Shown here: one piece after another, positions 1 to 64,000 of the stretch | Position numbering within the stretch: the stretch's first letter is position 1 | Layout: each line of letters opens with the position of its first letter | Assembly (NCBI GenBank): GCA_963838505.1 | Contig: CAWIRG010000013.1 | Span: 55,679 to 119,678, forward strand | Direction: 5' to 3' | DNA: 64,000 nucleotides | DNA from: Candidatus Bathyarchaeota archaeon | GTDB taxonomy: Archaea > Thermoproteota > Bathyarchaeia > Bathyarchaeales > Bathycorpusculaceae | Translations under genes and position numbers: made by a program | Notes under the pieces: generated by a model | The model's database searches: none | What the model saw: the letters and a program-made list of their open reading frames with translations, nothing else | What the model was told of the DNA's origin: nothing

Positions 1-275
1 GCCGAGGTTCCAGTTGCTTGTCATAAACACAGTTTGTGTTCGGACAGGTCCACGGAGACATGTTCCATCGTTTCCACGAAAGGACTCAGAAGAGATAAAC
101 ATTGTTCTGCGATTCCCAGCGAGGCGTCCAAACTGTACTGATAAACATGTGGAGCTTTCAAGGATCCTTGAAGCTGGATCGATTAAGTGCACGCACACTC
201 TTGTCAATCATATGCGCGCGCTGCCTTTTCTGCATTTGTGGACAAGCTGTTTGAACGGAGCTCGCGGGATACGAG

Positions 276-905
276 TTATGCAAAGTATAGAACAGAAGTA
301 ATTGTGAGCAGTATTCCAGCAACTATCCAAAGAATGCTAAGCCATTCCTGAGGTAAATAAATAATATGCAGGGAACGTGTCACGTAATCTTCGCCTGCAG
401 CGTTGACATATCCTTGTGCCAATGGGAAATTCCAAGTTCCCAAGAAGAGAATTAATCCTCCTGCGATTAGCAAAAGCACATTCCGAAACCATCCAATCAG
501 AGCCTTTCTCCGCACGACAAAAGAGGCGACATAAAATCCTATGCCCAAAACAGTCGGGAAGATTCCATACCACACAGCATCACTTACTAATCCTTGAACG
601 TATGAGTCTGAGATTGAGGTTGGATTTCCCTCAAGCACAGCAGTTATATGCTCAATATCCTGATTAGCGAAGGTAGCTGGCCACAGGAACACGAAAAACT
701 CAAGGGCAAAAACGAGCAAGCCCACGCTCAGAAGAAAGCTGCCTTTTCCAACATAGAATGCAACCACACCTAACCCTATTACCATGAAGCCGACATACAC
801 CAAATATACTACAGGTTCTGGTGTCAGTCCAGCATTAGAAATGGGCAAAGACAAGCAAACAATCGCCGTTACGATTGCCAAGAAAACAATTTCTGCCTTC
901 TTCAT
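276..905 (-). CDS. hypothetical multi-pass membrane protein
   Basis: ORF 276..935. About 6 hydrophobic helices by eye. Start moved to the internal ATG (MKKAEIVFLAIV) at 905. No recognisable family motif. Confidence 0.5.
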   Translation of the reverse strand: MKKAEIVFLAIVTAIVCLSLPISNAGLTPEPVVYLVYVGFMVIGLGVVAFYVGKGSFLLSVGLLVFALEFFVFLWPATFANQDIEHITAVLEGNPTSISDSYVQGLVSDAVWYGIFPTVLGIGFYVASFVVRRKALIGWFRNVLLLIAGGLILFLGTWNFPLAQGYVNAAGEDYVTRSLHIIYLPQEWLSILWIVAGILLTITSVLYFA

Positions 906-1167
906 ATTCCACTTACACCTAATTGAGGTGGACATGACAGGTAAGTGTTTACGCCTTATTTTCGTTTTCTAGACAATAGCATATTCTAGTGGTCATAAAC
1001 GATTCAAATCCAGCTTCAAACAATTTCCTTGCGTCTTCCATCGCTATGGCATTGCCGAGTTGTGCTCGTTTATCACCCTCAGCTCACGTTGTTTGAACTA
1101 ATGTTCTCGATTTGGAAAACAAGAGAACGCCTGCTGAATATCTGAGGACAGTGCAAAAGGCTGTGTT

Positions 1168-1686
1168 TTATTTCAGCATGGTCAACAGGTATTTGGCTAA
1201 GGTCGATAAAGTGAAATAGCGATATTGAATTTTGTCGTTGAGGTCCACGATAAAGCTCAACGTGGCAGAAGTGTCAACAAACGGATATTCTCTTATTCTT
1301 CCGACGAGTTTACTGTAGTCAGAGTAGCTTTTGTGGAATGAAACAAGCACGCCGGTATATGCTCCACCCATTCCTCTGTTGAAAAGCACGATTTCGTCTG
1401 GCGCTCTTTCCTCCATATCTTTCAGGCTGATTTGCCGCGCTTTTTCCATCTCCTCTGCTGAGAGGTCCTTTTTGAGCTTCACGAGAATGAATGATGCAAG
1501 CTGAAACCCCAGCTTAACAAAATTAGGTATAACCGTGTACTCTCTGAGGTAGCCCTCTTTTTCGAGTCTAGATCTCGTTCTTGTGACAGTGGGTTGAGAG
1601 ACTCCAAGAGCCTTTGCCAATTCCCTGTCGCTTCTGCGACTATTCTTCATAAGCTCAGCAATTAGCTTCAGTTCTATGTCCTTCAA
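1168..1686 (-). CDS. Lrp/AsnC-family transcriptional regulator
   Basis: C-terminal 172 aa of ORF 1168..1971 read as an HTH (RSDRELAKALGVSQPTVTRTRSRLEKEGYL) plus an AsnC-type ligand domain. The long N-terminal extension is implausible and overlaps the divergent gene. Likely TTG start at 1686 (KDIELKLIAELMKNS). Confidence 0.75.
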   Translation of the reverse strand: MKDIELKLIAELMKNSRRSDRELAKALGVSQPTVTRTRSRLEKEGYLREYTVIPNFVKLGFQLASFILVKLKKDLSAEEMEKARQISLKDMEERAPDEIVLFNRGMGGAYTGVLVSFHKSYSDYSKLVGRIREYPFVDTSATLSFIVDLNDKIQYRYFTLSTLAKYLLTMLK

Positions 1687-1860
1687 ATGAATGCCACGTT
1701 TTATCAGACTACTGAGGATACTTAAAGAGCTTTCACCGCAGCGCAAGCGGAAAAAAGAGAGAGCTCCATGCCTAGAAAGATAAGAAGTGTGCGCATTACG
1801 CTTATTAATGACCAATTTTGAGAGATCTAGTACATAGCACACCCAAGGAGCTTGACCACG

Positions 1861-2592
1861 ATGGGAACAAGTAAAGAAGAAAACGCTGACAAAGTCAATT
1901 ATGAATGTGAAATCAAAGTAACCAAGAATGGCCCATACCTTGTTTCTGGCAAACTTCCCATATCCGAACAAATCATCATCGTCAACAACGAAGGGGTTCC
2001 GGTTGAATGGCGTTCAGGCAAGAAATATCCTTTGCAGGAAAAATGCGGCCTTTGCCGATGTGGAGAATCAAAGAAAAAACCTTTCTGTGATGGAGCGCAC
2101 ATGAAAACCGGTTTTGATGGCACTGAAATGGCCAGCCCTGAACCCTACTTGAGACAGGCAAAAATCATACAGGGCCCAACGCTTAAGCTAACCGACTTTG
2201 TGGATCTTTGTGCCTCTGCGCGTTTCTGTCATAGAGCAGGCGAAATCTGGAACCTTATTCCAAAATCAGATGACTTGGACGCCAAACGTGCGGCAATCGA
2301 AGATGCAGGAAACTGCCCGTCAGGTCGTCTTGTGGTTTGGGACAAGAAAACAGGGGAGGCAATTGAACCGAAATTGGAAAAATCAATCGGGTTAATCGAA
2401 GACCCTCAGATGGAGTGCAGTGGCCCGATTTGGGTGCGAGGAGGCATCCCGATTAGATCTGCAGACGGAAAAACCTATGAAGTTCGCAATCGCGTTACTC
2501 TCTGTCGCTGCGGCAAGTCCTCCATCAAACCATTTTGCGACAGCAGTCACTTCCCTGAGCATCGCTACGAAGAAATGATGTCTCACAAGTAA
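1861..2592 (+). CDS. CDGSH iron-sulfur domain protein (two CDGSH motifs)
   Basis: Two motifs, CRCGESKKKPFCDGAH and CRCGKSSIKPFCDSSH, match the CDGSH 2Fe-2S finger pattern C-x-C-x2-S-x3-P-x-C-D-G/S-x-H. ATG at 1861 lies inside ORF 1852..2592. Confidence 0.8.
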   Translation: MGTSKEENADKVNYECEIKVTKNGPYLVSGKLPISEQIIIVNNEGVPVEWRSGKKYPLQEKCGLCRCGESKKKPFCDGAHMKTGFDGTEMASPEPYLRQAKIIQGPTLKLTDFVDLCASARFCHRAGEIWNLIPKSDDLDAKRAAIEDAGNCPSGRLVVWDKKTGEAIEPKLEKSIGLIEDPQMECSGPIWVRGGIPIRSADGKTYEVRNRVTLCRCGKSSIKPFCDSSHFPEHRYEEMMSHK

Positions 2593-2734
2593 AAACAACG
2601 TAACCCTATATCTAGCGCGCTGGTTTATCCCTAAATCAGCGAGTGCACGCGCTGTTTGCCTTCATACTAAATGAAGTGACAAAGAAACAACAAACATCAG
2701 CGCCCGCAGCGGCGTAGCAGGCTGTTGGACCAAG

Positions 2735-2919
2735 CCATTCTATCTTTGCGCCACGCGCAACCACATGTAATGCCTGGGTTTGTTACAATTCACATTACTT
2801 TTGACGTTACAAACAAAAAGGCTGAGTCCACTCTGAACAGTAGCCCAGACTGTTTTTGTTCATGGTTTGTTACAACCCACATTACTTCTGACGTTACAAG
2901 TAAAAAAGGGGGGGTCGAC
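2735..2919 (+). repeat. composite intergenic repeat element, copy A (two 37-nt repeats 2778-2814 and 2865-2901, 50-nt spacer, G7 run + GTCGAC)
   Basis: Read directly. R1 is GTTTGTTACAATTCACATTACTTTTGACGTTACAAAC; R2 is GTTTGTTACAACCCACATTACTTCTGACGTTACAAGT. The whole ~185 bp recurs reverse-complemented at 31078-31259. Confidence 0.9.
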
Positions 2920-2990
2920 TTTCAAGAGCAGGTAGGGCGGGCGTGAAATCTCTGCCGAGGAAATTCAGAGTTTCCCGCGGCATGAAAAAT

Positions 2991-3329
2991 CTACGGGTTT
3001 CGTGTGAGTTCTGCTAGCTGTTTTTTGGTTAACCCAACCCCATGCTCGGCATCAAGTCTCTTGTGCACCTTTCCTTTTCTGAAAAGAATCACGGTAGGGT
3101 AGTACTCTATCGCGTATTTCTCACATAAATCTGGCCTTTCATCAACTATGACGCTCATGCACCTTTGCGGATTGTCTCTCGCATACTCTTCAAATGCCGG
3201 CAGAAACCTTTGAGAAAATGGACACCAAGTAGCATAAAAAAGAACGAAAGCCTCATCCTTCTCTTCCATTTCTCCCACTGGACTACTGCTTTCGGAGACT
3301 CCCACCTTACGCCTTTCAGCTTTGCTCAA
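2991..3329 (-). CDS. thioredoxin-fold protein with monothiol WCPFS active-site motif
   Basis: 112 aa. FYATWCPFSQRF sits at the position of the thioredoxin WCGPC motif, and YPTVILF is typical of the cis-Pro loop region. Confidence 0.75.
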   Translation of the reverse strand: MSKAERRKVGVSESSSPVGEMEEKDEAFVLFYATWCPFSQRFLPAFEEYARDNPQRCMSVIVDERPDLCEKYAIEYYPTVILFRKGKVHKRLDAEHGVGLTKKQLAELTRNP

Positions 3330-3600
3330 TCACATGTCTCCCCTCGGCGATAACACGCCTTAACTTGTACGCCCAACCACCATTATAGAGTTTTCCATGT
3401 TTCAAGATACTCACAGAACATTGCTGCGCGCTCTGAGACGAAACTCTCTATTTTTTTCTCGCGTTCGTCTCACGCCGATTTTCCCCACTTTTTCGTGCGC
3501 TACGTCGCAAGAAATTACGTGACTCGTGGAACCATAACTATTCCAGTCACTTCACGATATTCACATTACATTTAGAAAATAGGTTGCGCACGCATAGAAA

Positions 3601-3900
3601 TCAAAAAGGAAGCGGCACAGGCATGCCGTTTCTTGCTTCCTCAACTATCGGGAGCGCTTGTCTGAGTTCTCTGAAATACTTGAGCACGGTTATGCCTCTC
3701 GGAGTTATGGCGAACACTATTCTGCTTCTTCCAACGGCCCTTTCCTCAATAAGATTTTGCTTAATCAGAAAGTCCAAGTATTCTTTCAGAACTTTGCAAT
3801 TGACATTCGCTTTATACATTATATGCGTCAGTTTTAATGGTCCACGCTGGGATAACACTTGGAGAATGTTTACATACATCTCGAGTTTGGAACGTCTCAT
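3601..3900 (-). CDS. small winged-helix DNA-binding protein (HTH_45-like)
   Basis: Internal ATG at 3900 gives 99 aa. MYVNILQVLSQRGPLKLTHIMYKANVNCKVLKEYLDFLIKQNLIEE matches the pattern of small archaeal wHTH proteins. The upstream part of ORF 3601..4032 looks non-coding. Confidence 0.65.
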   Translation of the reverse strand: MRRSKLEMYVNILQVLSQRGPLKLTHIMYKANVNCKVLKEYLDFLIKQNLIEERAVGRSRIVFAITPRGITVLKYFRELRQALPIVEEARNGMPVPLPF

Positions 3901-4189
3901 AGTTCTACCCTTCACGCATTTGCCTTCAACAGTTGGAACAAGGAGTATAAACCGTTTATGAATTAGAAACCATGGTTCAAACCCACATATTGCCACGCCA
4001 ACACAAGTCTCCGTCGCATCTTTGCAACACATTTCTGTTCATATCGAACCCCTAGACAACCTGAACTTGGGATAGTTATTACAAATATGTATTCCAAAAC
4101 CGTATCTTAACAGCACATGCCAGTAAATGCCCACGACACAGAAACTCTTCTCAGGAATAAGCAACAGACGAACAGTACTACCCGCTCAG

Positions 4190-4350
4190 CGCGCTCTCTC
4201 TCCATGGTTTGTTACCACACAACATTACCACGGTTGTTACCAACAAGCAGGCGGGACGACTCCAAAGAAGGAGATTTCACTTGATTTCTCCATGGTTTGT
4301 TACAGCACAACATTACCACGGTTGTTACCAGCCAAAGATAGGGGGTCGAC
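4190..4350 (+). repeat. composite intergenic repeat element, copy B (two 38-nt repeats 4207-4244 and 4295-4332, 50-nt spacer, G5 run + GTCGAC)
   Basis: Read directly. R1 is GTTTGTTACCACACAACATTACCACGGTTGTTACCAAC; R2 is GTTTGTTACAGCACAACATTACCACGGTTGTTACCAGC. Same architecture as copies A and C but a different sequence. Confidence 0.85.
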
Positions 4351-4443
4351 TCTGAAAAGTAACATGTCTATCCTGAACCAAGCGCTTCAACGCACGTTTA
4401 TAAGCTGGGCAGAAGCTCACATTATTGTCTAGGGTAAGAGTCG

Positions 4444-5109
4444 ATGCAAGCCAAAAAGACTCTTTTGTGGGCAATTCTAATTGTGATCGTCATAGCTGTC
4501 GGTTTCGTAGGTATTCAAATCTGGACGGCTTTCAACTCTCCAACAATCACAACAAAATACACGGAAATCAGAGAATACAACGGAACAAAACTAGATTCGA
4601 TAAATGACTTCAGAATAGAGGCAATAGCAGGCGTACAGCACATAAACACAAGCAGCTATAGCCTCGTCGTCGATGGACTCGTTCAGAACCAAACCACCTA
4701 CACGTACGATAACATCATCGAAAACCACACAAGCTACCAGGAAGTTGTCACGCTCCACTGCGTAGAAGGATGGCAGGTCACAGCTCTATGGCAAGGTGTG
4801 CGAGTGAAAGATCTACTTGCAGAATCCGGATACGACCAGAATGCCCAAGTCGTGATATTCTATGCTCAAGACGGTTACACGACAAGCCTGCCGCTCTCCG
4901 ACATAGTGAACAACAACATACTGATAGCCTACAAAGTCAACAACGTAACCCTCCCGCCTGAAGAAGGCTACCCCTTCCAACTAGTAGCTGAAGGCAAACT
5001 AGGCTACAAATGGATAAAATGGATAACACAGATATCAGTATCCAACGACACAAGCTTCCGAGGCTATTGGGAAAGCAACGGATACAGCAACGACGCCAAC
5101 TATCCTTGA
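4444..5109 (+). CDS. membrane-anchored molybdopterin-oxidoreductase domain protein (MsrP/YedY-like)
   Basis: N-terminal TM helix (LLWAILIVIVIAVGFVGI). VVTLHCVEGWQVTALWQGVRVKDLL resembles the Mo-ligand Cys region of the sulfite-oxidase/YedY family. GYKWIKW lies near the C-terminus. Confidence 0.75.
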   Translation: MQAKKTLLWAILIVIVIAVGFVGIQIWTAFNSPTITTKYTEIREYNGTKLDSINDFRIEAIAGVQHINTSSYSLVVDGLVQNQTTYTYDNIIENHTSYQEVVTLHCVEGWQVTALWQGVRVKDLLAESGYDQNAQVVIFYAQDGYTTSLPLSDIVNNNILIAYKVNNVTLPPEEGYPFQLVAEGKLGYKWIKWITQISVSNDTSFRGYWESNGYSNDANYP

Positions 5110-5342
5110 TCCGGATCCCCAATAAAGATTTCACGTCGACCACCATCATACGCCACATTTGAAAGAAACATAGGTCAATCACTGACGGGTGATCACAACG
5201 CACAAAGCAGCAAAGGTTCCCTCAGCCCATAAGCGCGCTTGCCTTGTTTTCATCATAACACTATCAAGAACCCCACGGGTATGGATGATTGAAAAGTTTT
5301 TATCGGCTACAAAACGATAGTTGTTGCAAAGGCAATCTAACG

Positions 5343-5696
5343 ATGAAAAGAGAAGAAGACGGCTACTTGAAAAGATTCAACCGCCTGCTCGCATGGTTTA
5401 CCGCAGTGCTGTTTGCCTTTCTTGCAATTTCAGGATTCGGCATAACCAACCCTGGATTGACCAGTCGACTAACCGGAGGAATCATGACTTCCGCACTCTC
5501 AATGTACTTACACGCGAATCTGGCCGCACCCACTCTGATACTGCTGCTAATTCACCTTTTGATCGGAATGAAAAATGCTTTAACTCGATTCGGAATAACC
5601 GACACGAAGACGGTGGATGCCACATTGATAATTCTAGGTCTCTTCGTCGGAACACTAATCATCCTAGCGCGATACCTCATGCTTCCACAAACCTGA
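5343..5696 (+). CDS. small 3-TM membrane protein with conserved-looking histidines (possible redox partner of the MsrP-like protein)
   Basis: ATG at 5343 within ORF 5289..5696. Three hydrophobic helices, with His in helices 2 and 3 (MYLHANL, LLLIHLLIG). The functional link is inference from adjacency only. Confidence 0.45.
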   Translation: MKREEDGYLKRFNRLLAWFTAVLFAFLAISGFGITNPGLTSRLTGGIMTSALSMYLHANLAAPTLILLLIHLLIGMKNALTRFGITDTKTVDATLIILGLFVGTLIILARYLMLPQT

Positions 5697-6009
5697 AAAT
5701 TATCTAAATGAACCTGCAGCTTGCAGCCACAAACGCGCGAAAACCTGTTTGTAAAAAGAAAACGCGCGCGAAGGCCGTTCAGATTAAGAAGCAGACGCAC
5801 GCATGCGCTGAAGGTCTTGAACCCCTTGCCTATCAGTCACAAGTTCACCAAGCTTTTTCTCAAGCTGAATGCGGCGTATCTTAGAGTTTCAAGCAGTTGG
5901 AAAAAAATGTTGCCGCGACAAAACGCAACACAAATTCTCTCGTTTGTCGTCTTTTCCCTCCCGAAACGCACTTATCTGTTTGCGTCGCTCATACAAGCAA
6001 GGCAGAATC

Positions 6010-6933
6010 ATGATGACGGAGATAATAGAATGCGTACCTAACTTCAGCACTTCAGATCCCGAGACAGTGCAAGCTATCCTCAATGAACTCAAAGAAACCA
6101 AGAAGACATTCCTACTGGACTATTCTTTCGATGACTACTACAACAGGCTCGTTGTCTCTTTCATAGGTAACAAGAAATCCGTCTTGGAAGCAGCGTCAAA
6201 AATGGCTTCCAAGGCTGTAGAACTGATTGACATGAGAAAACACAAAGGGCAACACCCCCGCATCGGAGCTGTTGATGTTGTCCCCTTCATACCGCTAAAG
6301 GACGCCACATTAGATGATTGCATAAAACTCTCCATGAAATTCGGCCAATATCTAGCCGAAAGATGCCGTGTCCCCGTTTACCTGTACGGTGCTGCCTCAA
6401 AAAAACCTGAACGAAAAGATCTAGACTGGATACGGGAAGGTGACTACGAAAAACTGCCTGAAATGATTGTCAAGCCTGAACGCAAGCCCGACTATGGAAC
6501 GCCAAAGCCTCATCCCACGGCAGGCGCCACCATAACAGGCACACGCAAAATCATGGCCGGTTTCAATGTTAACATAGGAACAGCAGACTTGAAAACCGCA
6601 AAGAAAATCGCGAAGGCCCTACACGCAAGCAAAGGCGGCTTTTCCAACGTCAAAGCAATGGCTGCCTACTTGCCCGAGAAAAACATTGCACAGATCGGCA
6701 TGAGCATAAGCGACTTCGAAAAAACTCCACTTTACCGCGTTTATGAAACACTAAAGATCGAGTGCGAACGTTACAACATCCCAATAATCAGTTCTGAATT
6801 CTGCGGCATGGCTCCGCTAAAGGCCCTAATCGACACGGTGCGATACTACCTCAAAGTTGAAAATCTGCCTGAGGAACGCATCTTGGAAATAGCCGTACGA
6901 GATGCCATTGAAAAAGGCGGTGCTTTTGAGTAA
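6010..6933 (+). CDS. ftcD: glutamate formimidoyltransferase (FT domain only)
   Basis: MMTEIIECVPNFS at the N-terminus and HPRIGAVDVVPFIP are hallmarks of the formiminotransferase domain. 307 aa from the ATG at 6010. Confidence 0.85.
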   Translation: MMTEIIECVPNFSTSDPETVQAILNELKETKKTFLLDYSFDDYYNRLVVSFIGNKKSVLEAASKMASKAVELIDMRKHKGQHPRIGAVDVVPFIPLKDATLDDCIKLSMKFGQYLAERCRVPVYLYGAASKKPERKDLDWIREGDYEKLPEMIVKPERKPDYGTPKPHPTAGATITGTRKIMAGFNVNIGTADLKTAKKIAKALHASKGGFSNVKAMAAYLPEKNIAQIGMSISDFEKTPLYRVYETLKIECERYNIPIISSEFCGMAPLKALIDTVRYYLKVENLPEERILEIAVRDAIEKGGAFE

Positions 6934-8251
6934 AGCTGCCAAAGCAAAGGCAAGAGAAAAACTAGACTTGCTCATCGTCAACGCAAATGAACTCATCACG
7001 CTTTCCGACGACACCCAAAAACCACGCAGAGGAAAGCAGATGCAGGAGATTGGAATAGTACGGGACGGCTGCTTAGCGATCAAGGATGGAAAAATCCTTG
7101 CTGCTGGAAAAACCGCTGAAGTCACAAAGGCTTTCAAAGCTGAAAACGTGATAAGCGCAAACGGCAAGATTGTTCTACCCGGTTTTGTCGACCCCCATAC
7201 ACATCTGGTTTTCGCCGGCTCACGAGAGGACGAGTTTCAAATGCGCGTCGCAGGCACTCCCTACATGGAAATCCTCAAAGCTGGCGGAGGCATATTGAGG
7301 ACAGTCCGAGAAACGAGAAAGGCTAGCTTCGAAAAACTCGTCGAAAATGGCACGAAGACGTTGGATTCAATGCTGGAACACGGAACCACGACGGTTGAAG
7401 CAAAAAGCGGCTATGGCCTGACCACAAAAGACGAGCTGAAGATATTGCAGGTCATTCAACGCCTAAACCAACTGCACACAATCGACATTGTCCCAACCTT
7501 TCTAGGCGCACATGCTATCCCGCCAGAATTCTCTAACAGCCCACGAGACTACGTCAACTTGGTCATCGAAGAAATGATCCCAAAAGTGACCGAGAAGGGA
7601 CTCGCAGAGTTCTGCGACGTGTTCTGCGAAAGAGGAATATTCAACCTTGAACAGTCAAGACGCATCTTAACAGCAGGAAAGAACTCAGGCCTGAAACCCA
7701 AGGTTCACGCAGACGAGATGAGCTGCCTAGGCGGAGCAGAACTCGCAGCCAGCATAGAAGCAGCATCTGCAGATCACATGCTTTTCTCTTCCGAAGAAGG
7801 CATCAAAGCCATGGCTGACAAAAATGTCATAGCTAACCTACTTCCCGCAGCAGCATTCAGCCTCATGAATAACCGATATGCAGACGCTCGAGCGATGATA
7901 AATCTCGGCGCCTCAATAGCTCTTGGAACCGACTTCAACCCAAACTGCTGGGCTGAAAACCAGCAGCTAATAATTGCGCTTGCTTGTCACTTCATGAGGA
8001 TGACACCAGCTGAAGCAATAACTGCAACGACCATCAATGCCGCCTACGCCGTAGGCAGAGGAAAAGAAGTGGGCAGCCTAGAACCTGGAAAGAAGGCTGA
8101 TGCTGTCATATTGGACGTGCCCAATCACAAGTTTCTTGGCTACCGATTTGGTGTGAACCTCGTTGACAAAGTGATAAAGAACGGAAGAGTCGTGATCGAC
8201 ACAGAAGCAAGTCGAAACGAGTATCGGATTCTAGAAGAGCAGAAGATGTAG
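6902..8251 (+). CDS. hutI: imidazolonepropionase
   Basis: PGFVDPHTHLVFAG, KSGYGL, HADE and GTDFNP amidohydrolase motifs typical of HutI. The exact start is uncertain; the ORF overlaps the ftcD end by 32 nt. Confidence 0.9.
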   Translation: MPLKKAVLLSKAAKAKAREKLDLLIVNANELITLSDDTQKPRRGKQMQEIGIVRDGCLAIKDGKILAAGKTAEVTKAFKAENVISANGKIVLPGFVDPHTHLVFAGSREDEFQMRVAGTPYMEILKAGGGILRTVRETRKASFEKLVENGTKTLDSMLEHGTTTVEAKSGYGLTTKDELKILQVIQRLNQLHTIDIVPTFLGAHAIPPEFSNSPRDYVNLVIEEMIPKVTEKGLAEFCDVFCERGIFNLEQSRRILTAGKNSGLKPKVHADEMSCLGGAELAASIEAASADHMLFSSEEGIKAMADKNVIANLLPAAAFSLMNNRYADARAMINLGASIALGTDFNPNCWAENQQLIIALACHFMRMTPAEAITATTINAAYAVGRGKEVGSLEPGKKADAVILDVPNHKFLGYRFGVNLVDKVIKNGRVVIDTEASRNEYRILEEQKM

Positions 8252-8331
8252 GAAATAGACTTGCCGTGTCCTGAACATTTGATGGTATTTGGGCAAAGAA
8301 TTAAAGTGTGTTTTCTCATTCTTGATTCAGG

Positions 8332-10002
8332 GTGGAAAAACTATTGGTTGAGCTGGAAAAGCCTGTTCACTTGCTGAGAGGGAAAAAACTGCATTGCAAG
8401 AACTGGCAAATTGAGGGCATTCTGCGGATGCTCTGTAACGTTGTCGACCCGGAAGTAGCGAAGGACCCTGAAAAGCTCATCGTATATGGAGGAACTGGAA
8501 AGGCCTGTCGGAATTGGGAATGTTTTGACCAAATTGTTGAAACATTGATAGAGTTAGAGCCTGACGAAACAATGCTCATTCAAAGTGGAAAACCCGTGGT
8601 CGTTTTCACGACTCACACGTGGGCCCCAAGAGCATTGATCGTTAATTCAATGCTCGTGCCAAAATGGGCAACGTGGGACTACTTCTACGAGTTGGAACAG
8701 AAGGGACTGATAATGTATGGACAGATGACAGCAGGATCGTGGGCATACATAGGAACGCAGGGCATTCTTCAGGGAACGTACGAGACAATGGCTGCTGTTG
8801 CGAAGGAGCACTTCGGCGGCAGCCTTCGCGGAAGGCTCGTTCTCACCGCGGGTCTCGGCGAAATGGGAGGCGCACAGCCTCTGGCTGTAACCATGAACGA
8901 CGGTGTAGCTTTAGTCGTGGAAGTTGATAAACGAGCGATTGAGCGCAGGATCAAACACAATTACTTAGAAACATGGACTGACAGCCTGGAAGAAGCTTTG
9001 AGGCTAGCTCTGGACGCTAAGCAAAGGCAAGTTCCAAGAAGTATCGGTCTGCTTGGCAACGCCGCTGATGTTTACCCGGAACTTCTAAAGAGAGGCATAA
9101 TCCCTGACGTTCTGACTGACCAGACCAGCGCACATGACCCCCTGAATGGCTATTACCCTGCAGGCATCAGCAAAGAAGAAGCGGACGACCTTAGAGAGAG
9201 CGATCCAAAAGAATACTGCAGACGTGCCAACGAGAGCATGCGCTTGCAGGTTGAAACGATGGTCAAGATGATGCACAAGGGAGCTGAAACGTTTGATTAC
9301 GGAAACAACCTTAGAGAACAGGCCAGCAAGGCTGGCTTCAAAGAGGCCTTCGCTTACCCAGGCTTTGTCCAGCGATACGTTAGACCAATGTTCTGTGAAG
9401 GAAAGGGGCCGTTTCGCTGGGCATCCCTCGTAGGCACCGAGGACGATATTCACGAGTTGGACAGGGTCATAATGAGGGATTTTGCGTATAACAAAGAGCT
9501 GTGTCGATGGATTACCAAAGCGAGAGAACATGTCAAGTTCCAAGGCCTACCCGCAAGGGTTTGCTGGCTCGGTTTCGGCGAACGGGCAAGATTTGGAAAA
9601 ACCATCAACAGCATGGTCGCCAATGGCAGTCTCTCCGGGCCAATTTGGATCGGCAGAGACCATCTAGACGGAGGAAGCGTCGCTTCTCCCTACCGGGAGA
9701 CGGAAGGCATGAAAGATGGGAGTGACGCAATTGCTGATTGGCCTGTACTAAACGCTCTAATAAACGCCGTCGGAGGAGCCACATGGGTTAGCGTGCATCA
9801 CGGTGGAGGAGTCGGAATTGGGTACAGCATACACGCGGGAATGTGCTTGGTGGCCGATGGAACCAAAGAAATGGAACGTCGAATAGAAACGGTCTTAACG
9901 ACAGATCCTGGAATGGCAGTAGTAAGACACGCAGACGCTGGCTACAAGAAGGCCCAGCAAATTGCAAAAGATGAACACATCAAAATGCCAATGCTAAGAT
10001 AA
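8332..10002 (+). CDS. hutU: urocanate hydratase
   Basis: 556 aa, GTG start. [15 protein letters not shown]-site motif and full-length urocanase-like sequence ([20 protein letters not shown]). Confidence 0.95.
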
Positions 10003-10118
10003 AAACAGTTGACTGGAGCAAATTGCCACTTTCAATCAGCCGACCAAAACAAAATCAAGCCCTTAGCATATCCTACACGAATTTTCCAAAGCAGAGTGAC
10101 TGAGAACAAGCAACAAAA

Positions 10119-11186
10119 TCAGTTCTTTCTGTTCGCCTTGACGATTTTGTAGCCTGAAGCTTTTCGCAACCTATTCATTACCGCAAGTCCAAGTCCCCTG
10201 AGAGGCACGCCTTCAGCGAGCATTACATCAACTTCTTCCAAGTCAAGCTCTCTAATGTTAGCGAACAGATTATGCGCCACAGTGACCAGATTGCGTCTGC
10301 TTCCGAGAGATTTCACGACGTCGGCCTTATAAGAACCCACAGTTTCATCTGTGCACAGAATCCCAACCTTGCTTCCTCGTCTCTCATAGTAAGCTATCAA
10401 TTCATTCATTCTGCGGACCACGGCAGATGATTGGCCTTCAACAACGACCACCTGAGCATTTGGGGCATAATGCTTATGCTTCATTCCTGGTGAGCGGACG
10501 CTCCCAATGAGCACTGGCTTCTCAGCCGTCACAGCCGGATCGAGTTCTACTGAACCGAGAACCTGTTTTAGAGATTCAAACGTTGTTCCGCCGGGACGCA
10601 GAATCCGAGGTGGGTCGACCGTGACGTCAAGAACAGTGGATTCGACACCTATTATCGTTGAACCAGCATCCAAAACAACGTCAATTCTTCCATCTAAATC
10701 GTCCATAACATGCTTCGCTGTTGTTGGGCTTGGCTTGCCCGCGAGGTTGGCGCTTGGCGCCGAAACTGGACATTGGCTTTCGCTGATCAAGGCGAGAGCG
10801 ACTTTGTGCCGAGGCATCCTCACCGCAATTGTGTCCAAACCCGCGACGGTCACGCGGGGCACTAGCCTTGAACGTTTCAAAACTAAAGTTAAGGGTCCAG
10901 GCCAAAATGTTTTCATCAGCCTTTCAGCTTGTGGAGGAACCTCTTTGGCCAGTTCGTAAACATCCTTTACGTCGCAAACGTGCACGATGGGCGGGTTGTC
11001 CAAAGGACGTTTCTTTGCCTCAAAAAGTCTGCGGACAGCTTCTGCATTTAAGGCGTCAGCACCTAAGCCGTACACTGTTTCTGTGGGAAAAGCGACCATG
11101 CCGCCTGCCTTGATGAACCTTGCAGCGACACGTATTTTCTCGACCTGAGGATTCTTCGGATGCACCTTTAACAGTATTGTCTTCAT
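10119..11186 (-). CDS. sua5: threonylcarbamoyl-AMP synthase (Sua5/YrdC with C-terminal Sua5 domain)
   Basis: FPTETVYGLGADA and SAPSANLAGKPSPT YrdC-fold motifs, plus a ~130-aa C-terminal Sua5 domain. Confidence 0.9.
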   Translation of the reverse strand: MKTILLKVHPKNPQVEKIRVAARFIKAGGMVAFPTETVYGLGADALNAEAVRRLFEAKKRPLDNPPIVHVCDVKDVYELAKEVPPQAERLMKTFWPGPLTLVLKRSRLVPRVTVAGLDTIAVRMPRHKVALALISESQCPVSAPSANLAGKPSPTTAKHVMDDLDGRIDVVLDAGSTIIGVESTVLDVTVDPPRILRPGGTTFESLKQVLGSVELDPAVTAEKPVLIGSVRSPGMKHKHYAPNAQVVVVEGQSSAVVRRMNELIAYYERRGSKVGILCTDETVGSYKADVVKSLGSRRNLVTVAHNLFANIRELDLEEVDVMLAEGVPLRGLGLAVMNRLRKASGYKIVKANRKN

Positions 11187-11258
11187 TGAATAGCGTAGAA
11201 GGATGCCTTACCTTTTAAACCTCGCCGCAGCAGAACATAAAGAGATGCAGAAGTACGC

Positions 11259-11777
11259 TTACACAACGTAACGGTCAATGATTTTCTTCATACTCTTCGG
11301 TGCAGCCTGTTTTGCAGCAAGTTGTTTCAGTATTGAGATGACTTGAGGTTGAAAACGAGCAATGTCTGTCAGACTAACAAGTCCCACAATTCGTTTTCCA
11401 TCAACTACAGGCAGCTTCTTGATTTTCATCTGAAACATGAGTTTCACCGCTTCTCCCAAATCCATGCTTGGCTCTGCCACCACAAGCGGGGATGTAATCA
11501 CGTCCTTCACTTTTGTCTTGACTGCGTCCTTCCCACCGGCAACTATGCGCTTCAAAATATCCCTCTCTGTCAGAATCCCTATTGCCTTTCCTCTTCTAAT
11601 AGCAATCAGGCAACCTATATCGAACTTGTTCATGACGTCGGCGGCCTCCTTTACTGTGACGTTGTCATCGATTGTCATCACTTCTTTCACCATCACGTCC
11701 TCAACTTTTATTGTAACCTCGCCCTCTTTCTCCTTGATTTCATTTTGTGCCAAAATGGCCACCAAGCCTTGGATCAA
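11259..11777 (-). CDS. CBS-domain pair protein
   Basis: Two CBS repeats (VMVKEVMTIDDNVTVKEAADVM... and ITSPLVVAEPSMDLGEAVKLM...KKLPVVD). TTG start at 11777; an internal ATG start is possible. Confidence 0.8.
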   Translation of the reverse strand: MIQGLVAILAQNEIKEKEGEVTIKVEDVMVKEVMTIDDNVTVKEAADVMNKFDIGCLIAIRRGKAIGILTERDILKRIVAGGKDAVKTKVKDVITSPLVVAEPSMDLGEAVKLMFQMKIKKLPVVDGKRIVGLVSLTDIARFQPQVISILKQLAAKQAAPKSMKKIIDRYVV

Positions 11778-11831
11778 TCATTCACCAAATATATGATTTC
11801 TGGAGCCTCTCTATGCATTCACAAGCTGCAT

Positions 11832-12335
11832 TTACAAACCATGCAACCTGTCCGCAAGCATCTCGGTCTCTTTTGCAACAATGATTCTTGCCTTTTCAAA
11901 TTTCTCCTTGAGTTTAGAAAAGGGTCTGGTTGCGTCAACTCCAACTTTCGTCGTCATTCCTGTTTCCTGATCCGCGGAAGAATCCAACGTTGATCCTCGC
12001 ACGTTGTTCACGACTATCATATCCTTGTTTGCCTGGAATCTTGTCGCGACAGCCCATTCAACACTGGAAGGGTCAAACACGTCGATATCAGGATCCACGA
12101 CGACTGCGTGTTTCAGGCTGGGATGCGCTGCGAAAGCTGCCAACAAAACGTTTTTTCCATCGCCGTCAAGCTGTTTCTCCACAGAAATCACCGCGTGTAG
12201 CCATCCGCACCCTCCAATTGAGAGGTTGACCGCGTGGACTTTGGGAACAACTTTTGAAGCTGCTTCCCAGATGAGGACTTCATGGGGAACTCCCATCAAA
12301 AACCTGTGTTCAGGATCCAGAAGGCAACAGTCCAT
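11832..12335 (-). CDS. UbiD-family decarboxylase, C-terminal fragment (gene split by a shift to the +1 frame)
   Basis: PEHRFLMGVPHEV... continues the UbiD fold begun in ORF 12310..13173. The two ORFs overlap at 12310-12335 in frames offset by +1. Confidence 0.8.
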   Translation of the reverse strand: MDCCLLDPEHRFLMGVPHEVLIWEAASKVVPKVHAVNLSIGGCGWLHAVISVEKQLDGDGKNVLLAAFAAHPSLKHAVVVDPDIDVFDPSSVEWAVATRFQANKDMIVVNNVRGSTLDSSADQETGMTTKVGVDATRPFSKLKEKFEKARIIVAKETEMLADRLHGL

Positions 12336-13173
12336 GATAGATGTAGTCTTCTCGTTGCAAGATGCCTACGATTGTAACGACCGGCTGTTTTCTTTGCACA
12401 TCGTATGTGCCTGTGATATCCACGAAGGGGCCTTCAATGACCTCTTCCGTCGCTGAAATCTTTCCTTCCAAAACGATTTCGCTGTCAGCAGGGGCATAGG
12501 CATCGACGTTTTCACATTTGACCAAATGCAGGTTGCCCCCTATCAAGGTGTTCGCAACGTGAAACTCGCACACGCCGAAGGGAACCGGAGACGATGCAGC
12601 AACTAGAACCGCGGGGTGCACACCGATGGAGATAGCAATGTCAAGATCTTGGCCTGCTTCCTTCCCCTTTCGCCACAGTCTGAAAAGATGTCTAGGAACT
12701 AGACGGATAGCGAGATGGCTCTTGTCCAGAACTTGAAGACGATGTATCGAGACGTTTTCGATTTCTCCAACAACGCTCTTCGCATGAACGACAGCCGAGG
12801 TTATGTATGGAGCCGCATCCTTTTCGAAGTGCGTTAGAATTGGAAACCTCGACAAGTCAACTATCTTGATTCTCTTCAAGACCTCGTTTTCAACAACCCT
12901 CGGCTTGCTGGGCGTATGCCAAGCTTCGACTAGTTTTTCGCAGAGTCTGTTTTGGTCAACGCCGAGAGCTTTGCAAATCCTTTTTCGCGATCCGCAAACA
13001 TTGGTGACGACCTTTTTGTCACTGCCTTTCACGTTTTCAAACAATAGAATCGAACCTTCGTTGTCAAAGCTTCTTGAGACGTAGGAGATTTCAAAACGAG
13101 GTGAGACCTCTTCTTTGACACGAACTAAGTCTCCATCCTTCTCTGATGTCTTCAAGAAGTCTCTGAAGCTCAT
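12310..13173 (-). CDS. UbiD-family decarboxylase, N-terminal fragment (candidate anhydromevalonate-phosphate decarboxylase)
   Basis: MSFRDFLKTSEKDGDLVRVKEEVSPRFEI...LLFENVKGS...VVTNVCGSRKR is a typical UbiD N-terminus. The ORF ends at a TGA immediately after ...LLPSGS. Confidence 0.85.
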   Translation of the reverse strand: MSFRDFLKTSEKDGDLVRVKEEVSPRFEISYVSRSFDNEGSILLFENVKGSDKKVVTNVCGSRKRICKALGVDQNRLCEKLVEAWHTPSKPRVVENEVLKRIKIVDLSRFPILTHFEKDAAPYITSAVVHAKSVVGEIENVSIHRLQVLDKSHLAIRLVPRHLFRLWRKGKEAGQDLDIAISIGVHPAVLVAASSPVPFGVCEFHVANTLIGGNLHLVKCENVDAYAPADSEIVLEGKISATEEVIEGPFVDITGTYDVQRKQPVVTIVGILQREDYIYHGLLPSGS

Positions 13174-13577
13174 GCCGTCACTCCTTCCCTTTGCGGTTCT
13201 TTGTGAGTAACTCTCTCCATAAGCTTCTTGAAGGCCGATTGCGCCTGCCTTTCGTCCATGGATTCCAAGTATATCGAAACAAACGCTATCTTCCCTTTTG
13301 ATTCCGCAAGGTTCTCAGCAAACATTCGGGCGGATATCACATTTCTGTCGCCCACAAGAATCGACGATGATGGAGGCCCGATCAAGTCTTTTGGTTTTGG
13401 AACCGCAATTGCCAGCGTTCCAAGCTTGTCCTCTCTTTCGCTCAGCAGAACCAAACAAGAATTCTTTGCTTCGACGTAGACTGCAAGGAAACGTTTGTCT
13501 TGTTCAATTATCTCATCTTTTACGACAGCTGCACGTTCCATATTGATTCTCCATTGCTCATTAATAGCGTCATCCAC
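13170..13577 (-). CDS. hypothetical small protein translationally coupled to the UbiD-like gene
   Basis: 135-aa ORF whose stop overlaps the UbiD start (ATGA at 13170-13173). The pattern LGTLAIAVP...SSSILVGDRNVISARMFAENLAESKGKIAFVSIYL loosely recalls PAC4-type assembly-chaperone folds. That is a by-eye impression only. Confidence 0.5.
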   Translation of the reverse strand: MDDAINEQWRINMERAAVVKDEIIEQDKRFLAVYVEAKNSCLVLLSEREDKLGTLAIAVPKPKDLIGPPSSSILVGDRNVISARMFAENLAESKGKIAFVSIYLESMDERQAQSAFKKLMERVTHKEPQREGVTA

Positions 13578-14497
13578 TCACTATTTATCACTTTCAAAAA
13601 CTTAAGCAACTACGTGACGAACGACCGCCCGAAGAGAATCCCTGATACATTTGAAAAGGCATTCGCAGCGCCAAAGCAGAAGCCATCAAGCGCATATGTT
13701 TTCAAAACGTTAATTGTGACAACGATTTCATGTAATGAGGCGGATAGAAACGTCGAAAGAGCTTTCGAAGATATTTCGAGCAATTTCAGGATAGCTCACG
13801 AAGCCCTAGCGAAGGTCAAGAAAAAGAAGGTGAGGAATAATTGACTGCCAGAAGGTTATGCAGGAATAAGGCCAAGACGATGAAGCATGTTTCGCACGTA
13901 TGCGTGTTCCACCCAGTTCGCGAAGTGGACGGCCCATGTAAATAAATAGATCTCCAATGGCGTATTTCTGTTGCAGACTTGATGAGAGACTTGTATAGAG
14001 TTCTTGTGATGATCTCGTCACAGCAATTATTGAAGGCCCCTCCATTATTGTACTCTACTCATCGTGATATCCCAACGGTGCGTCTGCGACGGGATCCTTG
14101 GCATTTCTGATTGTTTTCAATTTTCTCAGTTACTTTCTTTGGGGCAATGCTATTGGTGGTCCTGAAGCTGGTGCTTCTCAGGGATCATGGATCCATAGCC
14201 CCTTATTCAGTTGGTTGCAGGAGTAGTTTGGAATGCTCATAATCGTAGCCGTAGTTGGCGAAGTGATAGCATGGCTGAGACGAGAGATCAAAAAAGCGTA
14301 AATGAACAAAGAACGCTTTTTGTTGAACTATTAGTCGCGCCTGTTCCTGCATTCACCTGTGGTGTATCCCACAGTTTTGGATTTGCTTCGTCGGGGCACG
14401 ACGATACGTTCTCAAATAGACTGACCGTCATTTAGAGCGTATGACCCGCTCTATCACACTGAAAAAGGGAGTCTGGGAACCCGCTGGCGCTCTATTT

Positions 14498-15814
14498 TCA
14501 GAAAAGTTTCTTGAATGAAGGGAAATCTGTCTGGTTTTCTTCCTCTGTGATCGGGATTTCTCTCATGTTCTTGTCCAATTTGATTTTGCCTAGCGCAAGC
14601 ACGCAGATATCTTGAGAAACAGGTGTGGATATCTTCACGGTTTTCCTCAGAAAGTCAACTTCTTGAAGAATACCTACGCCAAGGAAACTTCGATTTGAAT
14701 CGTAGAGGCCTGCGAGTAATCCTTCCTCTTCACCTTTCCGAGCTACGAAAACCTTCTTTTTCGTATACTCCTCAACTTTCTTGATGTTGTCTGCATCTAT
14801 CCAACGTTTCCTACCGATGATTACACAGACTCTGTCGCCGACTTCAGAAAGGTGCAGAGGCTTCATGCCGAGAAGACCATATATCTTGCTTGCCTGTCTG
14901 ACGTTTGTGCGGGTCTTGCATATATCAAACAGTTCATTTCCCTCGACTTTCAACCAGTTCAGCGAAAGCGATTGCACTTTCGGATTTCTCAAATATTTCG
15001 TGTAGCCAAGTTCCCTCAGGTTTCTTCGCTTTTCGATGTCTCTTTGCCTTATGGCGGATGGGGATTCAACAATGACTTTCTTGAACCTTTCAAGTGCACT
15101 GATAAGCAGTGTTGGCGCGTCCTTCTGCTGAATAAAGAAAATGATATTCGGGTTAAGCTTTTCTACAAGCTGGATCTTGTAGTTTACAGCACATTCTCCT
15201 TCGAACCAACCGTCAGTGTTGATCACGACAGATTCGGCGTTACTGTCCAAAATCTCCTTTTTCAACGATGACAAAGCCTCGATTACTTTGTCTGTAGCTT
15301 TGCTTGGCGATGTCTCCCCGACAAACAGAGCGTTCTTTGCGCGAAGACTGAATAAATCCGTTATGGGCCTGGTAACGAAAGAATAAGCCACTGTTGAAGG
15401 AGGCCCTATGTCTGATTGACCCACGTCTCCATCCAATACCGCTACTTTTCTCTTTCCACCCAATACTTTGTTTGTGAGGTACGTGCAGAAGCTTGTCTTT
15501 CCTGAGTCAACAGCGCCGAGAACCAGAGCTACGACAGGTTTTGTTGGAAGATTAATGAATTCTTCACAGGATTTAACCCATGACAAGGGGATTGTGTTTC
15601 CTTCTACTTCCTCCGCAGAAGCCCTATCGCCCAAAGCTATTTCAAACGTAGCTGCTTCTTCCACAGCAAAAGGCAGTCTTTTGCCTTCCCGTATGACAAC
15701 CTTTGCTGTCCCGTTGATTACAGAGCCGAACGCTTCCACCTTTCCTGAAGTCACTGTGACTGAAGCTGGCCCGTCAACAAGCAGAGTCGTTCCCTTCTTA
15801 ACTGTTCTGTTCAT
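14498..15814 (-). CDS. Clp1/Grc3-family polynucleotide 5'-hydroxyl kinase
   Basis: P-loop GAVDSGKTSFCTYL followed by VAVLDGDVGQSDIGPPSTV, the Clp1 D-x-D-x-GQ signature. ATG at 15814. Confidence 0.8.
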   Translation of the reverse strand: MNRTVKKGTTLLVDGPASVTVTSGKVEAFGSVINGTAKVVIREGKRLPFAVEEAATFEIALGDRASAEEVEGNTIPLSWVKSCEEFINLPTKPVVALVLGAVDSGKTSFCTYLTNKVLGGKRKVAVLDGDVGQSDIGPPSTVAYSFVTRPITDLFSLRAKNALFVGETSPSKATDKVIEALSSLKKEILDSNAESVVINTDGWFEGECAVNYKIQLVEKLNPNIIFFIQQKDAPTLLISALERFKKVIVESPSAIRQRDIEKRRNLRELGYTKYLRNPKVQSLSLNWLKVEGNELFDICKTRTNVRQASKIYGLLGMKPLHLSEVGDRVCVIIGRKRWIDADNIKKVEEYTKKKVFVARKGEEEGLLAGLYDSNRSFLGVGILQEVDFLRKTVKISTPVSQDICVLALGKIKLDKNMREIPITEEENQTDFPSFKKLF

Positions 15815-16451
15815 CTTTTTTTCTCCTCTGAAACCTATGGCCATTTCTTCCTGCTATTTGTATGGCTGAAACGATATCTCTTAAGCCTCTTCTATGTTTC
15901 GCTCCACCTAAGTAACGATTTGTTCCAGTTTCGCTGACGCTTTCCAACGAAACATTTGCTGGTAGAGCCTTGTCTAGGGCGCGAAACAACTTCTCTTTAC
16001 ACTGGGGGACTCCGTCCCCTATCTTAACTGAGACAGATAATACGCGAGTATTTTCAACGTTTCGTATAATATCCGCTATTTTGAGCAACATTTCTTCAAT
16101 GCTGAAACAGTTTCCTGTTTCTATGACCTTTCCATCAACTAGAACTGCCAGTCCAAACACTTCACCCGGATCTACGCCAACCGTGATTTTTTCAAAGAAC
16201 CCTCTTCCTTGAGTGATTCTCAAAGCTTCATCTATCAAGGTTACTGGCTGCATCCCTTCTTTGAAGGTGAGTATTCTTTGATGTTTTATCAAGGACTTCT
16301 CCTTTTCGGTGGTGATAACAACGTCAATTTCCATGGGTATTGGTTCGTACGGAGTTAAGCTCAGGAAAGGTGTGTTCCTCCTTCTTAACTCGTTGACAAC
16401 CAGATAATAGTTTTTCCCAAGGACGGTTACGACAGCAATTTTCGCTTTCAT
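15798..16451 (-). CDS. RNase H-fold (RuvC/YqgF-like) domain protein, uncharacterised
   Basis: ATG at 16451 (MKAKIAVV). ITVGVDPGEVFGLAVLVDGKVIETG resembles the first beta-strands and catalytic Asp of RuvC/YqgF nucleases. The stop overlaps the Clp1 start by 17 nt. Confidence 0.5.
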   Translation of the reverse strand: MKAKIAVVTVLGKNYYLVVNELRRRNTPFLSLTPYEPIPMEIDVVITTEKEKSLIKHQRILTFKEGMQPVTLIDEALRITQGRGFFEKITVGVDPGEVFGLAVLVDGKVIETGNCFSIEEMLLKIADIIRNVENTRVLSVSVKIGDGVPQCKEKLFRALDKALPANVSLESVSETGTNRYLGGAKHRRGLRDIVSAIQIAGRNGHRFQRRKKDEQNS

Positions 16452-16467
16452 ATGGGCAATCCTGGTT

Positions 16468-17247
16468 GTGCGAGATGCTCCAACGCAAAACAAATTATTG
16501 GTTTCGATGTTTATATCTGTGACGTGTCCAAACGTGCAGCGAAACATTCCAACAGGCTTAAGAACAATAGACCAGTATCTAGGAGGGGGCCTCTCGCCGG
16601 ACAGTATTGGCCTCATCTATGGCGAGGCGGAGACTGGAAAAACGACTCTCGCCATGCAATGTGCCATAAACTGTGCAAAGCAAGGGCACAGAACGCTGTT
16701 TATTGACTGCGACAATACATTCTCAGTTCAACGACTTGCTCAGATAACGGCGGAACAGTTCGCAGGCATAGCGGATCTCTTGGTCCTGGCAAGGCCCCGT
16801 GACTTTCACGAACAAACAACTATTATGGATCAGTTGGTTGAGTTCGTAAAAAACAACTTCGGACTCATAGTCGTGGACACGTTCACGACTCTCTATCGTC
16901 TAAGAGTTGCAGAGTCTCCATCAAGAACGTTTGAACTGAACAGGGAACTCAACAGACAATTGGCAGTTTTAGCTCAAACCGTAAAAACCGAAAAAACCAC
17001 TGCTCTGATAACAAGCCAAGTTCACAGCGTTCTAGACAAAGCCACTGCAAACATGGAGCCCGTTGCTACAAGGGTTCTGAAATTTTGGGCTAACACAATA
17101 TTTGAGCTGAAACCCACCGAGAACCAACATGTGATCGAAGTGACCTTAGAGAAAAGCCTTCAGAAACTTCAGCCAAAGACCAAGAAGGCCATAATTGAAA
17201 ACTCGGGCATACGCGAATGCTCAGGCGACAAGGGAGTTGCAGACTGA
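16468..17247 (+). CDS. radB: RadB-like RecA-superfamily ATPase
   Basis: IPTGLRTIDQYLGGGL, Walker A GEAETGKTTLAMQ, FIDCDNTFSVQRLAQI and Walker B LIVVDTF. The start may be the internal ATG at 16507, because 16468 is only 17 nt from the divergent gene. Confidence 0.75.
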   Translation: MRDAPTQNKLLVSMFISVTCPNVQRNIPTGLRTIDQYLGGGLSPDSIGLIYGEAETGKTTLAMQCAINCAKQGHRTLFIDCDNTFSVQRLAQITAEQFAGIADLLVLARPRDFHEQTTIMDQLVEFVKNNFGLIVVDTFTTLYRLRVAESPSRTFELNRELNRQLAVLAQTVKTEKTTALITSQVHSVLDKATANMEPVATRVLKFWANTIFELKPTENQHVIEVTLEKSLQKLQPKTKKAIIENSGIRECSGDKGVAD

Positions 17248-17747
17248 TGGAAATCTCAGAGTTGATCCTCAAATCCATAATCGTCATACTTCCTGCGTAC
17301 TGTGCGAATGCCGCGCCTGTTATTGCAGGAGGAGGGTTGCAGATGGATTTGGGGAGGAACTTTGTTGATGGAAAGCCGATTTTCGGCAAAAACAAGACTT
17401 TCAGAGGTTTTTTTGTGGGTTTATTCGTGGGCACCTGCGTTGGTCTCTCTGAAAGTGCAGTCTTTGGCTACCCCGTCCTTTTTGGACTCCTGCTGTCATT
17501 GGGAGCCCTGTTCGGCGACCTTGCAGGAGCTTTTCTGAAAAGAAGACTTGGAATTCGTCCTGGAAATCTTCTGCCAATTGTAGATCAGATTGACTTCATA
17601 GTGGGGGCACTTGTTTTCTCGCTCCTGCTTTCTTCGCCCACGCTATCTTGGGAACTTGCTTTGACGGTACTGCTAATAACGCCGCCTATCCATCTACTGA
17701 CCAACGTCGCAGCCTACAAGCTGCGACTGAAACGCACTCCGTGGTGA
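17247..17747 (+). CDS. carS: CDP-archaeol synthase (DUF46 family)
   Basis: LPAYCANAAPV, GKNKTFRG, GALFGDLAGAFLKRRLGI and DQIDFI match the CarS pattern. The ATG overlaps the radB stop (TGATG). Confidence 0.85.
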   Translation: MEISELILKSIIVILPAYCANAAPVIAGGGLQMDLGRNFVDGKPIFGKNKTFRGFFVGLFVGTCVGLSESAVFGYPVLFGLLLSLGALFGDLAGAFLKRRLGIRPGNLLPIVDQIDFIVGALVFSLLLSSPTLSWELALTVLLITPPIHLLTNVAAYKLRLKRTPW

Positions 17748-17754
17748 AAGATTC

Positions 17755-18177
17755 TCAGTACGACCCAGTGAGTTTTATGTGTATTGCCAGTTCTAAGAAT
17801 ATATAAGCCATTAGCATGAGAACTAACCCCATAAGCAGCATCATATATGCTTGTCTTGGCTTGTAAACATACTTGGTGCTCTGGTAGGTTACCATCAATC
17901 CAATCACGCCCAGTGAATAGAGGATGACTGCAATAACCGTGTCATCCACGAATTGCTCGGATAGGTACGGATTGAGAAAAAGGAATTTGTTGTTGTAATA
18001 GACCGCAGCCACCGGTCTCTGTATCAAATCATATATGCCTCCCGCGAAGAGGAAAACTGCGAATGCTATGACCAATGTTGGAATGAGGAGATTCGACCTG
18101 GCAGTTGTGATTGTTCGATAGAGCTTATTCGCTGAAAAAGATAATGATGAGATACGTCTCTTAACAGTTCTTGACAT
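17755..18177 (-). CDS. hypothetical 4-TM membrane protein
   Basis: ORF 17755..18213, internal ATG at 18177. Four hydrophobic helices and no family motif recognised. Confidence 0.45.
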   Translation of the reverse strand: MSRTVKRRISSLSFSANKLYRTITTARSNLLIPTLVIAFAVFLFAGGIYDLIQRPVAAVYYNNKFLFLNPYLSEQFVDDTVIAVILYSLGVIGLMVTYQSTKYVYKPRQAYMMLLMGLVLMLMAYIFLELAIHIKLTGSY

Positions 18178-18394
18178 TTTTCGTGTTCTCCTGTTCTGCC
18201 AGCTGCAAAGCAACTTCCTTTGCCCATTCGCCTGTTAATGGATTCTGGGCAATCTCACTTAAATACTCTTTCCAAGAAATGCCTAACGCTTTCCTCCAAT
18301 CATCATATTTCTTGATGACAGCCTGATGGGCCTTCGCATGAAACTTGCAGTATCCCTCACTCCAGGCTTCTCTGTCGCAAATGTGACATTTCAA
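18161..18394 (-). CDS. small Cys/His zinc-binding protein, coupled to topA
   Basis: KCHICDREAWSEGYCKFHAKAH (CxxC...CxxH). A TTG at 18394 overlaps the topA TGA stop (TTGA). The longer ATG start at 18445 would lie inside topA. Confidence 0.45.
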   Translation of the reverse strand: MKCHICDREAWSEGYCKFHAKAHQAVIKKYDDWRKALGISWKEYLSEIAQNPLTGEWAKEVALQLAEQENTKNVKNC

Positions 18395-20574
18395 TTCTTG
18401 TCTCTCCTTTTTCCTTCTTTCATTGCACAACCAGGATTGAAGCATAGCGACCACCTTTTTCCTCTTGTTCGAAAATGAACGGTTGGCCATCCACAGGCAG
18501 TGCATTTCCTGTTATCCAGACTGATTGTTCCATTTTGCGGTAAAGCAAATGAGCTATTGCAAAGCCCTTTGAAGTAGTTTGTGCAGCCGATGAACCGTTT
18601 TCCGGTTTTCCTTGAGTATATCACCAGAAGCTTTCCCGTTCGGCAGTTTGGGCATTCTCCGATGAAGTTTTCTTCGAGCTTTGTTTTTTCAACAGCGTTG
18701 CGTAGACGTTCGCCTATCACCAATTCCTCCTGCTTGAGCTCTTTCAGCACCGGCCTGAGGATTCTGATTGTGCCGGCCAGAACGTCTTTTCTTTTTTCGC
18801 AGTCTTGACTTATCCGATCGATTCTCTCCTCAAGCTCTCTTGTCATTTCAACTGAGACAACCTGTCGGCAGTAGTTTCTCAAAACTTCGAAAACTTCAAA
18901 ACCCAAGTCGGTAACTTTCATCTTCTCGTTCTGAATGTATTCTCTTTCGTAAAGCGTTTGCGCAGTATCAGCTCTCGTTGCTTTTGTACCGATTCCTGCT
19001 TCCTCCATTTTCTGAAGTAGACTACAAGGGTTGTACCGTTGAGGTGGCCTAGTGAACTTGGTTTCCACCACAACCTTCTTGAAGCCAACTGGTTGCCCCT
19101 TGTTGAGTAGGGGCAAGAGTATTTCCTCCGACTTGACGTAGGGTACATAGAATTTCTGCCACCCTTGTTGTTCGGTCTGCCTTCCCTTCAGGCAGAAAAT
19201 GTGACTGTTGACGCTGATATCTGCTTCAACGCTTTGTTCTATTGCCGGCTCCCCGAACACTGCCATGAATCTTCGAACGATGAGATCCCAGATGTTTCTT
19301 GCAGATCTGTTGAGATGGGGCTCAGGCAGTTTCCCAGTCGGATAAATTGCTGGGTGAGCTGGATCCTTCTTGCTTCCTTCACAGGGTTTCAATACAGGTT
19401 CAGCCAGAAGACCTGAAACAAGTTCTCTGTATTCTTTCAGGTTGCCCAATTTCGTGAGGATTGATTCGAAGTCTATCGCAGGTGGGAGTTTTTGACTGCT
19501 TGTCCGCGGGTAGGAAATTAGCGCGTTCAGGTACAAGCTTTGAGCAATATCCAGCGTCCTTTTGGGGTTATATCCAAAGAATCTGTAAGCTTCAACTTGC
19601 AATGCCCCTAAATCAAACGGGACAGGCGCAGGATGTTGAAATCGTCGGACAATCACCTTCTCAACCCGTCCTGTTCCCTTACACTCTTGTGAAACAGCGT
19701 ATGCTTGTTTCTTATTCTCTACTACTCTCTTCACGTATTCAGCCCAAAAGGTTTGGCCGTTAATCTCAAGCAGTGCTCTTATTTGCCAGTAAGGCGCTGG
19801 CACGAAGCTTCTGATGGCTCTTTCTCTTAAAACTAGAAATTTCAGAAGCGGACCTTGAACTCGACCAGTACTCAGTGTACGGTATTTTCCGCTCCAGTTC
19901 CTCGCTGCATATGTAAGAGCTCTTGAAAGGTTTATGCCATAAAGCCAGTCAACCTCATGTCTAGTCATGCCTGCTTCGATCAGCGCAAAGTCTAGGTGTG
20001 GCAGCGATTCAACATATGCTTTTTCCAGCTCTTCTCTAGTCAGAGTGGAGAATCTCATACGTCTTGACGTTTTTTCCCTGCCTCCACAAGCATATTTCAG
20101 AATGCAGTACCCAATTACGCTTCCTTCCAGGTCATAGTCGCAAGCATCTACAAACCCGTCGGCGTTTCTCGCCAGTTTCATGATAACCTCAAGCCATGCG
20201 CGGACATGCGCGGCCCTTTTTTCAGCGATAAACCGTGGCACCCATTTGAAACTGAAAACAGGGTAAGAGCTTCTTCCTTTTTTGTCTGCGGCAACTGTGT
20301 AAAGATGCCCAAGGGCAGGAACAACGACAATATCTTTGTCGCGCCTAGCCAAGTAGTAGGACACGCCTTTTTCGTTGATTCTTTTTGCGTCTTGGTTTCT
20401 GTCCAAAGCCAAAGCTATCCTTCGCGCGGTATCCGGCTTTTCGGTGATGATTAGCGTGTAGTTTTTCATGGTTGATGCAAACTGCGCTACGCCTGTTAGG
20501 TCTATCTCTCTGAACGGCGCCTTGGCTGTTGAAATATTAAGGTTTTCCTCTTTTGAATCTTCTTCAGAAGCCAA
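18391..20574 (-). CDS. topA: DNA topoisomerase I/III (type IA)
   Basis: Toprim LIITEKPDTARRIA and DYDLEGS, active-site ISYPRTSSQKL, and C-terminal zinc ribbons (CPNCRTGKL...GCTNY, CTACGWP). Confidence 0.95.
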   Translation of the reverse strand: MASEEDSKEENLNISTAKAPFREIDLTGVAQFASTMKNYTLIITEKPDTARRIALALDRNQDAKRINEKGVSYYLARRDKDIVVVPALGHLYTVAADKKGRSSYPVFSFKWVPRFIAEKRAAHVRAWLEVIMKLARNADGFVDACDYDLEGSVIGYCILKYACGGREKTSRRMRFSTLTREELEKAYVESLPHLDFALIEAGMTRHEVDWLYGINLSRALTYAARNWSGKYRTLSTGRVQGPLLKFLVLRERAIRSFVPAPYWQIRALLEINGQTFWAEYVKRVVENKKQAYAVSQECKGTGRVEKVIVRRFQHPAPVPFDLGALQVEAYRFFGYNPKRTLDIAQSLYLNALISYPRTSSQKLPPAIDFESILTKLGNLKEYRELVSGLLAEPVLKPCEGSKKDPAHPAIYPTGKLPEPHLNRSARNIWDLIVRRFMAVFGEPAIEQSVEADISVNSHIFCLKGRQTEQQGWQKFYVPYVKSEEILLPLLNKGQPVGFKKVVVETKFTRPPQRYNPCSLLQKMEEAGIGTKATRADTAQTLYEREYIQNEKMKVTDLGFEVFEVLRNYCRQVVSVEMTRELEERIDRISQDCEKRKDVLAGTIRILRPVLKELKQEELVIGERLRNAVEKTKLEENFIGECPNCRTGKLLVIYSRKTGKRFIGCTNYFKGLCNSSFALPQNGTISLDNRKCTACGWPTVHFRTRGKRWSLCFNPGCAMKEGKRRDKN

Positions 20575-20698
20575 AAACGTCAGGCATTTGGCAATCAGTC
20601 TTCCTCAGTCAAGAATCGTTCGCACGCTGCTCCAGCAATCGATAAATACGTCATGAACGCTTACTTCCCTTATTGATAGCAAACGGAGTGCGGTGTTT

Positions 20699-20863
20699 AT
20701 GCCTCAACGTGTTACATGCCAGGGTTGTGGTCGCGTTCTGTACGAAGGACCTGAACTGAAGCCTCCAGATGAGATCTTGCATGAACATGAAGGTAAATGC
20801 CCTGGGTGTGGCAAGAAACTCTCGTTTGTACCTGTAGACGTAAATGTTAAGCCTTCGAAATAA
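20699..20863 (+). CDS. 54-aa zinc-ribbon protein (not in the supplied ORF track)
   Basis: My own translation: MPQRVTCQGCGRVLYEGPELKPPDEILHEHEGKCPGCGKKLSFVPVDVNVKPSK. Two CxxC pairs; ends 20 nt before gcvT. Confidence 0.55.
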   Translation: MPQRVTCQGCGRVLYEGPELKPPDEILHEHEGKCPGCGKKLSFVPVDVNVKPSK

Positions 20864-20883
20864 ACGGCCTGTGGGGAATAGGC

Positions 20884-22032
20884 TTGAACGGTGAGGTTCA
20901 TCGGACGCAGCTTTACGAGGTACATCGAAAAACTGCGAAACTGACGGTTTTCGCTGGGTTTGAAATGCCTTTGTACTACAAAGACATAACTCCCGAGCAT
21001 CTTGCCGTGCGAAACAGTGTCGGAATCTTTGACATAAGCCACATGGGAAGAGTGTTAGTGACAGGAATTGATGCGGAACGTTTCCTGAATTACGTAGTAA
21101 CAAATGATGTTTCGGCCTTGCAGCCCAATGCAGCGCAGTACTCAGTTATGTGCACGGAAAAAGGCGGCATAATTGACGATTTTGTGCTTTATCGTTTGGA
21201 AAAGGAAAGGTTCCTGGTGGTTTTCAATGCGGGCAACCGCCAAAAAGACTATGATTCGTTGATGAGGAATTCAAAGAGTTTCAACGTGAAAATCGAAGAA
21301 ATCTCTAATAGCGTTGCGATGCTTGCAGTTCAGGGTCCAAACGCTGAAAAGACGCTGCAGAGAATATCAACGGAAGATCTGAGCAAGATTGAAAGATTCA
21401 AATGCGGGCATTCCAAGTTGGCCGACGTGAAAGTTTTTCTGTCCAGAACAGGCTACACAGGTGAAGACGGCTTCGAAGTCTTCGTGTGGAACGCTTCATT
21501 TGAAAAACCAGAAAATGCTTTGAAGTTATGGAGGGCAATCCTTGACTCGGGCAAGACTATTGGAATAGAACCCTGTGGTTTGGGAGCAAGGGACACGCTG
21601 AGACTTGAAGCAGGATTATGCTTGTACGGAAACGATATAGACGAAACTACGACACCGTTCGAAGCGGGGCTTGGGTTTGTAGTGAAACTGCAGAAGGATG
21701 TGTTCATAGGAAAAGAAGCTTTGTCGAGAAAGAAAGCTGAGGGGATGAAGCGCAAACGTGTTGGAATAAGACTGGCAGACAGGAGAGTACCTCGCCACGG
21801 CTTCGAAATTCATGCTGAAACTGGAGAAAGAATAGGCAGCATAACAAGCGGAACATTTTCTCCTATACTAGGTCTCGGCATCGGCATGGGCTACGTCCAA
21901 ATGCCTCACGTCCAAACTGGAAACGGCGTAGGAGTAAGAATACGCGACAAGACGGTAAGCGGCAGAATAGTGGAGTTTCCCTTCTACAACACTGACGTCT
22001 ACGGCTTCAAACGAAGAAAAACAGCAAGCTAA
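20884..22032 (+). CDS. gcvT: aminomethyltransferase (glycine cleavage T protein)
   Basis: FAGFEMPLYY, SHMGRV, YTGEDGFE and GLGARDTLRLEAGL. TTG start. Confidence 0.9.
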   Translation: MNGEVHRTQLYEVHRKTAKLTVFAGFEMPLYYKDITPEHLAVRNSVGIFDISHMGRVLVTGIDAERFLNYVVTNDVSALQPNAAQYSVMCTEKGGIIDDFVLYRLEKERFLVVFNAGNRQKDYDSLMRNSKSFNVKIEEISNSVAMLAVQGPNAEKTLQRISTEDLSKIERFKCGHSKLADVKVFLSRTGYTGEDGFEVFVWNASFEKPENALKLWRAILDSGKTIGIEPCGLGARDTLRLEAGLCLYGNDIDETTTPFEAGLGFVVKLQKDVFIGKEALSRKKAEGMKRKRVGIRLADRRVPRHGFEIHAETGERIGSITSGTFSPILGLGIGMGYVQMPHVQTGNGVGVRIRDKTVSGRIVEFPFYNTDVYGFKRRKTAS

Positions 22033-22067
22033 GACACGAGCCCTCTGATTGGCCTCTTTCGTTTTTG

Positions 22068-22080
22068 GAAAGGTATATAA
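22068..22080 (+). promoter_or_regulatory. candidate BRE/TATA element upstream of aglB
   Basis: gaaaGGTATATAA about 95 nt upstream of the GTG start. GGAGG at 22160-22164 precedes the start. Confidence 0.35.
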
Positions 22081-22175
22081 CGATGACCAATGTCATCTAA
22101 ATTATCTTCAGATAATCGCATAACCAAAAGCAAAAATAACAAACTAACGTAGCCCTTAGGAGGAAAGAAGCTCAA

Positions 22176-24443
22176 GTGAAGCTGTCCAGAGAAGCCTTGG
22201 TTAATGGCCTAAAGAGCCTGGGAAAACTGCGGGTAAAAGTCAGCAGCGGTTCACTGCTAACCTTCGCGGCAATTTCGCTCATAGTGCTTGTGGCTTTTAC
22301 TATCAGGATTCTTCCACTGCGCTGGGAAATAGGGACGGGAACTCAACCTTCAGTAAACCTGTCCGAGTTTGACGCATTTTTCGAGTATCGTGTAAGTAAC
22401 TACATGGTGAGTAACGGATTGTTCTCGCCATTCTGGCCAAAGCTTTGGGTGGACTTTCAACTTTGGCATCCGCAGGGGATCAACATGGGTTCAGAATCAC
22501 TGCCATCAATACCTATGACTGGAGCTTTTCTTTATGACTTGATCCATCTGTTGGGCGTGAACATTGATTTAATGAGTTTTGTTTCACTTCTTCCGCCGAT
22601 ATTCGGCACATTATGCGTTTTGATAATGTATTTCCTTGGGAAGGAATTTGGAGGGAAAACCGTTGGAATGCTTGCTGCACTCATACTAGCGCTGGACTCA
22701 TCTTTCATTACAAGAAGCAATCTGGGCTGGTTTGAAACTGAAATGTCTACTTTTGCTTTCCTGCTTTTCCTCTTGCTTTTTCCAAGGGCAATCGAAGAAG
22801 AGAGACCCATTGGATCCTCGATAAGATATTCGCTCGCGTGCGCTGCATGCTTGGCCTACTTCATAATGGGGTGGGGTGCAGCATATTACCTAGTTGACTT
22901 AGCAGCGCTTTTTGTTTTTGCTCTGCTGGTACTGAGAAGATACTCACGGCGAATTTTCTTTGCGTACGGCATATCATTCGGTCTTGGACTGCTAATAGCG
23001 ATGAGCGCCCCCTTCCTAGGGATAAAATACCCGATAAGCTATGCAGTGCTGCCTATTGCAGGCGTATTCGTTTTGCTTTGCCTGGGTGAAGTCCTGCAGA
23101 ATCTTGCTTCTGCAAGAGAGAGATTCCTGCTCGCAGTAACAACCATAGTCGTTATAATCGGCGCCTTCGCCGCGATTTTCGCGCTAGGATACGCAGGCAA
23201 CATAGCAGGCAAGTTTTTTACGGTCATAGACCCCCTCGTGCGAAGTGCCAATCCGCTCACGATATCCGTTGCTGAACACAACGTAACTGCTTGGGGTTCC
23301 ATGTATTATGATCTCGGCATCTTGACAATATTCTTCATTGTCGGACTGTATTTCATCGCAAGAAACATCACAAACAAGAACTTGTTATTGTTGCTCTTCG
23401 GTCTAACATCTCTATATTTCTCTGCCTCCATGGTGCGCCTACTTTTCCTTCTTGCACCGGCCTTCGCCCTCATTTCCGCCATTGGAATAGTAGGCATACT
23501 AAAACCGTTTGTAACAATGCTAAAAGAACCGCCAAAAATAACGACGAAAAAGTTTCGCTTAGAACATGTCGGAAAAGAGTTCAGCGGAACCGCCGTCCTC
23601 CTGATATTCGTGGTTCTGACGACGCAATTTGCCATTTCGCCACAAACAGGCGGTGTTCCCACAGTGTACAGGCAGGCTTATACTCCTTTGACCATTACTG
23701 CATCCAGTCTTCCCATAGTTCCAAACGTGCCAGTCAACCAATGGCTAGACATGCTCCAATGGACCAGCACTAACCTCCAACCGACTGATGTTGTCGACTG
23801 TTGGTGGGACTACGGATTTTGGCTTACGATCAAGGGAAACGTCACGACGATTAATGACAACGCCACCATAAACAGCACGGCTATCCAAAATGTTGGTTTC
23901 ACTTTCGTCGCCAACGAGAGTGAATCGCTGAAAATGCTGAAGCTATACGACGCGAAATACGTACTTGTGTTCACCACAATATCTGTGCAAACGTCTTCAG
24001 GCACTACCTATGCTGTTGAGGCGGGCTATGGAGACGAGGGCAAATGGGTGTGGATGGCGAGAATCTCCGGTCAGAGCTCCAACGTGAACAGCCAACAGTG
24101 GCCTGCATGGAACTGGACTGATGAAACTCCATTTGGCTTTTATGATTCAAACGCTACGACCTCAACTTATTGGCCGAACAATTGGGCGTGGAGCGATTAC
24201 GGATACAACTGCACAATCTACAAGCTGATGAGTTGGACGAGAAATCTTTATTGTACCACGAATAACATCGTTGACCCAGATTCAGGCAACGTTACACAGC
24301 CGCTTTACTTTACGCCTGCATATATTGCTGGGTTGAACCTTGCCCCAAGCGACGCTCAGAGCAATTATGGCAACCTGGTCCCGCTCGTCGCCCTATACAA
24401 GATCGACTATACTAAATACAATATCGACTATCCTAACGGATGA
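22176..24443 (+). CDS. aglB: dolichyl-phosphooligosaccharide-protein glycotransferase (archaeal oligosaccharyltransferase, STT3 family)
   Basis: About 13 TM helices, then the WWDYGFW catalytic motif at CWWDYGFWLT. Confidence 0.95.
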   Translation: MKLSREALVNGLKSLGKLRVKVSSGSLLTFAAISLIVLVAFTIRILPLRWEIGTGTQPSVNLSEFDAFFEYRVSNYMVSNGLFSPFWPKLWVDFQLWHPQGINMGSESLPSIPMTGAFLYDLIHLLGVNIDLMSFVSLLPPIFGTLCVLIMYFLGKEFGGKTVGMLAALILALDSSFITRSNLGWFETEMSTFAFLLFLLLFPRAIEEERPIGSSIRYSLACAACLAYFIMGWGAAYYLVDLAALFVFALLVLRRYSRRIFFAYGISFGLGLLIAMSAPFLGIKYPISYAVLPIAGVFVLLCLGEVLQNLASARERFLLAVTTIVVIIGAFAAIFALGYAGNIAGKFFTVIDPLVRSANPLTISVAEHNVTAWGSMYYDLGILTIFFIVGLYFIARNITNKNLLLLLFGLTSLYFSASMVRLLFLLAPAFALISAIGIVGILKPFVTMLKEPPKITTKKFRLEHVGKEFSGTAVLLIFVVLTTQFAISPQTGGVPTVYRQAYTPLTITASSLPIVPNVPVNQWLDMLQWTSTNLQPTDVVDCWWDYGFWLTIKGNVTTINDNATINSTAIQNVGFTFVANESESLKMLKLYDAKYVLVFTTISVQTSSGTTYAVEAGYGDEGKWVWMARISGQSSNVNSQQWPAWNWTDETPFGFYDSNATTSTYWPNNWAWSDYGYNCTIYKLMSWTRNLYCTTNNIVDPDSGNVTQPLYFTPAYIAGLNLAPSDAQSNYGNLVPLVALYKIDYTKYNIDYPNG

Positions 24444-24853
24444 AGGGAGACGATTTGTTCCCCCGAGCTCCTGACCAGCATAAACCAAACAAACCTCTGG
24501 TTCCAAATGGTTTAGGCGCCATCTACGTTATGGTCAGCGTCGTGTACATTTTTCTTCTGTATTTCTTTAGTGAAAGAATCAGCCCTGCTGCAGGTGCTTC
24601 TGCCTCTCTAACATTGGCATCCTGCATTTTGTTCGGCGGTTTCATGGGTCTATTAGACGACTGGATAGACCTCAAATGGCGATACAAAGCTTTCCTCCCG
24701 CTGGTAGCAGCGATACCACTTGCCACTTTTGCAAGCTCTACTGCTGTACGTACTTCAATAGCTCTTCCCCTACTGGGAACCGTAAACTTCGGGATCCTAT
24801 TACTATTTCGCAATTATACCAATCCTCGTGACCATAATCACAAACGCAGTTAA
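24440..24853 (+). CDS. aglH: AglH/ALG7-like GlcNAc-1-phosphate transferase (Glycos_transf_4), N-terminal fragment
   Basis: LLDDWIDLKWRYK (DDxxD motif). The ATG overlaps the aglB stop (ATGA). The reading frame is lost near 24790. Confidence 0.75.
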   Translation: MKGDDLFPRAPDQHKPNKPLVPNGLGAIYVMVSVVYIFLLYFFSERISPAAGASASLTLASCILFGGFMGLLDDWIDLKWRYKAFLPLVAAIPLATFASSTAVRTSIALPLLGTVNFGILLLFRNYTNPRDHNHKRS

Positions 24854-25331
24854 CCAGCTTGGCGGCCTGAATGGTTTAGAAACAGTCTGTCCAGCGATAA
24901 TCATGATAGGCTTGATGTCAATCTCAGGATCCTATGCAATTCTCTTGGTATGTCCACTTATCGTTTGGCTAGTGCTTGCTTTCTTCAACTTGCGAGGCAA
25001 GATCTTCGTGGGTAATACTGGATCCTTTGCTATAGGAATAACACTCGCCTCTTTTGCAATTATTTCTGATTTGAAGCTTGATTTGGTAATATCAGTTTTG
25101 CCTTACATATTCAATTCCACATTGATTCTCTTGACAATCTTCTTCTTCAGAACTAAGGCCAATGTTTTCTTCGATGGTAAACAACTCAAGTCAGATCACA
25201 GAAGAAGTCTGATAACAATCATAACGTTTAATCGTCCACTTACTGAGAGGCAGGTTGTGATAGTGATTTCGCTTCTTGTCGCGTCCTCAACTGTTGCTGC
25301 CGTAATCGCGCGACAACTGGTAATGGTCTAG
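24828..25331 (+). CDS. aglH: AglH/ALG7-like GlcNAc-1-phosphate transferase, C-terminal fragment
   Basis: TNAVNQLGGLNGLE matches the eukaryote/archaeal GPT motif NAxNxxAGxNGLE. In this frame the sequence reads back to 24786 as ...SYYYFAIIPILV. Confidence 0.75.
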   Translation: MTIITNAVNQLGGLNGLETVCPAIIMIGLMSISGSYAILLVCPLIVWLVLAFFNLRGKIFVGNTGSFAIGITLASFAIISDLKLDLVISVLPYIFNSTLILLTIFFFRTKANVFFDGKQLKSDHRRSLITIITFNRPLTERQVVIVISLLVASSTVAAVIARQLVMV

Positions 25332-25505
25332 CTTCTTTCGTTCTCAATATGCCGCATGCTAGGAGAAGTATAAGAAGACGGCTGATCTGCGTTAACTCAT
25401 CTGGCCTACACTACTAGCCAGACGCTCATCAGGCCAGCAATAATGGAACTGCTGAAACCAGATGAATCAAGAGCACTGAACTGACGTTGGAGTTGTGGAG
25501 AATTA

Positions 25506-28193
25506 TCAGAAGAAGCGTTCCAATTTTGTCAGTCCAATTATCTCGTCAAAATCCAAGCCTAAGGCGTCGAGAACTTGGTCGAAAGTTGAATGCAGATAGG
25601 CTACGTACTTGTCAACATCAATCTCACTCTTTGTTGCTAGTTCCACAGGTTTAACGTGAGGTTCTTTGTTGATTTTGACGAAGCTTATGAGATCACCTGC
25701 CCTCAATTCCGCTCCTTTTTCCTTCAGGATTTTTGCTGCTTTGACGTGTTGCGGCGTGGTTTTTGTGTAGTTTTCGATTTCTTCTCCTAGAACCACGTTG
25801 AAAGCAAGGTCCGCCATACTGTTCCACTCTCGCCTCTTGAGCTGCACGTAGCAGTCACGAACAGTTTCCGCTATACCCTTTTTTGAATTCTCAAAGTCTG
25901 CCGGTGTCTTCACGACTGCCAACCGCACTTTCATCTTCTCAAAAGCTTCTTTGATCAGAAGGGGTATGTGTCTTTTCTTTCCTGTCAGCCCTTTAACGTC
26001 GACTGTTCCATCTTCGAGAACGCCTAGGTAGTTCTTTTTTCGTGAACTGAAAACCGCGTACCTGTACACTTTGTCGACGTCAAGACTCATTTTCAGCTCC
26101 TTCTCCGTCCAGTGTGCCAGCTCTTCGACTTGTTGTCCTGATGGGTTCTTCAAGAATAGGCTGTCAGTGTCGCCGTAGAGCACTTGGATGCCGAGGCTTT
26201 CTGCTCGGTTGAGTATCTGTGTTATAGAGTGCCTTCCTATTGCAGCTGTGGCTTCAGCTACGGGTGGACAGTAGAGGTCGAAGCTTTCAGCCCCGAAGAC
26301 TCCGTAGCTCGCATTTAGAATCACTTTGAGTGCTCCTTGAATTACATTGTACCAGCTTCTCAGGTCAGGGGCCAGGGCTTTATCTTTGGATTTGGGCTTG
26401 TACCATTGGACTCGCAAGTCTCTGAGCGAACCAATTAGGAGGCTTTCTAATGCCCTTTTCCTCGTGCAAACCCAGTGTGGCGTGTCGGGGATGATGTTGG
26501 TCCGACATTCTGGATGCGGGCAAAGAATGGATTGGTAGCCGAGGTTCCAAACTTTCATTATGGAAGGGTATAGGCTTGGAAAGTCCATGACGGCGACGTT
26601 GAAGTGAACTCCTGGGACTGGTTCGACGACTATTGCTCCTTTGTATTTCTTGCCTTTGGTTATGGCTTTGGTCGCGGTTTTGCCTTTGGCGGCAAGTATG
26701 TCCTGGGGAGTGGGAATCAACATGTTTCTGTGGCGATGTTCGCGCTGGAGGAAGTTTCTTATCCAACGTGATACTCCTTGACGACTTACATCTTCCAGAG
26801 GCATACTGCTTATTCTCGCGAGTACTAGAATCAGTTTCATGACCAGTTCGTCTTCGAAACTCGTTAGTTTGAAGGTTATTTCCGAGTCTCTGAGACAGTA
26901 CTTGGCCAGTTCAGTGTAGGTTAGGTCTCCGAGTTTCTTTTCAAGTCGTATTTTTTGTAGCTGGATGAGGGCTCTTCCTACGTCGTTGAGGGTCACGTCT
27001 CGATAGCGATTGTTGAATGCGTATATCTGGATTGATCGGTTGAAGAAGAATTTGTAGAGATCTATGTGAACGCTATTGTTCAGTAGGCAGGAGCGTTTGC
27101 CAACTTCTATCGGGATGTCGTTGCGTTTGATTCCCAGGTTCAAGGCGCGGTTGGCGAGATAATGGAGGTCGAAATCGTCACCGTTGAATGTTAACACGAA
27201 GGGATAGTCTCGAAGAGTATCGAAAACAGCTTTTATGAGCTCTTCTTCCTTGCTGAAGTATTCGATTTTTACGTCTGCCGGTAGATGTTCTGCTCCTTCA
27301 CGTAGCCCTTCGCGTTTGAGAACTAGCGTTTTCTCCAGCCCATCAGAGGCAAACATGGAAACACAGATGACCTGGTTGGCTGCTTCTCTAGGGTCGGGAA
27401 CGCGTGTTGGAATAGGTGCTAGGACTTCGATGTCAATTGCTACGCGGCGGAACTTCGGCGCGGGATACTCAAGCAGTCTGGCCCATTCTACGATGAACTT
27501 ACATTCTTCGTTCGTCGCTTCTTTGAAGATTTCACGTATTTTTGTTACTGTTTTCTCAGTTTCTTGAAGCGTTTTCGCGATGAGGTTGCCGTTTTTGACC
27601 TCGTATATCATTCCTGGAAGAAGATTTCTGTCGAACATGTAAGATTGGTAGTATTTTATGTTTGATTCCCACACTTTGATTTGTTCAGGCGTTATTGGAG
27701 TGCCAGAGGCTTTGGGGAAGTCTTCCGGAATTATGTCTCTTATGCACCCTGTGGGTCTTCCGCCGATAGCTAGAGGGTCCCTAGCCAAGATTTTTGTTAT
27801 TCTGACATTTTTGTCTAAAAGAGGATCGAATTTCTCTATGGAGTCGAACCGATCCAGACCCGGATGCTCGACTAGACGGTTGATTTTCTCAAGCTCATAG
27901 GGCGAAAGGTTTGTCAAGCAGTAGGGCTGGTGTCCAGTGTTGTCGTACCAGAAGTAGATTCGGCCTGATGCTGGCTCATAGAGTTTCATCACGGCTTTTC
28001 CAGTTTTGCCATCGTAAGTGGCTGATACAAGGTAGGAGGCTGGCAGGTTGTGTGGTGCCACTGAATGAAGAACCTGTCTTCCCATTTCGTCATCTGGGCT
28101 CTCTGCAAAAGCAGAATTCTCATGCTCTTCTCTCTCCTTCTTCGAAAACGTGAGCTCCTTCTGTGAGAATTCTTCTAAGCGTTTCTGCGCCAT
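25506..28193 (-). CDS. polB: family B DNA polymerase
   Basis: Exo I IAIDIEV, DFPSLYPSIM (motif A), and LYGDTDSLFL (motif C). 895 aa, no intein. Confidence 0.95.
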   Translation of the reverse strand: MAQKRLEEFSQKELTFSKKEREEHENSAFAESPDDEMGRQVLHSVAPHNLPASYLVSATYDGKTGKAVMKLYEPASGRIYFWYDNTGHQPYCLTNLSPYELEKINRLVEHPGLDRFDSIEKFDPLLDKNVRITKILARDPLAIGGRPTGCIRDIIPEDFPKASGTPITPEQIKVWESNIKYYQSYMFDRNLLPGMIYEVKNGNLIAKTLQETEKTVTKIREIFKEATNEECKFIVEWARLLEYPAPKFRRVAIDIEVLAPIPTRVPDPREAANQVICVSMFASDGLEKTLVLKREGLREGAEHLPADVKIEYFSKEEELIKAVFDTLRDYPFVLTFNGDDFDLHYLANRALNLGIKRNDIPIEVGKRSCLLNNSVHIDLYKFFFNRSIQIYAFNNRYRDVTLNDVGRALIQLQKIRLEKKLGDLTYTELAKYCLRDSEITFKLTSFEDELVMKLILVLARISSMPLEDVSRQGVSRWIRNFLQREHRHRNMLIPTPQDILAAKGKTATKAITKGKKYKGAIVVEPVPGVHFNVAVMDFPSLYPSIMKVWNLGYQSILCPHPECRTNIIPDTPHWVCTRKRALESLLIGSLRDLRVQWYKPKSKDKALAPDLRSWYNVIQGALKVILNASYGVFGAESFDLYCPPVAEATAAIGRHSITQILNRAESLGIQVLYGDTDSLFLKNPSGQQVEELAHWTEKELKMSLDVDKVYRYAVFSSRKKNYLGVLEDGTVDVKGLTGKKRHIPLLIKEAFEKMKVRLAVVKTPADFENSKKGIAETVRDCYVQLKRREWNSMADLAFNVVLGEEIENYTKTTPQHVKAAKILKEKGAELRAGDLISFVKINKEPHVKPVELATKSEIDVDKYVAYLHSTFDQVLDALGLDFDEIIGLTKLERFF

Positions 28194-28364
28194 CTAGGTC
28201 TTGACCCTGCTAGCCTAATGGGTCTTATGACTAAAATCTCTTATCCCCTAGGCAGAAACTGTGCAGGTGCTCGATAGGTATCGAGGGACGCGCTCATGAA
28301 ATGCGGGAATGCCTTTAATTCTAGTCCCTTCATTCTTAGTGTACAGAGGACGTGAACAGTATCA

Positions 28365-29714
28365 TTGCTCAAAGAAGCATGGACACTTTCGATTGAAACT
28401 CTGAGCTGGATGGAAATGCGAAGGCTAAGCGAGCCCTTGGCCTTGTCAAGGACAGTCAAACAGCTAGCGATGGACGATCACAATGCTGTGAGGATGGCTC
28501 ATCATCTTGTGTCTGAAACCTCAAGACGACTGAACTTTATTGATGAGTTCATAGACGCAACGATGAAACCAAATTCGTTGGAGGAGTTCAACCTTGGAAT
28601 TCAAGCGTTTCTAAGACTTTATGTTTACCAGACGAGAATCGCGAAGAATTGGGTCAAAGTAGATATTCGTGAAGCGGAAAGCATAGCGAGACTCGTTCGG
28701 TCGATACTTGGGTGGGAAACGCTCCAGCCCGTTGAGCCGATCCTAGGTGCCTTGCTCACAGGGCGCCTAGCCTCAGTGTGTGAAGGCCGAAGCGACGAAG
28801 AGCAAATCGGCCTTCGTACTTTTCATCCATGTTGGTTTGTTAAGTACTGCATGAAACTCTTTGGCAGAAGCGAAACAGTAGAAATGCTGCGAGCGAACAT
28901 GGAACCGTCCCCAACATACATAAGGATAAACACGCTCAAGGCCACGTCGAACGAGATACTGGAGAGACTTGCTCAAGAGAGCATTAGCGCTGAGAAAGTC
29001 GACGGATTAAGACACTCGTATGAAGTTACAGCCGCACCACAGCCTATTACTGGAACGAAGAGTTTCCAAGAAGGCTTGTTCTACCTTCAGGACAAAGCGA
29101 GCTGTTTTGCGGTTGAAGCGGGAAATCCTGCGAGGAAAATGACTGTTTTTGATGTCTGTGCATCTCCAGGAGCAAAAACCACGTATCTAGCTCAGCTCAT
29201 GCAGAATGAAGGCGAAATCATTAGTTTGGACTATTCAGGACGCAGAATGGCTACGTGGAAGAGTCAGCTTGCCAACACTGGAGCTGAAATTGCAGAACCA
29301 ATAATTGCTGATGCACGCACACATTTGCCTTTGGCAGGAATGGCTGACCTGTTGATCTTGGACCCGCCGTGCACAGGCACGGGCACCTTTCGTAAATCGC
29401 CATCAGCCAAATGGAGACTTGCACCGAATTCTGCTGAGAAAATGGCTGAAGTTCAATGGCAAATGCTCGATAATTGTTCAGGGTACGTGAAGTCTGGAGG
29501 AAAACTAGTCTATTCTACGTGCAGCATAACGGTTGAAGAGAACGAGATGCTTATTGAAAAGTTTGTGAAATGGCACCCAGAGTTCTTGCTGACCGAAATA
29601 ACACCAAAAATAGGTTCACCTGGGCTGAGAGGATTGGTGACGTGCCAGCGGCTTTTTCCTCACATTCACAATTGTAACGGCTTTTTCATCGCAAAAATGG
29701 TGAAAACAGAATAG
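28365..29714 (+). CDS. NOL1/NOP2/Sun-family RNA m5C methyltransferase
   Basis: DVCASPGAKT, LDPPCTGTGTFRK and VYSTCS motifs, with an N-terminal NusB-like region. TTG start; the exact start is uncertain. Confidence 0.9.
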   Translation: MLKEAWTLSIETLSWMEMRRLSEPLALSRTVKQLAMDDHNAVRMAHHLVSETSRRLNFIDEFIDATMKPNSLEEFNLGIQAFLRLYVYQTRIAKNWVKVDIREAESIARLVRSILGWETLQPVEPILGALLTGRLASVCEGRSDEEQIGLRTFHPCWFVKYCMKLFGRSETVEMLRANMEPSPTYIRINTLKATSNEILERLAQESISAEKVDGLRHSYEVTAAPQPITGTKSFQEGLFYLQDKASCFAVEAGNPARKMTVFDVCASPGAKTTYLAQLMQNEGEIISLDYSGRRMATWKSQLANTGAEIAEPIIADARTHLPLAGMADLLILDPPCTGTGTFRKSPSAKWRLAPNSAEKMAEVQWQMLDNCSGYVKSGGKLVYSTCSITVEENEMLIEKFVKWHPEFLLTEITPKIGSPGLRGLVTCQRLFPHIHNCNGFFIAKMVKTE

Positions 29715-29741
29715 AAGGAATGCCTGAGGCAAGTTTCTCCG

Positions 29742-30671
29742 TCATTCTCCCGCTGCATTGTTCCCAGCCGGATGCTCTTGCCTTGATTTTTCCAAGAAGC
29801 AGAGGATTTCGAAAATCACTTTTGCAGCTTGAATGGCTGAAACTCCTTGGTCATAGTTCGGAGCAATCTCGAGAACATCGAAACCTGCCACTCGGCTGTC
29901 GGACACAGCTTCCAAGATGTCGAGCAGAGCAGACATTTCAAGTCCATCTGGTTCGGGGTTTTGTACTGCTGGAACGTATGCTGGGTCGAGAATGTCCATG
30001 TCAACTGACAGGTATGTGCTCTTGTATTCTTCCAACTCTTTCCTTAGCTTGTCCCCAGTTCGTTTGCTTCCTTCTTTTCTTATTTGCTGGGTTGTGATGG
30101 AGTCTATTCCCGCTTTCTTGGCGTAGGCTAGTTCTTCTTTGCAGACTGCCCGTGTGCCGACTTCTATGATTTTCGCGGGTTTCACTTCTTCGTTTATTCT
30201 GCGCATGAAAGTCGTGTGTGACAGTTTCAATCCTAGAAATTCGTTTCGCAGATCAAGGTGTGCATCGAAGCTTACTATTGCAGTTTTCGCAGCGTTTCCT
30301 CTGAGACTCTTTGCGATCCCCAGAGTCACCGTGTGCTCCCCCCCGATTGTTACGGGGATTTTCTTGTTCTCAACAATGCTCTTTACAACGCGTTCCAAAG
30401 TCTCTAAGGTTTTCTCGGTGGCTGCTGACACATGCAGGTCGCCCAGATCATGCAGCAACAGGTCTTCAACATCTGTTCTCGTGCGCATACTGAAGGTCTC
30501 GAGGTTAAGGGACGCTTGTCTGATTGCGTTTGGACCAAATCTGGCGCCTGTTCGGTAGGTGCTGGTAACGTCGAAAGGAACGCCCAAGACTATGTATTTT
30601 GCTTCATTGAATGGTTTTTGAAAGCCGCCGAAAATGTTTGATTGCGACGTGTAAAGTTCATGATTGCTCAT
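29742..30671 (-). CDS. speB: agmatinase (arginase family)
   Basis: GGEHTVT, FDAHLDL and SVDMDILDPA Mn-ligand motifs. Confidence 0.9.
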   Translation of the reverse strand: MSNHELYTSQSNIFGGFQKPFNEAKYIVLGVPFDVTSTYRTGARFGPNAIRQASLNLETFSMRTRTDVEDLLLHDLGDLHVSAATEKTLETLERVVKSIVENKKIPVTIGGEHTVTLGIAKSLRGNAAKTAIVSFDAHLDLRNEFLGLKLSHTTFMRRINEEVKPAKIIEVGTRAVCKEELAYAKKAGIDSITTQQIRKEGSKRTGDKLRKELEEYKSTYLSVDMDILDPAYVPAVQNPEPDGLEMSALLDILEAVSDSRVAGFDVLEIAPNYDQGVSAIQAAKVIFEILCFLEKSRQEHPAGNNAAGE

Positions 30672-31077
30672 AGGAAGCTGTCACGTCCTGCCTCTGTTAA
30701 TCTTGACGCTCCGTTCTAAACCTTTCCATAACATATCTCGAAGTGGCAACTCCGTTGTAACGTCTTGGAGGCTCAGAACGTAGCGCCCATGCGTGTTCCT
30801 AAAATGGTCAAAAATGGCTATGATTCCGTTTTGCACATTTCTGCCAGTGCTCAAGACAGTTACTCGAAGAAATCAAGAACAGATACGAAACGCAAAACCT
30901 TCCTTGAATCAGGGAAGACGAATAAAAACCATTTTAGGCCAATTTCGGAATAGGCATGTGCACCGCTAATTCAAGTATGCTGAAACCCCTTTTGCATAAT
31001 AGCCCAGCAAAGTAGACCCGCCTTTTTTATTTTACATTTTTTGTAATGTTGAATTGTAAGATTTGATGTTGCGTTGG

Positions 31078-31259
31078 CGACCCCCCTTTTTCACTTGTAA
31101 CGTCAGAAGTAATGTGGGTTGTAACAAACCATGAACAAAAACAGTCCGGGCTACTGTTCAGAGTGGACTCAGCCTTTTTGTTTGTAACGTCAAAAGTAAT
31201 GTGAATTGTAACAAACCCAAGAATTACATGTGGTTGCCCGTGGCACAAAGACAGAATGG
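31078..31259 (-). repeat. composite intergenic repeat element, copy C (reverse complement of copy A; repeats at 31180-31216 and 31093-31129)
   Basis: The reverse complement matches 2735-2919. Both 37-nt repeats are identical to those of copy A, and I count about 8 differences, all outside the repeats. Confidence 0.9.
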
Positions 31260-31720
31260 TCAGGTCGGGCAGGCCTACCTTGGAGTTACCGTCTACGTTG
31301 CGCGCTAGCCTGTTTCTAGATTTCTTTTCTTGGGTCGAGTAGGGTTGAGTTGCGGATGTTTCTTCAAAAGGTTGTGTCATGAAGAAAGAAGGATAATTCT
31401 TTGCAAACGAATTTAGGGTCAGGCATGCGCGCGTTGTGGCGTGCCATGGATCTGCGGAGCGCATATGACTCTCTTTTATGCGCCCGTAGTGCCTACAAAT
31501 ATCTTTTATGGGTATCGGGGTTCTGTATGGTTGTCGGTTGATGTGAATCATTGCAAACTGTCGATTGCGTATGCGGCAAGGCTTAGGTACATAAGTGTCA
31601 CTTTGGAGATGAATTATCCTGATAAGCGTTGGAGACGGTGGTGCAGTAGTTCGAGGCTACTGAAGCCATATGTCGTCGAGCCAGCTACAGATTGAATGGG
31701 GGGGTTGGAGACCTGTGCTA

Positions 31721-32281
31721 ATGCGCATTCAACAGTTTAGGAAGAACTGTGAAATAGCAGGTTTCAGGGACGTGGTGGTCGGGAGCGCTGAAGGGTTTTT
31801 GAAGGTGGCAAATAATGGGATTTCGGTTGATTTGGATGTGCAGTTTTTTGACGCGGATCTTGTTGCCACGTGGCGGCATCTGTACTTCGCTCTGTTGGAT
31901 GCTTTGACGGCGTTCAAGAGCGAACAGAACCTCTCTAAGAGTGTCGCAATGGAGACGATGCTTTATGCCTCTGGGCGGAGGCAAATCAGGAGAGCAATGC
32001 AACTTCTTGGCATCAAACCGACATCGTCGAACGTGGCCGTTCTGATAGTTGGAGGAGAGCTCAAGGCTGTGCATTCGGCGTTGGGGAAGGTTTCAACAAG
32101 TATTGGTGGTCTGCCTGATGATTCGGTTTTGGAGCTTTCGAAGAAGAAGATGGAGAGAATCCAAAGGGTTTTCGAGATTTCAGAGGCGGAGTTGGACACA
32201 GTTGTTGAAGGGAACAACGTGGAAAAGGCGCTGGTGGATCTTGTCATTGAACGTGCAGCGCTCTTGACCACTGGGCGCTGA
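31721..32281 (+). CDS. cgi121: KEOPS complex subunit Cgi121
   Basis: VQFFDADLVATWRHLYFALLDALTAFKSEQNLSKSVAMETMLYASGRRQIRRAMQLLGI is the characteristic Cgi121 core. ATG at 31721. Confidence 0.8.
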   Translation: MRIQQFRKNCEIAGFRDVVVGSAEGFLKVANNGISVDLDVQFFDADLVATWRHLYFALLDALTAFKSEQNLSKSVAMETMLYASGRRQIRRAMQLLGIKPTSSNVAVLIVGGELKAVHSALGKVSTSIGGLPDDSVLELSKKKMERIQRVFEISEAELDTVVEGNNVEKALVDLVIERAALLTTGR

Positions 32282-32283
32282 CA

Positions 32284-32820
32284 CTAGAGAAGCTTCTCTT
32301 TCAAAACAGACAGGATGTCCTCGGGTTTTGCAATTGACACGCCTGTCAGATCACCGACGATTTCTATCAGGATTATTTTGTCCGGTTTGGTCAAATTGAC
32401 TGGTCTCTTGACGTTTGCTGCGACTTTTTCAATTATGTCTTTGGTGTGTGTCGTGGTGAATCGTTTCTCGACTGTGATGCGGAATGTTTCGTTCCCGCCG
32501 ATTTTGGGGCTGAGTTCTGCAACTGTCTGTTGGATTAGGTCTAGGTTTGTTTGGACAACTTTTTCAATTGGAATTATCCTGAGTATGAAACGGAACTCGT
32601 ATGGACTTTGAACTAGTATAGTCCGCAACTGCCTGACGGCTATGAATGGGTCCATGCTGGTCTTTGCCGCGATTAGGCCAGAAATGCTCGTTCTTTCGAT
32701 TTCAGGTGAAGTTTCGCCCATCTTTTCAAAGAGGAAACGTAGTTCGGAGCGGGCGTACTTTTCGTTTCCGCGCGAAGTTGTGACTAGAAGATTGAATTCT
32801 TTAAGCACATGCTTCACCAC
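32284..32820 (-). CDS. THUMP-domain RNA-binding protein
   Basis: FNLLVTTSRGNEKYARSEL at the N-terminus and FRITVEKRFTT...IILIEIVGDLTGVSI are typical of stand-alone archaeal THUMP proteins. Confidence 0.8.
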   Translation of the reverse strand: MVKHVLKEFNLLVTTSRGNEKYARSELRFLFEKMGETSPEIERTSISGLIAAKTSMDPFIAVRQLRTILVQSPYEFRFILRIIPIEKVVQTNLDLIQQTVAELSPKIGGNETFRITVEKRFTTTHTKDIIEKVAANVKRPVNLTKPDKIILIEIVGDLTGVSIAKPEDILSVLKEKLL

Positions 32821-33056
32821 ACATAATGTTCACTTGCCCTAGTTTAGGTCTTCCAAGAGAGAGAATGATTCGCTATGAGTTTTGGGGTCAGTGTGCGTAT
32901 ATGGCTCTTTCATTGCCGATGGCTCTCAGCCGTCGCCTCACATCATCCCAGAGGGAATATTCAATTGCATAGATTTATCCATTTTGACCGTTTCTTGACG
33001 CTAGACTTAAATCTGAATCGAACAAGTTCAAGTCAATCGTCTGGAGTGATGGCGAT

Positions 33057-34031
33057 ATGAAGGCAATACGGAAGCCAGTAATGGTGGTTCACGGGGGAGC
33101 AGGAACTTGGCAGCTTGAACGCAGCAAACCCGGCATGGAAGGTGTTAAGAGAGCTGCGAAGACAGGTTTTGACATCTTGAAAAGCGGAGGAAATGCTGTC
33201 GACAGCGTGATGGAAGCCGTTGCAGTCATGGAGGATGATGGAGCATTCAACGCGGGCTACGGTTCGAGTCTGAACATGGAGAAAAAAGTAGAGATGGAAG
33301 CTTCTTTGATGGATGGAAAAACTCTTCAGGCCGGAGCAGTAGGTCTGCTACGTGACGTAAAAAACCCAATTCGTTTAGCCAAGATAGTCATGGATAGGAC
33401 GGATTACGTTTTTGTTGTAGGTGAGGGTGCAGAAAAGTTGGCCGAGCTTGAGCACCTTGAGAGACGTTCCCCAATCACAGAACTGAGACTGAAATATTAT
33501 GAAGCGCAGAAGAAGGCGTTGCTTGAAGGAAAACCCGAATTGCCAAAATTGGCTGCCTTAGCAAAGAGTCACCCCGAAATCTTCAAGCTTGGAACCGTGG
33601 GGGCAGTTGCTCTCGACCAAGAAGGAAATGTTGCAGCTGCAACGTCTACTGGCGGGTTTCCTCTGAAGCTTCCTGGCAGAATTGGAGACTCACCGTTAAT
33701 TGGGTGTGGGACATATGCAGATAATCAGGCAGGAGCTTGTTCAACCACCGGCGTTGGAGAAATTGCAATAAGATTGGTCCTTGCAAAGACAGTGTGCAGC
33801 GCCATGGAAGAGGGCAGGACAGCAGAGCAGGCCGCTGAGGATGCAATTAGGCTGGTCAACTGTCGTATGTCGACAGGATACAATGCGATGGGTCTGATTG
33901 CCGTCGACCGGCGTGGAAGAATCGGCGCAGCTCACAATTCGCAGAACATGTGCTGGGCCTACATTAGGCCTGAAATGGGAGAGGAACCGAAGGTATCACT
34001 CACGGCGAAGATTGTGAAAGAACCGTTGTGA
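33057..34031 (+). CDS. isoaspartyl peptidase / plant-type L-asparaginase (Ntn hydrolase)
   Basis: VVHGGAG, the autoprocessing site GTVGAVALD, and TSTGG. Confidence 0.9.
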   Translation: MKAIRKPVMVVHGGAGTWQLERSKPGMEGVKRAAKTGFDILKSGGNAVDSVMEAVAVMEDDGAFNAGYGSSLNMEKKVEMEASLMDGKTLQAGAVGLLRDVKNPIRLAKIVMDRTDYVFVVGEGAEKLAELEHLERRSPITELRLKYYEAQKKALLEGKPELPKLAALAKSHPEIFKLGTVGAVALDQEGNVAAATSTGGFPLKLPGRIGDSPLIGCGTYADNQAGACSTTGVGEIAIRLVLAKTVCSAMEEGRTAEQAAEDAIRLVNCRMSTGYNAMGLIAVDRRGRIGAAHNSQNMCWAYIRPEMGEEPKVSLTAKIVKEPL

Positions 34032-34345
34032 AACAAGTTATGCATACATAGCGTTACATTTTATTCTCGACAACTGACGTACGATAATCCTTAAAGACAG
34101 CGCGGATGCTTTCCCTATCCCATCCACGTGCATGGAGGTGGAAAACTGTGATAGAAGAAGAAGACACTGAAGAAGAAGATTGGGACGAAGAAGAGGATTT
34201 TGAAGAGGAAGAATGGTAAACGGGGGTCATATCAACAAGCACTTTTGTGCTTTTTCTTTGGTCAAAACATTTTCTTAACATTCCAGATGAATTACTTGGG
34301 GTTCATGTTTATAACCTACAAGTAAAGTGCATTCACTGTCGGGTC

Positions 34346-36136
34346 ATGATGACAAGAGTCGCCGTTTTAGATGTCGACAGATGTAAGCCAAAGCGTTGCA
34401 ACAAAATGTGTTTTCGCTTTTGTCCAATCGTGCGTAGCAAGATTGAAGCAATTCGCTTTGAAATCGAAAAGGCAGTTATCGTTGAGTCTCTGTGCACGGG
34501 ATGTGGGATATGCGTTAGGAAATGCCCCTTCAAGGCCATATCAATAGTTAATCTTCCTGACGAACTTGAGAAGGATTGTAGCTTCCGCTTTGGAGAAAAC
34601 GCCTTCAAGCTTTTCAGGTTGCCAACACCCTCGCCAGGCCTGGTGCTCGGGCTGCTTGGACAAAACGGGATAGGCAAGACAACTGCTCTTAGAATATTAT
34701 CTGGAGAACTCAAGCCAAACCTAGGAAACTATCAGAACCCACCTGATTGGAGCGAATTAGTCCAACATTTCAGAGGCTCGACCCTCCAAGAGTATTTCCA
34801 GAAAATGGGAGAAGAGAAGCTCAGAGTTTCACATAAGCCACAATATGTTGACAAGTTGCCGAAGGCCATCTCTGGAAGAGTTGGGGAACTGCTTGAGAAG
34901 GTAAACGAGAGGGAGAGGTTAGACAGGCTTGCTGAACAGCTTGAACTTAAAACGCTCTGGAACCGCTCGCTTGAAGTTCTAAGCGGTGGAGAACTGCAAC
35001 GTGTGGCTGTGGTCGCTGCGATATGTCGCGAAGCAGATGTTTACCTTTTTGACGAGCCCTCAAGTTACCTAGACGTCAAGCAAAGACTCGAAGTGGCAAA
35101 GGCAATAAGAAGTCTCAAGAACGAACAAAAAATGATAATTATTGCAGAGCATGACCTAGCGATAATCGACTATTTGTCAGACCATATATGTCTCTTCTAT
35201 GGAGAAGCAGGCGTCTACGGAGTCGTTTCAAGCGTCCATGGCGTTAGAACCGGCATAAACATTTACCTTCAAGGTTACATTCCCGACGAGAACGTTCGTT
35301 TCAGGAAGGAGGCAATAGTGTTCCATGAAAAACCTCCAACGATGAGTGTTGGCGCAGGTGAAATGATGCTTGCATGGGAACAGATAGAAAAAACCTACAA
35401 AGGCTTCAAGCTTCTGGTCAAGCCGGGAGAAATCAGAAGGGGCGAGATAATCGGGATTTTGGGGGCCAATGGAACAGGCAAGACGACTTTCATCAAGATT
35501 CTCGCAGGAATCGAGAATGCTGATGACGGAAGAAAACTCGGCGAGTTGAAAGTCAGCTACAAGCCTCAGTACATTTCAGCGGAGTATGAGGGCACTGTTC
35601 AGGAACTTCTGTTGAGTGTAGCGAAAGAAGAGTTTTCGTCAGGCTGGTACAAAACTGAAATTCTTCAGCCGCTAAAAGTGAATCCACTGTTGGACAGAAA
35701 TCTAGTGGAACTCAGTGGTGGAGAGCTTCAGAAAGTGGCGATTGCAGCGTGTCTCTCAAGAAAAGCCGACCTTTACCTACTTGACGAGCCCAGCGCTTAC
35801 TTAGACGTGGAAGAAAGATTGAGCATGGCAAAAACCATTAGAAGAGTCATCGAAAATCGCAATGTTACAGCTTTCGTGGTTGAGCATGACGTCGTCACAC
35901 AGGACTTCATAGCTGATCAGTTAATGGTGTTTGCTGGAAAATCAGGAATTGAAGGAGTAGCTAATCCACCGACGACCCTGCGCAAGGGAATGAATATGTT
36001 CCTGAAGGAAATGCAAGTAACGTTCAGAAGAGACCCCGCCACGAAGAGGCCCAGAGTCAACAAGGAAGGTTCAAAATTGGACAAGTTTCAAAAGCAGATA
36101 GGCGAATACTATTACGTGCGCAGGCTTCGAAAATAG
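34346..36136 (+). CDS. abce1: ABCE1 / RNase L inhibitor-type ribosome recycling ATPase
   Basis: N-terminal double 4Fe-4S domain (CKPKRCNKMCFRFCP, CTGCGICVRKCPF). Two ABC cassettes (GQNGIGKTT/LSGGELQR and GANGTGKTT/LSGGELQK). Confidence 0.95.
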   Translation: MMTRVAVLDVDRCKPKRCNKMCFRFCPIVRSKIEAIRFEIEKAVIVESLCTGCGICVRKCPFKAISIVNLPDELEKDCSFRFGENAFKLFRLPTPSPGLVLGLLGQNGIGKTTALRILSGELKPNLGNYQNPPDWSELVQHFRGSTLQEYFQKMGEEKLRVSHKPQYVDKLPKAISGRVGELLEKVNERERLDRLAEQLELKTLWNRSLEVLSGGELQRVAVVAAICREADVYLFDEPSSYLDVKQRLEVAKAIRSLKNEQKMIIIAEHDLAIIDYLSDHICLFYGEAGVYGVVSSVHGVRTGINIYLQGYIPDENVRFRKEAIVFHEKPPTMSVGAGEMMLAWEQIEKTYKGFKLLVKPGEIRRGEIIGILGANGTGKTTFIKILAGIENADDGRKLGELKVSYKPQYISAEYEGTVQELLLSVAKEEFSSGWYKTEILQPLKVNPLLDRNLVELSGGELQKVAIAACLSRKADLYLLDEPSAYLDVEERLSMAKTIRRVIENRNVTAFVVEHDVVTQDFIADQLMVFAGKSGIEGVANPPTTLRKGMNMFLKEMQVTFRRDPATKRPRVNKEGSKLDKFQKQIGEYYYVRRLRK

Positions 36137-36153
36137 GACGATGACAGAAGCAC

Positions 36154-36576
36154 ATGACCCGTCTAGGAGAGACAGAAAGAAAACTTTTGAACGCCTCTTT
36201 GGAAGCCTTGAAGAACGCGCAGGTCCTTTGGGGATTCCCAGTTGGCGCCGCGGTTCTCGCTGAAGATGGACAGATTTACGAAGGCTGCAACGTGGAGAGC
36301 TGGGTTTCAGGGTTGGGCATATGCGCAGAGAGAAGTGCAATAAACCATGCCGTCTTACATGGAAACCGAAAAATCAAAATGTTGGCGCTGATCCTTGAAG
36401 CCAACTCAAAAAGCAAACCTAGACCATGTGGAGCATGTCTACAATACATCTCTGATTTTTCAGCAAAGCAGGATGTTAAGGTCATAATGGCGAAAGCAAA
36501 GAACAAAAAAACAATGCCTGACACAATTGAAGTGAAAGGGATAAGAGAACTTTTCCCGTTCCCTTACAATAAATGA
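36154..36576 (+). CDS. cdd: cytidine deaminase
   Basis: CAERSAI and PCGACLQ zinc-ligand motifs. Confidence 0.85.
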   Translation: MTRLGETERKLLNASLEALKNAQVLWGFPVGAAVLAEDGQIYEGCNVESWVSGLGICAERSAINHAVLHGNRKIKMLALILEANSKSKPRPCGACLQYISDFSAKQDVKVIMAKAKNKKTMPDTIEVKGIRELFPFPYNK

Positions 36577-37110
36577 CCTTCAAACTTCGTTGTCTTCCCG
36601 TTGCAACAGGTTAAAACCTCGCAACCAAGTATTTGTTTAGTCCCATCCGGCTTCTTCAGAAGGAACCGCTAGAATGCATAACGCGTGCTATTATGCCTTG
36701 AAGGACAAGGTTCCGGTTCACTGTCGTGGCCAAGAGAGCTTTTGGCGCGCTAGGCTGTTGCTAAATCGAATCGTTCGTGTCAATTTCCAAGTAGCGTTTG
36801 GGCATGATGGCGTTTTCTTGGCACTCTTACGTGCTAGGTCATGGTGTTTGTCCAAGCCTTAGAATGGCAGAGCAAGTTTATGTGAATCCCGCGAATTTAG
36901 CAACACGCTGGCGCGCATGTTAATCGGCATGGATTGGCAGGCGACGAACGTTGTACAAGAGATCTGAATGGAGACCAGTACGCGGTGTGCACTGCAGCGC
37001 AGTGCGGGTTCAAACCTTCTGGCAATAGCATAACACTCGTCATCAGCCGACAGTCTAATTGGGGGAGAATATTAAAGAATGGGCAGAGCATATCATAAAG
37101 GCAATTTGAC

Positions 37111-38661
37111 ATGGAGAGGGCTGGGAAGGCTCAAGTGGCTCAAACAACGTTTGAAGAGATCAGTGCAGCTGATTTTTTCTATAGGAATAGAGACATTGCA
37201 GGTTTCACTAATCCTTCCAGAGCTATCTTTGTGGCTGTGAGGGAACTCGTTGAGAACTCTCTGGACGCAGCTGAAAGCCATCAGATCCCTCCCGACATAT
37301 ACGTTCGCCTGTCCTACGAGGGAGAGGCTGGCAAAGACACGCAGATTTACAAGTTAAGAGTTGAAGACAACGGCATAGGGATTCCGCCAAGACACATTCC
37401 ATCCGCTTTTGGACAGATTCTTTTCGGTTCAAAATATAAGTTGAAACAGCAAAGGGGCACTTTCGGCCTCGGCGGAAAAATGGCAATTCTTTATGGCCAA
37501 ATAACGACGCACCAGCCCGCTACCATTATTTCGAGTACAGGAATATCGAAGACGTACCTATATAAGCTCATGATCGATATTCAGAAAAACCGCCCGCTCA
37601 TACTGGACAGAAAAGTCCTCATTAACAGGGAGATGTGGCGTGGCACTGTAGTCGAGTTCACACTTGAAGGTGACTATTTCCGAGCGATGCCAAAAATTCT
37701 GGACTATTTCAAGCAGACGGCCATGGTTAACCCATACGCAAACCTGACCTTCGTCGATCCTAAGGGAAGGCTTTACAAGTTTACCAGAATTACAAAAGAG
37801 ATGCCGCCACCGCCAAAAGAAACTTTGCCTCATCCATACGGCGTGGACGTAGAACTTCTTCAGCGACTCATACAGATTACGCCTTACAAAAGCATGAACG
37901 AATTTTTGAGGTTCCACTTCCACAGGGTTGGAGACATCACAGCTAGAAAGTTCTTGGAGTTCAGTAGCATAAGCCCGTCTAAGAATCCGAAGAAGCTTTC
38001 TCATGAGGAAATCGTCAGGCTCATGCACATGCTCAAAAGGTTCAGAGAGTTTCTTCCGCCCGACGCGAGCTGTTTGTCTCCTCTGGGAGAAGAACTGCTT
38101 AGGGCAGGCATAGAGAAGGAATTGAAACCCGAGTTTGTGGCTGTGCGTCAACGTAGACCCTCGACCTATTCGGGACACCCATTCATTGTTGAAGTAGGCA
38201 TCGCCTACGGCGGCGAGATTCCAAAGAAAGGGGTTTTTCTGGTGTATCGTTTTGCAAACAGAATCCCGTTGCTTTATGACGAGGCCAACGACGTTTCGCT
38301 TAGAGTTATTACGGCAATGAATTGGCGCAGATACAGAGTGATCCCTGACATGCCCGTTGCCATTCTTGTGCACATCTGCAGCACGAAGGTTCCCTATAAG
38401 ACTGTTGGGAAGGAGTTCATCGCGGACAGGCCTGAGGTCAGGAAGGAAATAGCCAATGGACTCCGTGAGGTTGCCCGTCAAATTCAGCATTTCCTGTCAA
38501 GAAGAGAGCATGTTGACAGAGAGCGCAAAAGACTAGATATTTTCAACAAGTACCTTCCGAAAATAGCCCAGTTTTCAACTCAACTGGCCAGGAAAGACAA
38601 GCTGCCTGACATAGAGAAACTGTTGACGAGTGTGCAGAAATATGGGGCCGAAGAAACATAA
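37111..38661 (+). CDS. top6B: DNA topoisomerase VI subunit B
   Basis: GHKL ATPase motifs RELVENSLDA, DNGIGI and GTFGLGG. 516 aa. Confidence 0.95.
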   Translation: MERAGKAQVAQTTFEEISAADFFYRNRDIAGFTNPSRAIFVAVRELVENSLDAAESHQIPPDIYVRLSYEGEAGKDTQIYKLRVEDNGIGIPPRHIPSAFGQILFGSKYKLKQQRGTFGLGGKMAILYGQITTHQPATIISSTGISKTYLYKLMIDIQKNRPLILDRKVLINREMWRGTVVEFTLEGDYFRAMPKILDYFKQTAMVNPYANLTFVDPKGRLYKFTRITKEMPPPPKETLPHPYGVDVELLQRLIQITPYKSMNEFLRFHFHRVGDITARKFLEFSSISPSKNPKKLSHEEIVRLMHMLKRFREFLPPDASCLSPLGEELLRAGIEKELKPEFVAVRQRRPSTYSGHPFIVEVGIAYGGEIPKKGVFLVYRFANRIPLLYDEANDVSLRVITAMNWRRYRVIPDMPVAILVHICSTKVPYKTVGKEFIADRPEVRKEIANGLREVARQIQHFLSRREHVDRERKRLDIFNKYLPKIAQFSTQLARKDKLPDIEKLLTSVQKYGAEET

Positions 38662-39733
38662 GAGTAGTATTTTAGAGAGAAAGAAAGAAATCATAGCAGG
38701 CTTAGAGAATCTTGGGTCCACAATTTACGATCAAATGGACAAGGGTAACTTCCCCTCTCTGGACATGCCAAGCCGTTCAACGGACAACATTACCTATGAT
38801 GAGCAGCTTAGACAATTCATTTTAGGCGACAGAAGAGTCCGAAGAAGTGTAAGAAACATCCGACATTTGAAGCCCTTCACGCAGCTTGTGTGGGCTGCGC
38901 TTTTCTCCAATGAACTGTCTTCACAGCGTAAGACATCAACATTGAGAGATGTCTACTATTCGGCGCAGGCTTATGAAATGACTTTCAAGGATCAACAGGA
39001 GTCCAACAATATCATAACAGATCTAGAAACGATACTAGGTTTTTCGCGGGAAGATTTCAACATTTTTCCAGAGGAACGCTCAGCAGTTTTTGGCGACTTG
39101 ACAATAGAGTACACGGTGCCAGGCTATGAAGGGAAAACTCTCGATTTGACATCACATCCTGATGGTGTACTTATCGGTCCAGCATTGACCTCTTCAGAAT
39201 TCGTGAGAACATCAGCTGACAAGGTCATAGCCATAGAGAAAGGCGGTTTGTTCACTAGGTTCATAGAAGAGAACGTGCACAAGAAACACAATTCGATTCT
39301 TGTGTTGACGGCTGGACAAGCGCCTAGAGCAACAAGGCACTTCATCAGGAGACTAAGTGGAGAACTTAATCTTCCAGTTTATGTTTTCACTGATGGAGAC
39401 CCTTGGGGAATGCACATAGCCATGGTAATAATATCTGGCTCTGCAAATGCTGCCCATTTAAGAGAGCTTAACACTCCTGACGCCAAATGGAGTGGGGTGT
39501 GGGCTACTGACATTGTAAACTACAAGTTACCAACAGACCCACTTGACGAGATGGACATGAAGAGACTCTATGAGCTTCAGAAAGACCCACGGTACAAAGA
39601 CCCACTTTGGCGAAGGGAAATAAAGACCTTCATGAAAATCAAGAGGAAGGCTGAACAGGAGGCTTTCAGCCGATACGGTCTAACTTACATTGTCGACGAG
39701 TATTTGCCTCAAAAACTTGAAGAGACGAAGTAA
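38642..39733 (+). CDS. top6A: DNA topoisomerase VI subunit A (Spo11 family)
   Basis: Catalytic-Tyr region LRDVYYSAQ and Toprim VFTDGDPWGMHI. The ATG at 38642 overlaps the top6B end; a GTG start at 38630 is an alternative. Confidence 0.95.
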   Translation: MGPKKHKSSILERKKEIIAGLENLGSTIYDQMDKGNFPSLDMPSRSTDNITYDEQLRQFILGDRRVRRSVRNIRHLKPFTQLVWAALFSNELSSQRKTSTLRDVYYSAQAYEMTFKDQQESNNIITDLETILGFSREDFNIFPEERSAVFGDLTIEYTVPGYEGKTLDLTSHPDGVLIGPALTSSEFVRTSADKVIAIEKGGLFTRFIEENVHKKHNSILVLTAGQAPRATRHFIRRLSGELNLPVYVFTDGDPWGMHIAMVIISGSANAAHLRELNTPDAKWSGVWATDIVNYKLPTDPLDEMDMKRLYELQKDPRYKDPLWRREIKTFMKIKRKAEQEAFSRYGLTYIVDEYLPQKLEETK

Positions 39734-39799
39734 AAGGAGAAGTCTAAAATAACCCTTTGTCTTTTTAGATAGAACGCATGTTAAAAAGGTCTGAGCGCG

Positions 39800-39997
39800 A
39801 TGAGTGACGAAAGCGGTTTCGGAATGAATGTTGCTGCGAAATTCTTTGGCTTTATTATCCTACTTACGGGTGCCCTTGCTCTTTACTTCACTGTGACTAG
39901 TGCTGACGTTCTTTTGATTTACACAGGGCTTTTCAGTTTTCTAAGCGGCATCTTGATTGTTGTAGGCTTAGTCTTATTGGTTGCCAAAACCGAGTAG
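39800..39997 (+). CDS. hypothetical 2-TM small membrane protein
   Basis: 65 aa with two hydrophobic helices. No family recognised. Confidence 0.4.
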   Translation: MSDESGFGMNVAAKFFGFIILLTGALALYFTVTSADVLLIYTGLFSFLSGILIVVGLVLLVAKTE

Positions 39998-39998
39998 C

Positions 39999-40325
39999 TC
40001 ATTCTCTTTTTTCAACGACGATTTTGCAGTTCGTGGCCAAAGCAGCTATTGCGCCTAAAGCGGCAAGCCAAGGAGCAAGCAGCACTCCGATCACTCCGAC
40101 AGTGGCGGGAATCTCGAGCATTGTTTTCCCTTTCTCGTCTTTCACGATGATTCTTGTCACGTTACCTTCGTGAAGCAGTTGCTTAACCTTTTCAATGAGG
40201 TCATCAGAGGAAACCGTGAACTCCTCTCTTGTCACCTTTGCCGTGGCTGCACCGCAAACCGAGCAAAACCTGTCCTCATCCTTCAGTGCCACTCCGCACT
40301 TCCAACAATAGGGCACGTAAATCAC
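39999..40325 (-). CDS. zinc-ribbon / DUF4342-like membrane-associated protein
   Basis: N-terminal CWKCG...CSVCG ribbon, then EEFTVSSDDLIEKVKQLLHEGNVTRIIVKDEKGKTMLEIPATVGVIGVLLAP, the pattern I associate with DUF4342. Confidence 0.65.
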   Translation of the reverse strand: MIYVPYCWKCGVALKDEDRFCSVCGAATAKVTREEFTVSSDDLIEKVKQLLHEGNVTRIIVKDEKGKTMLEIPATVGVIGVLLAPWLAALGAIAALATNCKIVVEKRE

Positions 40326-40423
40326 TTTCCAAATCAGTATTTATTAGGGTCTATGTTTAATAGATTTCGAATGCTCCAATGAATATGCAAGCTGCTTGAT
40401 CCTTGGAGAATGAGGAAAGACAT

Positions 40424-41272
40424 ATGCCAATCCGTCAACCAATCGTTTGCGTTCTCGGTCACGTTGACAGCGGCAAGACTTCTCTCTTGGACAAAATCCG
40501 CAAGACAAGTGTTCAAGCTAGGGAGTTTGGTGGTATCACGCAGCACATAGGTGCCAGCTTTTTTCCAGTTGAAACGCTTAGTCAGCTTGTTGGCTCCGCG
40601 CTTTCAAGAGTAAAGGCAGAAATAGAGATCCCTGGTTTACTTATCATCGACACGCCTGGGCATGAGGCTTTCACTAATCTTCGCAGAAGAGGCGGCAGCG
40701 TGGCGGACATCGCGATTCTTGTAATGAATGTTCTGCGAGGTTTTGAAGCCCAGACATATGAGTGTGTAGAGATTTTGAAGGCCAGAAAAACCCCCTTCCT
40801 AGTCGCGGCTAACATGATAGACCGCGTGCCAGGCTGGAATTCCTACACAGATACGCCGTTTTCGAAGGCGTACCAGCAGCAGGATCCATACGTTCGGGAG
40901 GGTCTGGACAACAAGATATACGATGTTATGGGCGCTTTCTCACGTCTAGGTTTCAAGACGGATCGGTTCGACCACATAAAAGACTTCAAATCAACGATTG
41001 CAATTGTGCCCACCAGCGCAAAGACAGGGGAAGGCATCACTGAACTGATAACGGTTCTCATAGGATTGACGCAGCAGCATTTGAAGACGCGTCTGCAAAC
41101 GACGGAAGGTCCGGCCAAGGGTACAGTACTTGAGGTCAAAGAAGAACCTGGACTTGGCCTGACGCTCAACACCCTAATATATGATGGAACCCTGCAGAAA
41201 AGACGATGTAGTTGTAGTCGGAGGCAAGGATCAACCAATCGTGACACGTATCAGGGCGATTCTTGTTCCTAA
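40424..41272 (+). CDS. infB: translation initiation factor aIF5B (IF2-type GTPase), N-terminal fragment
   Basis: G1 GHVDSGKTSLLD, G3 DTPGHEAF and the G4-like ANMIDR. The frame is lost at the A-run near 41198-41201. Confidence 0.9.
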   Translation: MPIRQPIVCVLGHVDSGKTSLLDKIRKTSVQAREFGGITQHIGASFFPVETLSQLVGSALSRVKAEIEIPGLLIIDTPGHEAFTNLRRRGGSVADIAILVMNVLRGFEAQTYECVEILKARKTPFLVAANMIDRVPGWNSYTDTPFSKAYQQQDPYVREGLDNKIYDVMGAFSRLGFKTDRFDHIKDFKSTIAIVPTSAKTGEGITELITVLIGLTQQHLKTRLQTTEGPAKGTVLEVKEEPGLGLTLNTLIYDGTLQKRRCSCSRRQGSTNRDTYQGDSCS

Positions 41273-42203
41273 ACCCTTGGACGAAATAAGAGACCCAAGG
41301 GACAAGTTCTCTTCAGTCAATTCCGCTTCAGCCGCTGCGGGCATCAAGATCGTTGCCCCCAATTTAGAAGGGGTGCTGGCAGGAGCACCAATTTACGTCG
41401 TCCCTCCGGATCAAAAACCTGAAAAGTACGTGAAGCTCATTGTCGATGAAATCAAGAAGATAAGAATTGCCACTGATGTCGACGGTATCGTGTTGAAAAC
41501 CGATACGCTGGGCTCGCTTGAAGCCATTGCGGAAATATTGAAACAGAACAACATTCCCATTAGGCTGGCTGATGTAGGAGACATTTCAAAACGTGATGTC
41601 GTCGAGGCGTCAGTCGTGAAGGAACATGAGCCCTTGTACGGCGCGGTGTTGGCCTTCAACGTCAGAATATTGCCTGATGCCGAAAAAGAAGCGGGAGACA
41701 GAGGAGTTCAAGTCTTCCGTGAGAAAATAATCTATCATGTCATAGAGAATTATCTAGCTTGGTTCAAAGGGAAGCGAGAAGCTGAGCTTGATCAGGATTT
41801 TGGGACTCTTGTCAAACCAGCCAAACTTCGGGTGATGGAAGGATACGTCTTTCGGAGGGCGAGGCCGGCGATTTTCGGTGTTGAAATCCTGTCAGGTAGC
41901 GTTAAACCCAAGATCGCGCTGGTTAGGCAGAATGGTGAAGAAGTAGGTGAGATCCAGCAGGTTCAGGACAAAGGAGAGTCGTTGCCAACTGCTGAGAAGG
42001 GGATGCAGGTGGCGATTTCCATGGATAAACCGGTGTTTGGAAGACACATATTCGAAAAAGACGTGTTGTACGTGAAGGTTCCCGAGAAGCAAGTGAAAAC
42101 TCTGATGACAAAGTTCGCTGAAAGATTGACAGAAGAAGAACAACAAGCGTTGAACGAGTATGTGGAAGTAATGAGGAAGAAAGTGCCGTTTTGGGGAGCA
42201 TAG
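41181..42203 (+). CDS. infB: translation initiation factor aIF5B, C-terminal fragment
   Basis: KDDVVVVGGKDQPIVTRIRAIL... continues aIF5B domains II-IV in the +1 frame. The two fragments together give about 590 aa, the normal aIF5B size. Confidence 0.9.
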   Translation: MMEPCRKDDVVVVGGKDQPIVTRIRAILVPKPLDEIRDPRDKFSSVNSASAAAGIKIVAPNLEGVLAGAPIYVVPPDQKPEKYVKLIVDEIKKIRIATDVDGIVLKTDTLGSLEAIAEILKQNNIPIRLADVGDISKRDVVEASVVKEHEPLYGAVLAFNVRILPDAEKEAGDRGVQVFREKIIYHVIENYLAWFKGKREAELDQDFGTLVKPAKLRVMEGYVFRRARPAIFGVEILSGSVKPKIALVRQNGEEVGEIQQVQDKGESLPTAEKGMQVAISMDKPVFGRHIFEKDVLYVKVPEKQVKTLMTKFAERLTEEEQQALNEYVEVMRKKVPFWGA

Positions 42204-42219
42204 AAGCCTGTCTCCCAGT

Positions 42220-43206
42220 TCACAGGGGAAGCATTCTTCCAATATTCGTCTTCTTTGCTTTCTCATATACGTGAATTGCAGTCGCAATGTCTTCTATGGC
42301 TAGGCCGAGGTTCATAGCCATTATTCTTTCCTCAGGGCTTTCTCGACCAGGTTTAACCCCAGACACAATCTCACTCAACTCTGCATAAACCTCTGGCACA
42401 TCAGCAAAGTAGCCCTGAGCCTTGTAGTATGCCAGTTGATTTTGATCGTCGGTGCAGAACTTGTGCATCGAATGCATGGCTTCAGGTTTCCAGTAGGAAT
42501 CAAAATCGACCGGACACCCAAGACCGCCGTCTTTGAACCATGTCTTGTCGATAACGGGATGAGGGTGTTTCAAGATTGGACCACTGGTGACCACTATGTC
42601 ACAACCTTCTATGGCTTTCCTAGGAGATTCAACCGGTTTCACGTCTATTCCGTTTAGAGCAGCCATCTCTTTCACGTAGTCTTTCAGATTTCTCCCGTTT
42701 ATATCATATGCCTTGACGTGTTCCAGACTCGTGCATACAATCAGTAAAGCCTCAAGATTGCTTCTACCCTGAACACCACAGCCCAGAACACCTAGGACAC
42801 TCGAGTCTTCGCGGGCCAAACGCCTAGCTGCGACCGCGGTAGCTGCACCTGTTCGCTTAGCAGTGATCCATGTGCAATCCATGATGCAAATTGGAAAGCC
42901 AGTTTCAGGATCATTCAAAACTAGCAGGCCCGAAATGTAGGGCAGACCTCTCTTTGGGTTCTCTGGAAAACCTGCCACCCATTTGACGCCTGCGGCCTTC
43001 AATGTTTGAAGATATGCTGGCATTGCATGTATGAAGGCGTCCTTCTTGGGGTGTATTCCGGGCTTTGGAGGCACTTCAGTTTTTCCACAAGCTTTTTCAA
43101 GAAAGGCTTCCTCCACGATTTGAATTATCTCTCTCATGGGAATTCTTAGTTTCTCGACATCAGCCCTAGAGAGGTAAAGCACTTCTTCACTTGAACTCAT
43201 GGTCAA
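42220..43206 (-). CDS. ornithine cyclodeaminase / mu-crystallin family oxidoreductase (archaeal alanine dehydrogenase-like)
   Basis: Rossmann GVLGCGVQG. The N-terminal LSRADVEKL...M and overall length are typical of the OCD/mu-crystallin family. Confidence 0.8.
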   Translation of the reverse strand: MTMSSSEEVLYLSRADVEKLRIPMREIIQIVEEAFLEKACGKTEVPPKPGIHPKKDAFIHAMPAYLQTLKAAGVKWVAGFPENPKRGLPYISGLLVLNDPETGFPICIMDCTWITAKRTGAATAVAARRLAREDSSVLGVLGCGVQGRSNLEALLIVCTSLEHVKAYDINGRNLKDYVKEMAALNGIDVKPVESPRKAIEGCDIVVTSGPILKHPHPVIDKTWFKDGGLGCPVDFDSYWKPEAMHSMHKFCTDDQNQLAYYKAQGYFADVPEVYAELSEIVSGVKPGRESPEERIMAMNLGLAIEDIATAIHVYEKAKKTNIGRMLPL

Positions 43207-43254
43207 TACGGAAGCTACGGGTCATTGAAAAATGTGTCGGGAAAACAACTGCTC

Positions 43255-43548
43255 TTAGCCGCCGCTGACAGGTGGTATTATGACTAAGACATCGCCGTCT
43301 GAGAGTTTCGTGTTTAGCCCTTTAAAGTGCGACATGTTTCTGCCGCTCACTAAAAACTGCAAGAAGCCTCGAACTTCGCCGGTCTTGTGATCATAAACGT
43401 ATTCAGCGAAACCTTTTCCATGGAGTTGAGCTAGATGTTTGAGTACAGTTTGAACTGTCACGGGTTCATTCTCTGAAAACTCTATGACCTCCTCCTTCTT
43501 GCCGGCCACTTCTCTCAGCGTTGTGAATAACCGTACCGAAACACGCAT
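43255..43548 (-). CDS. MoaD/ThiS-family ubiquitin-like protein ending in Gly-Gly (SAMP-like)
   Basis: ATG at 43548 gives 97 aa: MRVSVRLFTTLREVAG...DGDVLVIIPPVSGG-stop. Confidence 0.75.
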   Translation of the reverse strand: MRVSVRLFTTLREVAGKKEEVIEFSENEPVTVQTVLKHLAQLHGKGFAEYVYDHKTGEVRGFLQFLVSGRNMSHFKGLNTKLSDGDVLVIIPPVSGG

Positions 43549-43726
43549 GCCGCAATCCGCCAAAACTGAAGGATGCAAACTGAAATTTAAAGTGTTTTTC
43601 CGAGAAAGTATATTTCATTCTTGACAGTGAAAGAACGGATGCGTTAGCTGGGAATAGCAGGACGCATGCGTCTAAGGACTCTCTTCAAGCGCACGAAAAT
43701 ACGTGTGACAAAGGGCGGGCTGAGGT

Positions 43727-43740
43727 AAAGATTTATATTT
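43727..43740 (+). promoter_or_regulatory. candidate BRE/TATA box of the thermosome gene
   Basis: aaagATTTATATTT about 58 nt upstream of the ATG. GGAGG at 43787-43791. Confidence 0.5.
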
Positions 43741-43797
43741 GTGGGCTTTTTTTCTTGTCCGGATTGGTAAGATTTTAGGTTTGAATGGAGGATTCGT

Positions 43798-45447
43798 ATG
43801 GCCTATTTAACAACGACAGCATCAGGGCAACCAGTTTTAGTTCTGAAAGAAGGTACGACAAGGAACAGGGGAAGAGAAGCTCAAAGGAACAACATAATGG
43901 CGGCGAAAGTCATCGGTGAAGTGCTCCGAAGCACTTTGGGACCTCGAGGCATGGACAAGATGTTAGTAGACAGCCTAGGAGACATAACGATAACAAACGA
44001 TGGAGCAGCGATACTGAACGAAATAGAGGTTGAACATCCAGCAGCAAAAATGATGGTGGAAATCGCGAAGACGCAAGATGATATGGTTGGTGATGGGACT
44101 ACCACTGCAGTAGTATTAGCGGGCGAGCTTCTGAAGAGAGCGGAAGAGCTTCTGGATCAGAACATTCATCCAACGATAATCGTGAGCGGCTACCGAAAGG
44201 CAGCACAGAAGGCGATGGAAACGATGAACAAAATCGCTATGCTAGTGGACATTGATGATCGTGCTACGCTGAAGAAAGTCGCTGTGACATCCATGGCAAG
44301 CAAGGCTGTTGGTCCAGCAAAGGAACACTTTGCCGACATTGCTATTGACTCTGTGAGAAAAGTTGCAGAAAAGCGCGGAGACAAGTGGGTTGCAGATATA
44401 GACAACATTCAAGTGATCAAAAAGACAGGGAAGAGCCTTCTTGAATCTCAGCTAGTGGAAGGTCTGGTGATTGACAAAGAAGTTGTCCATTCAGGAATGC
44501 CGAAAAAAGTTGAAAAAGCCAAAATAGCCTTACTGGACAGTGCTTTGGAAATCGAAAAGACAGAGATAAGCGCGGAGATAAGAATACGCGATCCAAATCA
44601 GATGAAAGCCTTCATGGACCAAGAAAACAAGATGCTGCAAGGCATGGCTGACAAAGTCAAGGCTTCAGGTGCCAACGTTGTTTTCTGCCAGAAAGGCATC
44701 GATGACATGGCTCAGCACTTCTTGGCTAAAGAAGGAATACTTGCGGCCAGAAGAGTAAAGCAGTCGGACATGGAGAAGCTGGCAAGGGCAACGGGCGGAA
44801 GGATAGTTTCCAACCTTACTGATCTGAGAGCTCAAGACCTGGGCAGTGCAGGGCTGGTGGAAGAGCGGAAGCTGGGCGAAGACAAGATGATATTCGTTGA
44901 GAAATGCAAAGACCCTCGTTCGGTTGCTATTATCATAAGAGCAGGTCTAGAAAGGATGGTCGATGAAGCGGAAAGAGCGATGACCGACGCTTTGTCAGTG
45001 GTTTCAGATGTCATTGAACACAACAAGATAGTCGCGGGAGGCGGAGCAGTAGAAGTGGAAGTTGCCAAGGAGCTGCGAAACTACGCAACTGACGTTGGAG
45101 GAAGAGAGCAACTTGCGATAGAAACCTTTGCTGACGCAATCGAAATAATACCCAAGACCTTGGCTGAAAACGCAGGGTTAGAACCTATAGATATACTTGT
45201 AGAACTCAGAGCAGCCCATGGAAAACCGGATGGACAGTACAAGGGAGTGAACCTCTTCACGGGAAAAGTGGAGAACATGAAGGACAAGGTTGTCGAGCCC
45301 TTGATTGTCAAAGAGCAGGCAATAAAATCAGCTACAGAATCATCGACGATGATAATTCGCATAGATGACGTCATAGCTTCCACAAAGCCGAGAGAAGGAC
45401 CCGGAGGCGGAAAACCGCCGGGTGGAATGCCTGAAAGCGAAGACTAA
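43798..45447 (+). CDS. ths: thermosome subunit (group II chaperonin)
   Basis: [35 protein letters not shown] and VAGGGAVE. Confidence 0.97.
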
Positions 45448-45460
45448 GCAATCCCCACTG

Positions 45461-45490
45461 GTTTTTTTCTTATTTACCATTTTTTTCTTG
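45461..45490 (+). terminator. oligo-T tracts downstream of the thermosome gene
   Basis: Two T7 runs (ggTTTTTTTc and caTTTTTTTc) within 45 nt of the stop codon. Archaeal termination typically uses oligo-T. Confidence 0.4.
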
Positions 45491-45591
45491 TTAAGAAAGG
45501 TAGAAAAGTGCTGCAGATGGGCACTCTTTTCTTGTTGCACTCAGCTACGCCGTGCTAGTGTCAACGCCTATTGATGAAGACAGGCACTCGT

Positions 45592-46311
45592 CTACTCAAT
45601 CAGTTTTAAGAAGTCTTCTACGAGGTAGTTTATGAACTCTTGCGTCGTGCTCTTGCTGAAAAGCGTTACGACGCAGTTTCTTGTTATGCCGACCATGATT
45701 CCGCGTTTTTTGGTTTCGAAGACGACGTACCAGATCTTTCCATGTTCAATGTAGTCATGGTAAAGTTTTGTGTCAACGATGTCTGATCCTGCTAGGCACA
45801 GTTTCTCGACTCCTGGGATGTCGACTTCGTCGAACCATATTAGCTTCGTTGCTTGCGGGTTTGACTCATGCAGCTCCCTTAGAGTTTCATGAGGCATCCT
45901 GACTTCTAGAATTGACTGCGAGTTGATGAAAAGAACTTTGCTGAGTTTGTTGGCTACATAGTTTGTGAGCAGCTTCTTGACGCCTCGCGCCACGGATGGC
46001 GCCTCCGCAACAAGGAAGGTTCTTTTCTTTGAAGACACTATCCAAAAAGGGGCTTCCTCTGTGACGGGGGTTTCAACCAGATTTCTTTTATAAAAACGTC
46101 TTCGCATAAAATCCTTGCTTAAGACTCCTTCCACCAGGCCTTCCTTTGACTTCAAGTCCAGAATCTCCGTCGTCAGACTAAGGGTTTCACCAGCTTCAGT
46201 CTTGCAGGTTTCCTCTTCCTTGAAGTCCTTGAGTTTCCAAAGCATGACTCCCGGATCTACTTTTTCTTTGATCTCAAACACCTTAGCTGCGAGGACCAAT
46301 CCGTTCACCAC
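45592..46311 (-). CDS. hypothetical protein, no recognisable family
   Basis: 239-aa ORF with a plausible soluble composition. I recognise no motif. Confidence 0.5.
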   Translation of the reverse strand: MVNGLVLAAKVFEIKEKVDPGVMLWKLKDFKEEETCKTEAGETLSLTTEILDLKSKEGLVEGVLSKDFMRRRFYKRNLVETPVTEEAPFWIVSSKKRTFLVAEAPSVARGVKKLLTNYVANKLSKVLFINSQSILEVRMPHETLRELHESNPQATKLIWFDEVDIPGVEKLCLAGSDIVDTKLYHDYIEHGKIWYVVFETKKRGIMVGITRNCVVTLFSKSTTQEFINYLVEDFLKLIE

Positions 46312-46819
46312 CAGACAGTTTATGCTTATTGATTTTAAAGCATTCGACCTACTGATTGTGGATCAATCATCTGAGAGAACTGAAAGGCTATTGCACAGCA
46401 CAGAGATGATTCTCATAAGCAAGAGATTCGATCATGACATGCAAAGACACTGTCAAATCGTTCAGAAGCCTCTATTGGACATGGACTTCCACGCACCGAG
46501 GACTGTTGGCTCTCCGCTACATTTCTACGTGTGTTGTTCCTAGTGAGATTTATGAGACTGATATTGAATAGGAAGTGCGTTCTGTACTCTTTCCATTTGA
46601 GTTCCCAGTAAGGTCTAAATAAATTACACTTTGTTGAGAATCAAAAGAGATTTTGGCAGCAGATGAATAGAAAAAGAGATGGAAGGAACGGCTAATCATT
46701 GCCTAACCAGTTACCAACGTTATGTCGAAATTGCAGAGCAGAAAAACGCTTTGAGAACTTGCTCAAGCATTATGTTATTATGCAAAGGAGAGAATTTGGC
46801 TGAAGATGCTTTGAGTAAA

Positions 46820-46913
46820 AGTTGTCAAGTTTCTTTGACTTGACATCACTCGACTGATGACTGTTTTCGAAGATTTGGACGTTTGTTGTGTCAAGTTTTC
46901 TTGATAAAAAAGG
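46820..46913 (+). promoter_or_regulatory. paired palindromic operator-like sites and A/T-rich box upstream of the ArsR-like gene
   Basis: TGTCAAGT-n7-ACTTGACA at 46823-46845. TGTCAAGTTTTCTTGA at 46889-46904 runs into GATAAAAAA, about 45 nt before the GTG start at 46954. Confidence 0.5.
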
Positions 46914-46953
46914 TTTTCTTTGTGCTATGCCATTAGGCTAGTGGGGAAGACTT

Positions 46954-47742
46954 GTGTCGTTTACAGATGAGGAACCGTATTCAACCATTTTTGCTTCTTT
47001 GAAACATCCTATCCGCCGCAGAATCCTCAGAATGCTATCGAAGAAGTCTATGAGTTTCTCAGAAATGCTTGAGGTTCTGGGAGTTTCCAGTTCTTTTCTC
47101 ACTTACCATCTTGAAAACCTTGGAGAGCTTGTAGGCAAGATGGATGGTGGTAAGTACAAACTGTCCAGCTTTGGGGAAGCCGCAATAACAACAATGACCA
47201 AGGTTGAAGACATCCCAACAACTGTACTTCAGCAATCCCCAGAAACGAAACCAAAGAAAGTCGTAGGAAGAAGTGTCGCCATAGCCTTAGGAATAATCTG
47301 CATTGTCCTAGTAGCTTGTCTAGCTGGAACGATAACTGTTTTGAACACTTCAAATCAAGGAAACACAAATCTTCAAAGTCAAGTGGATGGCCTCACAAGC
47401 ACAATAAACCTGACTAAATCAGAAATTTTCTATAACAACGTAAGCTTGACTGGGCACGGAGGCTACGAAGACCAAAGTGGCAACGAACATTACCCATTTC
47501 AAGTTAATGTGCGTTATTCAGGTTATCTTGGAGTTCAAGTTCAACCATTTGACCCCCATTTTAAGGTTGATGTATCTTGGGATTATCAGGCGACTTATGA
47601 GACGTTTCCGCACCCATACTTTGACTACTTTCGTGAAACCAAATATATTGGTCCTAATGACCCCTTCTTCACTAATGTCACAACAACATACTATCCAGTC
47701 GTGGCTTCTGGCACCAAAGTCCTTATCCAACAACAGTGCTAG
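46954..47742 (+). CDS. membrane-anchored ArsR-family wHTH protein with extracytoplasmic domain
   Basis: FASLKHPIRRRILRMLSKKSMSFSEMLEVLGVSSSFLTYHLENL (ArsR HTH), one TM helix (VAIALGIICIVLVACLAGTI), then a ~130-aa N/T/Y-rich domain. GTG start. Confidence 0.7.
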   Translation: MSFTDEEPYSTIFASLKHPIRRRILRMLSKKSMSFSEMLEVLGVSSSFLTYHLENLGELVGKMDGGKYKLSSFGEAAITTMTKVEDIPTTVLQQSPETKPKKVVGRSVAIALGIICIVLVACLAGTITVLNTSNQGNTNLQSQVDGLTSTINLTKSEIFYNNVSLTGHGGYEDQSGNEHYPFQVNVRYSGYLGVQVQPFDPHFKVDVSWDYQATYETFPHPYFDYFRETKYIGPNDPFFTNVTTTYYPVVASGTKVLIQQQC

Positions 47743-48002
47743 TTGATATCGTAAGCAACTCAAGCTCTCTCTATATTTCAGCAAACGTGACAATCACATA
47801 CTACTACTAGAACCCACTCTCTTTTTCCAGTCTAAAGCCATGCAGTATAGAAGACTCTGGCCAAGCTGAAAGCAGACAATGAACAGAAAGAGGAAAGGAA
47901 TACTGTTCTACATAACTAAGCCTTATCTACACGTACCAGAAACTCTTAGATGCGCAAATGCCCAAGTCCGTGTCTTGCCTTACTCTCCATCAATGAACTA
48001 AA

Positions 48003-48012
48003 CTTTTATAAA
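48003..48012 (+). promoter_or_regulatory. candidate TATA box of the ribosomal protein/RNAP super-operon
   Basis: CTTTTATAAA, about 135 nt upstream of the rps13 ATG. The long leader lowers confidence. Confidence 0.35.
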
Positions 48013-48145
48013 GTGGTATGCTGTTTTCCGTGTTGGTCTAGATGCTACGAGACTGTAAAGTATACGTACAGGTGAGTTGTTTAATTCTCTGTAACCTACA
48101 CTTTGCTTCGTAGTTAGCTTTGAACGATCTCATGGATGGCGATTA

Positions 48146-48631
48146 ATGTCAGACGAGTTCCGCCATAGACTTCGAATAATCGATACCGATGTAGATGGCA
48201 CTTTGAAGGTTTCATATGCATTGGCGAAAATCAAGGGAGTGGGCCCAAGCCTTGCTGATGCGATTCTCAGGAAGGCAGGCATAAGCGCTGACAAGAGAGC
48301 AGGTTTTCTGGCAGAAGCCGAGGTTGAACGGCTGGAACAAATTATAAAGGATCCTGCCAAGAGCGGCTTGCCGGCTTGGATGTTCAATAGAAGGAAGGAG
48401 CTGGAGACAGGGAAAGACATTCACTTGATAAGTTCCGAACTTGTTCTGAGGACGAAGATGGACATAGAGAAGATGAAAGAGATAAAATCCTGGCGCGGGT
48501 ATCGTCATGCGTACGGTTTGAAAGTGAGAGGTCAGAGAACCAAGACAACTGGTAGAGCAGGTAAAGCTCTGGGAGTCAAGAAGAAGACGCTCATGCAGAG
48601 ACCATCTGCAGCTACGGCGGAGAGTAAGTAG
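48146..48631 (+). CDS. rps13: 30S ribosomal protein S13 (uS13)
   Basis: IKGVGPSLADAILRKAGI and SWRGYRHAYGLKVRGQRTKTTGR. Confidence 0.95.
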   Translation: MSDEFRHRLRIIDTDVDGTLKVSYALAKIKGVGPSLADAILRKAGISADKRAGFLAEAEVERLEQIIKDPAKSGLPAWMFNRRKELETGKDIHLISSELVLRTKMDIEKMKEIKSWRGYRHAYGLKVRGQRTKTTGRAGKALGVKKKTLMQRPSAATAESK

Positions 48632-48633
48632 TC

Positions 48634-49203
48634 ATGGGTGACCCGAAAAAACAGAGAAAGAAGTATGACACACCGCGTTTTCCTTGGCGAACAGACATAA
48701 TGCAGGGAGAGCTTAAACTCATCGGCGAATACGCCCTGAGAAACAAACATGAGCTGTGGCGGCATGAAACCATGCTGTCAAAGTTCAGAGGCATAGCACG
48801 TAGGTTGATAGGCGAGACGCCTGAACAGCGCAAGAAGATGGAGAATGAGCTTCTTGCCCGCCTGAAAAAAATAGGTGTTCTCGATGAAACAGCAGTGTTG
48901 GATAATGTTCTGGACTTGACCATAGAAGATGTCCTTGAGCGCAGGTTCGAGACGATTGTTTTTCGCAAGGGCTTGGCAAAAACGATGCAGCAGTCGCGGC
49001 AACTAATCGGCCACGGGCATATGACTGTAGGTAATCGAAGAGTAACAACTCCCGGCTACATTGTGCCGAAAACTGAGGAAAGTCAGATTAGCTACACGCC
49101 GAAGAGCTCACTTGCGAACCCAGCCCATCCGCTTCGCCAGACAATATCAGCAGCACCGGCAGCGGGGCCGACGCCTGCCAGATCACGAAGTGAGGAAGAA
49201 TAA
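48634..49203 (+). CDS. rps4: 30S ribosomal protein S4 (uS4)
   Basis: [18 protein letters not shown] and the S4 domain [35 protein letters not shown]. Confidence 0.95.
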
Positions 49204-49604
49204 TGAGTTCGAGCAAGAGAACCGAGAGGTGGGCGGTCGTCCACATATTCAGTTCATACAACAATACGATTATTCACATAACCGACATTTCTGGAGCAGA
49301 AACGATAGCTCGAGCGTCCGGTGGAATGGTTGTGAAGGCGGATAGGATGGAATCTTCACCCTATGCGGCGATGCGTGCAGCGTCGTTGGCTGCTGATGTA
49401 GCCAGAGACAAAGGGGTAACGGCAATTCACATCAAGGTCAGAGCGCCTGGAGGAGCCGGGCCGAGAACGCCAGGGCCTGGTGCTCAGGCAGCCATCAGAG
49501 CGTTGGCAAGGGCGGGTTTCAGGATTGAACGCATAGAGGAAGTTACGCCTGTACCGCATGATGGCACAAGAAGACCTGGGGGCAGAAGGGGAAGAAGAGT
49601 TTAA
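49203..49604 (+). CDS. rps11: 30S ribosomal protein S11 (uS11)
   Basis: [17 protein letters not shown] and [32 protein letters not shown]. Confidence 0.95.
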
Positions 49605-49708
49605 GAGATTCATACGATTCTTCTTCTGACAGAAAAATTGAAATAATGCACCAATGTTCTATTGAGCGGCACAGCAAAGTGGAGCATTGTTACGGGGTGT
49701 CCTGTTAA

Positions 49709-50530
49709 GTGGAAATAAAGGTGCTTGAACGAGACGAAACAAACATGCGTTTGCTTATTCGAGGAGTTGATGTTCCATTCATGAATGCGTTGAGAAGAAT
49801 CGTGACGTCTGAGGTTCCGAGCATGGCCATCGATGAAATTGTAATTGTAGAGAATTCTTCCATACTGCAGGATGAGACCATCGCTCACCGAATGGGGCTT
49901 ATTCCGCTTAAGACCGACTTGGACAGTTATAACCTGCCGGAAGAATGTCCCTGCCAAAGCGAGTTCGGATGCAACCTGTGCCGCGTCACTCTCTCGTTGG
50001 ACGTGGGAGCTAAGGATGGGACGCGAACGGTGTATTCAGGCGACTTGGTTTCAGAGAACCCAAACGTTGTGCCCGTGAGCGACAGGATCCCGATATTGAA
50101 ACTGGCTAAGGAGCAAAAGATGAAGCTAGAGGCGTATGCGAGACTTGGAAAAGGCAAGAACCACGCGAAATGGGAACCAGTTTCAATGTGCGCTTACAAG
50201 TATTACCCTAAAATTGACATCACGAAGAACTGTAGCACATGTGGAAAATGCGTGGAGATATGTCCGAGGAGGGTTCTTGTGAAGAAAGGTGACAAGATTG
50301 AAGTGAATGATTTGATCGCTTGCACTCTCTGTCAAGACTGTGTCAAGGCTTGTCCAGAAAGGCCTCCGGCAATACTGGTGTCAGGAGAAGAAAATGCGTT
50401 CATGTTGAACTTGGAGTCTACAGGTGCGCTTCCTCCCGAAAGGATCGTTGCTGAGGCAAGCAAGATATTGGACAAGCATTTGAAAGAGCTCGAAGACGAA
50501 TTCAAGGTGAAAAAGAGTGAAAAGAGCTAG
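49709..50530 (+). CDS. rpoD: DNA-directed RNA polymerase subunit D (Rpo3) with ferredoxin-like Fe-S domain
   Basis: PFMNALRRIVTSEVPSMAIDEI, plus two Cys clusters, CSTCGKCVEICP and CTLCQDCVKACP. GTG start. Confidence 0.9.
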   Translation: MEIKVLERDETNMRLLIRGVDVPFMNALRRIVTSEVPSMAIDEIVIVENSSILQDETIAHRMGLIPLKTDLDSYNLPEECPCQSEFGCNLCRVTLSLDVGAKDGTRTVYSGDLVSENPNVVPVSDRIPILKLAKEQKMKLEAYARLGKGKNHAKWEPVSMCAYKYYPKIDITKNCSTCGKCVEICPRRVLVKKGDKIEVNDLIACTLCQDCVKACPERPPAILVSGEENAFMLNLESTGALPPERIVAEASKILDKHLKELEDEFKVKKSEKS

Positions 50531-50879
50531 AACGACGAATCAGGAACTCTTGGAACTTGTGAGTTCCCTCAAGAAACAAAGCAGAGAAAACAAAGTGGAA
50601 ATCTGGCGGAACATCGCTGAACGTTTGCTGAAATCTAGAAGAAGGCGTATAGCAGTGAACCTAAGCCGTCTGAGCAGACACACGTCAAGGAATGAGACAG
50701 TGGCGGTTCCGGGCAAGGTGCTGGCCACGGGTGAGATGACCCATCCTGTAACTGTAGCCGCTTATGCCTTCTCTGGAAAAGCCCAGGAAAAGATAAAAGC
50801 CGCAAAGGGGAAATGCGTGTCTTTCTCGGACCTTGCGAAGAAGAATCCGAAAGGTTCGAACGTCAAGATAATTGGGTGA
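50517..50879 (+). CDS. rpl18e: 50S ribosomal protein L18e
   Basis: TNQELLELVSSLKK...IWRNIAERL...VNLSRLSR...VAVPGKVLATGE is the L18e pattern. GTG start overlapping the rpoD end. Confidence 0.9.
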   Translation: MKRARTTNQELLELVSSLKKQSRENKVEIWRNIAERLLKSRRRRIAVNLSRLSRHTSRNETVAVPGKVLATGEMTHPVTVAAYAFSGKAQEKIKAAKGKCVSFSDLAKKNPKGSNVKIIG

Positions 50880-50884
50880 GAAAA

Positions 50885-51328
50885 ATGGAGACATTGAACA
50901 GGGCCCCCATCGTCATAGATGCTGACGGGCTCATCCTAGGCAGGATGGCAAGCACAGTTGCGAAGAACTTGCTGCAAGGCGAAAATGTGATAATAGTAAA
51001 CGCCGAAAAAACCGTTGTTTCAGGAAGAAGAAAGAGCAAAGTGAACGAAGCAAAGGAATTCTTGGACGTGGGAGGCGTGGGAAGAGGGCCCTTCCACTAC
51101 CGAAGACCAGATAGAATAGTAAGAAAAGCCGTTAAAGGTATGCTTCCGATCAGACAGCCAAAGGGTCTTCACGCATATAGGAGACTCCACGTTTTCATAG
51201 GAATCCCGGATAATCTTAAGGGTCAGAAGATGTGCACTGTGGAGGATGCACAGGCCAAGAAGCTGACCTGCGCGTATTTCACAGTCAGCGAACTCGCGAA
51301 AGGAATAGGCTGGAATCAGGGAGGATGA
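50885..51328 (+). CDS. rpl13: 50S ribosomal protein L13 (uL13)
   Basis: VIDADGLILGRMASTVAKNLLQGENVIIVNAEK. ATG at 50885 inside ORF 50813..51328. Confidence 0.93.
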   Translation: METLNRAPIVIDADGLILGRMASTVAKNLLQGENVIIVNAEKTVVSGRRKSKVNEAKEFLDVGGVGRGPFHYRRPDRIVRKAVKGMLPIRQPKGLHAYRRLHVFIGIPDNLKGQKMCTVEDAQAKKLTCAYFTVSELAKGIGWNQGG

Positions 51329-51330
51329 AT

Positions 51331-51741
51331 ATGCCCGCAAAAAAGAGTCTAGTTGTCAGCGGAAAAAGAAAAACAGCCACTGCACGCGCAGTAGTGAGAC
51401 CTGGAACAGGCAAAGTGCGAATAAACAGAATTCCAGTGGAGATTTTCGAGCCCGACATCGCCCGTGAGAAGATCATGGAGCCGCTTATACAGGCGGGAGA
51501 TGAGATTCGCAGGCAGTTGGACGTTGACGTTAAGATGTCAGGAGGAGGCTACGTGGGACAGGCTGATGCGGCCAGAATGGCCATTGCAAACGCCATTCTG
51601 AAATGGACGAAGAGCACACATCTGCGCACTGTTTTTGCTGAATACGACAGGACAATGATTGCAGGAGACACCAGAAAAAAGGAACCCAAGAAGTTCGGAG
51701 GACCTGGAGCACGGTCGAGAAACCAAAAGAGCTACAGATAG
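51331..51741 (+). CDS. rps9: 30S ribosomal protein S9 (uS9)
   Basis: [23 protein letters not shown] and the C-terminal [10 protein letters not shown]. An alternative ATG at 51325 overlaps the L13 stop. Confidence 0.93.
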
Positions 51742-51754
51742 AGGCCTGTGTCTG

Positions 51755-51985
51755 ATGATTATACCCGTGAGATGTTTCACTTGTGGCAAACTGATTGGAG
51801 ACAAGTGGGAGGAATTCGCTAGAAGGGTCAAGGCAGGAGAGAATGCTGGAGAAGTGTTGGACAACCTTGCACTCAAACGTTATTGTTGCAGACGTATGCT
51901 TCTGTCGCACGTTGAGATACTTGACGAAGTTTTGCGGTTCTATGAAGAGGCCGAGAAACGGAAAGAGGCAAGAAGCTATTACTAG
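51755..51985 (+). CDS. rpoN: DNA-directed RNA polymerase subunit N (Rpo10)
   Basis: [21 protein letters not shown]...[14 protein letters not shown]. Confidence 0.92.
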
Positions 51986-52006
51986 ACTAGTTGAAGGAGA
52001 AATCTG

Positions 52007-53272
52007 ATGTCTACGATTATTGAGGATGTAATTGCCAGGAAAGTGTTCAACAATCGAGGAGAGGAAACGATAGAAGTCGACATCATAACAACTTCTGGTT
52101 TCGGCAGGGTTGCGGCTCCTGCGGGCAAAAGCCGTGGAAAGGCAGAAGTTGTCTATTATCCACAAGGCGGAGTGGATCAAGCAGTGAAAAAAGTCGAAGA
52201 AGACATAACACCTGAGATAGTGGGTTTAGGCGCCGACTCTCAGGAAGAGATCGACAAAACCCTGCATGATATCGATGGTTCAAAGGATTTTCGAGTGATA
52301 GGCGGTAACACAGCGTTCGCCATATCGTTGGCCACAGCAGAGGCTGCGGCAAACTCTTCAGGGCTCCTGCTGTTTCAGTACTTGGGAGGGCATATCGCGC
52401 ATGAACTTCCGTTTCCACTCGGCAACACCATAAGCGGCGGACAGCATGCTCAAGGGGAAAAGTCCCCTGACATGCAGGAGTTTCTAGTTCTCGCGCATGG
52501 TGCAGAATCTTTTTTGGAGGCTGCTACGGCTAATATTCAGGTTCACAGAAGAGTCGGTGAGGCCCTCGGTAAGAAGGACAAACTTTTCGGTGCAGGAAAG
52601 AGTGACGAGGGTGCTTGGGTTGCCAATATCAGAGACATGGAGGCGTTGGAAATTATGGTAGCGGCATGTGAGGAGGTAGGTGCGGAACTGGGCGTCGAAA
52701 GTGGTGCGGGCCTTGATGTTGCATCATCATCGATGTGGAACAGCAAGGACAAAACCTATAATTATCAGAGAGAGAAGAAGAAGAGAGATTCAGGTGAACA
52801 ACTTGAATTCATTCTTGAGCTCATAAAGAAGTATCATCTGGTCTATGTTGAAGACCCATTTCATGAAGAGGATTTTTCAGCATTCGCAGAGTTGACGAAG
52901 AAAGCAAAGAACTGTCTAATATGCGGAGACGACATTTTCACGACGAACAGCGAAAGGCTGAGCCGCGGGATAAAAATACACGCGGCTAATTCCATCATAA
53001 TAAAGGTCAACCAGATAGGCACCTTAACCGACGCTTGGGAAACCATTGAAATGGCAAAGAGAAATGGAATTGAGCCGATTATGTCTCATCGTTCAGGAGA
53101 CACCTGCGACTGGCACATAGCTCACTTGGCACCGGCTTTCAGGTGCCCGATAATAAAGACGGGGGTTGTTGAGGGTTCTCGCATAGCGAAAATAAACGAG
53201 TTAATAAGGATCGAAGAGTTTCTTGGAGAAAGAGCAACGATGGCTAATCTTGAGATGCTTCAGGGAGGATAG
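52007..53272 (+). CDS. eno: enolase
   Basis: ARKVFNNRGEETIEVD, GDDIFTTN, IIKVNQIGTLT and SHRSGDT. Confidence 0.93.
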   Translation: MSTIIEDVIARKVFNNRGEETIEVDIITTSGFGRVAAPAGKSRGKAEVVYYPQGGVDQAVKKVEEDITPEIVGLGADSQEEIDKTLHDIDGSKDFRVIGGNTAFAISLATAEAAANSSGLLLFQYLGGHIAHELPFPLGNTISGGQHAQGEKSPDMQEFLVLAHGAESFLEAATANIQVHRRVGEALGKKDKLFGAGKSDEGAWVANIRDMEALEIMVAACEEVGAELGVESGAGLDVASSSMWNSKDKTYNYQREKKKRDSGEQLEFILELIKKYHLVYVEDPFHEEDFSAFAELTKKAKNCLICGDDIFTTNSERLSRGIKIHAANSIIIKVNQIGTLTDAWETIEMAKRNGIEPIMSHRSGDTCDWHIAHLAPAFRCPIIKTGVVEGSRIAKINELIRIEEFLGERATMANLEMLQGG

Positions 53273-53276
53273 AATC

Positions 53277-54020
53277 TTGTCTGACGATGAAGAGAGCAAA
53301 GAGAATATTCCAGAAGAAAACGAAAGTGAAGAGATAGAAGAAGTGAAGCTGACAGAGGAAAGTAAAGGGGAGAACACGGAACTGCCAGCAGAAAGCGTCC
53401 CAGAAGAGGAACTCCTGATGTCCCGAGACGTGTTGCTGTCCGCTGGAATACACATTGGAACCCGGATGAAGACTGGCGACATGGAGCAGTTCATCTACCG
53501 GGTCAGAGCCGACGGGCTGTTCGTCTTGGACATCAAGAAAACAGACGATCGCATACGAGTAGCGGGCAAGTTTCTGGCACGTTTTGAACCTGGAAAAATC
53601 GCCGCGGCCGCTGCTAGACTTTACGCGCAAGAGCCTGTGAGCAAATTCTGTCAGTTGACAGGGGCGACTCCGGTAGTCGGCCGATTCATTCCAGGACTGT
53701 TGTCAAACCCGTTGTATCCTAACCGCATAGAACCCGAGGTGCTCATAGTGTCCGACCCTCGAGCTGACATTCAAGCCGTCAAAGAAGCGGCCTCAGTGGG
53801 AATACCTGTCGTTGCTTTATGCAGCACTGACAACGAGTTTAACGGCGTAGATATGGTCGTTCCGACGAATAACAAGGGTCGACGAGCTTTGGCTGTAATC
53901 TACTGGCTCTTGGCAAGGCAAACGTTGCGCGAGAGAGGCGAACTGGCAATGGACAAAAATCCCCCTCTGACGGTTGACGACTTTGAAGCGAAAATCGCCA
54001 GAGAGGAGGAGGAAACCTAG
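53277..54020 (+). CDS. rps2: 30S ribosomal protein S2 (uS2) with acidic N-terminal extension
   Basis: LLSAGIHIGTRMKTGDMEQFIYRVRADGLFVLDIKKTDDRIRVAGKFLA. TTG at 53277 follows GGAGG (53265-53269). ORF-track ATG at 53223 overlaps eno by 50 nt and seems less likely. Confidence 0.88.
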   Translation: MSDDEESKENIPEENESEEIEEVKLTEESKGENTELPAESVPEEELLMSRDVLLSAGIHIGTRMKTGDMEQFIYRVRADGLFVLDIKKTDDRIRVAGKFLARFEPGKIAAAAARLYAQEPVSKFCQLTGATPVVGRFIPGLLSNPLYPNRIEPEVLIVSDPRADIQAVKEAASVGIPVVALCSTDNEFNGVDMVVPTNNKGRRALAVIYWLLARQTLRERGELAMDKNPPLTVDDFEAKIAREEEET

Positions 54021-54024
54021 TTTA

Positions 54025-54876
54025 ATGGTGAAGGTTAGGCGCCCATGCCAAGCCGGAGCTTTTTATGAGGACACGTATGATGCGTTGAAACGACAAATAG
54101 AAGAGTGTTTCACTGGCAAGTTTGGACCAGGCGAACTCCCTGAAGTCGCCAAAACCGCTAACAAAAGAGTAATCGGGCTTGTATGTCCGCACGCGGGCTA
54201 TATGTTTTCAGGACCCGTGGCCGCGCACGCCTACTTCGAACTCGCTCTTGACGGCAAACCCGACGTTGTAGTCATTCTCGGTCCGAATCACACGGGTTAC
54301 GGTAGCGGCTTAGCCATAATGAATGAGGGTGTGTGGCATACACCGCTGGGCGACGTTGAAGTGGACAGGGAAACGGCAAATCAAATCGTTCATGAGTCAA
54401 ACATCGTGGACATTGATGATTCAGCACACAGTCATGAGCATTCAATCGAAGTTCAGCTTCCGTTTCTTCAGTATCTCTACGGCTCGTCGTTCAAGTTTGT
54501 GCCGATCTGCTTTCTGATGCAGGATTTGTCATCAGCCAGAGAGGTCGGACAGGCCGTTGCCAAGGTTTTGCTCAACAAGAATGCCGTCATCATAGCTTCC
54601 TCAGACATGACTCACTATGAACCTCAGAAAAACGCTGAAAGTAAAGACGCGAAAGCTCTTGAGGCTTTGAAAGCCTTGGATGAAGTTCGTTTTCAATCAA
54701 CGATCGAAACACATAACATCACCGCTTGTGGCCACGGTCCAATAGTCTCTTTGATTACTGCCGCAAAGATGCTTGGAGGAAAAGAGGCAAAATTATTATG
54801 CTATAAGACCAGTGGAGATGTGACTGGCGACTTCTCAAGCGTAGTTGGGTATGCCGCCATGTGTTTCAAGAAATAG
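54025..54876 (+). CDS. MEMO1-family protein (AmmeMemoRadiSam system protein B)
   Basis: RRPCQAGAFYE, VCPHAGYMFSGPVAAHAY, SHEHSIEVQLPFLQY and SSDMTHY. Confidence 0.88.
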   Translation: MVKVRRPCQAGAFYEDTYDALKRQIEECFTGKFGPGELPEVAKTANKRVIGLVCPHAGYMFSGPVAAHAYFELALDGKPDVVVILGPNHTGYGSGLAIMNEGVWHTPLGDVEVDRETANQIVHESNIVDIDDSAHSHEHSIEVQLPFLQYLYGSSFKFVPICFLMQDLSSAREVGQAVAKVLLNKNAVIIASSDMTHYEPQKNAESKDAKALEALKALDEVRFQSTIETHNITACGHGPIVSLITAAKMLGGKEAKLLCYKTSGDVTGDFSSVVGYAAMCFKK

Positions 54877-54885
54877 TGGTGTGGA

Positions 54886-55869
54886 ATGGGGGTCGTTGCC
54901 TCAGCTCCCGCTAAAGTTATCCTCTTCGGAGAACACTTCGTAGTTTACGGGGAGCCCGCAATCGTTCTGGCGATAGACCGACGAGCATCTGTGACCGTTG
55001 ATCGCGGCGTCGACAGACGCATCCACGTGCAATCTGAGAACCTTGGTGTTATGGGTTATTTCGAGAACGGAGAGTTTAGAGTCGAAAAAGGAGACGCAAG
55101 GGAAGCAGGGCTGAGATTCGAAGCAATAAAGGTGGCCGCCGAAAAAGTCATGAGCAAATGCGGAGAAAAAGTCGGACTGAACATTGATATCAAGTCATCT
55201 GTTCCCGTAGCGGCAGGTTTGGGCTCCTCAGCCGCTGTCATAGCCGCAGTAACCGCAGCAACTGGTTCACTCTTAAAAGTGGAGATGTCCAGAGAGGATA
55301 TCTTCCGCGTCACATGCGAGGCTGAGAAGGCTGTACACGGCACCACTTCAGGTGTAGACCCTGCCATTTCAACCTTCGGCGGTGCACTTCTCTTTCAGAT
55401 GGATACTGGCTTCAAGCCATTGGAAATTAAAGGAGACATCCCGCTTGTGGTTGGAGACACGGGCGTGCAGAGATCCACGCGGGTCCAGGTTGAAAAAGTA
55501 CGAAGCATGATGGAAGACTATCCGAATCTCTTTGAGGCGTTGCGAAAAGCGGCTAGAGAAATCGTTCTGCTGGCCATCGACGCGCTAAAAGAAAACGATC
55601 TAGCTACTATTGGAGAGTTGATGAATGTCAATCAGGCCCTGCTGTATGGATTGGGGGTCTCTGACGAGTCGCTCGAATGGCTGATAAACGCTTCTCGTAA
55701 GGCTGGAGCGTTAGGCGCAAAGTTGACGGGAGCAGGTGGCGGCGGATGCATGGTTGCATTGGCGAAGGACGAAAAGCTTGACCGCGTTGTTGATGCAATA
55801 GCTAGGGCTGGTGGAAAACCGTTCATAGCCAAGAAAACAGACGAGGGAGTAAAAGTTGAGCAAGACTGA
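54886..55869 (+). CDS. mvk: mevalonate kinase
   Basis: APAKVILFGEHFVVYG, GLGSSAAV and KLTGAGGGGCMVAL (GHMP kinase motifs). Confidence 0.93.
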   Translation: MGVVASAPAKVILFGEHFVVYGEPAIVLAIDRRASVTVDRGVDRRIHVQSENLGVMGYFENGEFRVEKGDAREAGLRFEAIKVAAEKVMSKCGEKVGLNIDIKSSVPVAAGLGSSAAVIAAVTAATGSLLKVEMSREDIFRVTCEAEKAVHGTTSGVDPAISTFGGALLFQMDTGFKPLEIKGDIPLVVGDTGVQRSTRVQVEKVRSMMEDYPNLFEALRKAAREIVLLAIDALKENDLATIGELMNVNQALLYGLGVSDESLEWLINASRKAGALGAKLTGAGGGGCMVALAKDEKLDRVVDAIARAGGKPFIAKKTDEGVKVEQD

Positions 55870-56656
55870 AGTTACAATCCTCAAGATCGGCGGATCCGTT
55901 ATTACTGACAAGAATGGGGAGCTTGCTGCTCGAACTCAAGAAATAGACCGTGTGACAGGAGAGATTCAGGCGGCCAACGTCAGAAACTTGATAATTGTCC
56001 ATGGAGGCGGAAGCTTTGGCCATCCTTTAGCTCAGAAATACCGGATAAAGGAGGGGCTGAAAGAGGATTCACAGAAGATTGGTTTTTCAGAAACTCACCA
56101 TGTTATGACCGTGCTGAATGGCTTGATGATGGATTGTCTCATTGGGCACGGTGTTCCTGCAGTGAGTGTCACTCCTTCATCATGCATAGTAACAGAAAAT
56201 GGAAGAATGAAGCATTTCGAGGATACACCCTTAAGAAAGCTGCTGCAACTGGGATTCACCCCAGTTCTCTATGGAGATGCGGTTCTAGACTTGAAGCAGG
56301 GCTTCACCATCCTTTCAGGCGACCAGCTTGTGTCATCACTGGCTGTAAGGTTCAACGCGGACCGCATAGTAATGGGCGTCGATGTGGACGGACTTTATGA
56401 CGCTGATCCCAAGATGGAGAAAAAAGCTAGACTGCTTAGGAATGTGACGCTGGAAGAACTAAGAGAACTTCAGAAAAAGCTACGCAAGCCGATGTCTTGT
56501 GATGTTACAGGCGGGATGTACGGCAAGGTGGCAGAGCTCTTGGCGGCTGTGGAGCATGGAATCTCTGTAACGTTGGTGAATGCGTCAAAGGCCGGGAACA
56601 TACGCGACGTCCTTGAAGGAAAGACGGTTGAGGGCACGATCATAAGGAAGGAATAG
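55856..56656 (+). CDS. ipk: isopentenyl phosphate kinase
   Basis: ILKIGGSVITDK, VHGGGSFGH and ILSGDQL (amino-acid-kinase fold, IPK pattern). TTG start overlapping the mvk end. Confidence 0.9.
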   Translation: MSKTEVTILKIGGSVITDKNGELAARTQEIDRVTGEIQAANVRNLIIVHGGGSFGHPLAQKYRIKEGLKEDSQKIGFSETHHVMTVLNGLMMDCLIGHGVPAVSVTPSSCIVTENGRMKHFEDTPLRKLLQLGFTPVLYGDAVLDLKQGFTILSGDQLVSSLAVRFNADRIVMGVDVDGLYDADPKMEKKARLLRNVTLEELRELQKKLRKPMSCDVTGGMYGKVAELLAAVEHGISVTLVNASKAGNIRDVLEGKTVEGTIIRKE

Positions 56657-56659
56657 ACT

Positions 56660-57763
56660 TTGGCTGAAAGGACAAGAAAACGGAAAGCCGAACACATTAG
56701 CATATCCTTAGGACGAAATGTCCAAGCACGAGAGGTGACGGCGGGCTTTGAAGATGCAAGGTTCATTCATAGGGCCCTGCCAGAAATAGATAGAGAAAAG
56801 ATAGACTTGGCCACGACAGTTTTTGGACACAGATTTGCTGCGCCATTAATAGTAGGCGCAATAACAGGCGGAACTCATGAAGCCACGAAGATCAATGCGA
56901 CGATAGCTGAAGCCGTTGAGGAACTCGGATTGGGAATGGGTGTAGGAAGCCAGCGTGCCGCGTTGGAAGACAGGAAGCTTGAGGAATCTTTCTCTGTGGC
57001 GAGGAAGAAGGCGCCAACATCTTTTCTCGTTGCAAACATTGGTGGAGTGCAACTTGTCAATGGTTACGGCACGAAAGAAGTAAAAAGAGCCATGGACATG
57101 ATTGAGGCAGATGCATTAGCAATACATCTTAACGCATTGCAGGAGACAGCCCAACCAGAGGGACAGACAGACTTTTCTGGGATACTCAAAAAGGTCAGCC
57201 AAATCGCTGAGCAGTTGGACAAACCCGTTATCGTTAAAGAGACAGGGGCTGGCGTGTCTTCTGAGGAAGCGAAGAAGCTGGAAGCGGCAGGAGTGAAAGG
57301 CATAGACGTGAGTGGAGCAGGTGGCACAAGCTGGGCGGCTGTTGAGTATTACCGTGCAAGGGAGCCTCAAGATGCATCTCGACGCAGACTGGGAGAACTT
57401 TTCTGGGATTGGGGGATACCCACAGCAGCAAGTATCGTTGAAGTGTCCCAGACCGTGAGTCTTCCCATCATCGCTTCTGGGGGAGTGCGTAGCGGAGTAG
57501 ATGTTGCCAAGGCAATAGCCTTAGGTTCAAGTCTAGCAAGCCTTTCTCAACCTGTCCTGCAGACGGCAGTCAAGGGGGTCAAGCCCACAAGGGACATGCT
57601 CTCGCTCATGATAGACGAGCTTCGAAACGTGATGTTTCTAGTCGGTGCAAAGTCAATTGAAGCTTTGCGTAGGTCAAACATTGTCTTGGCAGGCAAAACG
57701 TCTGAGTGGCTGAAGACAAGAGGTTTTAACGTTGAATCATACGCTAGGAGAGGAGGAAACTGA
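56660..57763 (+). CDS. fni: isopentenyl-diphosphate delta-isomerase, type 2 (FMN-dependent)
   Basis: RKAEHI, GAITGG, VKETGAG and SGAGGTSWAAVE. Confidence 0.93.
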   Translation: MAERTRKRKAEHISISLGRNVQAREVTAGFEDARFIHRALPEIDREKIDLATTVFGHRFAAPLIVGAITGGTHEATKINATIAEAVEELGLGMGVGSQRAALEDRKLEESFSVARKKAPTSFLVANIGGVQLVNGYGTKEVKRAMDMIEADALAIHLNALQETAQPEGQTDFSGILKKVSQIAEQLDKPVIVKETGAGVSSEEAKKLEAAGVKGIDVSGAGGTSWAAVEYYRAREPQDASRRRLGELFWDWGIPTAASIVEVSQTVSLPIIASGGVRSGVDVAKAIALGSSLASLSQPVLQTAVKGVKPTRDMLSLMIDELRNVMFLVGAKSIEALRRSNIVLAGKTSEWLKTRGFNVESYARRGGN

Positions 57764-57765
57764 AA

Positions 57766-58836
57766 TTGAGTTTTGAAGCGTTCCTTGACGATAATGCCTT
57801 GATAATTAACAAGGTTATTGAGAAATACATCCCGAGGAGTTTCTCAAGAAAATCGCTCCTTTTCAGTGTTAGCCAACCACGATACTCCTACAACGTTGAA
57901 GCTCTGAACAAGACTCTTACTGGTCCGATATGGGAATTTCTTGACAGGGGCGGGAAACGGTGGCGTCCCGCGCTGTTCCTTTTGATATGTGAAGCACTTG
58001 GCAGAAAACGCACAGATTTCTTGGATTTTGCGGTTATTCCTGAAGTGGTGCACAATGGAACTCTAATGGTCGATGATATAGAAGATGCGTCTGATTGTCG
58101 GCGCGGCAAACCTTGCACCTACAGAATATTCGGATTGGACATAGCCATAAACGCCGGAAACGCGATGTATTATCTGCCACTTCTGACGTTGCTTGAAAAC
58201 AGGAATAAGATTTGCGAGGAGAAATTAGCTCAAGTTTATAAGGTCTACGCTCAGGAGATGATAAATTTGAGCCTCGGCCAAGCCATGGACATAGCATGGC
58301 ACAGGAGCTTGGCGGACGCTGACAAAATAACTGAAAAAGACTACATGCAGATGTGCGCGTACAAGACTGGAACTCTGGCAAGAATGGCCGCTAAGGTTGC
58401 TGCGGTCCTATGCGAAGCAGATGAGCAGCTGATTGAAAAACTTGGGACTTTTGCAGAAAGCTTGGGCATAGCTTTTCAGATGAAAGATGACATCCTGGAT
58501 CTGACGAGTGCTGAATTCACGGAAAAAAAAGGAGGGCGCGGCCAAGACATAACCGAAGGAAAGCGCAGCCTTCCTGTCATACACACAATCAAAGTTTCAA
58601 ATGCCACCGACAGGAAAAGGCTCATCGAGATTCTCAACATGCACACTTCGGACCAAAAAATGAGGGATGAAGGCATCGCCATAATGCAGAAGTACAACTC
58701 AATCGATTACACCAGACGCTTTGCCAGAAGAATCGTTAAGAAAAGCTGGAAAGAGGCTGAACGTCTTCTTCCCGATTCACAAGCAAAAGAAAGACTAAAG
58801 GCTTTTGCCGAATTCTTGATTGAAAGAAAAATCTAA
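57766..58836 (+). CDS. idsA: polyprenyl (geranylgeranyl) diphosphate synthase
   Basis: First Asp-rich motif LMVDDIEDASDCRRG and second, FQMKDDILD. Confidence 0.9.
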   Translation: MSFEAFLDDNALIINKVIEKYIPRSFSRKSLLFSVSQPRYSYNVEALNKTLTGPIWEFLDRGGKRWRPALFLLICEALGRKRTDFLDFAVIPEVVHNGTLMVDDIEDASDCRRGKPCTYRIFGLDIAINAGNAMYYLPLLTLLENRNKICEEKLAQVYKVYAQEMINLSLGQAMDIAWHRSLADADKITEKDYMQMCAYKTGTLARMAAKVAAVLCEADEQLIEKLGTFAESLGIAFQMKDDILDLTSAEFTEKKGGRGQDITEGKRSLPVIHTIKVSNATDRKRLIEILNMHTSDQKMRDEGIAIMQKYNSIDYTRRFARRIVKKSWKEAERLLPDSQAKERLKAFAEFLIERKI

Positions 58837-58854
58837 TGGCTGAGTGCGAAACTC

Positions 58855-60609
58855 TTGACTTCCAAAGAAGATTCAGAACTGAGAGAATCAATTCGCAAAA
58901 TTGCGTTGTTAAACGCTGTTAAATATGAAGGCAAAGCACAAACTGGTCCAGTTGTCGGAAAGATTCTAGGCGAAAAGCCTGAGTACAGGACAAAAGTCAA
59001 AGAAGTATCAGATCTTGTCAACGCAGTAATTCGAGAAGTCAACGGGCTTTCACTGCATGAACAAACACAGATTATCGAGGAAAAATGGCCCGAAACTCAG
59101 GCGAAAGAGAAAGTTCAGGAAGAAAGACGTCTGCCACCCTTGCCGAACGCCGCCAAATATCAGTGCATAGTCACCCGCTATTCACCCAACCCTGACTGCG
59201 TGTTGCACTTAGGTTCAGCCAGGGCCATAATTTTGAGTCATGAGTATGCATGTATTTACAAAGGCAAATTCATACTTCGGTTCGAGGATACTGATCCCAG
59301 GTTGAAGAGGCCCGTTTTGGAATTCTATGACAGCATCAGGGAAGACCTGAGATGGCTGGAGTGCAAACCTGATGAGGAATACATCCAAAGTGACAGAATC
59401 CCGATCTATTACGAGTATGCCGAGAAGCTGCTCAACGATGGAAACGCTTACATCTGCACATGTTCGTCTGAAGAATTCCGAAAAAGAATCCAGGCTAACA
59501 GTCCATGTGAATGCCGCGATTGCCCGAGCGAAGAACATCTCAAAAGGTGGCAACGCATGCTTCAAGGAGGCTACAAAGAGGGTGAGGCAGTCATGCGTGT
59601 CAAAACAGACTTGAACCATCCCAACCCTGCCGTCCGTGATTGGCCTGCACTTCGTGTTCTTGACACAGAGAAATATCCTCATCCGAGGATGGGAAGCAAA
59701 TATCGCGTCTGGCCACTCTATAATCTCGCAGCAGGAGTCGACGACCACCTTATGGAAATCACCCACATTATTCGAGGGAAAGAACATCTCACAAACCAAG
59801 TGCGCCAAGAGTACATGTACCAACATTTGGGTTGGAAGTACCCGGAAACCATTCATTACGGCAGGCTCAAAATCACAGGGGCTTCCTTAAGCAAGTCTAA
59901 AATAGTTCAAGGAATGAGGGAAGGACTGTACAAAGACTGGGACGACCCTCGTTTGGCGACTTTCGTGGCCTTGCGGAGGCGTGGAATAAGCTCCGAAGCG
60001 ATTAGGAGGCTGATGATAGACATTGGACCCAAGACCTCTGATGTCGTGTTGAGCTGGGAGAACCTTTATGCCCATAACCGCAAGATTTTGGATCCAATAG
60101 CTGACAGGTACTTCTTCGTGCAGAATCCTATCGAGTTAAAAGTGAAAGATGTCCCCAGAGAATTTGTTGCAAGGCTTCCTCTTCATCCTAATCATCCTGA
60201 AAAGAGCTTCAGAGAATACACGGTTACGCCTGCTGGAACCGATAACAGCGTGGCTTTTTGGGTTTCAAGGAAAGATGTAGATTCCTCAAAGATCGGAACG
60301 ACGCTACGACTGATGGATCTGTTCAACATCAAAATATCGAACGCAAGCATCTACATGGCCGAAGCCTCTTTTGAAAGCGAGTCCTACGAGCAGGCAAGAG
60401 ATATTAGAGCGCCGTTGATTCACTGGGTTCCAATAGGTGAGGACATGCCCTGCCAAGTAGTAATGCCTGACGCGACGCTGTTGGAAGGCGTTGCCGAAAG
60501 TGCCTGCAAACGGTTGAAAAAGGACGATGTCATTCAATTCGAGCGGTTTGGCTTCGTGAGAATCGACAGCATAGGCGATAAACTGACGGCATACTACGCT
60601 CAAAAGTAA
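58855..60609 (+). CDS. gltX: glutamyl-tRNA synthetase (archaeal/eukaryal type)
   Basis: HIGH-equivalent HLGSAR and KMSKS-equivalent ASLSKSK. The TTG start is uncertain. Confidence 0.92.
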   Translation: MTSKEDSELRESIRKIALLNAVKYEGKAQTGPVVGKILGEKPEYRTKVKEVSDLVNAVIREVNGLSLHEQTQIIEEKWPETQAKEKVQEERRLPPLPNAAKYQCIVTRYSPNPDCVLHLGSARAIILSHEYACIYKGKFILRFEDTDPRLKRPVLEFYDSIREDLRWLECKPDEEYIQSDRIPIYYEYAEKLLNDGNAYICTCSSEEFRKRIQANSPCECRDCPSEEHLKRWQRMLQGGYKEGEAVMRVKTDLNHPNPAVRDWPALRVLDTEKYPHPRMGSKYRVWPLYNLAAGVDDHLMEITHIIRGKEHLTNQVRQEYMYQHLGWKYPETIHYGRLKITGASLSKSKIVQGMREGLYKDWDDPRLATFVALRRRGISSEAIRRLMIDIGPKTSDVVLSWENLYAHNRKILDPIADRYFFVQNPIELKVKDVPREFVARLPLHPNHPEKSFREYTVTPAGTDNSVAFWVSRKDVDSSKIGTTLRLMDLFNIKISNASIYMAEASFESESYEQARDIRAPLIHWVPIGEDMPCQVVMPDATLLEGVAESACKRLKKDDVIQFERFGFVRIDSIGDKLTAYYAQK

Positions 60610-60622
60610 GGAGACTAAAAAT

Positions 60623-60922
60623 ATGCGACAGCAGGACAAGATAATTATATGGCCGGCTTACTTCGATTCAACAAAGACGAGAAGTGAAGGGAGAAAAGTG
60701 CCGAAAAACCTGGCTGTACCCTCTCCGAAAATCGTTGAGGTCAAAGAGGCAGCAGAGAAGCTCGGCCTATCCAATGAACTCGTGATTGACGCAGGCTACG
60801 CCAAGACGCCTTGGCTGAAAACAGGCATGGTTTTGGTGAAGAAAAAAAATCCTAAAGGCCAAGTGGTGCTTCTCATCGCGAGGCAACTTCAAAAAATGCG
60901 CAGCACGACTAGTTTGAAGTGA
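60623..60922 (+). CDS. srp19: signal recognition particle protein SRP19
   Basis: IIWPAYFDSTKTRSEGRKVPKNLAV is the characteristic SRP19 N-terminus. Confidence 0.9.
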   Translation: MRQQDKIIIWPAYFDSTKTRSEGRKVPKNLAVPSPKIVEVKEAAEKLGLSNELVIDAGYAKTPWLKTGMVLVKKKNPKGQVVLLIARQLQKMRSTTSLK

Positions 60923-60925
60923 ATA

Positions 60926-61321
60926 CTAGGTTTTCCCCTCTTTAGTTAGGACTGCGTTTAGGACGCCATGTTGCCCTGGCCTTGAAGTAATGCGTGCTTG
61001 GCCCAGCTTTGTCTCTACAATCGCGCCCTTGGTTATTACGCCTCTGCGGTTATAATCGATGTTCGTGGGGTTTTTTATGACCCGCAAAACCTCGGTTTTC
61101 TCCGTCTTTCCCGTTTTGGGGTCAGTTACGCACACGTGCTTTGCGACTAGAGCTTTGAGTTTAAGGTTTCCGCCTCTTCCGCGTATGACGCTTCTCTTGA
61201 GTTCGCCTACCACTGTTTCTGCTGGGAATGTACCTTGCTCATACTTCCTCTTCTTTCTGTAGCCTTTTTTTCTTGCTCCAGATGAAGTTTTCTTTTTTCT
61301 GTCTCCATGCCAAACTGACAT
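60926..61321 (-). CDS. rps8e: 30S ribosomal protein S8e (eS8)
   Basis: MSVWHGDRKKKTSSGARKKGYRKKRKYE and LGQARITSRPGQHGVLNAVL. Confidence 0.92.
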   Translation of the reverse strand: MSVWHGDRKKKTSSGARKKGYRKKRKYEQGTFPAETVVGELKRSVIRGRGGNLKLKALVAKHVCVTDPKTGKTEKTEVLRVIKNPTNIDYNRRGVITKGAIVETKLGQARITSRPGQHGVLNAVLTKEGKT

Positions 61322-61377
61322 TCTGTTCACACTTGAAGCTAAATTTGGTGTCTATCAACATTTGTTCGGATATAAAC

Positions 61378-61989
61378 CTATCCGTTTTCGTTATCATTAT
61401 GTCCCAGTTTGGGAAAGCTTTCGAAAACCTGCTTCAGCTCTCTTTTCATTGACGCTGTATCCTGGCTTAGACCGAAGTAGTCCGCAAAGTATTCGGTGGT
61501 CTTAAGGACTATTGAGCGTCCTTTTCTCTCGCTTGCGATCAAACCCATATCCTTCAAAACTTTGATGTGGCCATAAGCGTGATGTCCTCTTACGTCAACC
61601 ACTCTTTTCTGAACAACAGGTTGCCGATAAGCCACGTAAGAAAGTGTCTTCAATGGACCGATGGAAAGTAAGGGTCTGTTAACGAATTTCTTGACGTTAG
61701 GTGTGAGTTCGCTCCTGAGTTGCATTACGAATCTCTCGTCTTTCAGCCTCAAGATTTCAAGGGCCGTGTTTCTGCCCTTGTAGTCTTGAACGAGTTTCTC
61801 CACAACCTTCCTAGTTCTGGCTTTTGATCGCGTCTTCAGAACTGAGCACAACTCGTTCATGTCCAACGGGTGCCCCGCAACATATAATGCGGCTTCCACA
61901 AGCACCAAATCATTCTGCGGTTTGATACTGCACGCTTCCTGACCATCACTCATACCTGTTTCGACTGCCTGTTTCTCAGCTTCTTCCAA
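61378..61989 (-). CDS. scpB: segregation and condensation protein B
   Basis: LVEAALYVAGHPLDMNEL and tandem winged helices (SYVAYRQPVVQKRVVDVRG). Overlaps the scpA end. Confidence 0.85.
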   Translation of the reverse strand: MEEAEKQAVETGMSDGQEACSIKPQNDLVLVEAALYVAGHPLDMNELCSVLKTRSKARTRKVVEKLVQDYKGRNTALEILRLKDERFVMQLRSELTPNVKKFVNRPLLSIGPLKTLSYVAYRQPVVQKRVVDVRGHHAYGHIKVLKDMGLIASERKGRSIVLKTTEYFADYFGLSQDTASMKRELKQVFESFPKLGHNDNENG

Positions 61990-62629
61990 GTCCTATTTCA
62001 CCGACTGTTATGTAAATCTCTCCTGTTTCTTCGTTCTGCCACAGGTTTATCCTGCCTTCCTGGGCCAAGAACAGGAGAAGAATGAACGTGCGGATAGCCT
62101 CCAATCGTCCAATATTGTTCACCAGAGTTGACAGTTCGATTAGACCTGCACCCTTCACTCTGTTTGATAGGGAATTGTAGAGTTTCTCCATCTGGAGTTC
62201 AATTTCCATTAGGTACAGGTCAAATTGCGGGAGAATCTCGGAAGGCTCGGGCAGAACGTTCTGCACAACAGTTTTCTCCAAATGTATTAGTCTTTCACCC
62301 TTCAAAACATCGTCTAAGACCTCCAGCAAGTTCTTTATGGTTGTTGAGGTCAGTTCGTGTCTGAGGGGAAGAAACAACGGTGGTGGCAGAAAATCCTGCG
62401 GTGTCTTTGGGGGTTGTGGGGGCTCCTCTAACTTCAGCAGCAGCTTGGATTTCATAAGATATATGAGAGCTGAAGAGTCGAGGGCAACGCCTGAGGCTCT
62501 GAAGTCGACTTGGCCTGTTTTCTCCATGTTTTCAAGAAATGATGCTAGAAGATAAGCGATATTTACGTTCCAGGGTATGAGCTTTTCCAGTTTGCGGAAC
62601 TCAAAGAGGATGTTCCACGGTGGAAGCAA
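61976..62629 (-). CDS. scpA: segregation and condensation protein A (kleisin)
   Basis: Position between smc and scpB. The C-terminal winged helix AIRTFILLLFLAQEGRINLWQNEETGEIYI is typical of ScpA. Confidence 0.8.
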   Translation of the reverse strand: MLPPWNILFEFRKLEKLIPWNVNIAYLLASFLENMEKTGQVDFRASGVALDSSALIYLMKSKLLLKLEEPPQPPKTPQDFLPPPLFLPLRHELTSTTIKNLLEVLDDVLKGERLIHLEKTVVQNVLPEPSEILPQFDLYLMEIELQMEKLYNSLSNRVKGAGLIELSTLVNNIGRLEAIRTFILLLFLAQEGRINLWQNEETGEIYITVGEIGLGRS

Positions 62630-62661
62630 ATAGAAAGGCTTCCGTGCGGTTCCAGCCGACG

Positions 62662-64000
62662 TCAGTTCTGCGCCTCCAAGAATTTTGCTGAGACAACGTT
62701 CGAGTTTCCGTCGCGCATGTAGACCCCGTACACTTTCTGCGCTTTGTTCACCATTTCAGGTTTGAGCGTGATGACTATGAACTGGGTCTTGTCAGATTCT
62801 TCCAGAAGCAAATCTCCTAGTTTTGAAACGTGCAGTGCATCCAAATGTGCGTCCACTTCGTCGAGGACATAGAAGGATGCGGGTGTGAACTCTCTTAATG
62901 CGAATATGAATGCGACAGCAGTTACTGAACGTTCGCCTCCGCTGGCTCCGCTTACGACTATCGACGGCTTGTTGGGGAACGTTACGATCATGTCTATTCC
63001 GCCCAAGAACGGGTCTTCGGGGTTTTCAAGCTTCAGAACAGCGTCGCCTCCTCCTGTGACTTTGGCGAAATATTTTTGCAGGTTTTGGTTTATTTTCTCG
63101 AATGCTTCTGTGAAGATACGGCGTTTTTTGTGTTCGATTTCATCCATGAACTGTAGGATCGCCTGTTTCTCTTTTTCAAGTTCGTTCATTCTCAGCGACA
63201 ATTCTCTATAGCGTGAAATCTGGTCCGCATAGTGGGAAAGGGCCAGTTGGTTGATGGCACCTATCCTTTCCAGCTCAAGCTGCATCATTTTTATGGAAGT
63301 CTCTGCCTCCACAACCTGTTCAGGCGTCACGGTCAAAGGCTGTTCACAGCCGAAGAGTCTGAGCTGGTTTCGGTGCTGTTCAAGCTGCAGCATAGATGTC
63401 TGCGTGTTAAGTCGAAGCTGATTCACTAACCTGTCGACCTGTTCATATTCAGGGTCGAGTTTTTTGAGTTCTTTGTCTATTTCGTCAATCTGACTCGTAA
63501 ATTTCTTTGCTTCTTCTCTTGCTGAAAAAACATTTTTTGAAAGTTCAACCCGCCTTTTTTCCAGTTCTCCGAGTTCCTGCCTCAACGATTCTCTTTCTTC
63601 CAGGGCTCCTGCGACTTCCTTCTCGACTCTTCCTATTTGCTGATTAACCTTTGATACTTGAATCTTGGAGTTCTGGTATCCAACCCTCAAAACATTGTCG
63701 AACTGAGACTGAAGTGTTGACAATTCAGTCTGGGCCGAGCCGAGCTTCTGTCTTAGAGTGATTATTCCTTCGGCGAGTTTCTCTCTTTCGACTTCCATCT
63801 CCTGTATATGCCCAGGATCTGCTCTCTTTCTCAGGGATGTTAACTCAGCCTGAAACTTTCGCAATTCTTTCTGGATTGTGCTTCTCTCTGCTCTGTGTAT
63901 CCACATTTGCGATTTTTCAGTTTCGATTTCCTTGTTGGTCCGCGCTAGGAGGTGGTCAACGCGTTTTACATTGAACCTTGTTCGCCTAATGTCTCTTTTA
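62662..64000 (-). CDS. smc: chromosome segregation ATPase SMC, C-terminal part (5' end lies beyond the window)
   Basis: Long heptad coiled coil, then the signature SGASGGERSV and Walker B FYVLDEVDAHLD. I checked that the frame stays open from 63906 to the window edge. Confidence 0.92.
   Translation of the reverse strand, partial: KRDIRRTRFNVKRVDHLLARTNKEIETEKSQMWIHRAERSTIQKELRKFQAELTSLRKRADPGHIQEMEVEREKLAEGIITLRQKLGSAQTELSTLQSQFDNVLRVGYQNSKIQVSKVNQQIGRVEKEVAGALEERESLRQELGELEKRRVELSKNVFSAREEAKKFTSQIDEIDKELKKLDPEYEQVDRLVNQLRLNTQTSMLQLEQHRNQLRLFGCEQPLTVTPEQVVEAETSIKMMQLELERIGAINQLALSHYADQISRYRELSLRMNELEKEKQAILQFMDEIEHKKRRIFTEAFEKINQNLQKYFAKVTGGGDAVLKLENPEDPFLGGIDMIVTFPNKPSIVVSGASGGERSVTAVAFIFALREFTPASFYVLDEVDAHLDALHVSKLGDLLLEESDKTQFIVITLKPEMVNKAQKVYGVYMRDGNSNVVSAKFLEAQN

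Follow-up and report, generated by a model that had tools for sequence, protein, structure and literature searches.

The inverted twin element in the window, that is, in the whole stretch of 64,000 nucleotides of Bathyarchaeota DNA analyzed in this study, consists of two members of a previously undescribed non-coding family that is dispersed in Bathyarchaeia of peat and sediment. The family is present at more than 100 loci, and its members are short arrays of directly repeated units. Neither the searchable literature nor Rfam 15 yielded a description of such an element. Among the explanations considered below, we ranked first, with low confidence, the reading of the element as an iteron array.

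The twin arrays and their repeat unit

A repeat search showed that positions 2728-2913 on the plus strand (hereafter wA) are the reverse complement of positions 31081-31266 on the minus strand (hereafter wB), over 186 nt with 95% complementarity. The inverted twin had originally been placed at 2735-2919 and 31078-31259; it is real, and the arms are offset from those positions by a few bases. A third array (hereafter wC) and a degenerate third unit of wB had been overlooked. The features are as follows.

2621..2982, no strand assigned: lineage-specific block containing wA, lying between GCGCGC-type motifs that mark the 3' ends of the genes for the CDGSH protein and thioredoxin
2728..2913, plus strand: wA, a B-type array (left flank, unit 1, unit 2, G-run); 186-nt inverted repeat, twin of 31081-31266
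2778..2814, plus strand: wA unit 1 core (R1), GTTTGTTAC-N5-ACATTAC-N7-GTTAC-AAAC, with three TTAC boxes about 12 nt apart; direct repeat, TTAC columns invariant in 53 modules
2815..2864, plus strand: wA inter-core segment (the 'spacer'), made up of an A-run, GGCTGAGTCC, CTCTGAAC (2831-2838), a T-run (2853-2857) and TTCAT; conservation of 90% or more across the family in 22 of 50 columns, CTCTGAA and the T-run nearly invariant
2865..2901, plus strand: wA unit 2 core (R2), from the repeat search and alignment; mean majority-base frequency of 0.89 in the R2 columns
2902..2919, plus strand: wA unit 2 tail, A6, G7 and TCGAC; the G-run length differs between the twins
4199..4359, plus strand: wC, a C-type array of two units with cores at 4207-4242 and 4295-4330 and the tail GGGGGTCGACTCTGAA; direct repeat with an 88-nt period
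30958..31305, minus strand: whole conserved non-coding B block, from a three-way alignment with L001 and L067
31002..31061, minus strand: degenerate third unit of wB (CTTACAATTCAACATTACAAAAAATGTAAA...), nhmmer E = 0.009; matches the conserved unit 3 of other contigs
31081..31266, minus strand: wB, a B-type array with cores at 31180-31216 (unit 1) and 31093-31129 (unit 2), from the repeat search, alignment and unit profile

Pairwise alignment of wA and wB gave the same tally as an earlier count by eye, which had arrived at about eight differences. Five are substitutions in the left flank, one lies in the 50-nt spacer, and two lie in the tail, namely one substitution and a change in the length of the G-run (7 versus 6 G). 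As had been predicted, both 37-nt repeats (2778-2814 and 2865-2901) are the same in wA and wB, and none of the eight differences falls inside them. Under uniform change, 0 of 8 differences in 74 of 186 nt gives P = 0.016, which is a nominal, post hoc value. Within wA, the two internal repeats differ from one another, with 88% identity over 43 nt. A weaker similarity between wA and wB, with a 16-nt indel, extends leftward by about 30 nt to about 2700/31300.

The assignment of both twins to the B-type is based on the sequences GGCTGAGTCCACTCTGAACAGT and AAGTGAAAAAGGGG and on the left flank CCACGGGCAAC. The two units of wA were matched by the unit profile with E-values of 1e-18 and 1e-21, and those of wC with 1e-18 and 6e-19. 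The tail of wC has a pattern like that of the twins, GGGGGTCGAC(T)CTGAA, and orthologous C-type arrays are present in the related genomes L001 and L067. A sensitive profile scan of the window showed six strong units and the degenerate unit at 31002-31061, and no others. The window thus holds three arrays within 29 kb. The B block around wB consists of a GCGCGC motif, a left flank of about 75 nt, units 1 to 3 and a right flank of about 60 nt. Compared with L001 and L067, wB carries its third unit as an insertion. The right flank of wB had been considered as a relic of the start of the PolB gene; this was dropped, as the three-way alignment places the flank inside the conserved non-coding block.

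Alignment of the six window units showed that the similarity of the units reaches beyond the 37-mer. The layout is (CAT)GGTTTGTTAC-N5/6-ACATTAC-N7-GTTAC, A-run, G-rich run, GTCnACTCTGAA, and the order in a unit is accordingly the 37-nt core, the A-run, the G-rich run, CTCTGAA and the T-run. The core contains three TTAC boxes about 12 nt apart. The phased direct repeats of a short box that are expected of iterons are therefore present.

In an alignment of 53 dereplicated modules of the family, 27 columns were invariant and 46 were nearly invariant. The mean majority-base frequency was 0.84 in R1, 0.79 in the spacer and 0.89 in R2, and in the outer flanks it was 0.45 on the left and 0.67 on the other side. 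The original prediction had proposed constraint on the repeats themselves. The constraint is real, as the comparison of the repeats with the left flank indicates, but it is not specific to the repeats, since the spacer is conserved nearly to the same degree. CTCTGAA and the T-run are nearly invariant across the modules, and the inter-core segments of different array types are homologous to one another. The primary sequence is under long-term constraint over the whole length of the array.

The conservation of the whole 87-nt unit, with the T-run and CTCTGAA included, reaches beyond typical protein-binding sites and would fit the body of an RNA at least equally well. Orthologues have G-runs of 4 to 10 nt. 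In one clade, several boxes have C in place of the G or A that precedes TTAC, and the change affects the two units jointly. The similarity between R1 and R2 was slightly higher in the same module (0.81) than between modules (0.78).

Extent, context and history of the family

The columns common to all window units served as the first pattern, with which 185,579 species representatives (GTDB) were searched. Only one of them matched, a Bathyarchaeia MAG from SPRUCE peat, which contains three arrays within 8 kb, each of two units with a period of 87 or 88 nt. With a slightly relaxed pattern, at least 120 metagenomic stretches were found in JGI and ENA data. Among the matches listed, the habitats were peat, bog forest soil, and lake and river sediment, and individual long contigs (0.3-2.5 Mb) carried several of these metagenomic matches each. 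Chance matches in unrelated genomes among those listed are L020, L022, L023, L046 and L080.

The unit profile gave 225 units at 116 loci, in 140 arrays, among the matches listed. These arrays comprised 65 with one unit, 68 with two, 4 with three and 3 with four. Spacings below 300 nt were concentrated at 85-89 nt (74 of 97 among the matches listed), with peaks at 86 nt (29) and 87 nt (27). Many of the apparent two-unit arrays extend in both directions, with one to three degenerate units beside the two well-kept ones; members of the family have two to five units. The upstream extension is a degenerate unit 0. The downstream one is a unit 3 (TTTTACAATTCAACATTACAAAAAAYGTAAA), diverged yet itself conserved, which is at times followed by a remnant of a unit 4; the window unit at 31002-31061 is such a unit 3. 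In array-rich regions, the extra arrays in long loci give a density of roughly one array per 20-50 kb. This density suggests that there are probably dozens of arrays per genome, a figure which is extrapolated and not counted.

All of the arrays are intergenic. The neighbors in the window encode CDGSH/Fer4_19, thioredoxin, HTH_45 and molybdopterin oxidoreductase proteins, an arginase, the KEOPS subunit Cgi121, a family-B DNA polymerase (PolB) and an RsmB-type methyltransferase, and are archaeal housekeeping genes. Exact-protein look-ups with the arginase, the thioredoxin and P0001 gave no match. The 150 proteins encoded within 2.5 kb of the arrays fall into 155 Pfam families, the commonest of which have only 3 or 4 members (RsmB, arginase, PolB, peptidase M29, adenosine kinase and S6e) and are mere orthologues at syntenic loci. 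The share of gaps that contain an array was similar for tandem (11.5%), convergent (15.4%) and divergent (11.8%) gene pairs. Where the flanking genes are co-directional, the array has the same orientation in 31 cases and the opposite one in 17, which is a mild bias. The arrays are independent of the identity and orientation of the neighboring genes. A cis-regulator of specific genes is unlikely, since the same gene pairs in relatives are without arrays. A GCGCGC motif was present on at least one side of 61% of the arrays and of 23% of the control windows.

The array types A, B and C predate speciation and have been kept better than the surrounding intergenic DNA. The B-type arrays of the window and of L001, which is a MAG, are 84% identical, whereas the B- and C-type arrays of the window are 66% identical to each other. 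The C-type arrays are also 84% identical between genomes, and the flanking proteins are 74-85% identical. The adjoining PolB-RsmB intergenic DNA showed no alignment beyond about 60 nt. The B block of about 350 nt (30958-31305 in the window) is common to three genomes, in different positions. L001 and L067 share the arrangement PolB, B, RsmB, arginase, A, C. The window has 172 nt and no array between PolB and RsmB, and its B block lies upstream of the arginase gene. Arrays have therefore been gained or lost at an intergenic site while the flanking genes were unchanged.

The origin of wA was analyzed in the CDGSH neighborhoods of six related contigs (L123-L128), in which the CDGSH protein is 84-91% identical or belongs to the same 90% cluster. 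The CDGSH and thioredoxin genes are still convergent neighbors in four of the six. The gap between them contains a SnoaL-like gene in L123 and L124 and is only 52 nt long in L125 and L126. In L127 and L128, the homology to the window extends no farther than about 30 nt from the stop codon of the CDGSH gene and is followed by unrelated DNA. None of the six CDGSH loci gave a unit match. The gap in the window is 398 nt long, and the homology of the relatives stops near the GCGCGC-type motif there. Since the six relatives have no array in this gap, the 398-nt gap and its array are specific to the lineage of the window, and the twin is a lineage-specific duplication of a B-type array.

Synteny is kept on both sides of wA, which is an insertion or a replacement and not an inversion junction. 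The 95% core with diverged edges and an indel fits a history, inferred from the sequences, in which duplication came first and gene conversion then acted between the two inverted arrays. The original prediction had favored constraint over a recent duplication. This was a false choice, as wA is a lineage-specific duplicate that is missing in the six relatives, and both apply. A composite transposon of 28 kb between the twins was rejected, as the interval carries PolB, RsmB and arginase in conserved order and the sides of wA are syntenic.

Possible functions of the arrays

The open reading frame that spans the element had been regarded as an artefact, and the family agrees with this. On the strand of the element, there was no open frame in any of the 26 modules whose period is 85 or 86 nt. 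Over all 66 modules, frames were open in 24 on this strand and in 21 on the other strand. Periods of 85, 86, 88 and 89 nt are common in the family. The ATG of a 9-codon frame in unit 2 is replaced by ATC or ATT in many members, and the frames across the elements had no Pfam match. A coding function was thus rejected, as the frame is not kept and there is no Pfam match.

The best explanation for the array, in our tentative judgment and at something short of an even chance, is that it is a putative self-contained docking platform with several sites for copies of a sequence-specific protein. The phased TTAC boxes would be the contact points of the copies of one protein, most simply on DNA. Recognition by this protein would keep the array sequence conserved, and it may also drive the occasional copying of arrays into new intergenic sites. 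Three features point to this reading: the short boxes are invariant and at fixed spacing, the period of the units is strict, and the base change before TTAC is concerted and accompanied by the slightly higher similarity of R1 and R2 within a module. Since there is only one clearly recent duplication, the mobility may be no more than incidental ectopic recombination. The 12-nt spacing of the boxes is not a helical repeat, which speaks against docking. The co-oriented units and the one candidate hairpin, in which variation is tolerated only on the minus strand, also speak against it and hint at transcription.

Such transcription is central to the main rival explanation, which we consider possible, at somewhat lower odds than docking. 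The array may be a head-to-tail series of genes for small unstructured RNAs, or may encode a precursor that is cut into units of about 86 nt. In this case, the minus strand would probably be transcribed, with a small hairpin and a U-run ending each unit, and the products would act by base-pairing or as protein-bound guides. The fixed period and the co-orientation of the units are consistent with this, as is the conservation of the whole unit with its inter-core segment. The nearly invariant T-run before each core and the A-run after it also fit, since together they place oligo-T on both strands. Oligo-T is the intrinsic termination signal of archaea. The arrays are moreover autonomous, being gained and lost independently of their neighbors.

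The folding analyses bear on the same question. The element had been described as structured in the original prediction. The 191-nt element, however, folded no better than its shuffled versions (z = +0.10 and -0.10 for the two strands), and the mean single-sequence z-values across the 53 modules were slightly positive (+0.26 and +0.79). RNAalifold on 53 modules predicted no base pair on the strand of the element and one 5-bp hairpin (-2.7 kcal/mol) on the opposite strand. For this hairpin, CUGGA-N7-UUCAG, the share of paired cells is 95.8% on the minus strand and 80.4% on the plus strand; the difference arises as the minus strand alone allows G·U pairs at the variable positions. Just one double change was found in it. 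We take the hairpin as a clue to the strand rather than as a structure.

The absence of a consensus structure beyond this one hairpin argues against RNA genes, and so do the absence of a recognizable promoter and of an Rfam match. An attempt to derive a promoter motif of the lineage from upstream regions yielded only a weak Shine-Dalgarno-like signal. Rfam at gathering thresholds gave no match in the 64 kb. Permissive settings gave two C/D snoRNA matches at chance level (E = 0.44 and 2.7; bit scores of 20 and 19, where the two models have gathering scores of 44 and 55). There is also no hypervariable segment resembling a guide, as the paralogues differ only modestly and only in short stretches between the boxes. 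Among specific RNA classes, a folded RNA or a known RNA family was rejected on the basis of the shuffled controls, RNAalifold and Rfam. C/D-box or H/ACA sRNAs were rejected, as there is no C box and the Rfam matches are at chance level. A tRNA-derived element was rejected, as ARAGORN gave no match.

A second rival of the docking platform, though an unlikely one, is that the arrays are non-autonomous mobile or selfish repeats, similar to REP/BIME or BOX and copied in trans by a recombinase encoded elsewhere. The conservation would then reflect only what the enzyme needs for recognition. The multiple copies, their strictly intergenic location and their somewhat higher frequency between convergent genes agree with this explanation. 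So do the lineage-specific new copy at 2728-2913, the movement of the B block relative to PolB, RsmB and arginase, and the excess of GCGCGC motifs beside the arrays over the controls. Against it, one recent copy only was found. The paralogues within a genome are old (66-84% identical), and the same types are 84% identical between species; these facts indicate long-term selection and not bursts of copying.

Mobile-element hallmarks were also missing from the arrays. The end-to-end inverted match of 66 modules had a mean of 2.1 nt, versus 2.7 nt in shuffled sequences, in agreement with the earlier statement that there are no terminal inverted repeats (TIRs). For target-site duplications (TSDs), the longest direct match between the flanks had a mean of 5.2 nt versus 4.8 nt in shuffles, and the insertion site of wA showed no visible duplication in comparison with L123-L128. 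A MITE was rejected, as neither the TIR nor the TSD signal exceeds the shuffled controls. It had also been stated that the window has no transposase or cas gene; in line with this, neither transposases, integrases nor cas genes are represented in the recurrent families among the 150 genes beside the arrays. No palindromic structure was found, and no Y1-transposase among these recurrent families, although a gene acting in trans may lie farther away. The arrays are absent from viral contigs, and a viral origin was rejected, as a single chance match was obtained among 2.9 million of them.

The arrays and the GCGCGC palindromes that often bracket them could also be parts of one cas-independent system of this lineage, which we regard as improbable. 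In one version, the dispersed mini-arrays may be transcribed and cut into unstructured, crRNA-like units that load a putative effector. In the other, they may be mobile non-coding cassettes that are exchanged at the GCGCGC boundaries by a site-specific recombinase. The latter version is suggested by the replacement of the SnoaL gene by an array between two GCGCGC motifs.

A degenerate mini-CRISPR of the CreA/CreR type, the RNA of which would guide a Cas effector to a host promoter, had been among the original candidates and is very improbable. It is true that the array has two direct 37-nt repeats about 50 nt apart, with GTTTG at the start and CAAAC at the end. In the last repeat the 3' end has degenerated, further units decay outward, and R1 and R2 of a module co-vary slightly. 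There is, however, no cas context. The window genes adjoining the modules, as far as they were scanned, include no cas gene, and cas families are absent from the 25 most frequent Pfam families of the 150 flanking genes. No canonical CRISPR array with the family repeat was found in the 0.93 Mb of fetched family loci; the canonical arrays in L023 and L046 have an unrelated repeat, lie on unrelated AT-rich contigs and belong to the chance matches. The 'spacer' is not unique and is conserved across paralogues and species, with no target found for it in the window. Elsewhere in the window it is matched over 11-12 nt at most, a length that chance would give, and CreA-like self-targeting was thus rejected. 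Dozens of dispersed copies, moreover, do not fit a module that guards cas genes (PMC8501985, PMC9458426).

Origin-type repeats (ORB-like or iteron) bound by Orc1/Cdc6 or a plasmid Rep protein can practically be set aside: the unit, with its core, A-run, G-string and T, bears a loose likeness to ORB elements that have a G-string, and one array lies beside PolB in two genomes, but the repeats are direct and scattered among housekeeping genes, with several arrays within tens of kb and no AT-rich gap, no cdc6/orc1 family recurs among the flanking genes, and the PolB-adjacent array is dispensable in the window.

Significance and relation to known systems

In peat and sediments, Bathyarchaeia rank with the most abundant archaea, and their enrichment culture is only recent. 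To our knowledge, essentially no non-coding biology has been described for them. A conserved element of about 190 nt (up to 400 nt), with probably dozens of copies per genome, would point to an unrecognized sequence-specific factor, for which a DNA-organizing protein, an RNA-processing system and a recombinase are candidates. The arrays are prone to being miscalled as two-repeat CRISPRs or hypothetical proteins. They also flag places where the genome has been rearranged, as with the inverted pair 28 kb apart in the window, and are a lineage-specific marker for binning and strain tracking.

CreA/CreR modules lie in or next to cas operons, with a repeat resembling that of the resident CRISPR and a spacer that matches a nearby promoter (PMC8501985, PMC9458426, bioRxiv 10.1101/2023.03.10.532045). 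They share with the arrays the repeat-spacer-repeat layout, the degenerate repeats and a conserved 'spacer' that is not adaptive. The cas context, the resident-like repeat and the promoter-matching spacer, however, were not seen at the loci covered here, and the copy number of the arrays is far higher.

In archaeal origins, ORBs flank an AT-rich unwinding region beside the gene for the initiator (orc1/cdc6) (PMC4010727). ORB clusters and other iteron or operator arrays, such as centromere repeats of the sopC type, resemble the present arrays in their phased direct boxes and fixed period. Each of those, however, is one locus linked to a neighboring gene for an initiator or a partition protein, whereas the arrays found here are dispersed, have no linked protein gene and show conservation of the DNA between the repeats as well. 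MITEs are small, non-coding, multi-copy and intergenic (reviewed in PMC10969869), as are the arrays. The arrays differ from them in the lack of TIRs and TSDs, in the internal tandem repetition and in the age of the paralogues, with no recent bursts.

The REP/BIME elements of enterobacteria, the BOX elements of Streptococcus pneumoniae and the enterobacterial RU/ERIC units (PMC2759123 for the RU/ERIC units) are interspersed intergenic repeats that form stable folds, being imperfectly palindromic or inverted at their ends. All of these resemble the arrays in having tens of copies per genome, in being strictly intergenic and in being composed of modular short sub-elements. They are also tolerated in convergent 3' gaps, give rise to occasional new copies, and have a function that is largely unknown or consists of protein docking. 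The differences are that the present arrays are direct tandem repeats with no conserved pairing, that they are archaeal, and that orthologous types have been kept; in comparison with REP/BIME, where a RAYT-type transposase recognizes the imperfect palindrome, no RAYT-like gene is found among their recurrent neighbors. The family is therefore closest in kind to the bacterial interspersed intergenic repeats, while its architecture and conservation are unusual.

Palindromes and the variable region 3' of CDGSH

The GCGCGC/CGCGCG palindromes of the window are located as follows.

214-221, 2615-2620, 3426-3431, 4189-4194, 5233-5238 and 5734-5770: palindromes near the start of the window
31300-31305, 31427-31433, 32769-32774, 36745-36750 and 36911-36916: palindromes further along the window

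In the window and all the fetched loci, these palindromes were strongly intergenic (0.93-1.5 per kb in intergenic DNA versus 0.18 per kb in coding DNA), and the gaps between convergent genes showed the highest density. A stop codon was found within 50 nt upstream of the palindrome in 26 of 93 cases. At least one side of 61% of the arrays, the non-coding tandem TTAC-box units of this family, had a palindrome within 250 nt, versus 23% of the control windows. The palindromes probably mark the 3' ends of genes as a signal specific to this lineage, and they may also serve as a recombination boundary.

The region 3' of the CDGSH gene (window 2593-2990) was compared with six related contigs carrying the CDGSH neighbourhood without the array (L123-L128), and was hypervariable among these close relatives. 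The gene is followed by an array, a SnoaL gene, 52 nt or unrelated DNA. In the four relatives where homology to the window breaks (L123, L124, L127 and L128), the break lies at or close to the GCGCGC motif approximately 25 nt past the CDGSH stop codon.

Inverted twins and the third array

The two 186-nt B-type copies are inverted and lie 28 kb apart (window 2913 to 31081), and the DNA between them holds about 25 genes in addition to PolB, RsmB and arginase. Gene order around the twins differs between the window and the two loci with orthologous arrays, L001 from a Bathyarchaeia MAG and the metagenomic contig L067. The inverted twins could mediate inversion of the 28-kb segment between them.

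The window also contains an array that was missing from the original prediction.

4199-4359 (+): third array, C-type

It is placed between the divergent genes of an HTH_45 regulator and a molybdopterin oxidoreductase, and its orthologues are present in L001 and L067.

Sequence details of the arrays

The G-run after the second repeat unit (window 2908-2914 and 31081-31086) has 7 G in one twin versus 6 in the other, and 4 to 10 G in the orthologues. This run is a slippage-prone homopolymer within an otherwise conserved element.

Unit 2 of the plus-strand twin exactly encloses a small ORF.

2862-2891 (+): 9-codon ORF, MVCYNPHYF followed by a stop codon

In many family members the ATG is replaced by ATC or ATT, and the C-type units lack the stop codon. 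Since neither start nor stop is kept across the family, we therefore rejected a conserved small ORF.

On its left side, the B block has a flank (window 31235-31300 (-); L001 6080-6150) that translates into a dockerin-like 'NVDGNSKVGLPDLTILSLCHGQ', and the DNA encoding it is conserved in three genomes. This translation had no Pfam match, and no intact gene was found upstream of the flank. The dockerin-like stretch may be what is left of a former coding sequence, or the resemblance may be coincidental.

tRNA genes and CRISPR arrays at other loci

At L041 and L086, tRNA gene 3' ends (…GGTTCAAATCC…CCA) were observed about 50-90 nt upstream of the arrays.

The AT-rich contigs L023 and L046 were rejected as loci of the array family, their hits being chance matches of the search pattern inside coding sequence. 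Both contigs carry regularly spaced repeats of GTTACAACTCCTATAAAGGAACAATACACAC at a spacing of about 66 nt.

L023 93-1348, plus a solo repeat at 11181: CRISPR array, at least 20 repeats
L046 771-3872: CRISPR array, at least 27 repeats

These repeats are genuine CRISPR arrays.

Follow-up and report, generated by a model that had tools for sequence, protein, structure and literature searches.

The BOX elements of Streptococcus pneumoniae are organized as boxA-(boxB)n-boxC, with a boxB module of 45 nt, and are predicted to form stable RNA or DNA stem-loops. Short directly repeated motifs also serve as operators for OmpR/PhoB-family winged-helix regulators, as in the TGTWAH-N5-TGTWAH sites of WalR. 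In Porphyromonas gingivalis, the BrickBuilt element has been described as a MITE composed of a leader, a minisatellite and a tail, with small inverted ends and an always intergenic, species-specific distribution (PMC4596501). Archaeal oriC regions present inverted ORBs flanking an AT-rich unwinding element that adjoins orc1/cdc6 (PMC4010727), and TIGR arrays are made of continuous ~36-nt units with alternating 8-12-nt edge and loop repeats, 9-12-nt spacers and an adjoining Nop-domain tas gene (PMC12045711). The Bathyarchaeia are an abundant group with almost no cultured members, and hardly any of their non-coding genome has been charted. Here we characterize a modular repeat family in this lineage for which a literature search returned no published description.

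The analysis centred on a 64,000-nt stretch of DNA from a Candidatus Bathyarchaeota archaeon, here termed the window, which corresponds to ordinary chromosome. Pfam scans of 30 ORFs identified genes encoding a CDGSH protein, a thioredoxin, an Sso10a-like HTH_45 protein, a molybdopterin oxidoreductase, PolB and RsmB, together with agmatinase, Cgi121, Sua5, Clp1, topoisomerase VI, thermosome, enolase, mevalonate-pathway enzymes and GluRS. An Lrp/AsnC-like protein is encoded at 1168-1971 on the - strand. Three arrays of the repeat, designated A, B and C, were located in this sequence.

Array A (2778-2922, + strand) comprises two units. The 124-nt segment at 2778-2901 contains their two 37-nt repeats, at 2778-2814 and 2865-2901, in which RTTAC starts on the + strand at positions 2782, 2794 and 2806 and at 2869, 2881 and 2893, respectively, with successive spacings of 12, 12, 63, 12 and 12 nt. 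The original prediction was that each repeat of 37-38 nt consists of three RTTAC sub-repeats, giving six sites per element, and this triplication is both real and conserved. None of 20,000 dinucleotide-preserving shuffles of the segment reached six RTTAC instances, the maximum being four, and three instances were attained in only 14 of 20,000 such shuffles of a single 37-nt repeat. At the scale of the window, RTTAC-N7/8-RTTAC-N7/8-RTTAC occurs six times, as opposed to zero times in 200 whole-window shuffles. The six-site observation hence stands, since the periodicity is enriched over shuffled controls.

The first repeat of array A is followed at 2815-2864 by an A-run, a GGCTGAGTCCACTCTGAAC box, an AACAGT/ACTGTT hairpin (2836-2853), a T-run and CATGG, and the second by a box at 2902-2922 encompassing A6, G7 and GTCGAC (2914-2919). 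Upstream of the array, a conserved leader (2728-2777, + strand) with the pattern CCATTCT.TCTTTG.GCCACG.GCAAC... can be aligned with those of related loci (L075c, L081, L097 and L117c; related loci are designated by L and a number). The element is delimited by a GC-rich 5' boundary, GCGCCCGC, at 2700-2707, where relatives present GCGCGC(GC), and by a GC-rich 3' boundary, GGGCGGGCG, at 2935-2943, which is its inverted complement.

Array B (about 4207-4355, + strand) also comprises two units and lies directly 3' of a AGCGCGCT palindrome (4188-4195). The sub-repeats initially quoted for it map to its 38-nt repeats at 4207-4244 and 4295-4332, the first of which contains TTACCA at 4211, 4224 and 4236. 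This repeat is followed at 4245-4294 by a degenerate purine box, a GGAGA...TCTCC hairpin and CATGG, and the second by the box AGGGGGTCGACTCTGAA at 4333-4356, with GTCGAC at 4345-4350. Just downstream of array B, a putative histidine-utilisation cluster spans 5869-10002, with formiminotransferase-like, imidazolonepropionase-like and urocanase-like ORFs, as judged from their translations alone.

The third array, C, lies on the - strand (31216-31007) and comprises three units. Its leader (31217-31305) has a GCGCGC boundary (31300-31305) preceded by the A-rich AATCTAGAAA. The repeat of its first unit (31180-31216) is identical to that of unit 1 of array A, and is followed by a second repeat at 31093-31129 and by a terminal-type unit at 31007-31064 that reads TTACAATTCAACATTACA-AAAAA-TGTAA and continues with an A-run and GGCGGG. 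The array is followed by a conserved tail, GGGCTATTATGCAAAAGGGGTTTCAGCATACTTGAATTAGCGG (30945-31006), common to L075c, L081 and L117c. Elements A and C share 95% identity over 186 nt (2728-2913 versus 31081-31266), and their flanks have diverged.

The arrangement had been construed as two clusters of three sites flanking a 50-bp core. The clusters are genuine, but the core is not neutral sequence: it begins, directly after each repeat, with a conserved A-run, G-run and GTCGAC(TCTGAA) box, and ends in a small variable hairpin, a T-run and CATGG. Because this interval carries conserved boxes of its own, the true repeat is a tandem module of 87 nt in A and 88 nt in B. Nor is the two-repeat layout general, as arrays hold from one to seven units. 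The complete architecture encompasses a leader of ~60 nt, one to seven tandem units of 87/88 nt and a tail of ~50 nt. In each unit, a 37/38-nt block containing three RTTAC(A/C)A motifs at intervals of 12-13 nt is followed by an A-run, a G-run, a GTCGAC palindrome and ~25 nt of fast-evolving sequence.

All units within an array are co-oriented, and the element is strongly strand-asymmetric, with a purine (A/G) tract and a run of four to six T at unit ends. Repeats within an array differ by 5-16%. The leader and tail are common to A-type copies and are often bounded by short GC-rich inverted ends of the GCGCGC type. These complementary ends span only 6-10 nt, with GCGCGCGC on both sides or, in element A, GCGCCCGC/GCGGGCG, and are absent or unclear in L130c, B and L097. 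Eleven GCGCGC hexamers were found in the window, nearly all of them intergenic (including those at 214, 2615, 3426, 4189, 5233, 5764, 31300, 31427, 36745 and 36911), and three of them form the 8-bp palindrome AGCGCGCT. Related loci contain roughly one such hexamer per 1.5 kb, and a copy lies within 260 nt on the 5' side of 10 of 17 arrays. A separate 172-nt element (36745-36916), with 22-nt inverted arms GCGCGCTAGGCTGTTGCTAAAT and ATTTAGCAACACGCTGGCGCGC, is present upstream of the topoisomerase VI B gene, with a weaker look-alike at 31300-31432, between array C and Cgi121. The 172-nt element may represent a further repeat family of MITE-like type or a divergent promoter module pair.

A profile search recovered 44 units from 12 non-redundant Bathyarchaeia loci, in arrays of one to seven units, and a strict two-unit pattern matched six metagenome contigs. 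A looser motif scan of genome contigs returned, among the matches listed, mostly chance or unrelated bacterial direct-repeat sites, with true homologues in Bathyarchaeia MAGs; true homologous arrays were likewise confined to the Bathyarchaeia among the matches listed. Five IMG/VR matches were considered as possible viral relatives and turned out to be coding repeats in tail-fibre-like genes. In all, ~270 kb of Bathyarchaeia DNA was examined, with one to three arrays per related locus and several per locus of 8-21 kb; the family appears frequent, at roughly one array per 10-20 kb in positive genomes.

The information profile of 43 non-identical units from the 12 loci revealed that the middle CA(A)CATTAC is nearly invariant, followed in conservation by the first TTAC and the third RTTAC, and that the linkers are variable. 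The invariant (G/A)TTAC core originally proposed, with its period of 12-13 nt, is therefore upheld as regards the conservation of the cores, but the canonical direct triplet is present in only 24 of the 44 units. In the last unit of many arrays the third motif is inverted, yielding CATTACA-N5-TGTAA followed by A6-8 and G5-8. Type A units present TTAC-AA, ATTAC-(T/A)T and RTTAC-AA with a spacing of 12+12, and type B units present TTAC-CA three times with a spacing of 13+12. Between the two types, one flanking position changes in concert in each of the three sub-repeats (TTAC-AA versus TTAC-CA), which fits a recognition motif that is read three times. Very diverged arrays (L124, L127 and L130) still retain CAACATTACA and the A/G box.

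The arrays are small, non-coding and strictly intergenic, with 17 of 17 located between ORFs in convergent, divergent and tandem gene contexts. Their neighbours are PolB, RsmB, agmatinase, aIF1A, EF-2, thioredoxin and similar housekeeping genes. At L137, a tRNA-Asn(GUU)-like sequence, recognized by eye at ~2400-2480 on the - strand, lies ~100 nt beyond a four-unit array and is convergent with it. Array C and its orthologues lie in the region that precedes agmatinase, farther from the gene than a conserved promoter-like GGAAAGGTTTAGAAC box. In the window, the string GGAAAGGTTTAGAAC(C/G)GAGCG.CAAGATAAACAG is found at ~30700-30730, ~45-60 nt before the agmatinase start, and this string is kept upstream of agmatinase in every Bathyarchaeia locus, with or without arrays (L117, L124, L127, L130, L134-L136). 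It is likely to represent a BRE/TATA promoter and 5' UTR.

Comparison of syntenic sites outlined the turnover of the element. At the agmatinase site the number of units ranges from about seven (L124) through six (L117), three (window) and one (L130) to none (L131, L134, L135 and L136). Upstream of agmatinase, L124 (2600-9500) and L135 (1100-9400) carry a variable island with integrase fragments and dockerin, CARDB/NosD, acetyltransferase and SLFN/AlbA genes, which places the arrays at a synteny break-point. A block of ~430 nt with an A-type element is inserted between RsmB and PolB in L075, L117 and L130 and is missing from the window, L124 and L134; its diverged flanks leave the junctions and any target-site duplication undefined. 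A clean 65-nt unit indel, with GGGGGTC at its bounds, distinguishes L075 from L117, and the two copies found in a single MAG (L075c and L081) share ~290 nt, from GCGCGC to GCGCGC, with sharp boundaries. At L144, the copy at the syntenic site upstream of the HTH_45 gene has decayed and its cores are mutated. Copies of the element thus spread to new intergenic sites, homogenise one another, gain and lose whole units as G-boxes recombine with one another, and decay. Since the arrays adjoin core genes at synteny break-points, they may shape gene expression and rearrangement in the Bathyarchaeia.

Two readings that involve mobile elements were discarded. A 28-kb mobile element with A and C as its inverted ends is incompatible with the interior, which is a syntenic block of housekeeping genes. 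A link to IS200/IS605 elements, which target TTAC, was not supported; the sole IS200-type TnpA seen (L138) has unrelated CCCCGG hairpin ends. No cognate transposase or autonomous element with matching ends was found in the ~270 kb of Bathyarchaeia DNA.

Taken together, these features lead us to favour, tentatively, the reading that the segment at 2778-2901 represents the core of a single copy of a dispersed, non-coding modular repeat that is specific to the Bathyarchaeia, and that its RTTAC triplets serve as DNA-protein recognition sites. The case for protein recognition follows from the invariance of the cores at a fixed spacing with free linkers, from the concerted A/B change and from the adjacent palindromic boxes. 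According to this proposal, the RTTAC(A/C)A triplets would constitute phased DNA recognition sites for a sequence-specific protein binding head to tail, and the palindromic boxes (GTCGAC, CATG and GCGCGC) would provide further recognition sites. The putative partner could be a winged-helix factor of the host or the enzyme (recombinase or transposase) responsible for propagating the element, and the RTTAC(A/C)A triplet and A/G-GTCGAC box offer a defined short motif that can be used in the search for it. Several features speak against this reading: the 12-13-bp period is not helical, and the element is strongly strand-asymmetric, with a purine tract, T-runs and co-oriented units. The description of the repeats as DNA-level iterons hence survives in part: the architecture is iteron-like, the triplication is conserved and no RNA fold is, but on the best reading the element is neither an iteron replicon nor a centromere.

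The first alternative, which we regard as possible though unlikely, is that each array encodes a repetitive, unstructured non-coding RNA whose promoter lies upstream of the leader, with RUUAC triplets and purine tracts acting as protein-binding or processing signals at the RNA level, either in a sponge or in a precursor cut into ~87-nt units. The co-orientation of all units, the conserved leader and tail and the strand asymmetry, with its A/G tract and T4-6 runs at unit ends that resemble archaeal terminators, are in line with this view. In addition, C, L075c, L117c and L130c have an A-rich, TATA-like box that precedes the GCGCGC boundary, ~10-25 nt upstream of the leader, and the block between PolB and RsmB has an A-rich region of its own upstream and is inserted between two other promoters. 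These boxes, together with the strand asymmetry and the T-runs, make sense-strand transcription plausible. However, A has a degenerate form of the TATA-like box and B has it in a different position, and the AATTTAG...GCGCGC string also forms the arms of inverted-repeat elements, for which reason it may be a terminal repeat and not a promoter. Furthermore, the internal T-runs would stop transcription within the array, the spacer segments lack antisense targets in the ~270 kb, and copies are decayed or missing in sister genomes.

The absence of a consensus fold on both strands also weighs against an RNA product. RNAalifold returned 0.0 kcal/mol on the + strand and -0.23 on the - strand for 16 two-unit sequences, and -23 kcal/mol over 305 columns for five long elements, with a covariation term that amounts to a penalty of +3.07. 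Single-sequence folds yielded z-scores of -0.2 to -0.5 on both strands, and no Rfam family was matched. These values accord with the original prediction, which had argued against a conserved RNA stem. Its supporting observation, that the outer GTTTGT/ACAAAC hairpin possible in A is lost in B, is less clear-cut: B keeps five of the six pairs, and a few double changes are seen, but the signal of the stem is only marginal, with 78.6% of cells paired and a covariation of 0.141 versus 0.107 that was reached by 19 of 500 shuffles.

Specific RNA and coding readings were also examined and rejected. A C/D-box sRNA was represented by a partial snoRNA match only (E=0.44), with no C box and no CUGA in the B type. 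A terminal 5'/3' GCGCGC helix of a ~300-nt RNA is lost in L130c, GCGCGC being a common intergenic palindrome. On the - strand, genes for small peptides such as MNKNSLGYCSEWTQPFCL and MEKSSEISFFGVVPPACW, of 18 aa each, lose their ATG or frame or acquire stops in L075, L097, L113 and L114. On the + strand, the frame of a repeat-peptide ORF (VTIHITSDVTNK) is broken by the 12- versus 13-nt spacing and by the 88-nt period, and no protein sharing words with this peptide was found in a database of 5.8 billion sequences.

A second alternative holds that the arrays lack a sequence-specific partner and are a selfish repeat or neutral minisatellite, and that the RTTAC periodicity is the trace of an old internal triplication kept visible by gene conversion. 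Lineage restriction, polymorphism in presence/absence and in unit number, concerted evolution within arrays and between A and C, and the mutated cores of the decayed L144 copy would all be expected under such a scenario. It has difficulty, however, in accommodating cores that remain invariant as linkers diverge across arrays differing at about a third of their positions, the alteration of the same flanking position in all three sub-repeats between types A and B, and the retention of CAACATTACA and the A/G box in the very diverged arrays of L124, L127 and L130. On balance, we deem neutrality rather unlikely.

A more speculative reading, to which we assign a low probability, is that the arrays act as platforms, dispersed along the chromosome, for the loading of a conserved DNA-binding protein of the Bathyarchaeia, with the Sso10a-like HTH_45 protein as a candidate, or as tandem small RNA precursors of a new class. 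Loading platforms of this kind would be an archaeal counterpart of the multi-site parS-, matS- or NBS-type sequences that organize chromosomes, with A and B as specificity variants. Arrays flank the HTH_45 gene in the window and at L144; at L137 and L140-L143 they do not. This association amounts to at most one evolutionary event, which makes it a lead and not evidence. The HTH_45 winged-helix protein itself, encoded at 3601-4032 on the - strand, presents weak similarity to Sso10a-2 (PDB 4hw0, E=0.0095). It has 3,358 homologues and is extremely conserved in the Bathyarchaeia, with the top 120 at or above 76% identity; the homologues are elsewhere figured as more than 3,000 at or above 78% identity. 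Its long ORF probably starts at an internal Met, yielding ~98 aa.

The original prediction likened the two clusters to a plasmid-type centromere or an iteron-controlled origin or operator, a model that extends to a chromosomal ORB cluster. The analogy draws on the clustering of direct repeats, on a terminal-unit dyad with A-run and G-run that loosely recalls the ORB plus 'G-string' layout (PMC4010727), and on a minimum of the cumulative GC skew near 24-26 kb. This analogy was not sustained, and we consider it very improbable. No orc1/cdc6, rep or par genes were found among the 30 window ORFs covered by Pfam scans or in the gene tables of related loci, the units are direct repeats with a local GC content of 0.40-0.47, and there is no AT-rich unwinding element between inverted sites. 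Furthermore, at least three arrays occur in 64 kb and several in related loci of 8-21 kb, whereas an origin or centromere of this type would occupy one locus per replicon, and the dispersed copies vary in unit number, are absent from syntenic loci of sister genomes, where they are dispensable, and show no similarity to plasmids or phages. The periods of 12-13 bp within the repeat and 87-88 bp between repeats are not whole numbers of helical turns, and thus lack the phasing of such systems. The cumulative skew drops to this minimum and climbs again beyond it, and most genes lie on the - strand at 10-20 kb and on the + strand at 33-60 kb. The pattern is origin-like, but neither an orc1/cdc6 gene nor an AT-rich unwinding region was found.

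The least credible reading is that of a guide-RNA array, either degenerate or orphaned, of the CRISPR mini-array, CreA-like or TIGR type, which is suggested by the 37-nt repeat with GTTTG...CAAAC ends, the 50-nt intervals, the leader, the degenerate last repeat and B sub-repeats that read UGUUACCA, with a UG start and a CCA end like TIGR box D and box C, but is contradicted by 'spacers' that carry a conserved box and are homologous between units, arrays and genomes, by repeats that diverge by 5-16% within one array, by linkers of 4-8 nt between cores in place of 9-12-nt spacers, and by the absence of any many-repeat locus among the matches listed. As a CRISPR array the element was rejected on its conserved, mutually homologous spacers, which are not unique, and gene tables and Pfam scans of the loci, the latter covering part of the small ORFs, revealed no cas genes. 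As a TIGR array it was rejected on the 4-8-nt linkers, the 50 nt between blocks and the lack of a Nop-domain neighbour, no Nop-domain tas gene adjoining any array. For annotation, the resemblance to mini-CRISPRs or iteron origins calls for caution, as does the fact that the arrays yield spurious ORFs.

Returning to the preferred reading of a dispersed modular repeat with protein recognition sites, its relationship to known systems can be outlined as follows. Like CRISPR arrays, the elements present a comparable repeat length and spacing, a leader and a degenerate terminal repeat. With iterons and R1 parC-type centromeres they share clusters of short direct repeats that a single protein would read repeatedly, but these systems are helically phased (about 11 or 22 bp), occupy one locus per replicon and adjoin rep or par genes. 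On the - strand the motif reads TGTAAC-N7-GTAAT-N7-TGTAAC, which can be likened to OmpR/PhoB operators; the arrays differ from these in their 12-13-bp period, in having three sites and extra boxes, in their tandem, dispersed units and in the lack of a linked response-regulator gene.

Sites resembling such operators were observed among the bacterial matches. Twelve Lacrimispora/Paenibacillaceae loci (L003, L004, L015, L023, L034, L040, L065, L077, L101, L102, L108 and L109) carry a conserved TGTAAC-N5-TGTAAT-N5-TGTAAC with an 11-bp period, located upstream of one gene, with a -10-like box before it and the ribosome-binding site after it, and runs of RTTAC with an 11-bp period were seen in other Clostridia and Bacteroidota loci. 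These 11-bp bacterial RTTAC/TGTAAC sites have the appearance of direct-repeat operators of the OmpR/WalR type and are unrelated to the archaeal family.

The pneumococcal BOX element resembles the arrays in being modular, dispersed and intergenic, with a variable number of middle modules and partly complementary ends, but BOX folds into predicted stem-loops and the family described here has no conserved fold. BrickBuilt likewise occurs in many dispersed copies with a variable repeat number in one lineage (PMC4596501). Its unit, however, is 23 nt long with no internal sub-structure, whereas the unit here spans 87-88 nt and contains three phased RTTAC motifs, an A/G-tract and GTCGAC, and its host is the bacterium Porphyromonas gingivalis, whereas the host here is an archaeon. 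The MITE definition applies to the family only in part, given its short ends and that no target-site duplication or transposase was found, and by analogy the closest described architectures would be the BrickBuilt MITE with its internal minisatellite and the pneumococcal BOX.

Follow-up and report, generated by a model that had tools for sequence, protein, structure and literature searches.

The element examined here, referred to as element B, lies in a 64,000-nt stretch of Candidatus Bathyarchaeota chromosomal DNA (hereafter the window), within the 543-nt divergent region between a wHTH gene (3601-3900) and an MsrP-like gene. The question it raises is whether its paired repeats are a control site of these two genes or one copy of something more widely distributed. 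The first-pass annotation of this DNA had placed two boxes at 4207-4244 and 4295-4332, exactly 50 nt apart, and base-by-base reading reproduces this arrangement on the plus strand: a B-type box of 38 nt (box 1, 4207-4244), a 50-nt spacer (4245-4294) and a second box of 38 nt (box 2, 4295-4332). Both boxes are also located by the profile and by a repeat search, the latter returning direct copies of 44 nt each at 4199-4242 and 4287-4330 that are 95% identical at a period of 88. CATG stands directly 5' of each box (4203-4206 and 4291-4294), and box 1 is itself built of the sub-repeats TTGTTACCA / ACATTACCA / TTGTTACCA, in steps of 13 and 12 nt. After box 2 comes GGGGGTCGACTCTGAA, and the whole block spans 4207-4356; its tail (4333-4356, plus strand) comprises the 8 nt CAAAGATA, a GGGGG run (4341-4345) fused to GTCGAC (4345-4350), and TCTGAA (4351-4356).

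Two further elements of the window, A and C, had been described as sharing this architecture, and the 50-nt gap is indeed found in all three, although the boxes of A and C measure 37 nt and not 38. On the plus strand, element A has an A-type box 1 at 2778-2814 (37 nt; TTGTTACAA / ACATTACTT / ACGTTACAA in 12-nt steps), a 50-nt spacer at 2815-2864 consisting of GAGTCCACTCTGAA, AACAGT-n7-ACTGTT, five T and CATG, a 37-nt box 2 at 2865-2901 and a tail of A6, G7, TCGAC and TTTCAA at 2902-2925. Element C is on the minus strand (31093-31216), with box 1 at 31216-31180, a 50-nt spacer at 31179-31130 and box 2 at 31129-31093, followed at 31008-31092 by its tail (GAAAAAGGGGGGTCGCC) and a third module, T2 (AACGCAACATCAAATCTTACAATTCAACATTACAAAAAATGTAAAAT, an A-run, GGCGGGTC and TACTTTG), which is absent from A and B. 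As first described, GGTTTGTTAC, ACATTAC, GTTAC and the G-run are common to A and B, and CATG, read base by base, precedes both boxes in B but only the second box in A and C. A G-run joined to GTCGAC after the second box, claimed for all copies, is present 8 nt downstream in B, whereas C terminates in GTCGCC. The period is 87 in A and 88 in B, the additional base of B sitting within the box, and in A, B and C alike the last TTAC of box 1 and the first GTTAC of box 2 lie at a distance of 58 nt. Identity between C and A is 98% over boxes and spacer, as against ~70% over the leader common to the two (2712-2777 in A, plus strand), which points to gene conversion or partial duplication; the same leader also occurs 5' of the copy between RsmB and PolB in L001, a Bathyarchaeia MAG syntenic with the window. 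Element B is related to A and C, in diverged form, and its likeness to them is not due to chance. The A-type core pattern has four window matches against 0.04 expected, MACATTAC has ten against 2.5 expected (seven of them within A, B or C), and the six window units score E = 1e-12 to 3e-17 with the unit profile.

A search for further members, as proposed along with the first description, recovered ~25 related elements from genome and metagenome scans, ~20 of them on metagenome contigs, several of which come from the peat/bog sample series that also gave L001. It is well supported that these non-coding intergenic mosaic elements form a family specific to Bathyarchaeia, in which B belongs to the B-type. 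The family apparently has no earlier description; no relevant account of a Bathyarchaeia repeat or small RNA emerged from a literature search. There are two main types, A and B, and both occur within single genomes, as in L001, where one B-type and two A-type elements are found and where arginase, RsmB and PolB are 75-81% identical to those of the window at the protein level. Three loci are present in the 64-kb window and three in 8 kb of L001; L207, L208 and L209, further Bathyarchaeia stretches of 20 kb each, have none. No members of the family were found in viral contigs (IMG/VR), and a viral origin was rejected.

Across the family the geometry is conserved while the sequence diverges, as the annotation had held for B. 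The box-to-box period is 86-89 nt in 23 elements, in a scan that permitted 74-104 nt, and ~85-86 nt by profile coordinates in the copy of L205. The inter-box spacer is 49-51 nt long, its length shifting by only 1 nt either way, and spacer identity is 63-69% within a type and 41% between A- and B-type. Of the outcomes that had been named as fatal to the original proposal, neither a want of further members nor a freely varying spacing was found. Part of the constancy of the 50-nt spacing could, however, have been inherited from tandem duplication of a unit of ~87 nt; the sequence following box 1 is homologous to that following box 2. Boxes are 80-93% identical within a type, and their cores of 22-25 nt are near-invariant across genomes, the linkers between sub-sites included; the B-type core CAACATTACCACGGTTGTTACC, for instance, is identical in 9 of 10 boxes (5 loci). 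Each box consists of three 12-13-nt sub-repeats that end in TTAC(A/C)A and carry the 9-mer WYRTTAC(A/C)W, with TTACAA in the A-type and TTACCA in the B-type. Sub-repeats within one type change together, and the AA/TT autocorrelation has its maximum at 12 nt (z = 9.8). In the spacer of B the length is conserved and the sequence poorly so, its 3' end GAGATTTCAC..GATTTCTCCATG being common to other B-type copies. A pair ends in an A-run, a G-run and YCRAC-TYTSAR, a module-end motif that the tail of B fits (A-rich, G-run, YCRAC, TYTSAR), and T2 and T3 modules may stand before or after it. The elements are mosaics of R(A), R(B), T2 and T3 modules, whose order and number vary between copies.

Element B is not a private control site of the genes that adjoin it. 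All copies of the family are intergenic, beside unrelated genes and in random orientation; about half lie between convergent genes and several in divergent regions. B-type copies elsewhere adjoin genes for aIF1A (L001b), EF2 (L008) and a large repeat protein (L036), as judged by eye from the translations, and an HD-domain protein gene (L013), and one further copy of the family lies between two Amt genes. The adjacent wHTH protein had been put forward as the binding partner of B, which would then be its operator array, governing the divergent wHTH and MsrP-like promoters. The position of B in the 543-nt region between both genes agrees with this, and direct-repeat arrays are typical transcription-factor targets. 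However, tblastn with the window wHTH (3601-3900) as query detected no relative in any other fetched locus, and no such gene stands beside A or C. Next to the orthologues of the MsrP-like gene (86%, 81% and 73% identity) no HTH_45 gene is called; the upstream regions of these orthologues are only ~140-165 nt long with no element adjoining the gene, and the 86% orthologue, in L205, retains the same BRE/TATA region, its core promoter unchanged. In the window, the starts of the wHTH and MsrP-like genes are each close to a canonical TATA box of their own that lies outside B. The co-occurrence of regulator and site across genomes that is expected of an HTH_45 operator is not seen, and we regard this reading as very unlikely. 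An exact-sequence look-up of the window MsrP-like protein returned no record.

It is well supported that copies have been gained, lost, duplicated and homogenised between loci. In the RsmB-PolB spacer L001 has ~420 extra nt with an element and the window has none, and upstream of the HD-domain gene one and the same orthologous position holds an A-type pair or a B-type pair, and in L211 and L212 no element. Comparison of the window with L001 gives 85-90% conservation for the element, while the flanking intergenic DNA is barely alignable. Known repeats of a comparable kind are the bacterial intergenic mosaics, namely BIME/REP of E. coli, the NIME of Neisseria (RS segments flanked by dRS3 repeats) and BOX of pneumococci. 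Like these, the Bathyarchaeia elements are strictly intergenic, consist of a few short modules in variable number and order, occur as several copies per genome, often lie between convergent genes and are homogenised by recombination; as in NIME, short conserved repeats flank longer variable segments, giving box-spacer-box. REP and BOX (boxA/boxC) units are imperfect palindromes forming stable hairpins, whereas the boxes described here are direct 12-nt sub-repeats with no stable structure. The present family also differs from BIME, NIME and BOX in its apparently low copy number and in belonging to an archaeal class for which our searches found no such family described, and we know of no counterpart in them to a fixed 49-51 nt between two near-invariant boxes.

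The likeness raises the possibility of a selfish or neutral mosaic repeat (cf. BIME, NIME, BOX, MITE) with no host function, spread by duplication, recombination or an as yet unnamed transposase, the conservation then reflecting recent spread and gene conversion. The presence/absence differences between syntenic genomes, the exchange and absence of pairs at the HD-domain gene, the contrast of boxes and spacer with leader in A and C, the variable module order and number and the location of copies in 'safe' convergent spacers would all accord with it. Even so, we consider this reading unlikely. Boxes remain near-invariant while the spacers of the same copies fall to 63-69% identity, which indicates selection and not recency, and spacer length is constrained. 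Copy density is low, with no element in the 20 kb of each of L207, L208 and L209. MITEs and other non-autonomous transposons have terminal inverted repeats and target-site duplications at precise boundaries; in the single filled/empty comparison that could be made (the RsmB-PolB spacer of L001 and of the window), the edges of the element are blurred and neither feature was seen, nor is there a transposase or integrase in the window. A and C, which are inverted and 28 kb apart, were also considered as the two ends of a transposon and rejected; they enclose housekeeping DNA that is syntenic with L001.

A resemblance to CRISPR also deserves mention, as a degenerate or orphan mini-CRISPR (repeat-spacer-repeat), or a regulatory RNA derived from one, would likewise have 37-38-nt repeats, here starting with GTTTG, and spacers that are held to within 1 nt in length and diverge in sequence. 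CRISPR arrays are made of identical direct repeats with unique spacers from foreign DNA, and have cas genes in the neighbourhood or genome. In contrast, at most two boxes of one kind are present in these elements, the spacers are inherited and homologous between genomes (63-69%) and the same in A and C, an A-run/G-run tail and other module types come after the boxes, the scan matches include no multi-unit arrays of this repeat, and no Cas domain was found in the ~60 ORFs scanned across the 64-kb window. The mini-CRISPR reading is already contradicted on these defining features and is barely credible. At archaeal origins of the ORB kind, inverted boxes with a G-string flank an AT-rich unwinding element, beside orc1/cdc6; the boxes described here are direct, three copies lie within 30 kb and the window has no Orc1/Cdc6 gene, and an origin was accordingly rejected.

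That the arrays act as RNA is a live alternative, as is the selfish or neutral mosaic repeat. If they were transcribed, the boxes could form an unstructured, A/C/U-rich and G-poor plus-strand RNA, serving as a multivalent platform or sponge for an xUUAC-binding protein or as an antisense or guide RNA, with different targets for the A- and B-types. The invariance of whole 22-25-nt stretches, linkers included, fits base-pairing or whole-strand recognition better than the typically degenerate sites of proteins. G is somewhat scarce on the plus strand, at 15% outside the G-runs as compared with 24% in the window. Between the arms GTTTGT/ACAAAC of box 2 the variants are G-C, G-U and A-U, which form valid pairs on the plus strand only, and small compensatory changes occur in the stems of two module types (T3 and L210); arm variation and stem changes each hint at a function as RNA or as a single strand. 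For the best Watson-Crick stem of a module the mean length is 5.7 bp, as compared with 4.5 bp in shuffled sequence, and many copies lie between convergent genes, a frequent place of independent small RNA genes. On the other hand, the 21 aligned sequences have no consensus base pairs, and only weak ones appear with types and strands separated. Fold z-scores span about +1.9 to -3.4 with a mean near zero, those of the spacers averaging -0.3 (plus) and -0.7 (minus), and module folds are weak. No canonical TATA was found upstream of or within any array, while the flanking genes have clear ones, and for several copies in divergent regions read-through cannot supply transcription. Rfam gave no window matches at gathering threshold, nothing relevant at E<=10 over 2550-4500 and nothing relevant at E<=1 in seven other array-bearing loci. 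A spacer tolerance of 1 nt is also without obvious reason in a flexible RNA. On balance an RNA role is possible but rather improbable.

Several specific RNA classes and structures were examined and set aside. The spacer hairpins that had been pointed out, GGAGA-n12-TCTCC in B and AACAGT-n7-ACTGTT in A and C, are present, but they are not conserved and are no more stable than shuffled sequence; the A-type hairpin with its T-run was thus rejected as an intrinsic terminator, the B-type having no T-run. The spacer T-run of the A-type could pair over a distance with the A-run/G-run downstream of box 2, but the B-type lacks such pairing, and G-U-rich stems on the minus strand are a product of the direct GUAAUGUUG repeats whose register changes between copies. 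Box C/D sRNAs have an RUGAUGA C box, CUGA D boxes at their ends, a K-turn and 10-12-nt guides. No C or C' box was found here, CUGA occurs in A-type boxes and spacers and is absent from B-type boxes, and the best Rfam C/D match reaches 20 bits against a gathering threshold of 44. An H/ACA sRNA was rejected for want of structure. Complementarity of the B box to the 530 loop of 16S rRNA (14 of 15 pairs including G-U, by eye) was dropped, as about one such match is expected by chance on a rough estimate and it is weaker against the archaeal version of the loop.

A coding role for the spacer would account for both its fixed length and CATG, with an 18-residue peptide on the minus strand that takes its ATG from CCATG and its TAA from GTAAC. 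An intact 18-codon ORF is indeed present in 7 of 8 tested A-type copies at period 87-88 and in the period-88 B-type copies, and A, B and C all have it. However, variable sites are spread over the codon positions as 8, 11 and 10, and codon differences comprise 36 synonymous and 223 non-synonymous changes, on which counts the ORF was rejected. Further, L008 has TAG as its second codon, L001a has ACG in place of the start codon, and in period-86 and period-89 copies the frame extends from 29 to >66 codons. We find such a peptide scarcely believable. In type I toxin-antitoxin repeats (Sib/Ibs-like), a small RNA lies opposite a short conserved ORF that is subject to purifying selection; here purifying selection is not seen, and start or frame is lost in several copies.

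The best explanation, which we put forward tentatively and as somewhat short of probable, is that the box pair acts as double-stranded DNA, on which an oligomeric protein from a gene elsewhere in the genome would dock. The absence of consensus pairs, the weak folds, the lack of a canonical TATA and the random orientation all favour DNA over RNA. A stiff duplex below its persistence length would, we infer, hold the spacer to within 1 nt, and an unstructured RNA would not. The pair would form a two-armed docking site with three sub-sites per arm for a sequence-specific oligomeric protein, the fixed 87-89-bp distance allowing both arms to be bound together, and the A-type (TTACAA) and B-type (TTACCA) may represent two specificities, both of which every genome would keep. 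Such sites may mark chromosomal positions, in organisation, segregation, recombination or for a global regulator, instead of controlling single genes. The arm distance of 87-89 bp is roughly that of three histone dimers. It speaks against the model that this distance corresponds to ~8.3-8.5 helical turns and, like the 12-13-bp step of the sub-sites, is not a whole number of turns. A/T-tract helical phasing of the spacer was considered and rejected, as phasing at 10-11 bp is not seen and the dominant period is 12 nt. SurR-type GTTn3AAC sites, on our own reading of the box sequences, are found in some boxes only and were rejected.

Known sites of comparable build are R1 parC, with two sets of five 11-bp iterons, and P1 parS, whose box A and box B arms lie on either side of a bend; iteron and centromere-like sites in general are clustered short direct repeats bound cooperatively by a dedicated protein that is encoded alongside. 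Like R1 parC, P1 parS and plasmid iterons, the Bathyarchaeia elements cluster short direct sub-repeats into two arms whose distance is fixed, and the DNA between the arms is conserved more in length than in sequence. Unlike these sites, their copies are dispersed along the chromosome with no partition or replication gene beside any of them, and the domain scan of window ORFs found no par, rep or orc genes near the window elements. Their sub-site step is 12-13 bp as compared with the 11-bp iterons of R1 parC, and docking is here predicted from the repeat architecture. A more speculative and quite doubtful proposal is that box-spacer-box is the gene or DNA site of a new repeat-guided or repeat-measured system of Bathyarchaeia, independent of CRISPR, in which a dedicated protein machine would read two invariant handles like a ruler. 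The A-type and B-type handles (37-38 nt, 50 ± 1 nt apart) would then serve two paralogous machines, for example of a new guide or scaffold RNA class or of an archaeal chromosome-marking (centromere-like or domain-boundary) system.

Dispersed non-coding tandem repeats of long unit ('satellites') have been surveyed in prokaryotes, with one such family among 142 archaeal reference genomes, perfect repeats of a 37-nt unit in Methanocella conradii (Subirana and Messeguer 2019, PMC6749651). The elements described here resemble those satellites in being non-coding tandem units of >30 nt at several loci, with a period that is no multiple of 3, and differ from the archaeal one in that their units are ~87 nt long, diverged and mosaic, and are conserved from genome to genome.

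Few uncultivated archaea of sediments and peat are as abundant as the Bathyarchaeia, whose non-coding genome is nearly uncharted. Element B matches no catalogued RNA family or repeat class and bears clear signs of selection, with a strict rule of length, two sequence types in each genome and cores near-invariant though orthologous proteins of the window and L001 are only 75-81% identical. If it is a docking site, it points to a new chromosome-organising or recombination factor, and if an RNA, to a new unstructured regulatory or guide RNA class. The unit profile is a ready probe for genomes and metatranscriptomes, and annotators should be warned that the predicted ORFs running across the elements, at 4127-4432, 2725-2946 and 31027-31551, are spurious.

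Element B, one of three intergenic copies of a paired-box element in the window (A and B on the plus strand, C on the minus strand), reads as the first-pass annotation described it: two boxes, read from the sequence at 4207-4244 and 4295-4332 on the plus strand, are separated by exactly 50 nt, CATG stands directly 5' of both, and 8 nt after the second box GGGGG (4341-4345) is fused to GTCGAC (4345-4350) and followed by TCTGAA. On extension, a repeat search gave 44-nt direct copies, 95% identical, with a period of 88. The same 50-nt gap is exact in A (2778-2814 and 2865-2901, plus strand) and C (31216-31180 and 31129-31093, minus strand), as previously claimed; their boxes, at 37 nt each, are however one base shorter than those of B, giving a period of 87. 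In each of the three, the first GTTAC of box 2 comes at a distance of 58 nt from the closing TTAC of box 1. The GTCGAC end ascribed to C was not borne out, as C reads GTCGCC and also has a third module of a different type (31075-31008, minus strand), while A and B carry no extra module in the window. Chance as the origin of the resemblance is excluded, because the A-type core pattern (A and C share this box type, B represents the other) matches four times in the window against 0.04 expected, MACATTAC ten times against 2.5 expected (seven of the ten inside elements), and the six window units score E = 1e-12 to 3e-17 with the unit profile.

An exact-pattern scan over 185,579 species genomes returned a Bathyarchaeia MAG contig, L001, which is syntenic with the window (arginase 81%, RsmB 75% and PolB 81% identical) and carries adjacent B-type and A-type elements upstream of arginase and a second A-type element between RsmB and PolB. 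Scanning metagenomes with ACATTAC-N7-RTTAC twice, 55-85 nt being permitted in between, gave at least 120 loci, of which about 20 are genuine relatives (L005, L008, L012, L013, L016, L018, L032, L033, L036, L044, L053, L056, L063, L085, L090, L107, L117 and L120 among them); the other matches were rejected as unrelated coding or satellite repeats. Several relatives share with L001 the peat and bog sample series of their origin, and the paired pattern found no relatives in IMG/VR. With the additional copies met in orthologous loci L205 and L210, the search for further members proposed in the first-pass annotation has been productive. The contig of L036, which bears a B-type array, also has a tRNA-like match at 1611-1688 (minus strand) from the tmRNA clan, which scores 33 bits, under the gathering threshold, and probably marks a normal tRNA gene.

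Within a type, boxes are 80-81% (A-type) or 89-93% (B-type) identical and spacers 63-69%; between types, boxes retain 62-67% identity and spacers 41%, near the level of unrelated sequence. Yet spacer length, counted in fixed alignment columns, stays at 47-49 nt throughout the 21 sequences, and the period is 86 (n=5), 87 (n=11), 88 (n=4) or 89 (n=3), the value for L107 being corrected for a regex artefact, although the scan tolerated 74-104. The B-type core CAACATTACCACGGTTGTTACC is unchanged in nine of ten boxes from five loci, and a comparison of the window with L001 gives 85-90% conservation for the element against scarcely alignable intergenic DNA around it. Taken together, these values argue that geometry and box sequence are under selection, in agreement with the earlier reading of conserved spacing with diverged sequence as a functional architecture.

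Every element has exactly two boxes by the unit profile, and one box comprises three tandem sub-repeats: TTGTTACAA-tcc-ACATTACtt-ctg-ACATTACAA in the A-type and TTGTTACCA-caca-ACATTACCA-cgg-TTGTTACCA in the B-type, with a third variant in L032 and L056 whose second linker is AACGGAC. The AA/TT autocorrelation has its maximum at 12 nt (z = 9.8) and shows nothing at 10-11 nt. Box 1 is followed by A-rich and G-rich sequence and TC-NAC-TCTGAA, onward to CAT, and box 2 by an A-run, a G-run, YCRAC and TYTSAR; the two stretches are homologous, and the pair therefore goes back to one unit of about 87 nt that was duplicated in tandem. Extra modules stand before or after the pair, their order and number differing by locus. 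Two of these, T2 (CAACATnGCAATTTTACAATTCAACATTACAAAAAATGTAAAAT) and T3 (CAACATCGCGATCTTGTAATCCAACATGATGTTAGACC), end in the A-run/G-run motif of the pair and have the common skeleton CAACAT..ATyTTGTwAC..AAyyCAACAT, and three further module variants occur in L210. These are divergent modules upstream of an HD-domain gene (9700-9900 and 10977-11243 cover the modules and a nearby HTH_45 gene together), each ending in a G-run plus CCAACTTTGAG and one with a CACACA/TGTGTG stem around CAACATTAC; they come without a canonical box pair. In the window, the spacer that separates the thioredoxin gene from the wHTH gene holds a lone box-like fragment, ATTCACATTACATTT (3555-3575), with GAAATTACGTGAC nearby (3505-3530), perhaps the remains of a module.

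Between RsmB and PolB, L001 has about 420 extra nt with an element where the window spacer is 170 nt, and this one filled/empty pair showed no target-site duplication or terminal inverted repeat. The flanks of that copy match those of window C and not its own locus, A and C are 98% identical over boxes and spacer but about 70% over the 65-nt leader, and box type switches between A-type and B-type at one orthologous site. Together, these observations show that copies are duplicated and undergo gene conversion with one another, as the mosaic repeat families of bacteria do.

B is flanked by a wHTH gene (HTH_45, 3601-3900, minus strand) and a gene for an MsrP-like molybdopterin oxidoreductase (4444-5109, plus strand); A lies within a convergent pair of CDGSH/Fer4_19 and thioredoxin genes, and C 340 nt upstream of an arginase-family gene. 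The wHTH protein had been proposed as a candidate binding partner of B; tblastn, however, found no relative of it in any fetched locus. Control of the MsrP-like gene by B fares no better. Orthologues sharing 86%, 81% and 73% identity sit among other genes, with 140-165 nt of sequence upstream, and a profile search found no element adjoining them; in L205, the 86% locus, the core promoter is retained as in the window. Both genes have canonical BRE/TATA promoters near their own starts and outside B (AAACGG-TTTATAC at about 3950, minus strand, for wHTH; GCACG-TTTATAAG at 4391-4403 for the oxidoreductase). Across about 13 independent genomic contexts the neighbours are unrelated housekeeping genes, which we take, from translations of which only some were checked by search, to include aIF1A, EF2, FEN1, SerRS, UDP-glucose dehydrogenase, HD-domain protein, Amt, PolB and arginase; orientation towards the neighbours is random and about half of the copies lie between convergent genes. 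A local operator is therefore rejected. An array upstream of the HD-domain gene recurs in five related loci (A-type in L033, L117 and L120, B-type in L013, divergent modules in L210) and is missing in L211 and L212, where the HD protein shares 88% and 82% identity, respectively, with the query from L033. An unrelated HTH_45 gene, missed by tblastn with the window wHTH, lies just downstream of the HD gene in L210.

An 18-codon ORF opposite the element fills the spacer exactly (4245-4297 and 2815-2867, minus strand; 31127-31179, plus strand), starting with the ATG of CCATG and stopping with the TAA of GTAAC, and many copies, A, B and C among them, keep it intact. Its variable sites number 8, 11 and 10 by codon position, codon differences are 36 synonymous against 223 non-synonymous, and it is broken in L008 (ATG-TAG), in L001a (start ACG) and in copies of period 86 or 89, which read through. 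A spacer-encoded peptide is thus rejected, and its regularity merely follows from conserved CAT and TTAC motifs set at a fixed gap; the period of 86-89 rules out a plus-strand coding repeat. Longer ORFs across elements (73-174 aa; 4127-4432 and 2725-2946, plus strand; 31027-31551, minus strand; 2804-3325 in L001) give reciprocal BLASTP matches between genomes solely because of the conserved DNA repeat underneath, and are likely mis-annotated as hypothetical proteins.

Structured RNA is rejected as well, for want of a consensus fold and of strong z-scores in module folds: RNAalifold on 21 sequences gave zero consensus pairs, and weak, inconsistent pairs only by type or strand. The spacer hairpins emphasized previously do not hold up as structure, since A folds no better than its shuffles and the hairpins of B (plus-strand fold z = -2.5) are not conserved. 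Short stems are slightly in excess (5.7 bp, shuffles 4.5 bp), and a few compensatory changes occur (T3 stems, L210 stems, box-2 arms); both are suggestive only. Rfam gave no family match in the window or in seven other loci.

What emerges is a dispersed, modular family that is conserved and non-coding; its two near-invariant boxes keep a fixed distance, and its two sequence types coexist. A role as double-stranded DNA is the most likely reading, held tentatively, and is favoured because there is no conserved fold and no promoter, length tolerance is 1 nt, and each arm has three direct sub-sites. An oligomeric protein bridging the stiff duplex would impose such a tolerance over about 88 bp, and the sub-sites would suit tandem DNA-binding domains or subunits. 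Against it, the spacings do not come to whole helical turns, and linkers vary as little as sub-sites; the plus strand is slightly poor in G, and G-U-compatible variation favours that strand. These points leave room for two rivals, both held at lower confidence: an unstructured RNA and, a little below it, a selfish mosaic repeat. We leave a small chance for a more unusual nature, for instance a ruler-type RNA or chromosome-marking system of a new kind.

Descriptively, the element is a lineage-specific intergenic mosaic repeat, closest to the BIME, NIME and BOX mosaic elements between bacterial genes and to prokaryotic 'satellites', rare dispersed non-coding repeats of which one family only was recorded among 142 archaeal genomes surveyed (PMC6749651). 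Literature and Rfam searches found no description of the family. In architecture it is similar to iteron or centromere sites with two arms and, on the surface, to a CRISPR unit, which is rejected on account of just two boxes, inherited spacers and the lack of cas genes in the window. It also fails the defining tests of REP-type palindromes, C/D sRNAs and ORB origins, and C/D sRNA, origin and transposon-end readings were rejected. Genes for cas, transposase, integrase, par and orc1/cdc6 are all lacking from the 64-kb window, and no tRNA genes were found in it.

A GC-rich palindrome-like motif, CTAGCGCGC(TAG) / AGCGCGCT, is intergenic at every window site checked (2611-2622, 4186-4195, 5230-5240, 31298-31308, 3424-3433, 36745-36751, 216-222) and recurs in L005, L008, L018, L036, L085, L107 and L205; elsewhere it lies 15-290 nt upstream, sometimes downstream, of most family members. 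Its placement is striking, although in overall number it does not exceed shuffled sequence (10 against 6.3), and it could be a separate protein site or promoter-associated element.

The window is archaeal chromosome, with genes for PolB, AglB/STT3, CGI-121, topoisomerase VI, thermosome, an RLI-type ABC ATPase, ribosomal proteins, RNA polymerase subunit D, SMC-ScpAB and histidine utilisation, and close homologues of its proteins are labelled Candidatus Bathyarchaeia. The histidine-utilisation cluster (5869-10002; formiminotransferase, imidazolonepropionase-like amidohydrolase, urocanase) adjoins the redox genes and fits an archaeon that degrades protein and amino acids. Three genes are seemingly each split into two overlapping ORFs: UbiD (11832-13173, minus strand; N-terminal part and core 12310-13173, C-terminal part 11832-12335), an IF-2/aIF5B-type factor (plus strand; GTPase 40403-41272, IF-2 and domain 4 41181-42203) and a Glycos_transf_4 gene (24440-24853 and 24828-25331, plus strand). 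These could be frameshifts, assembly errors or true splits.
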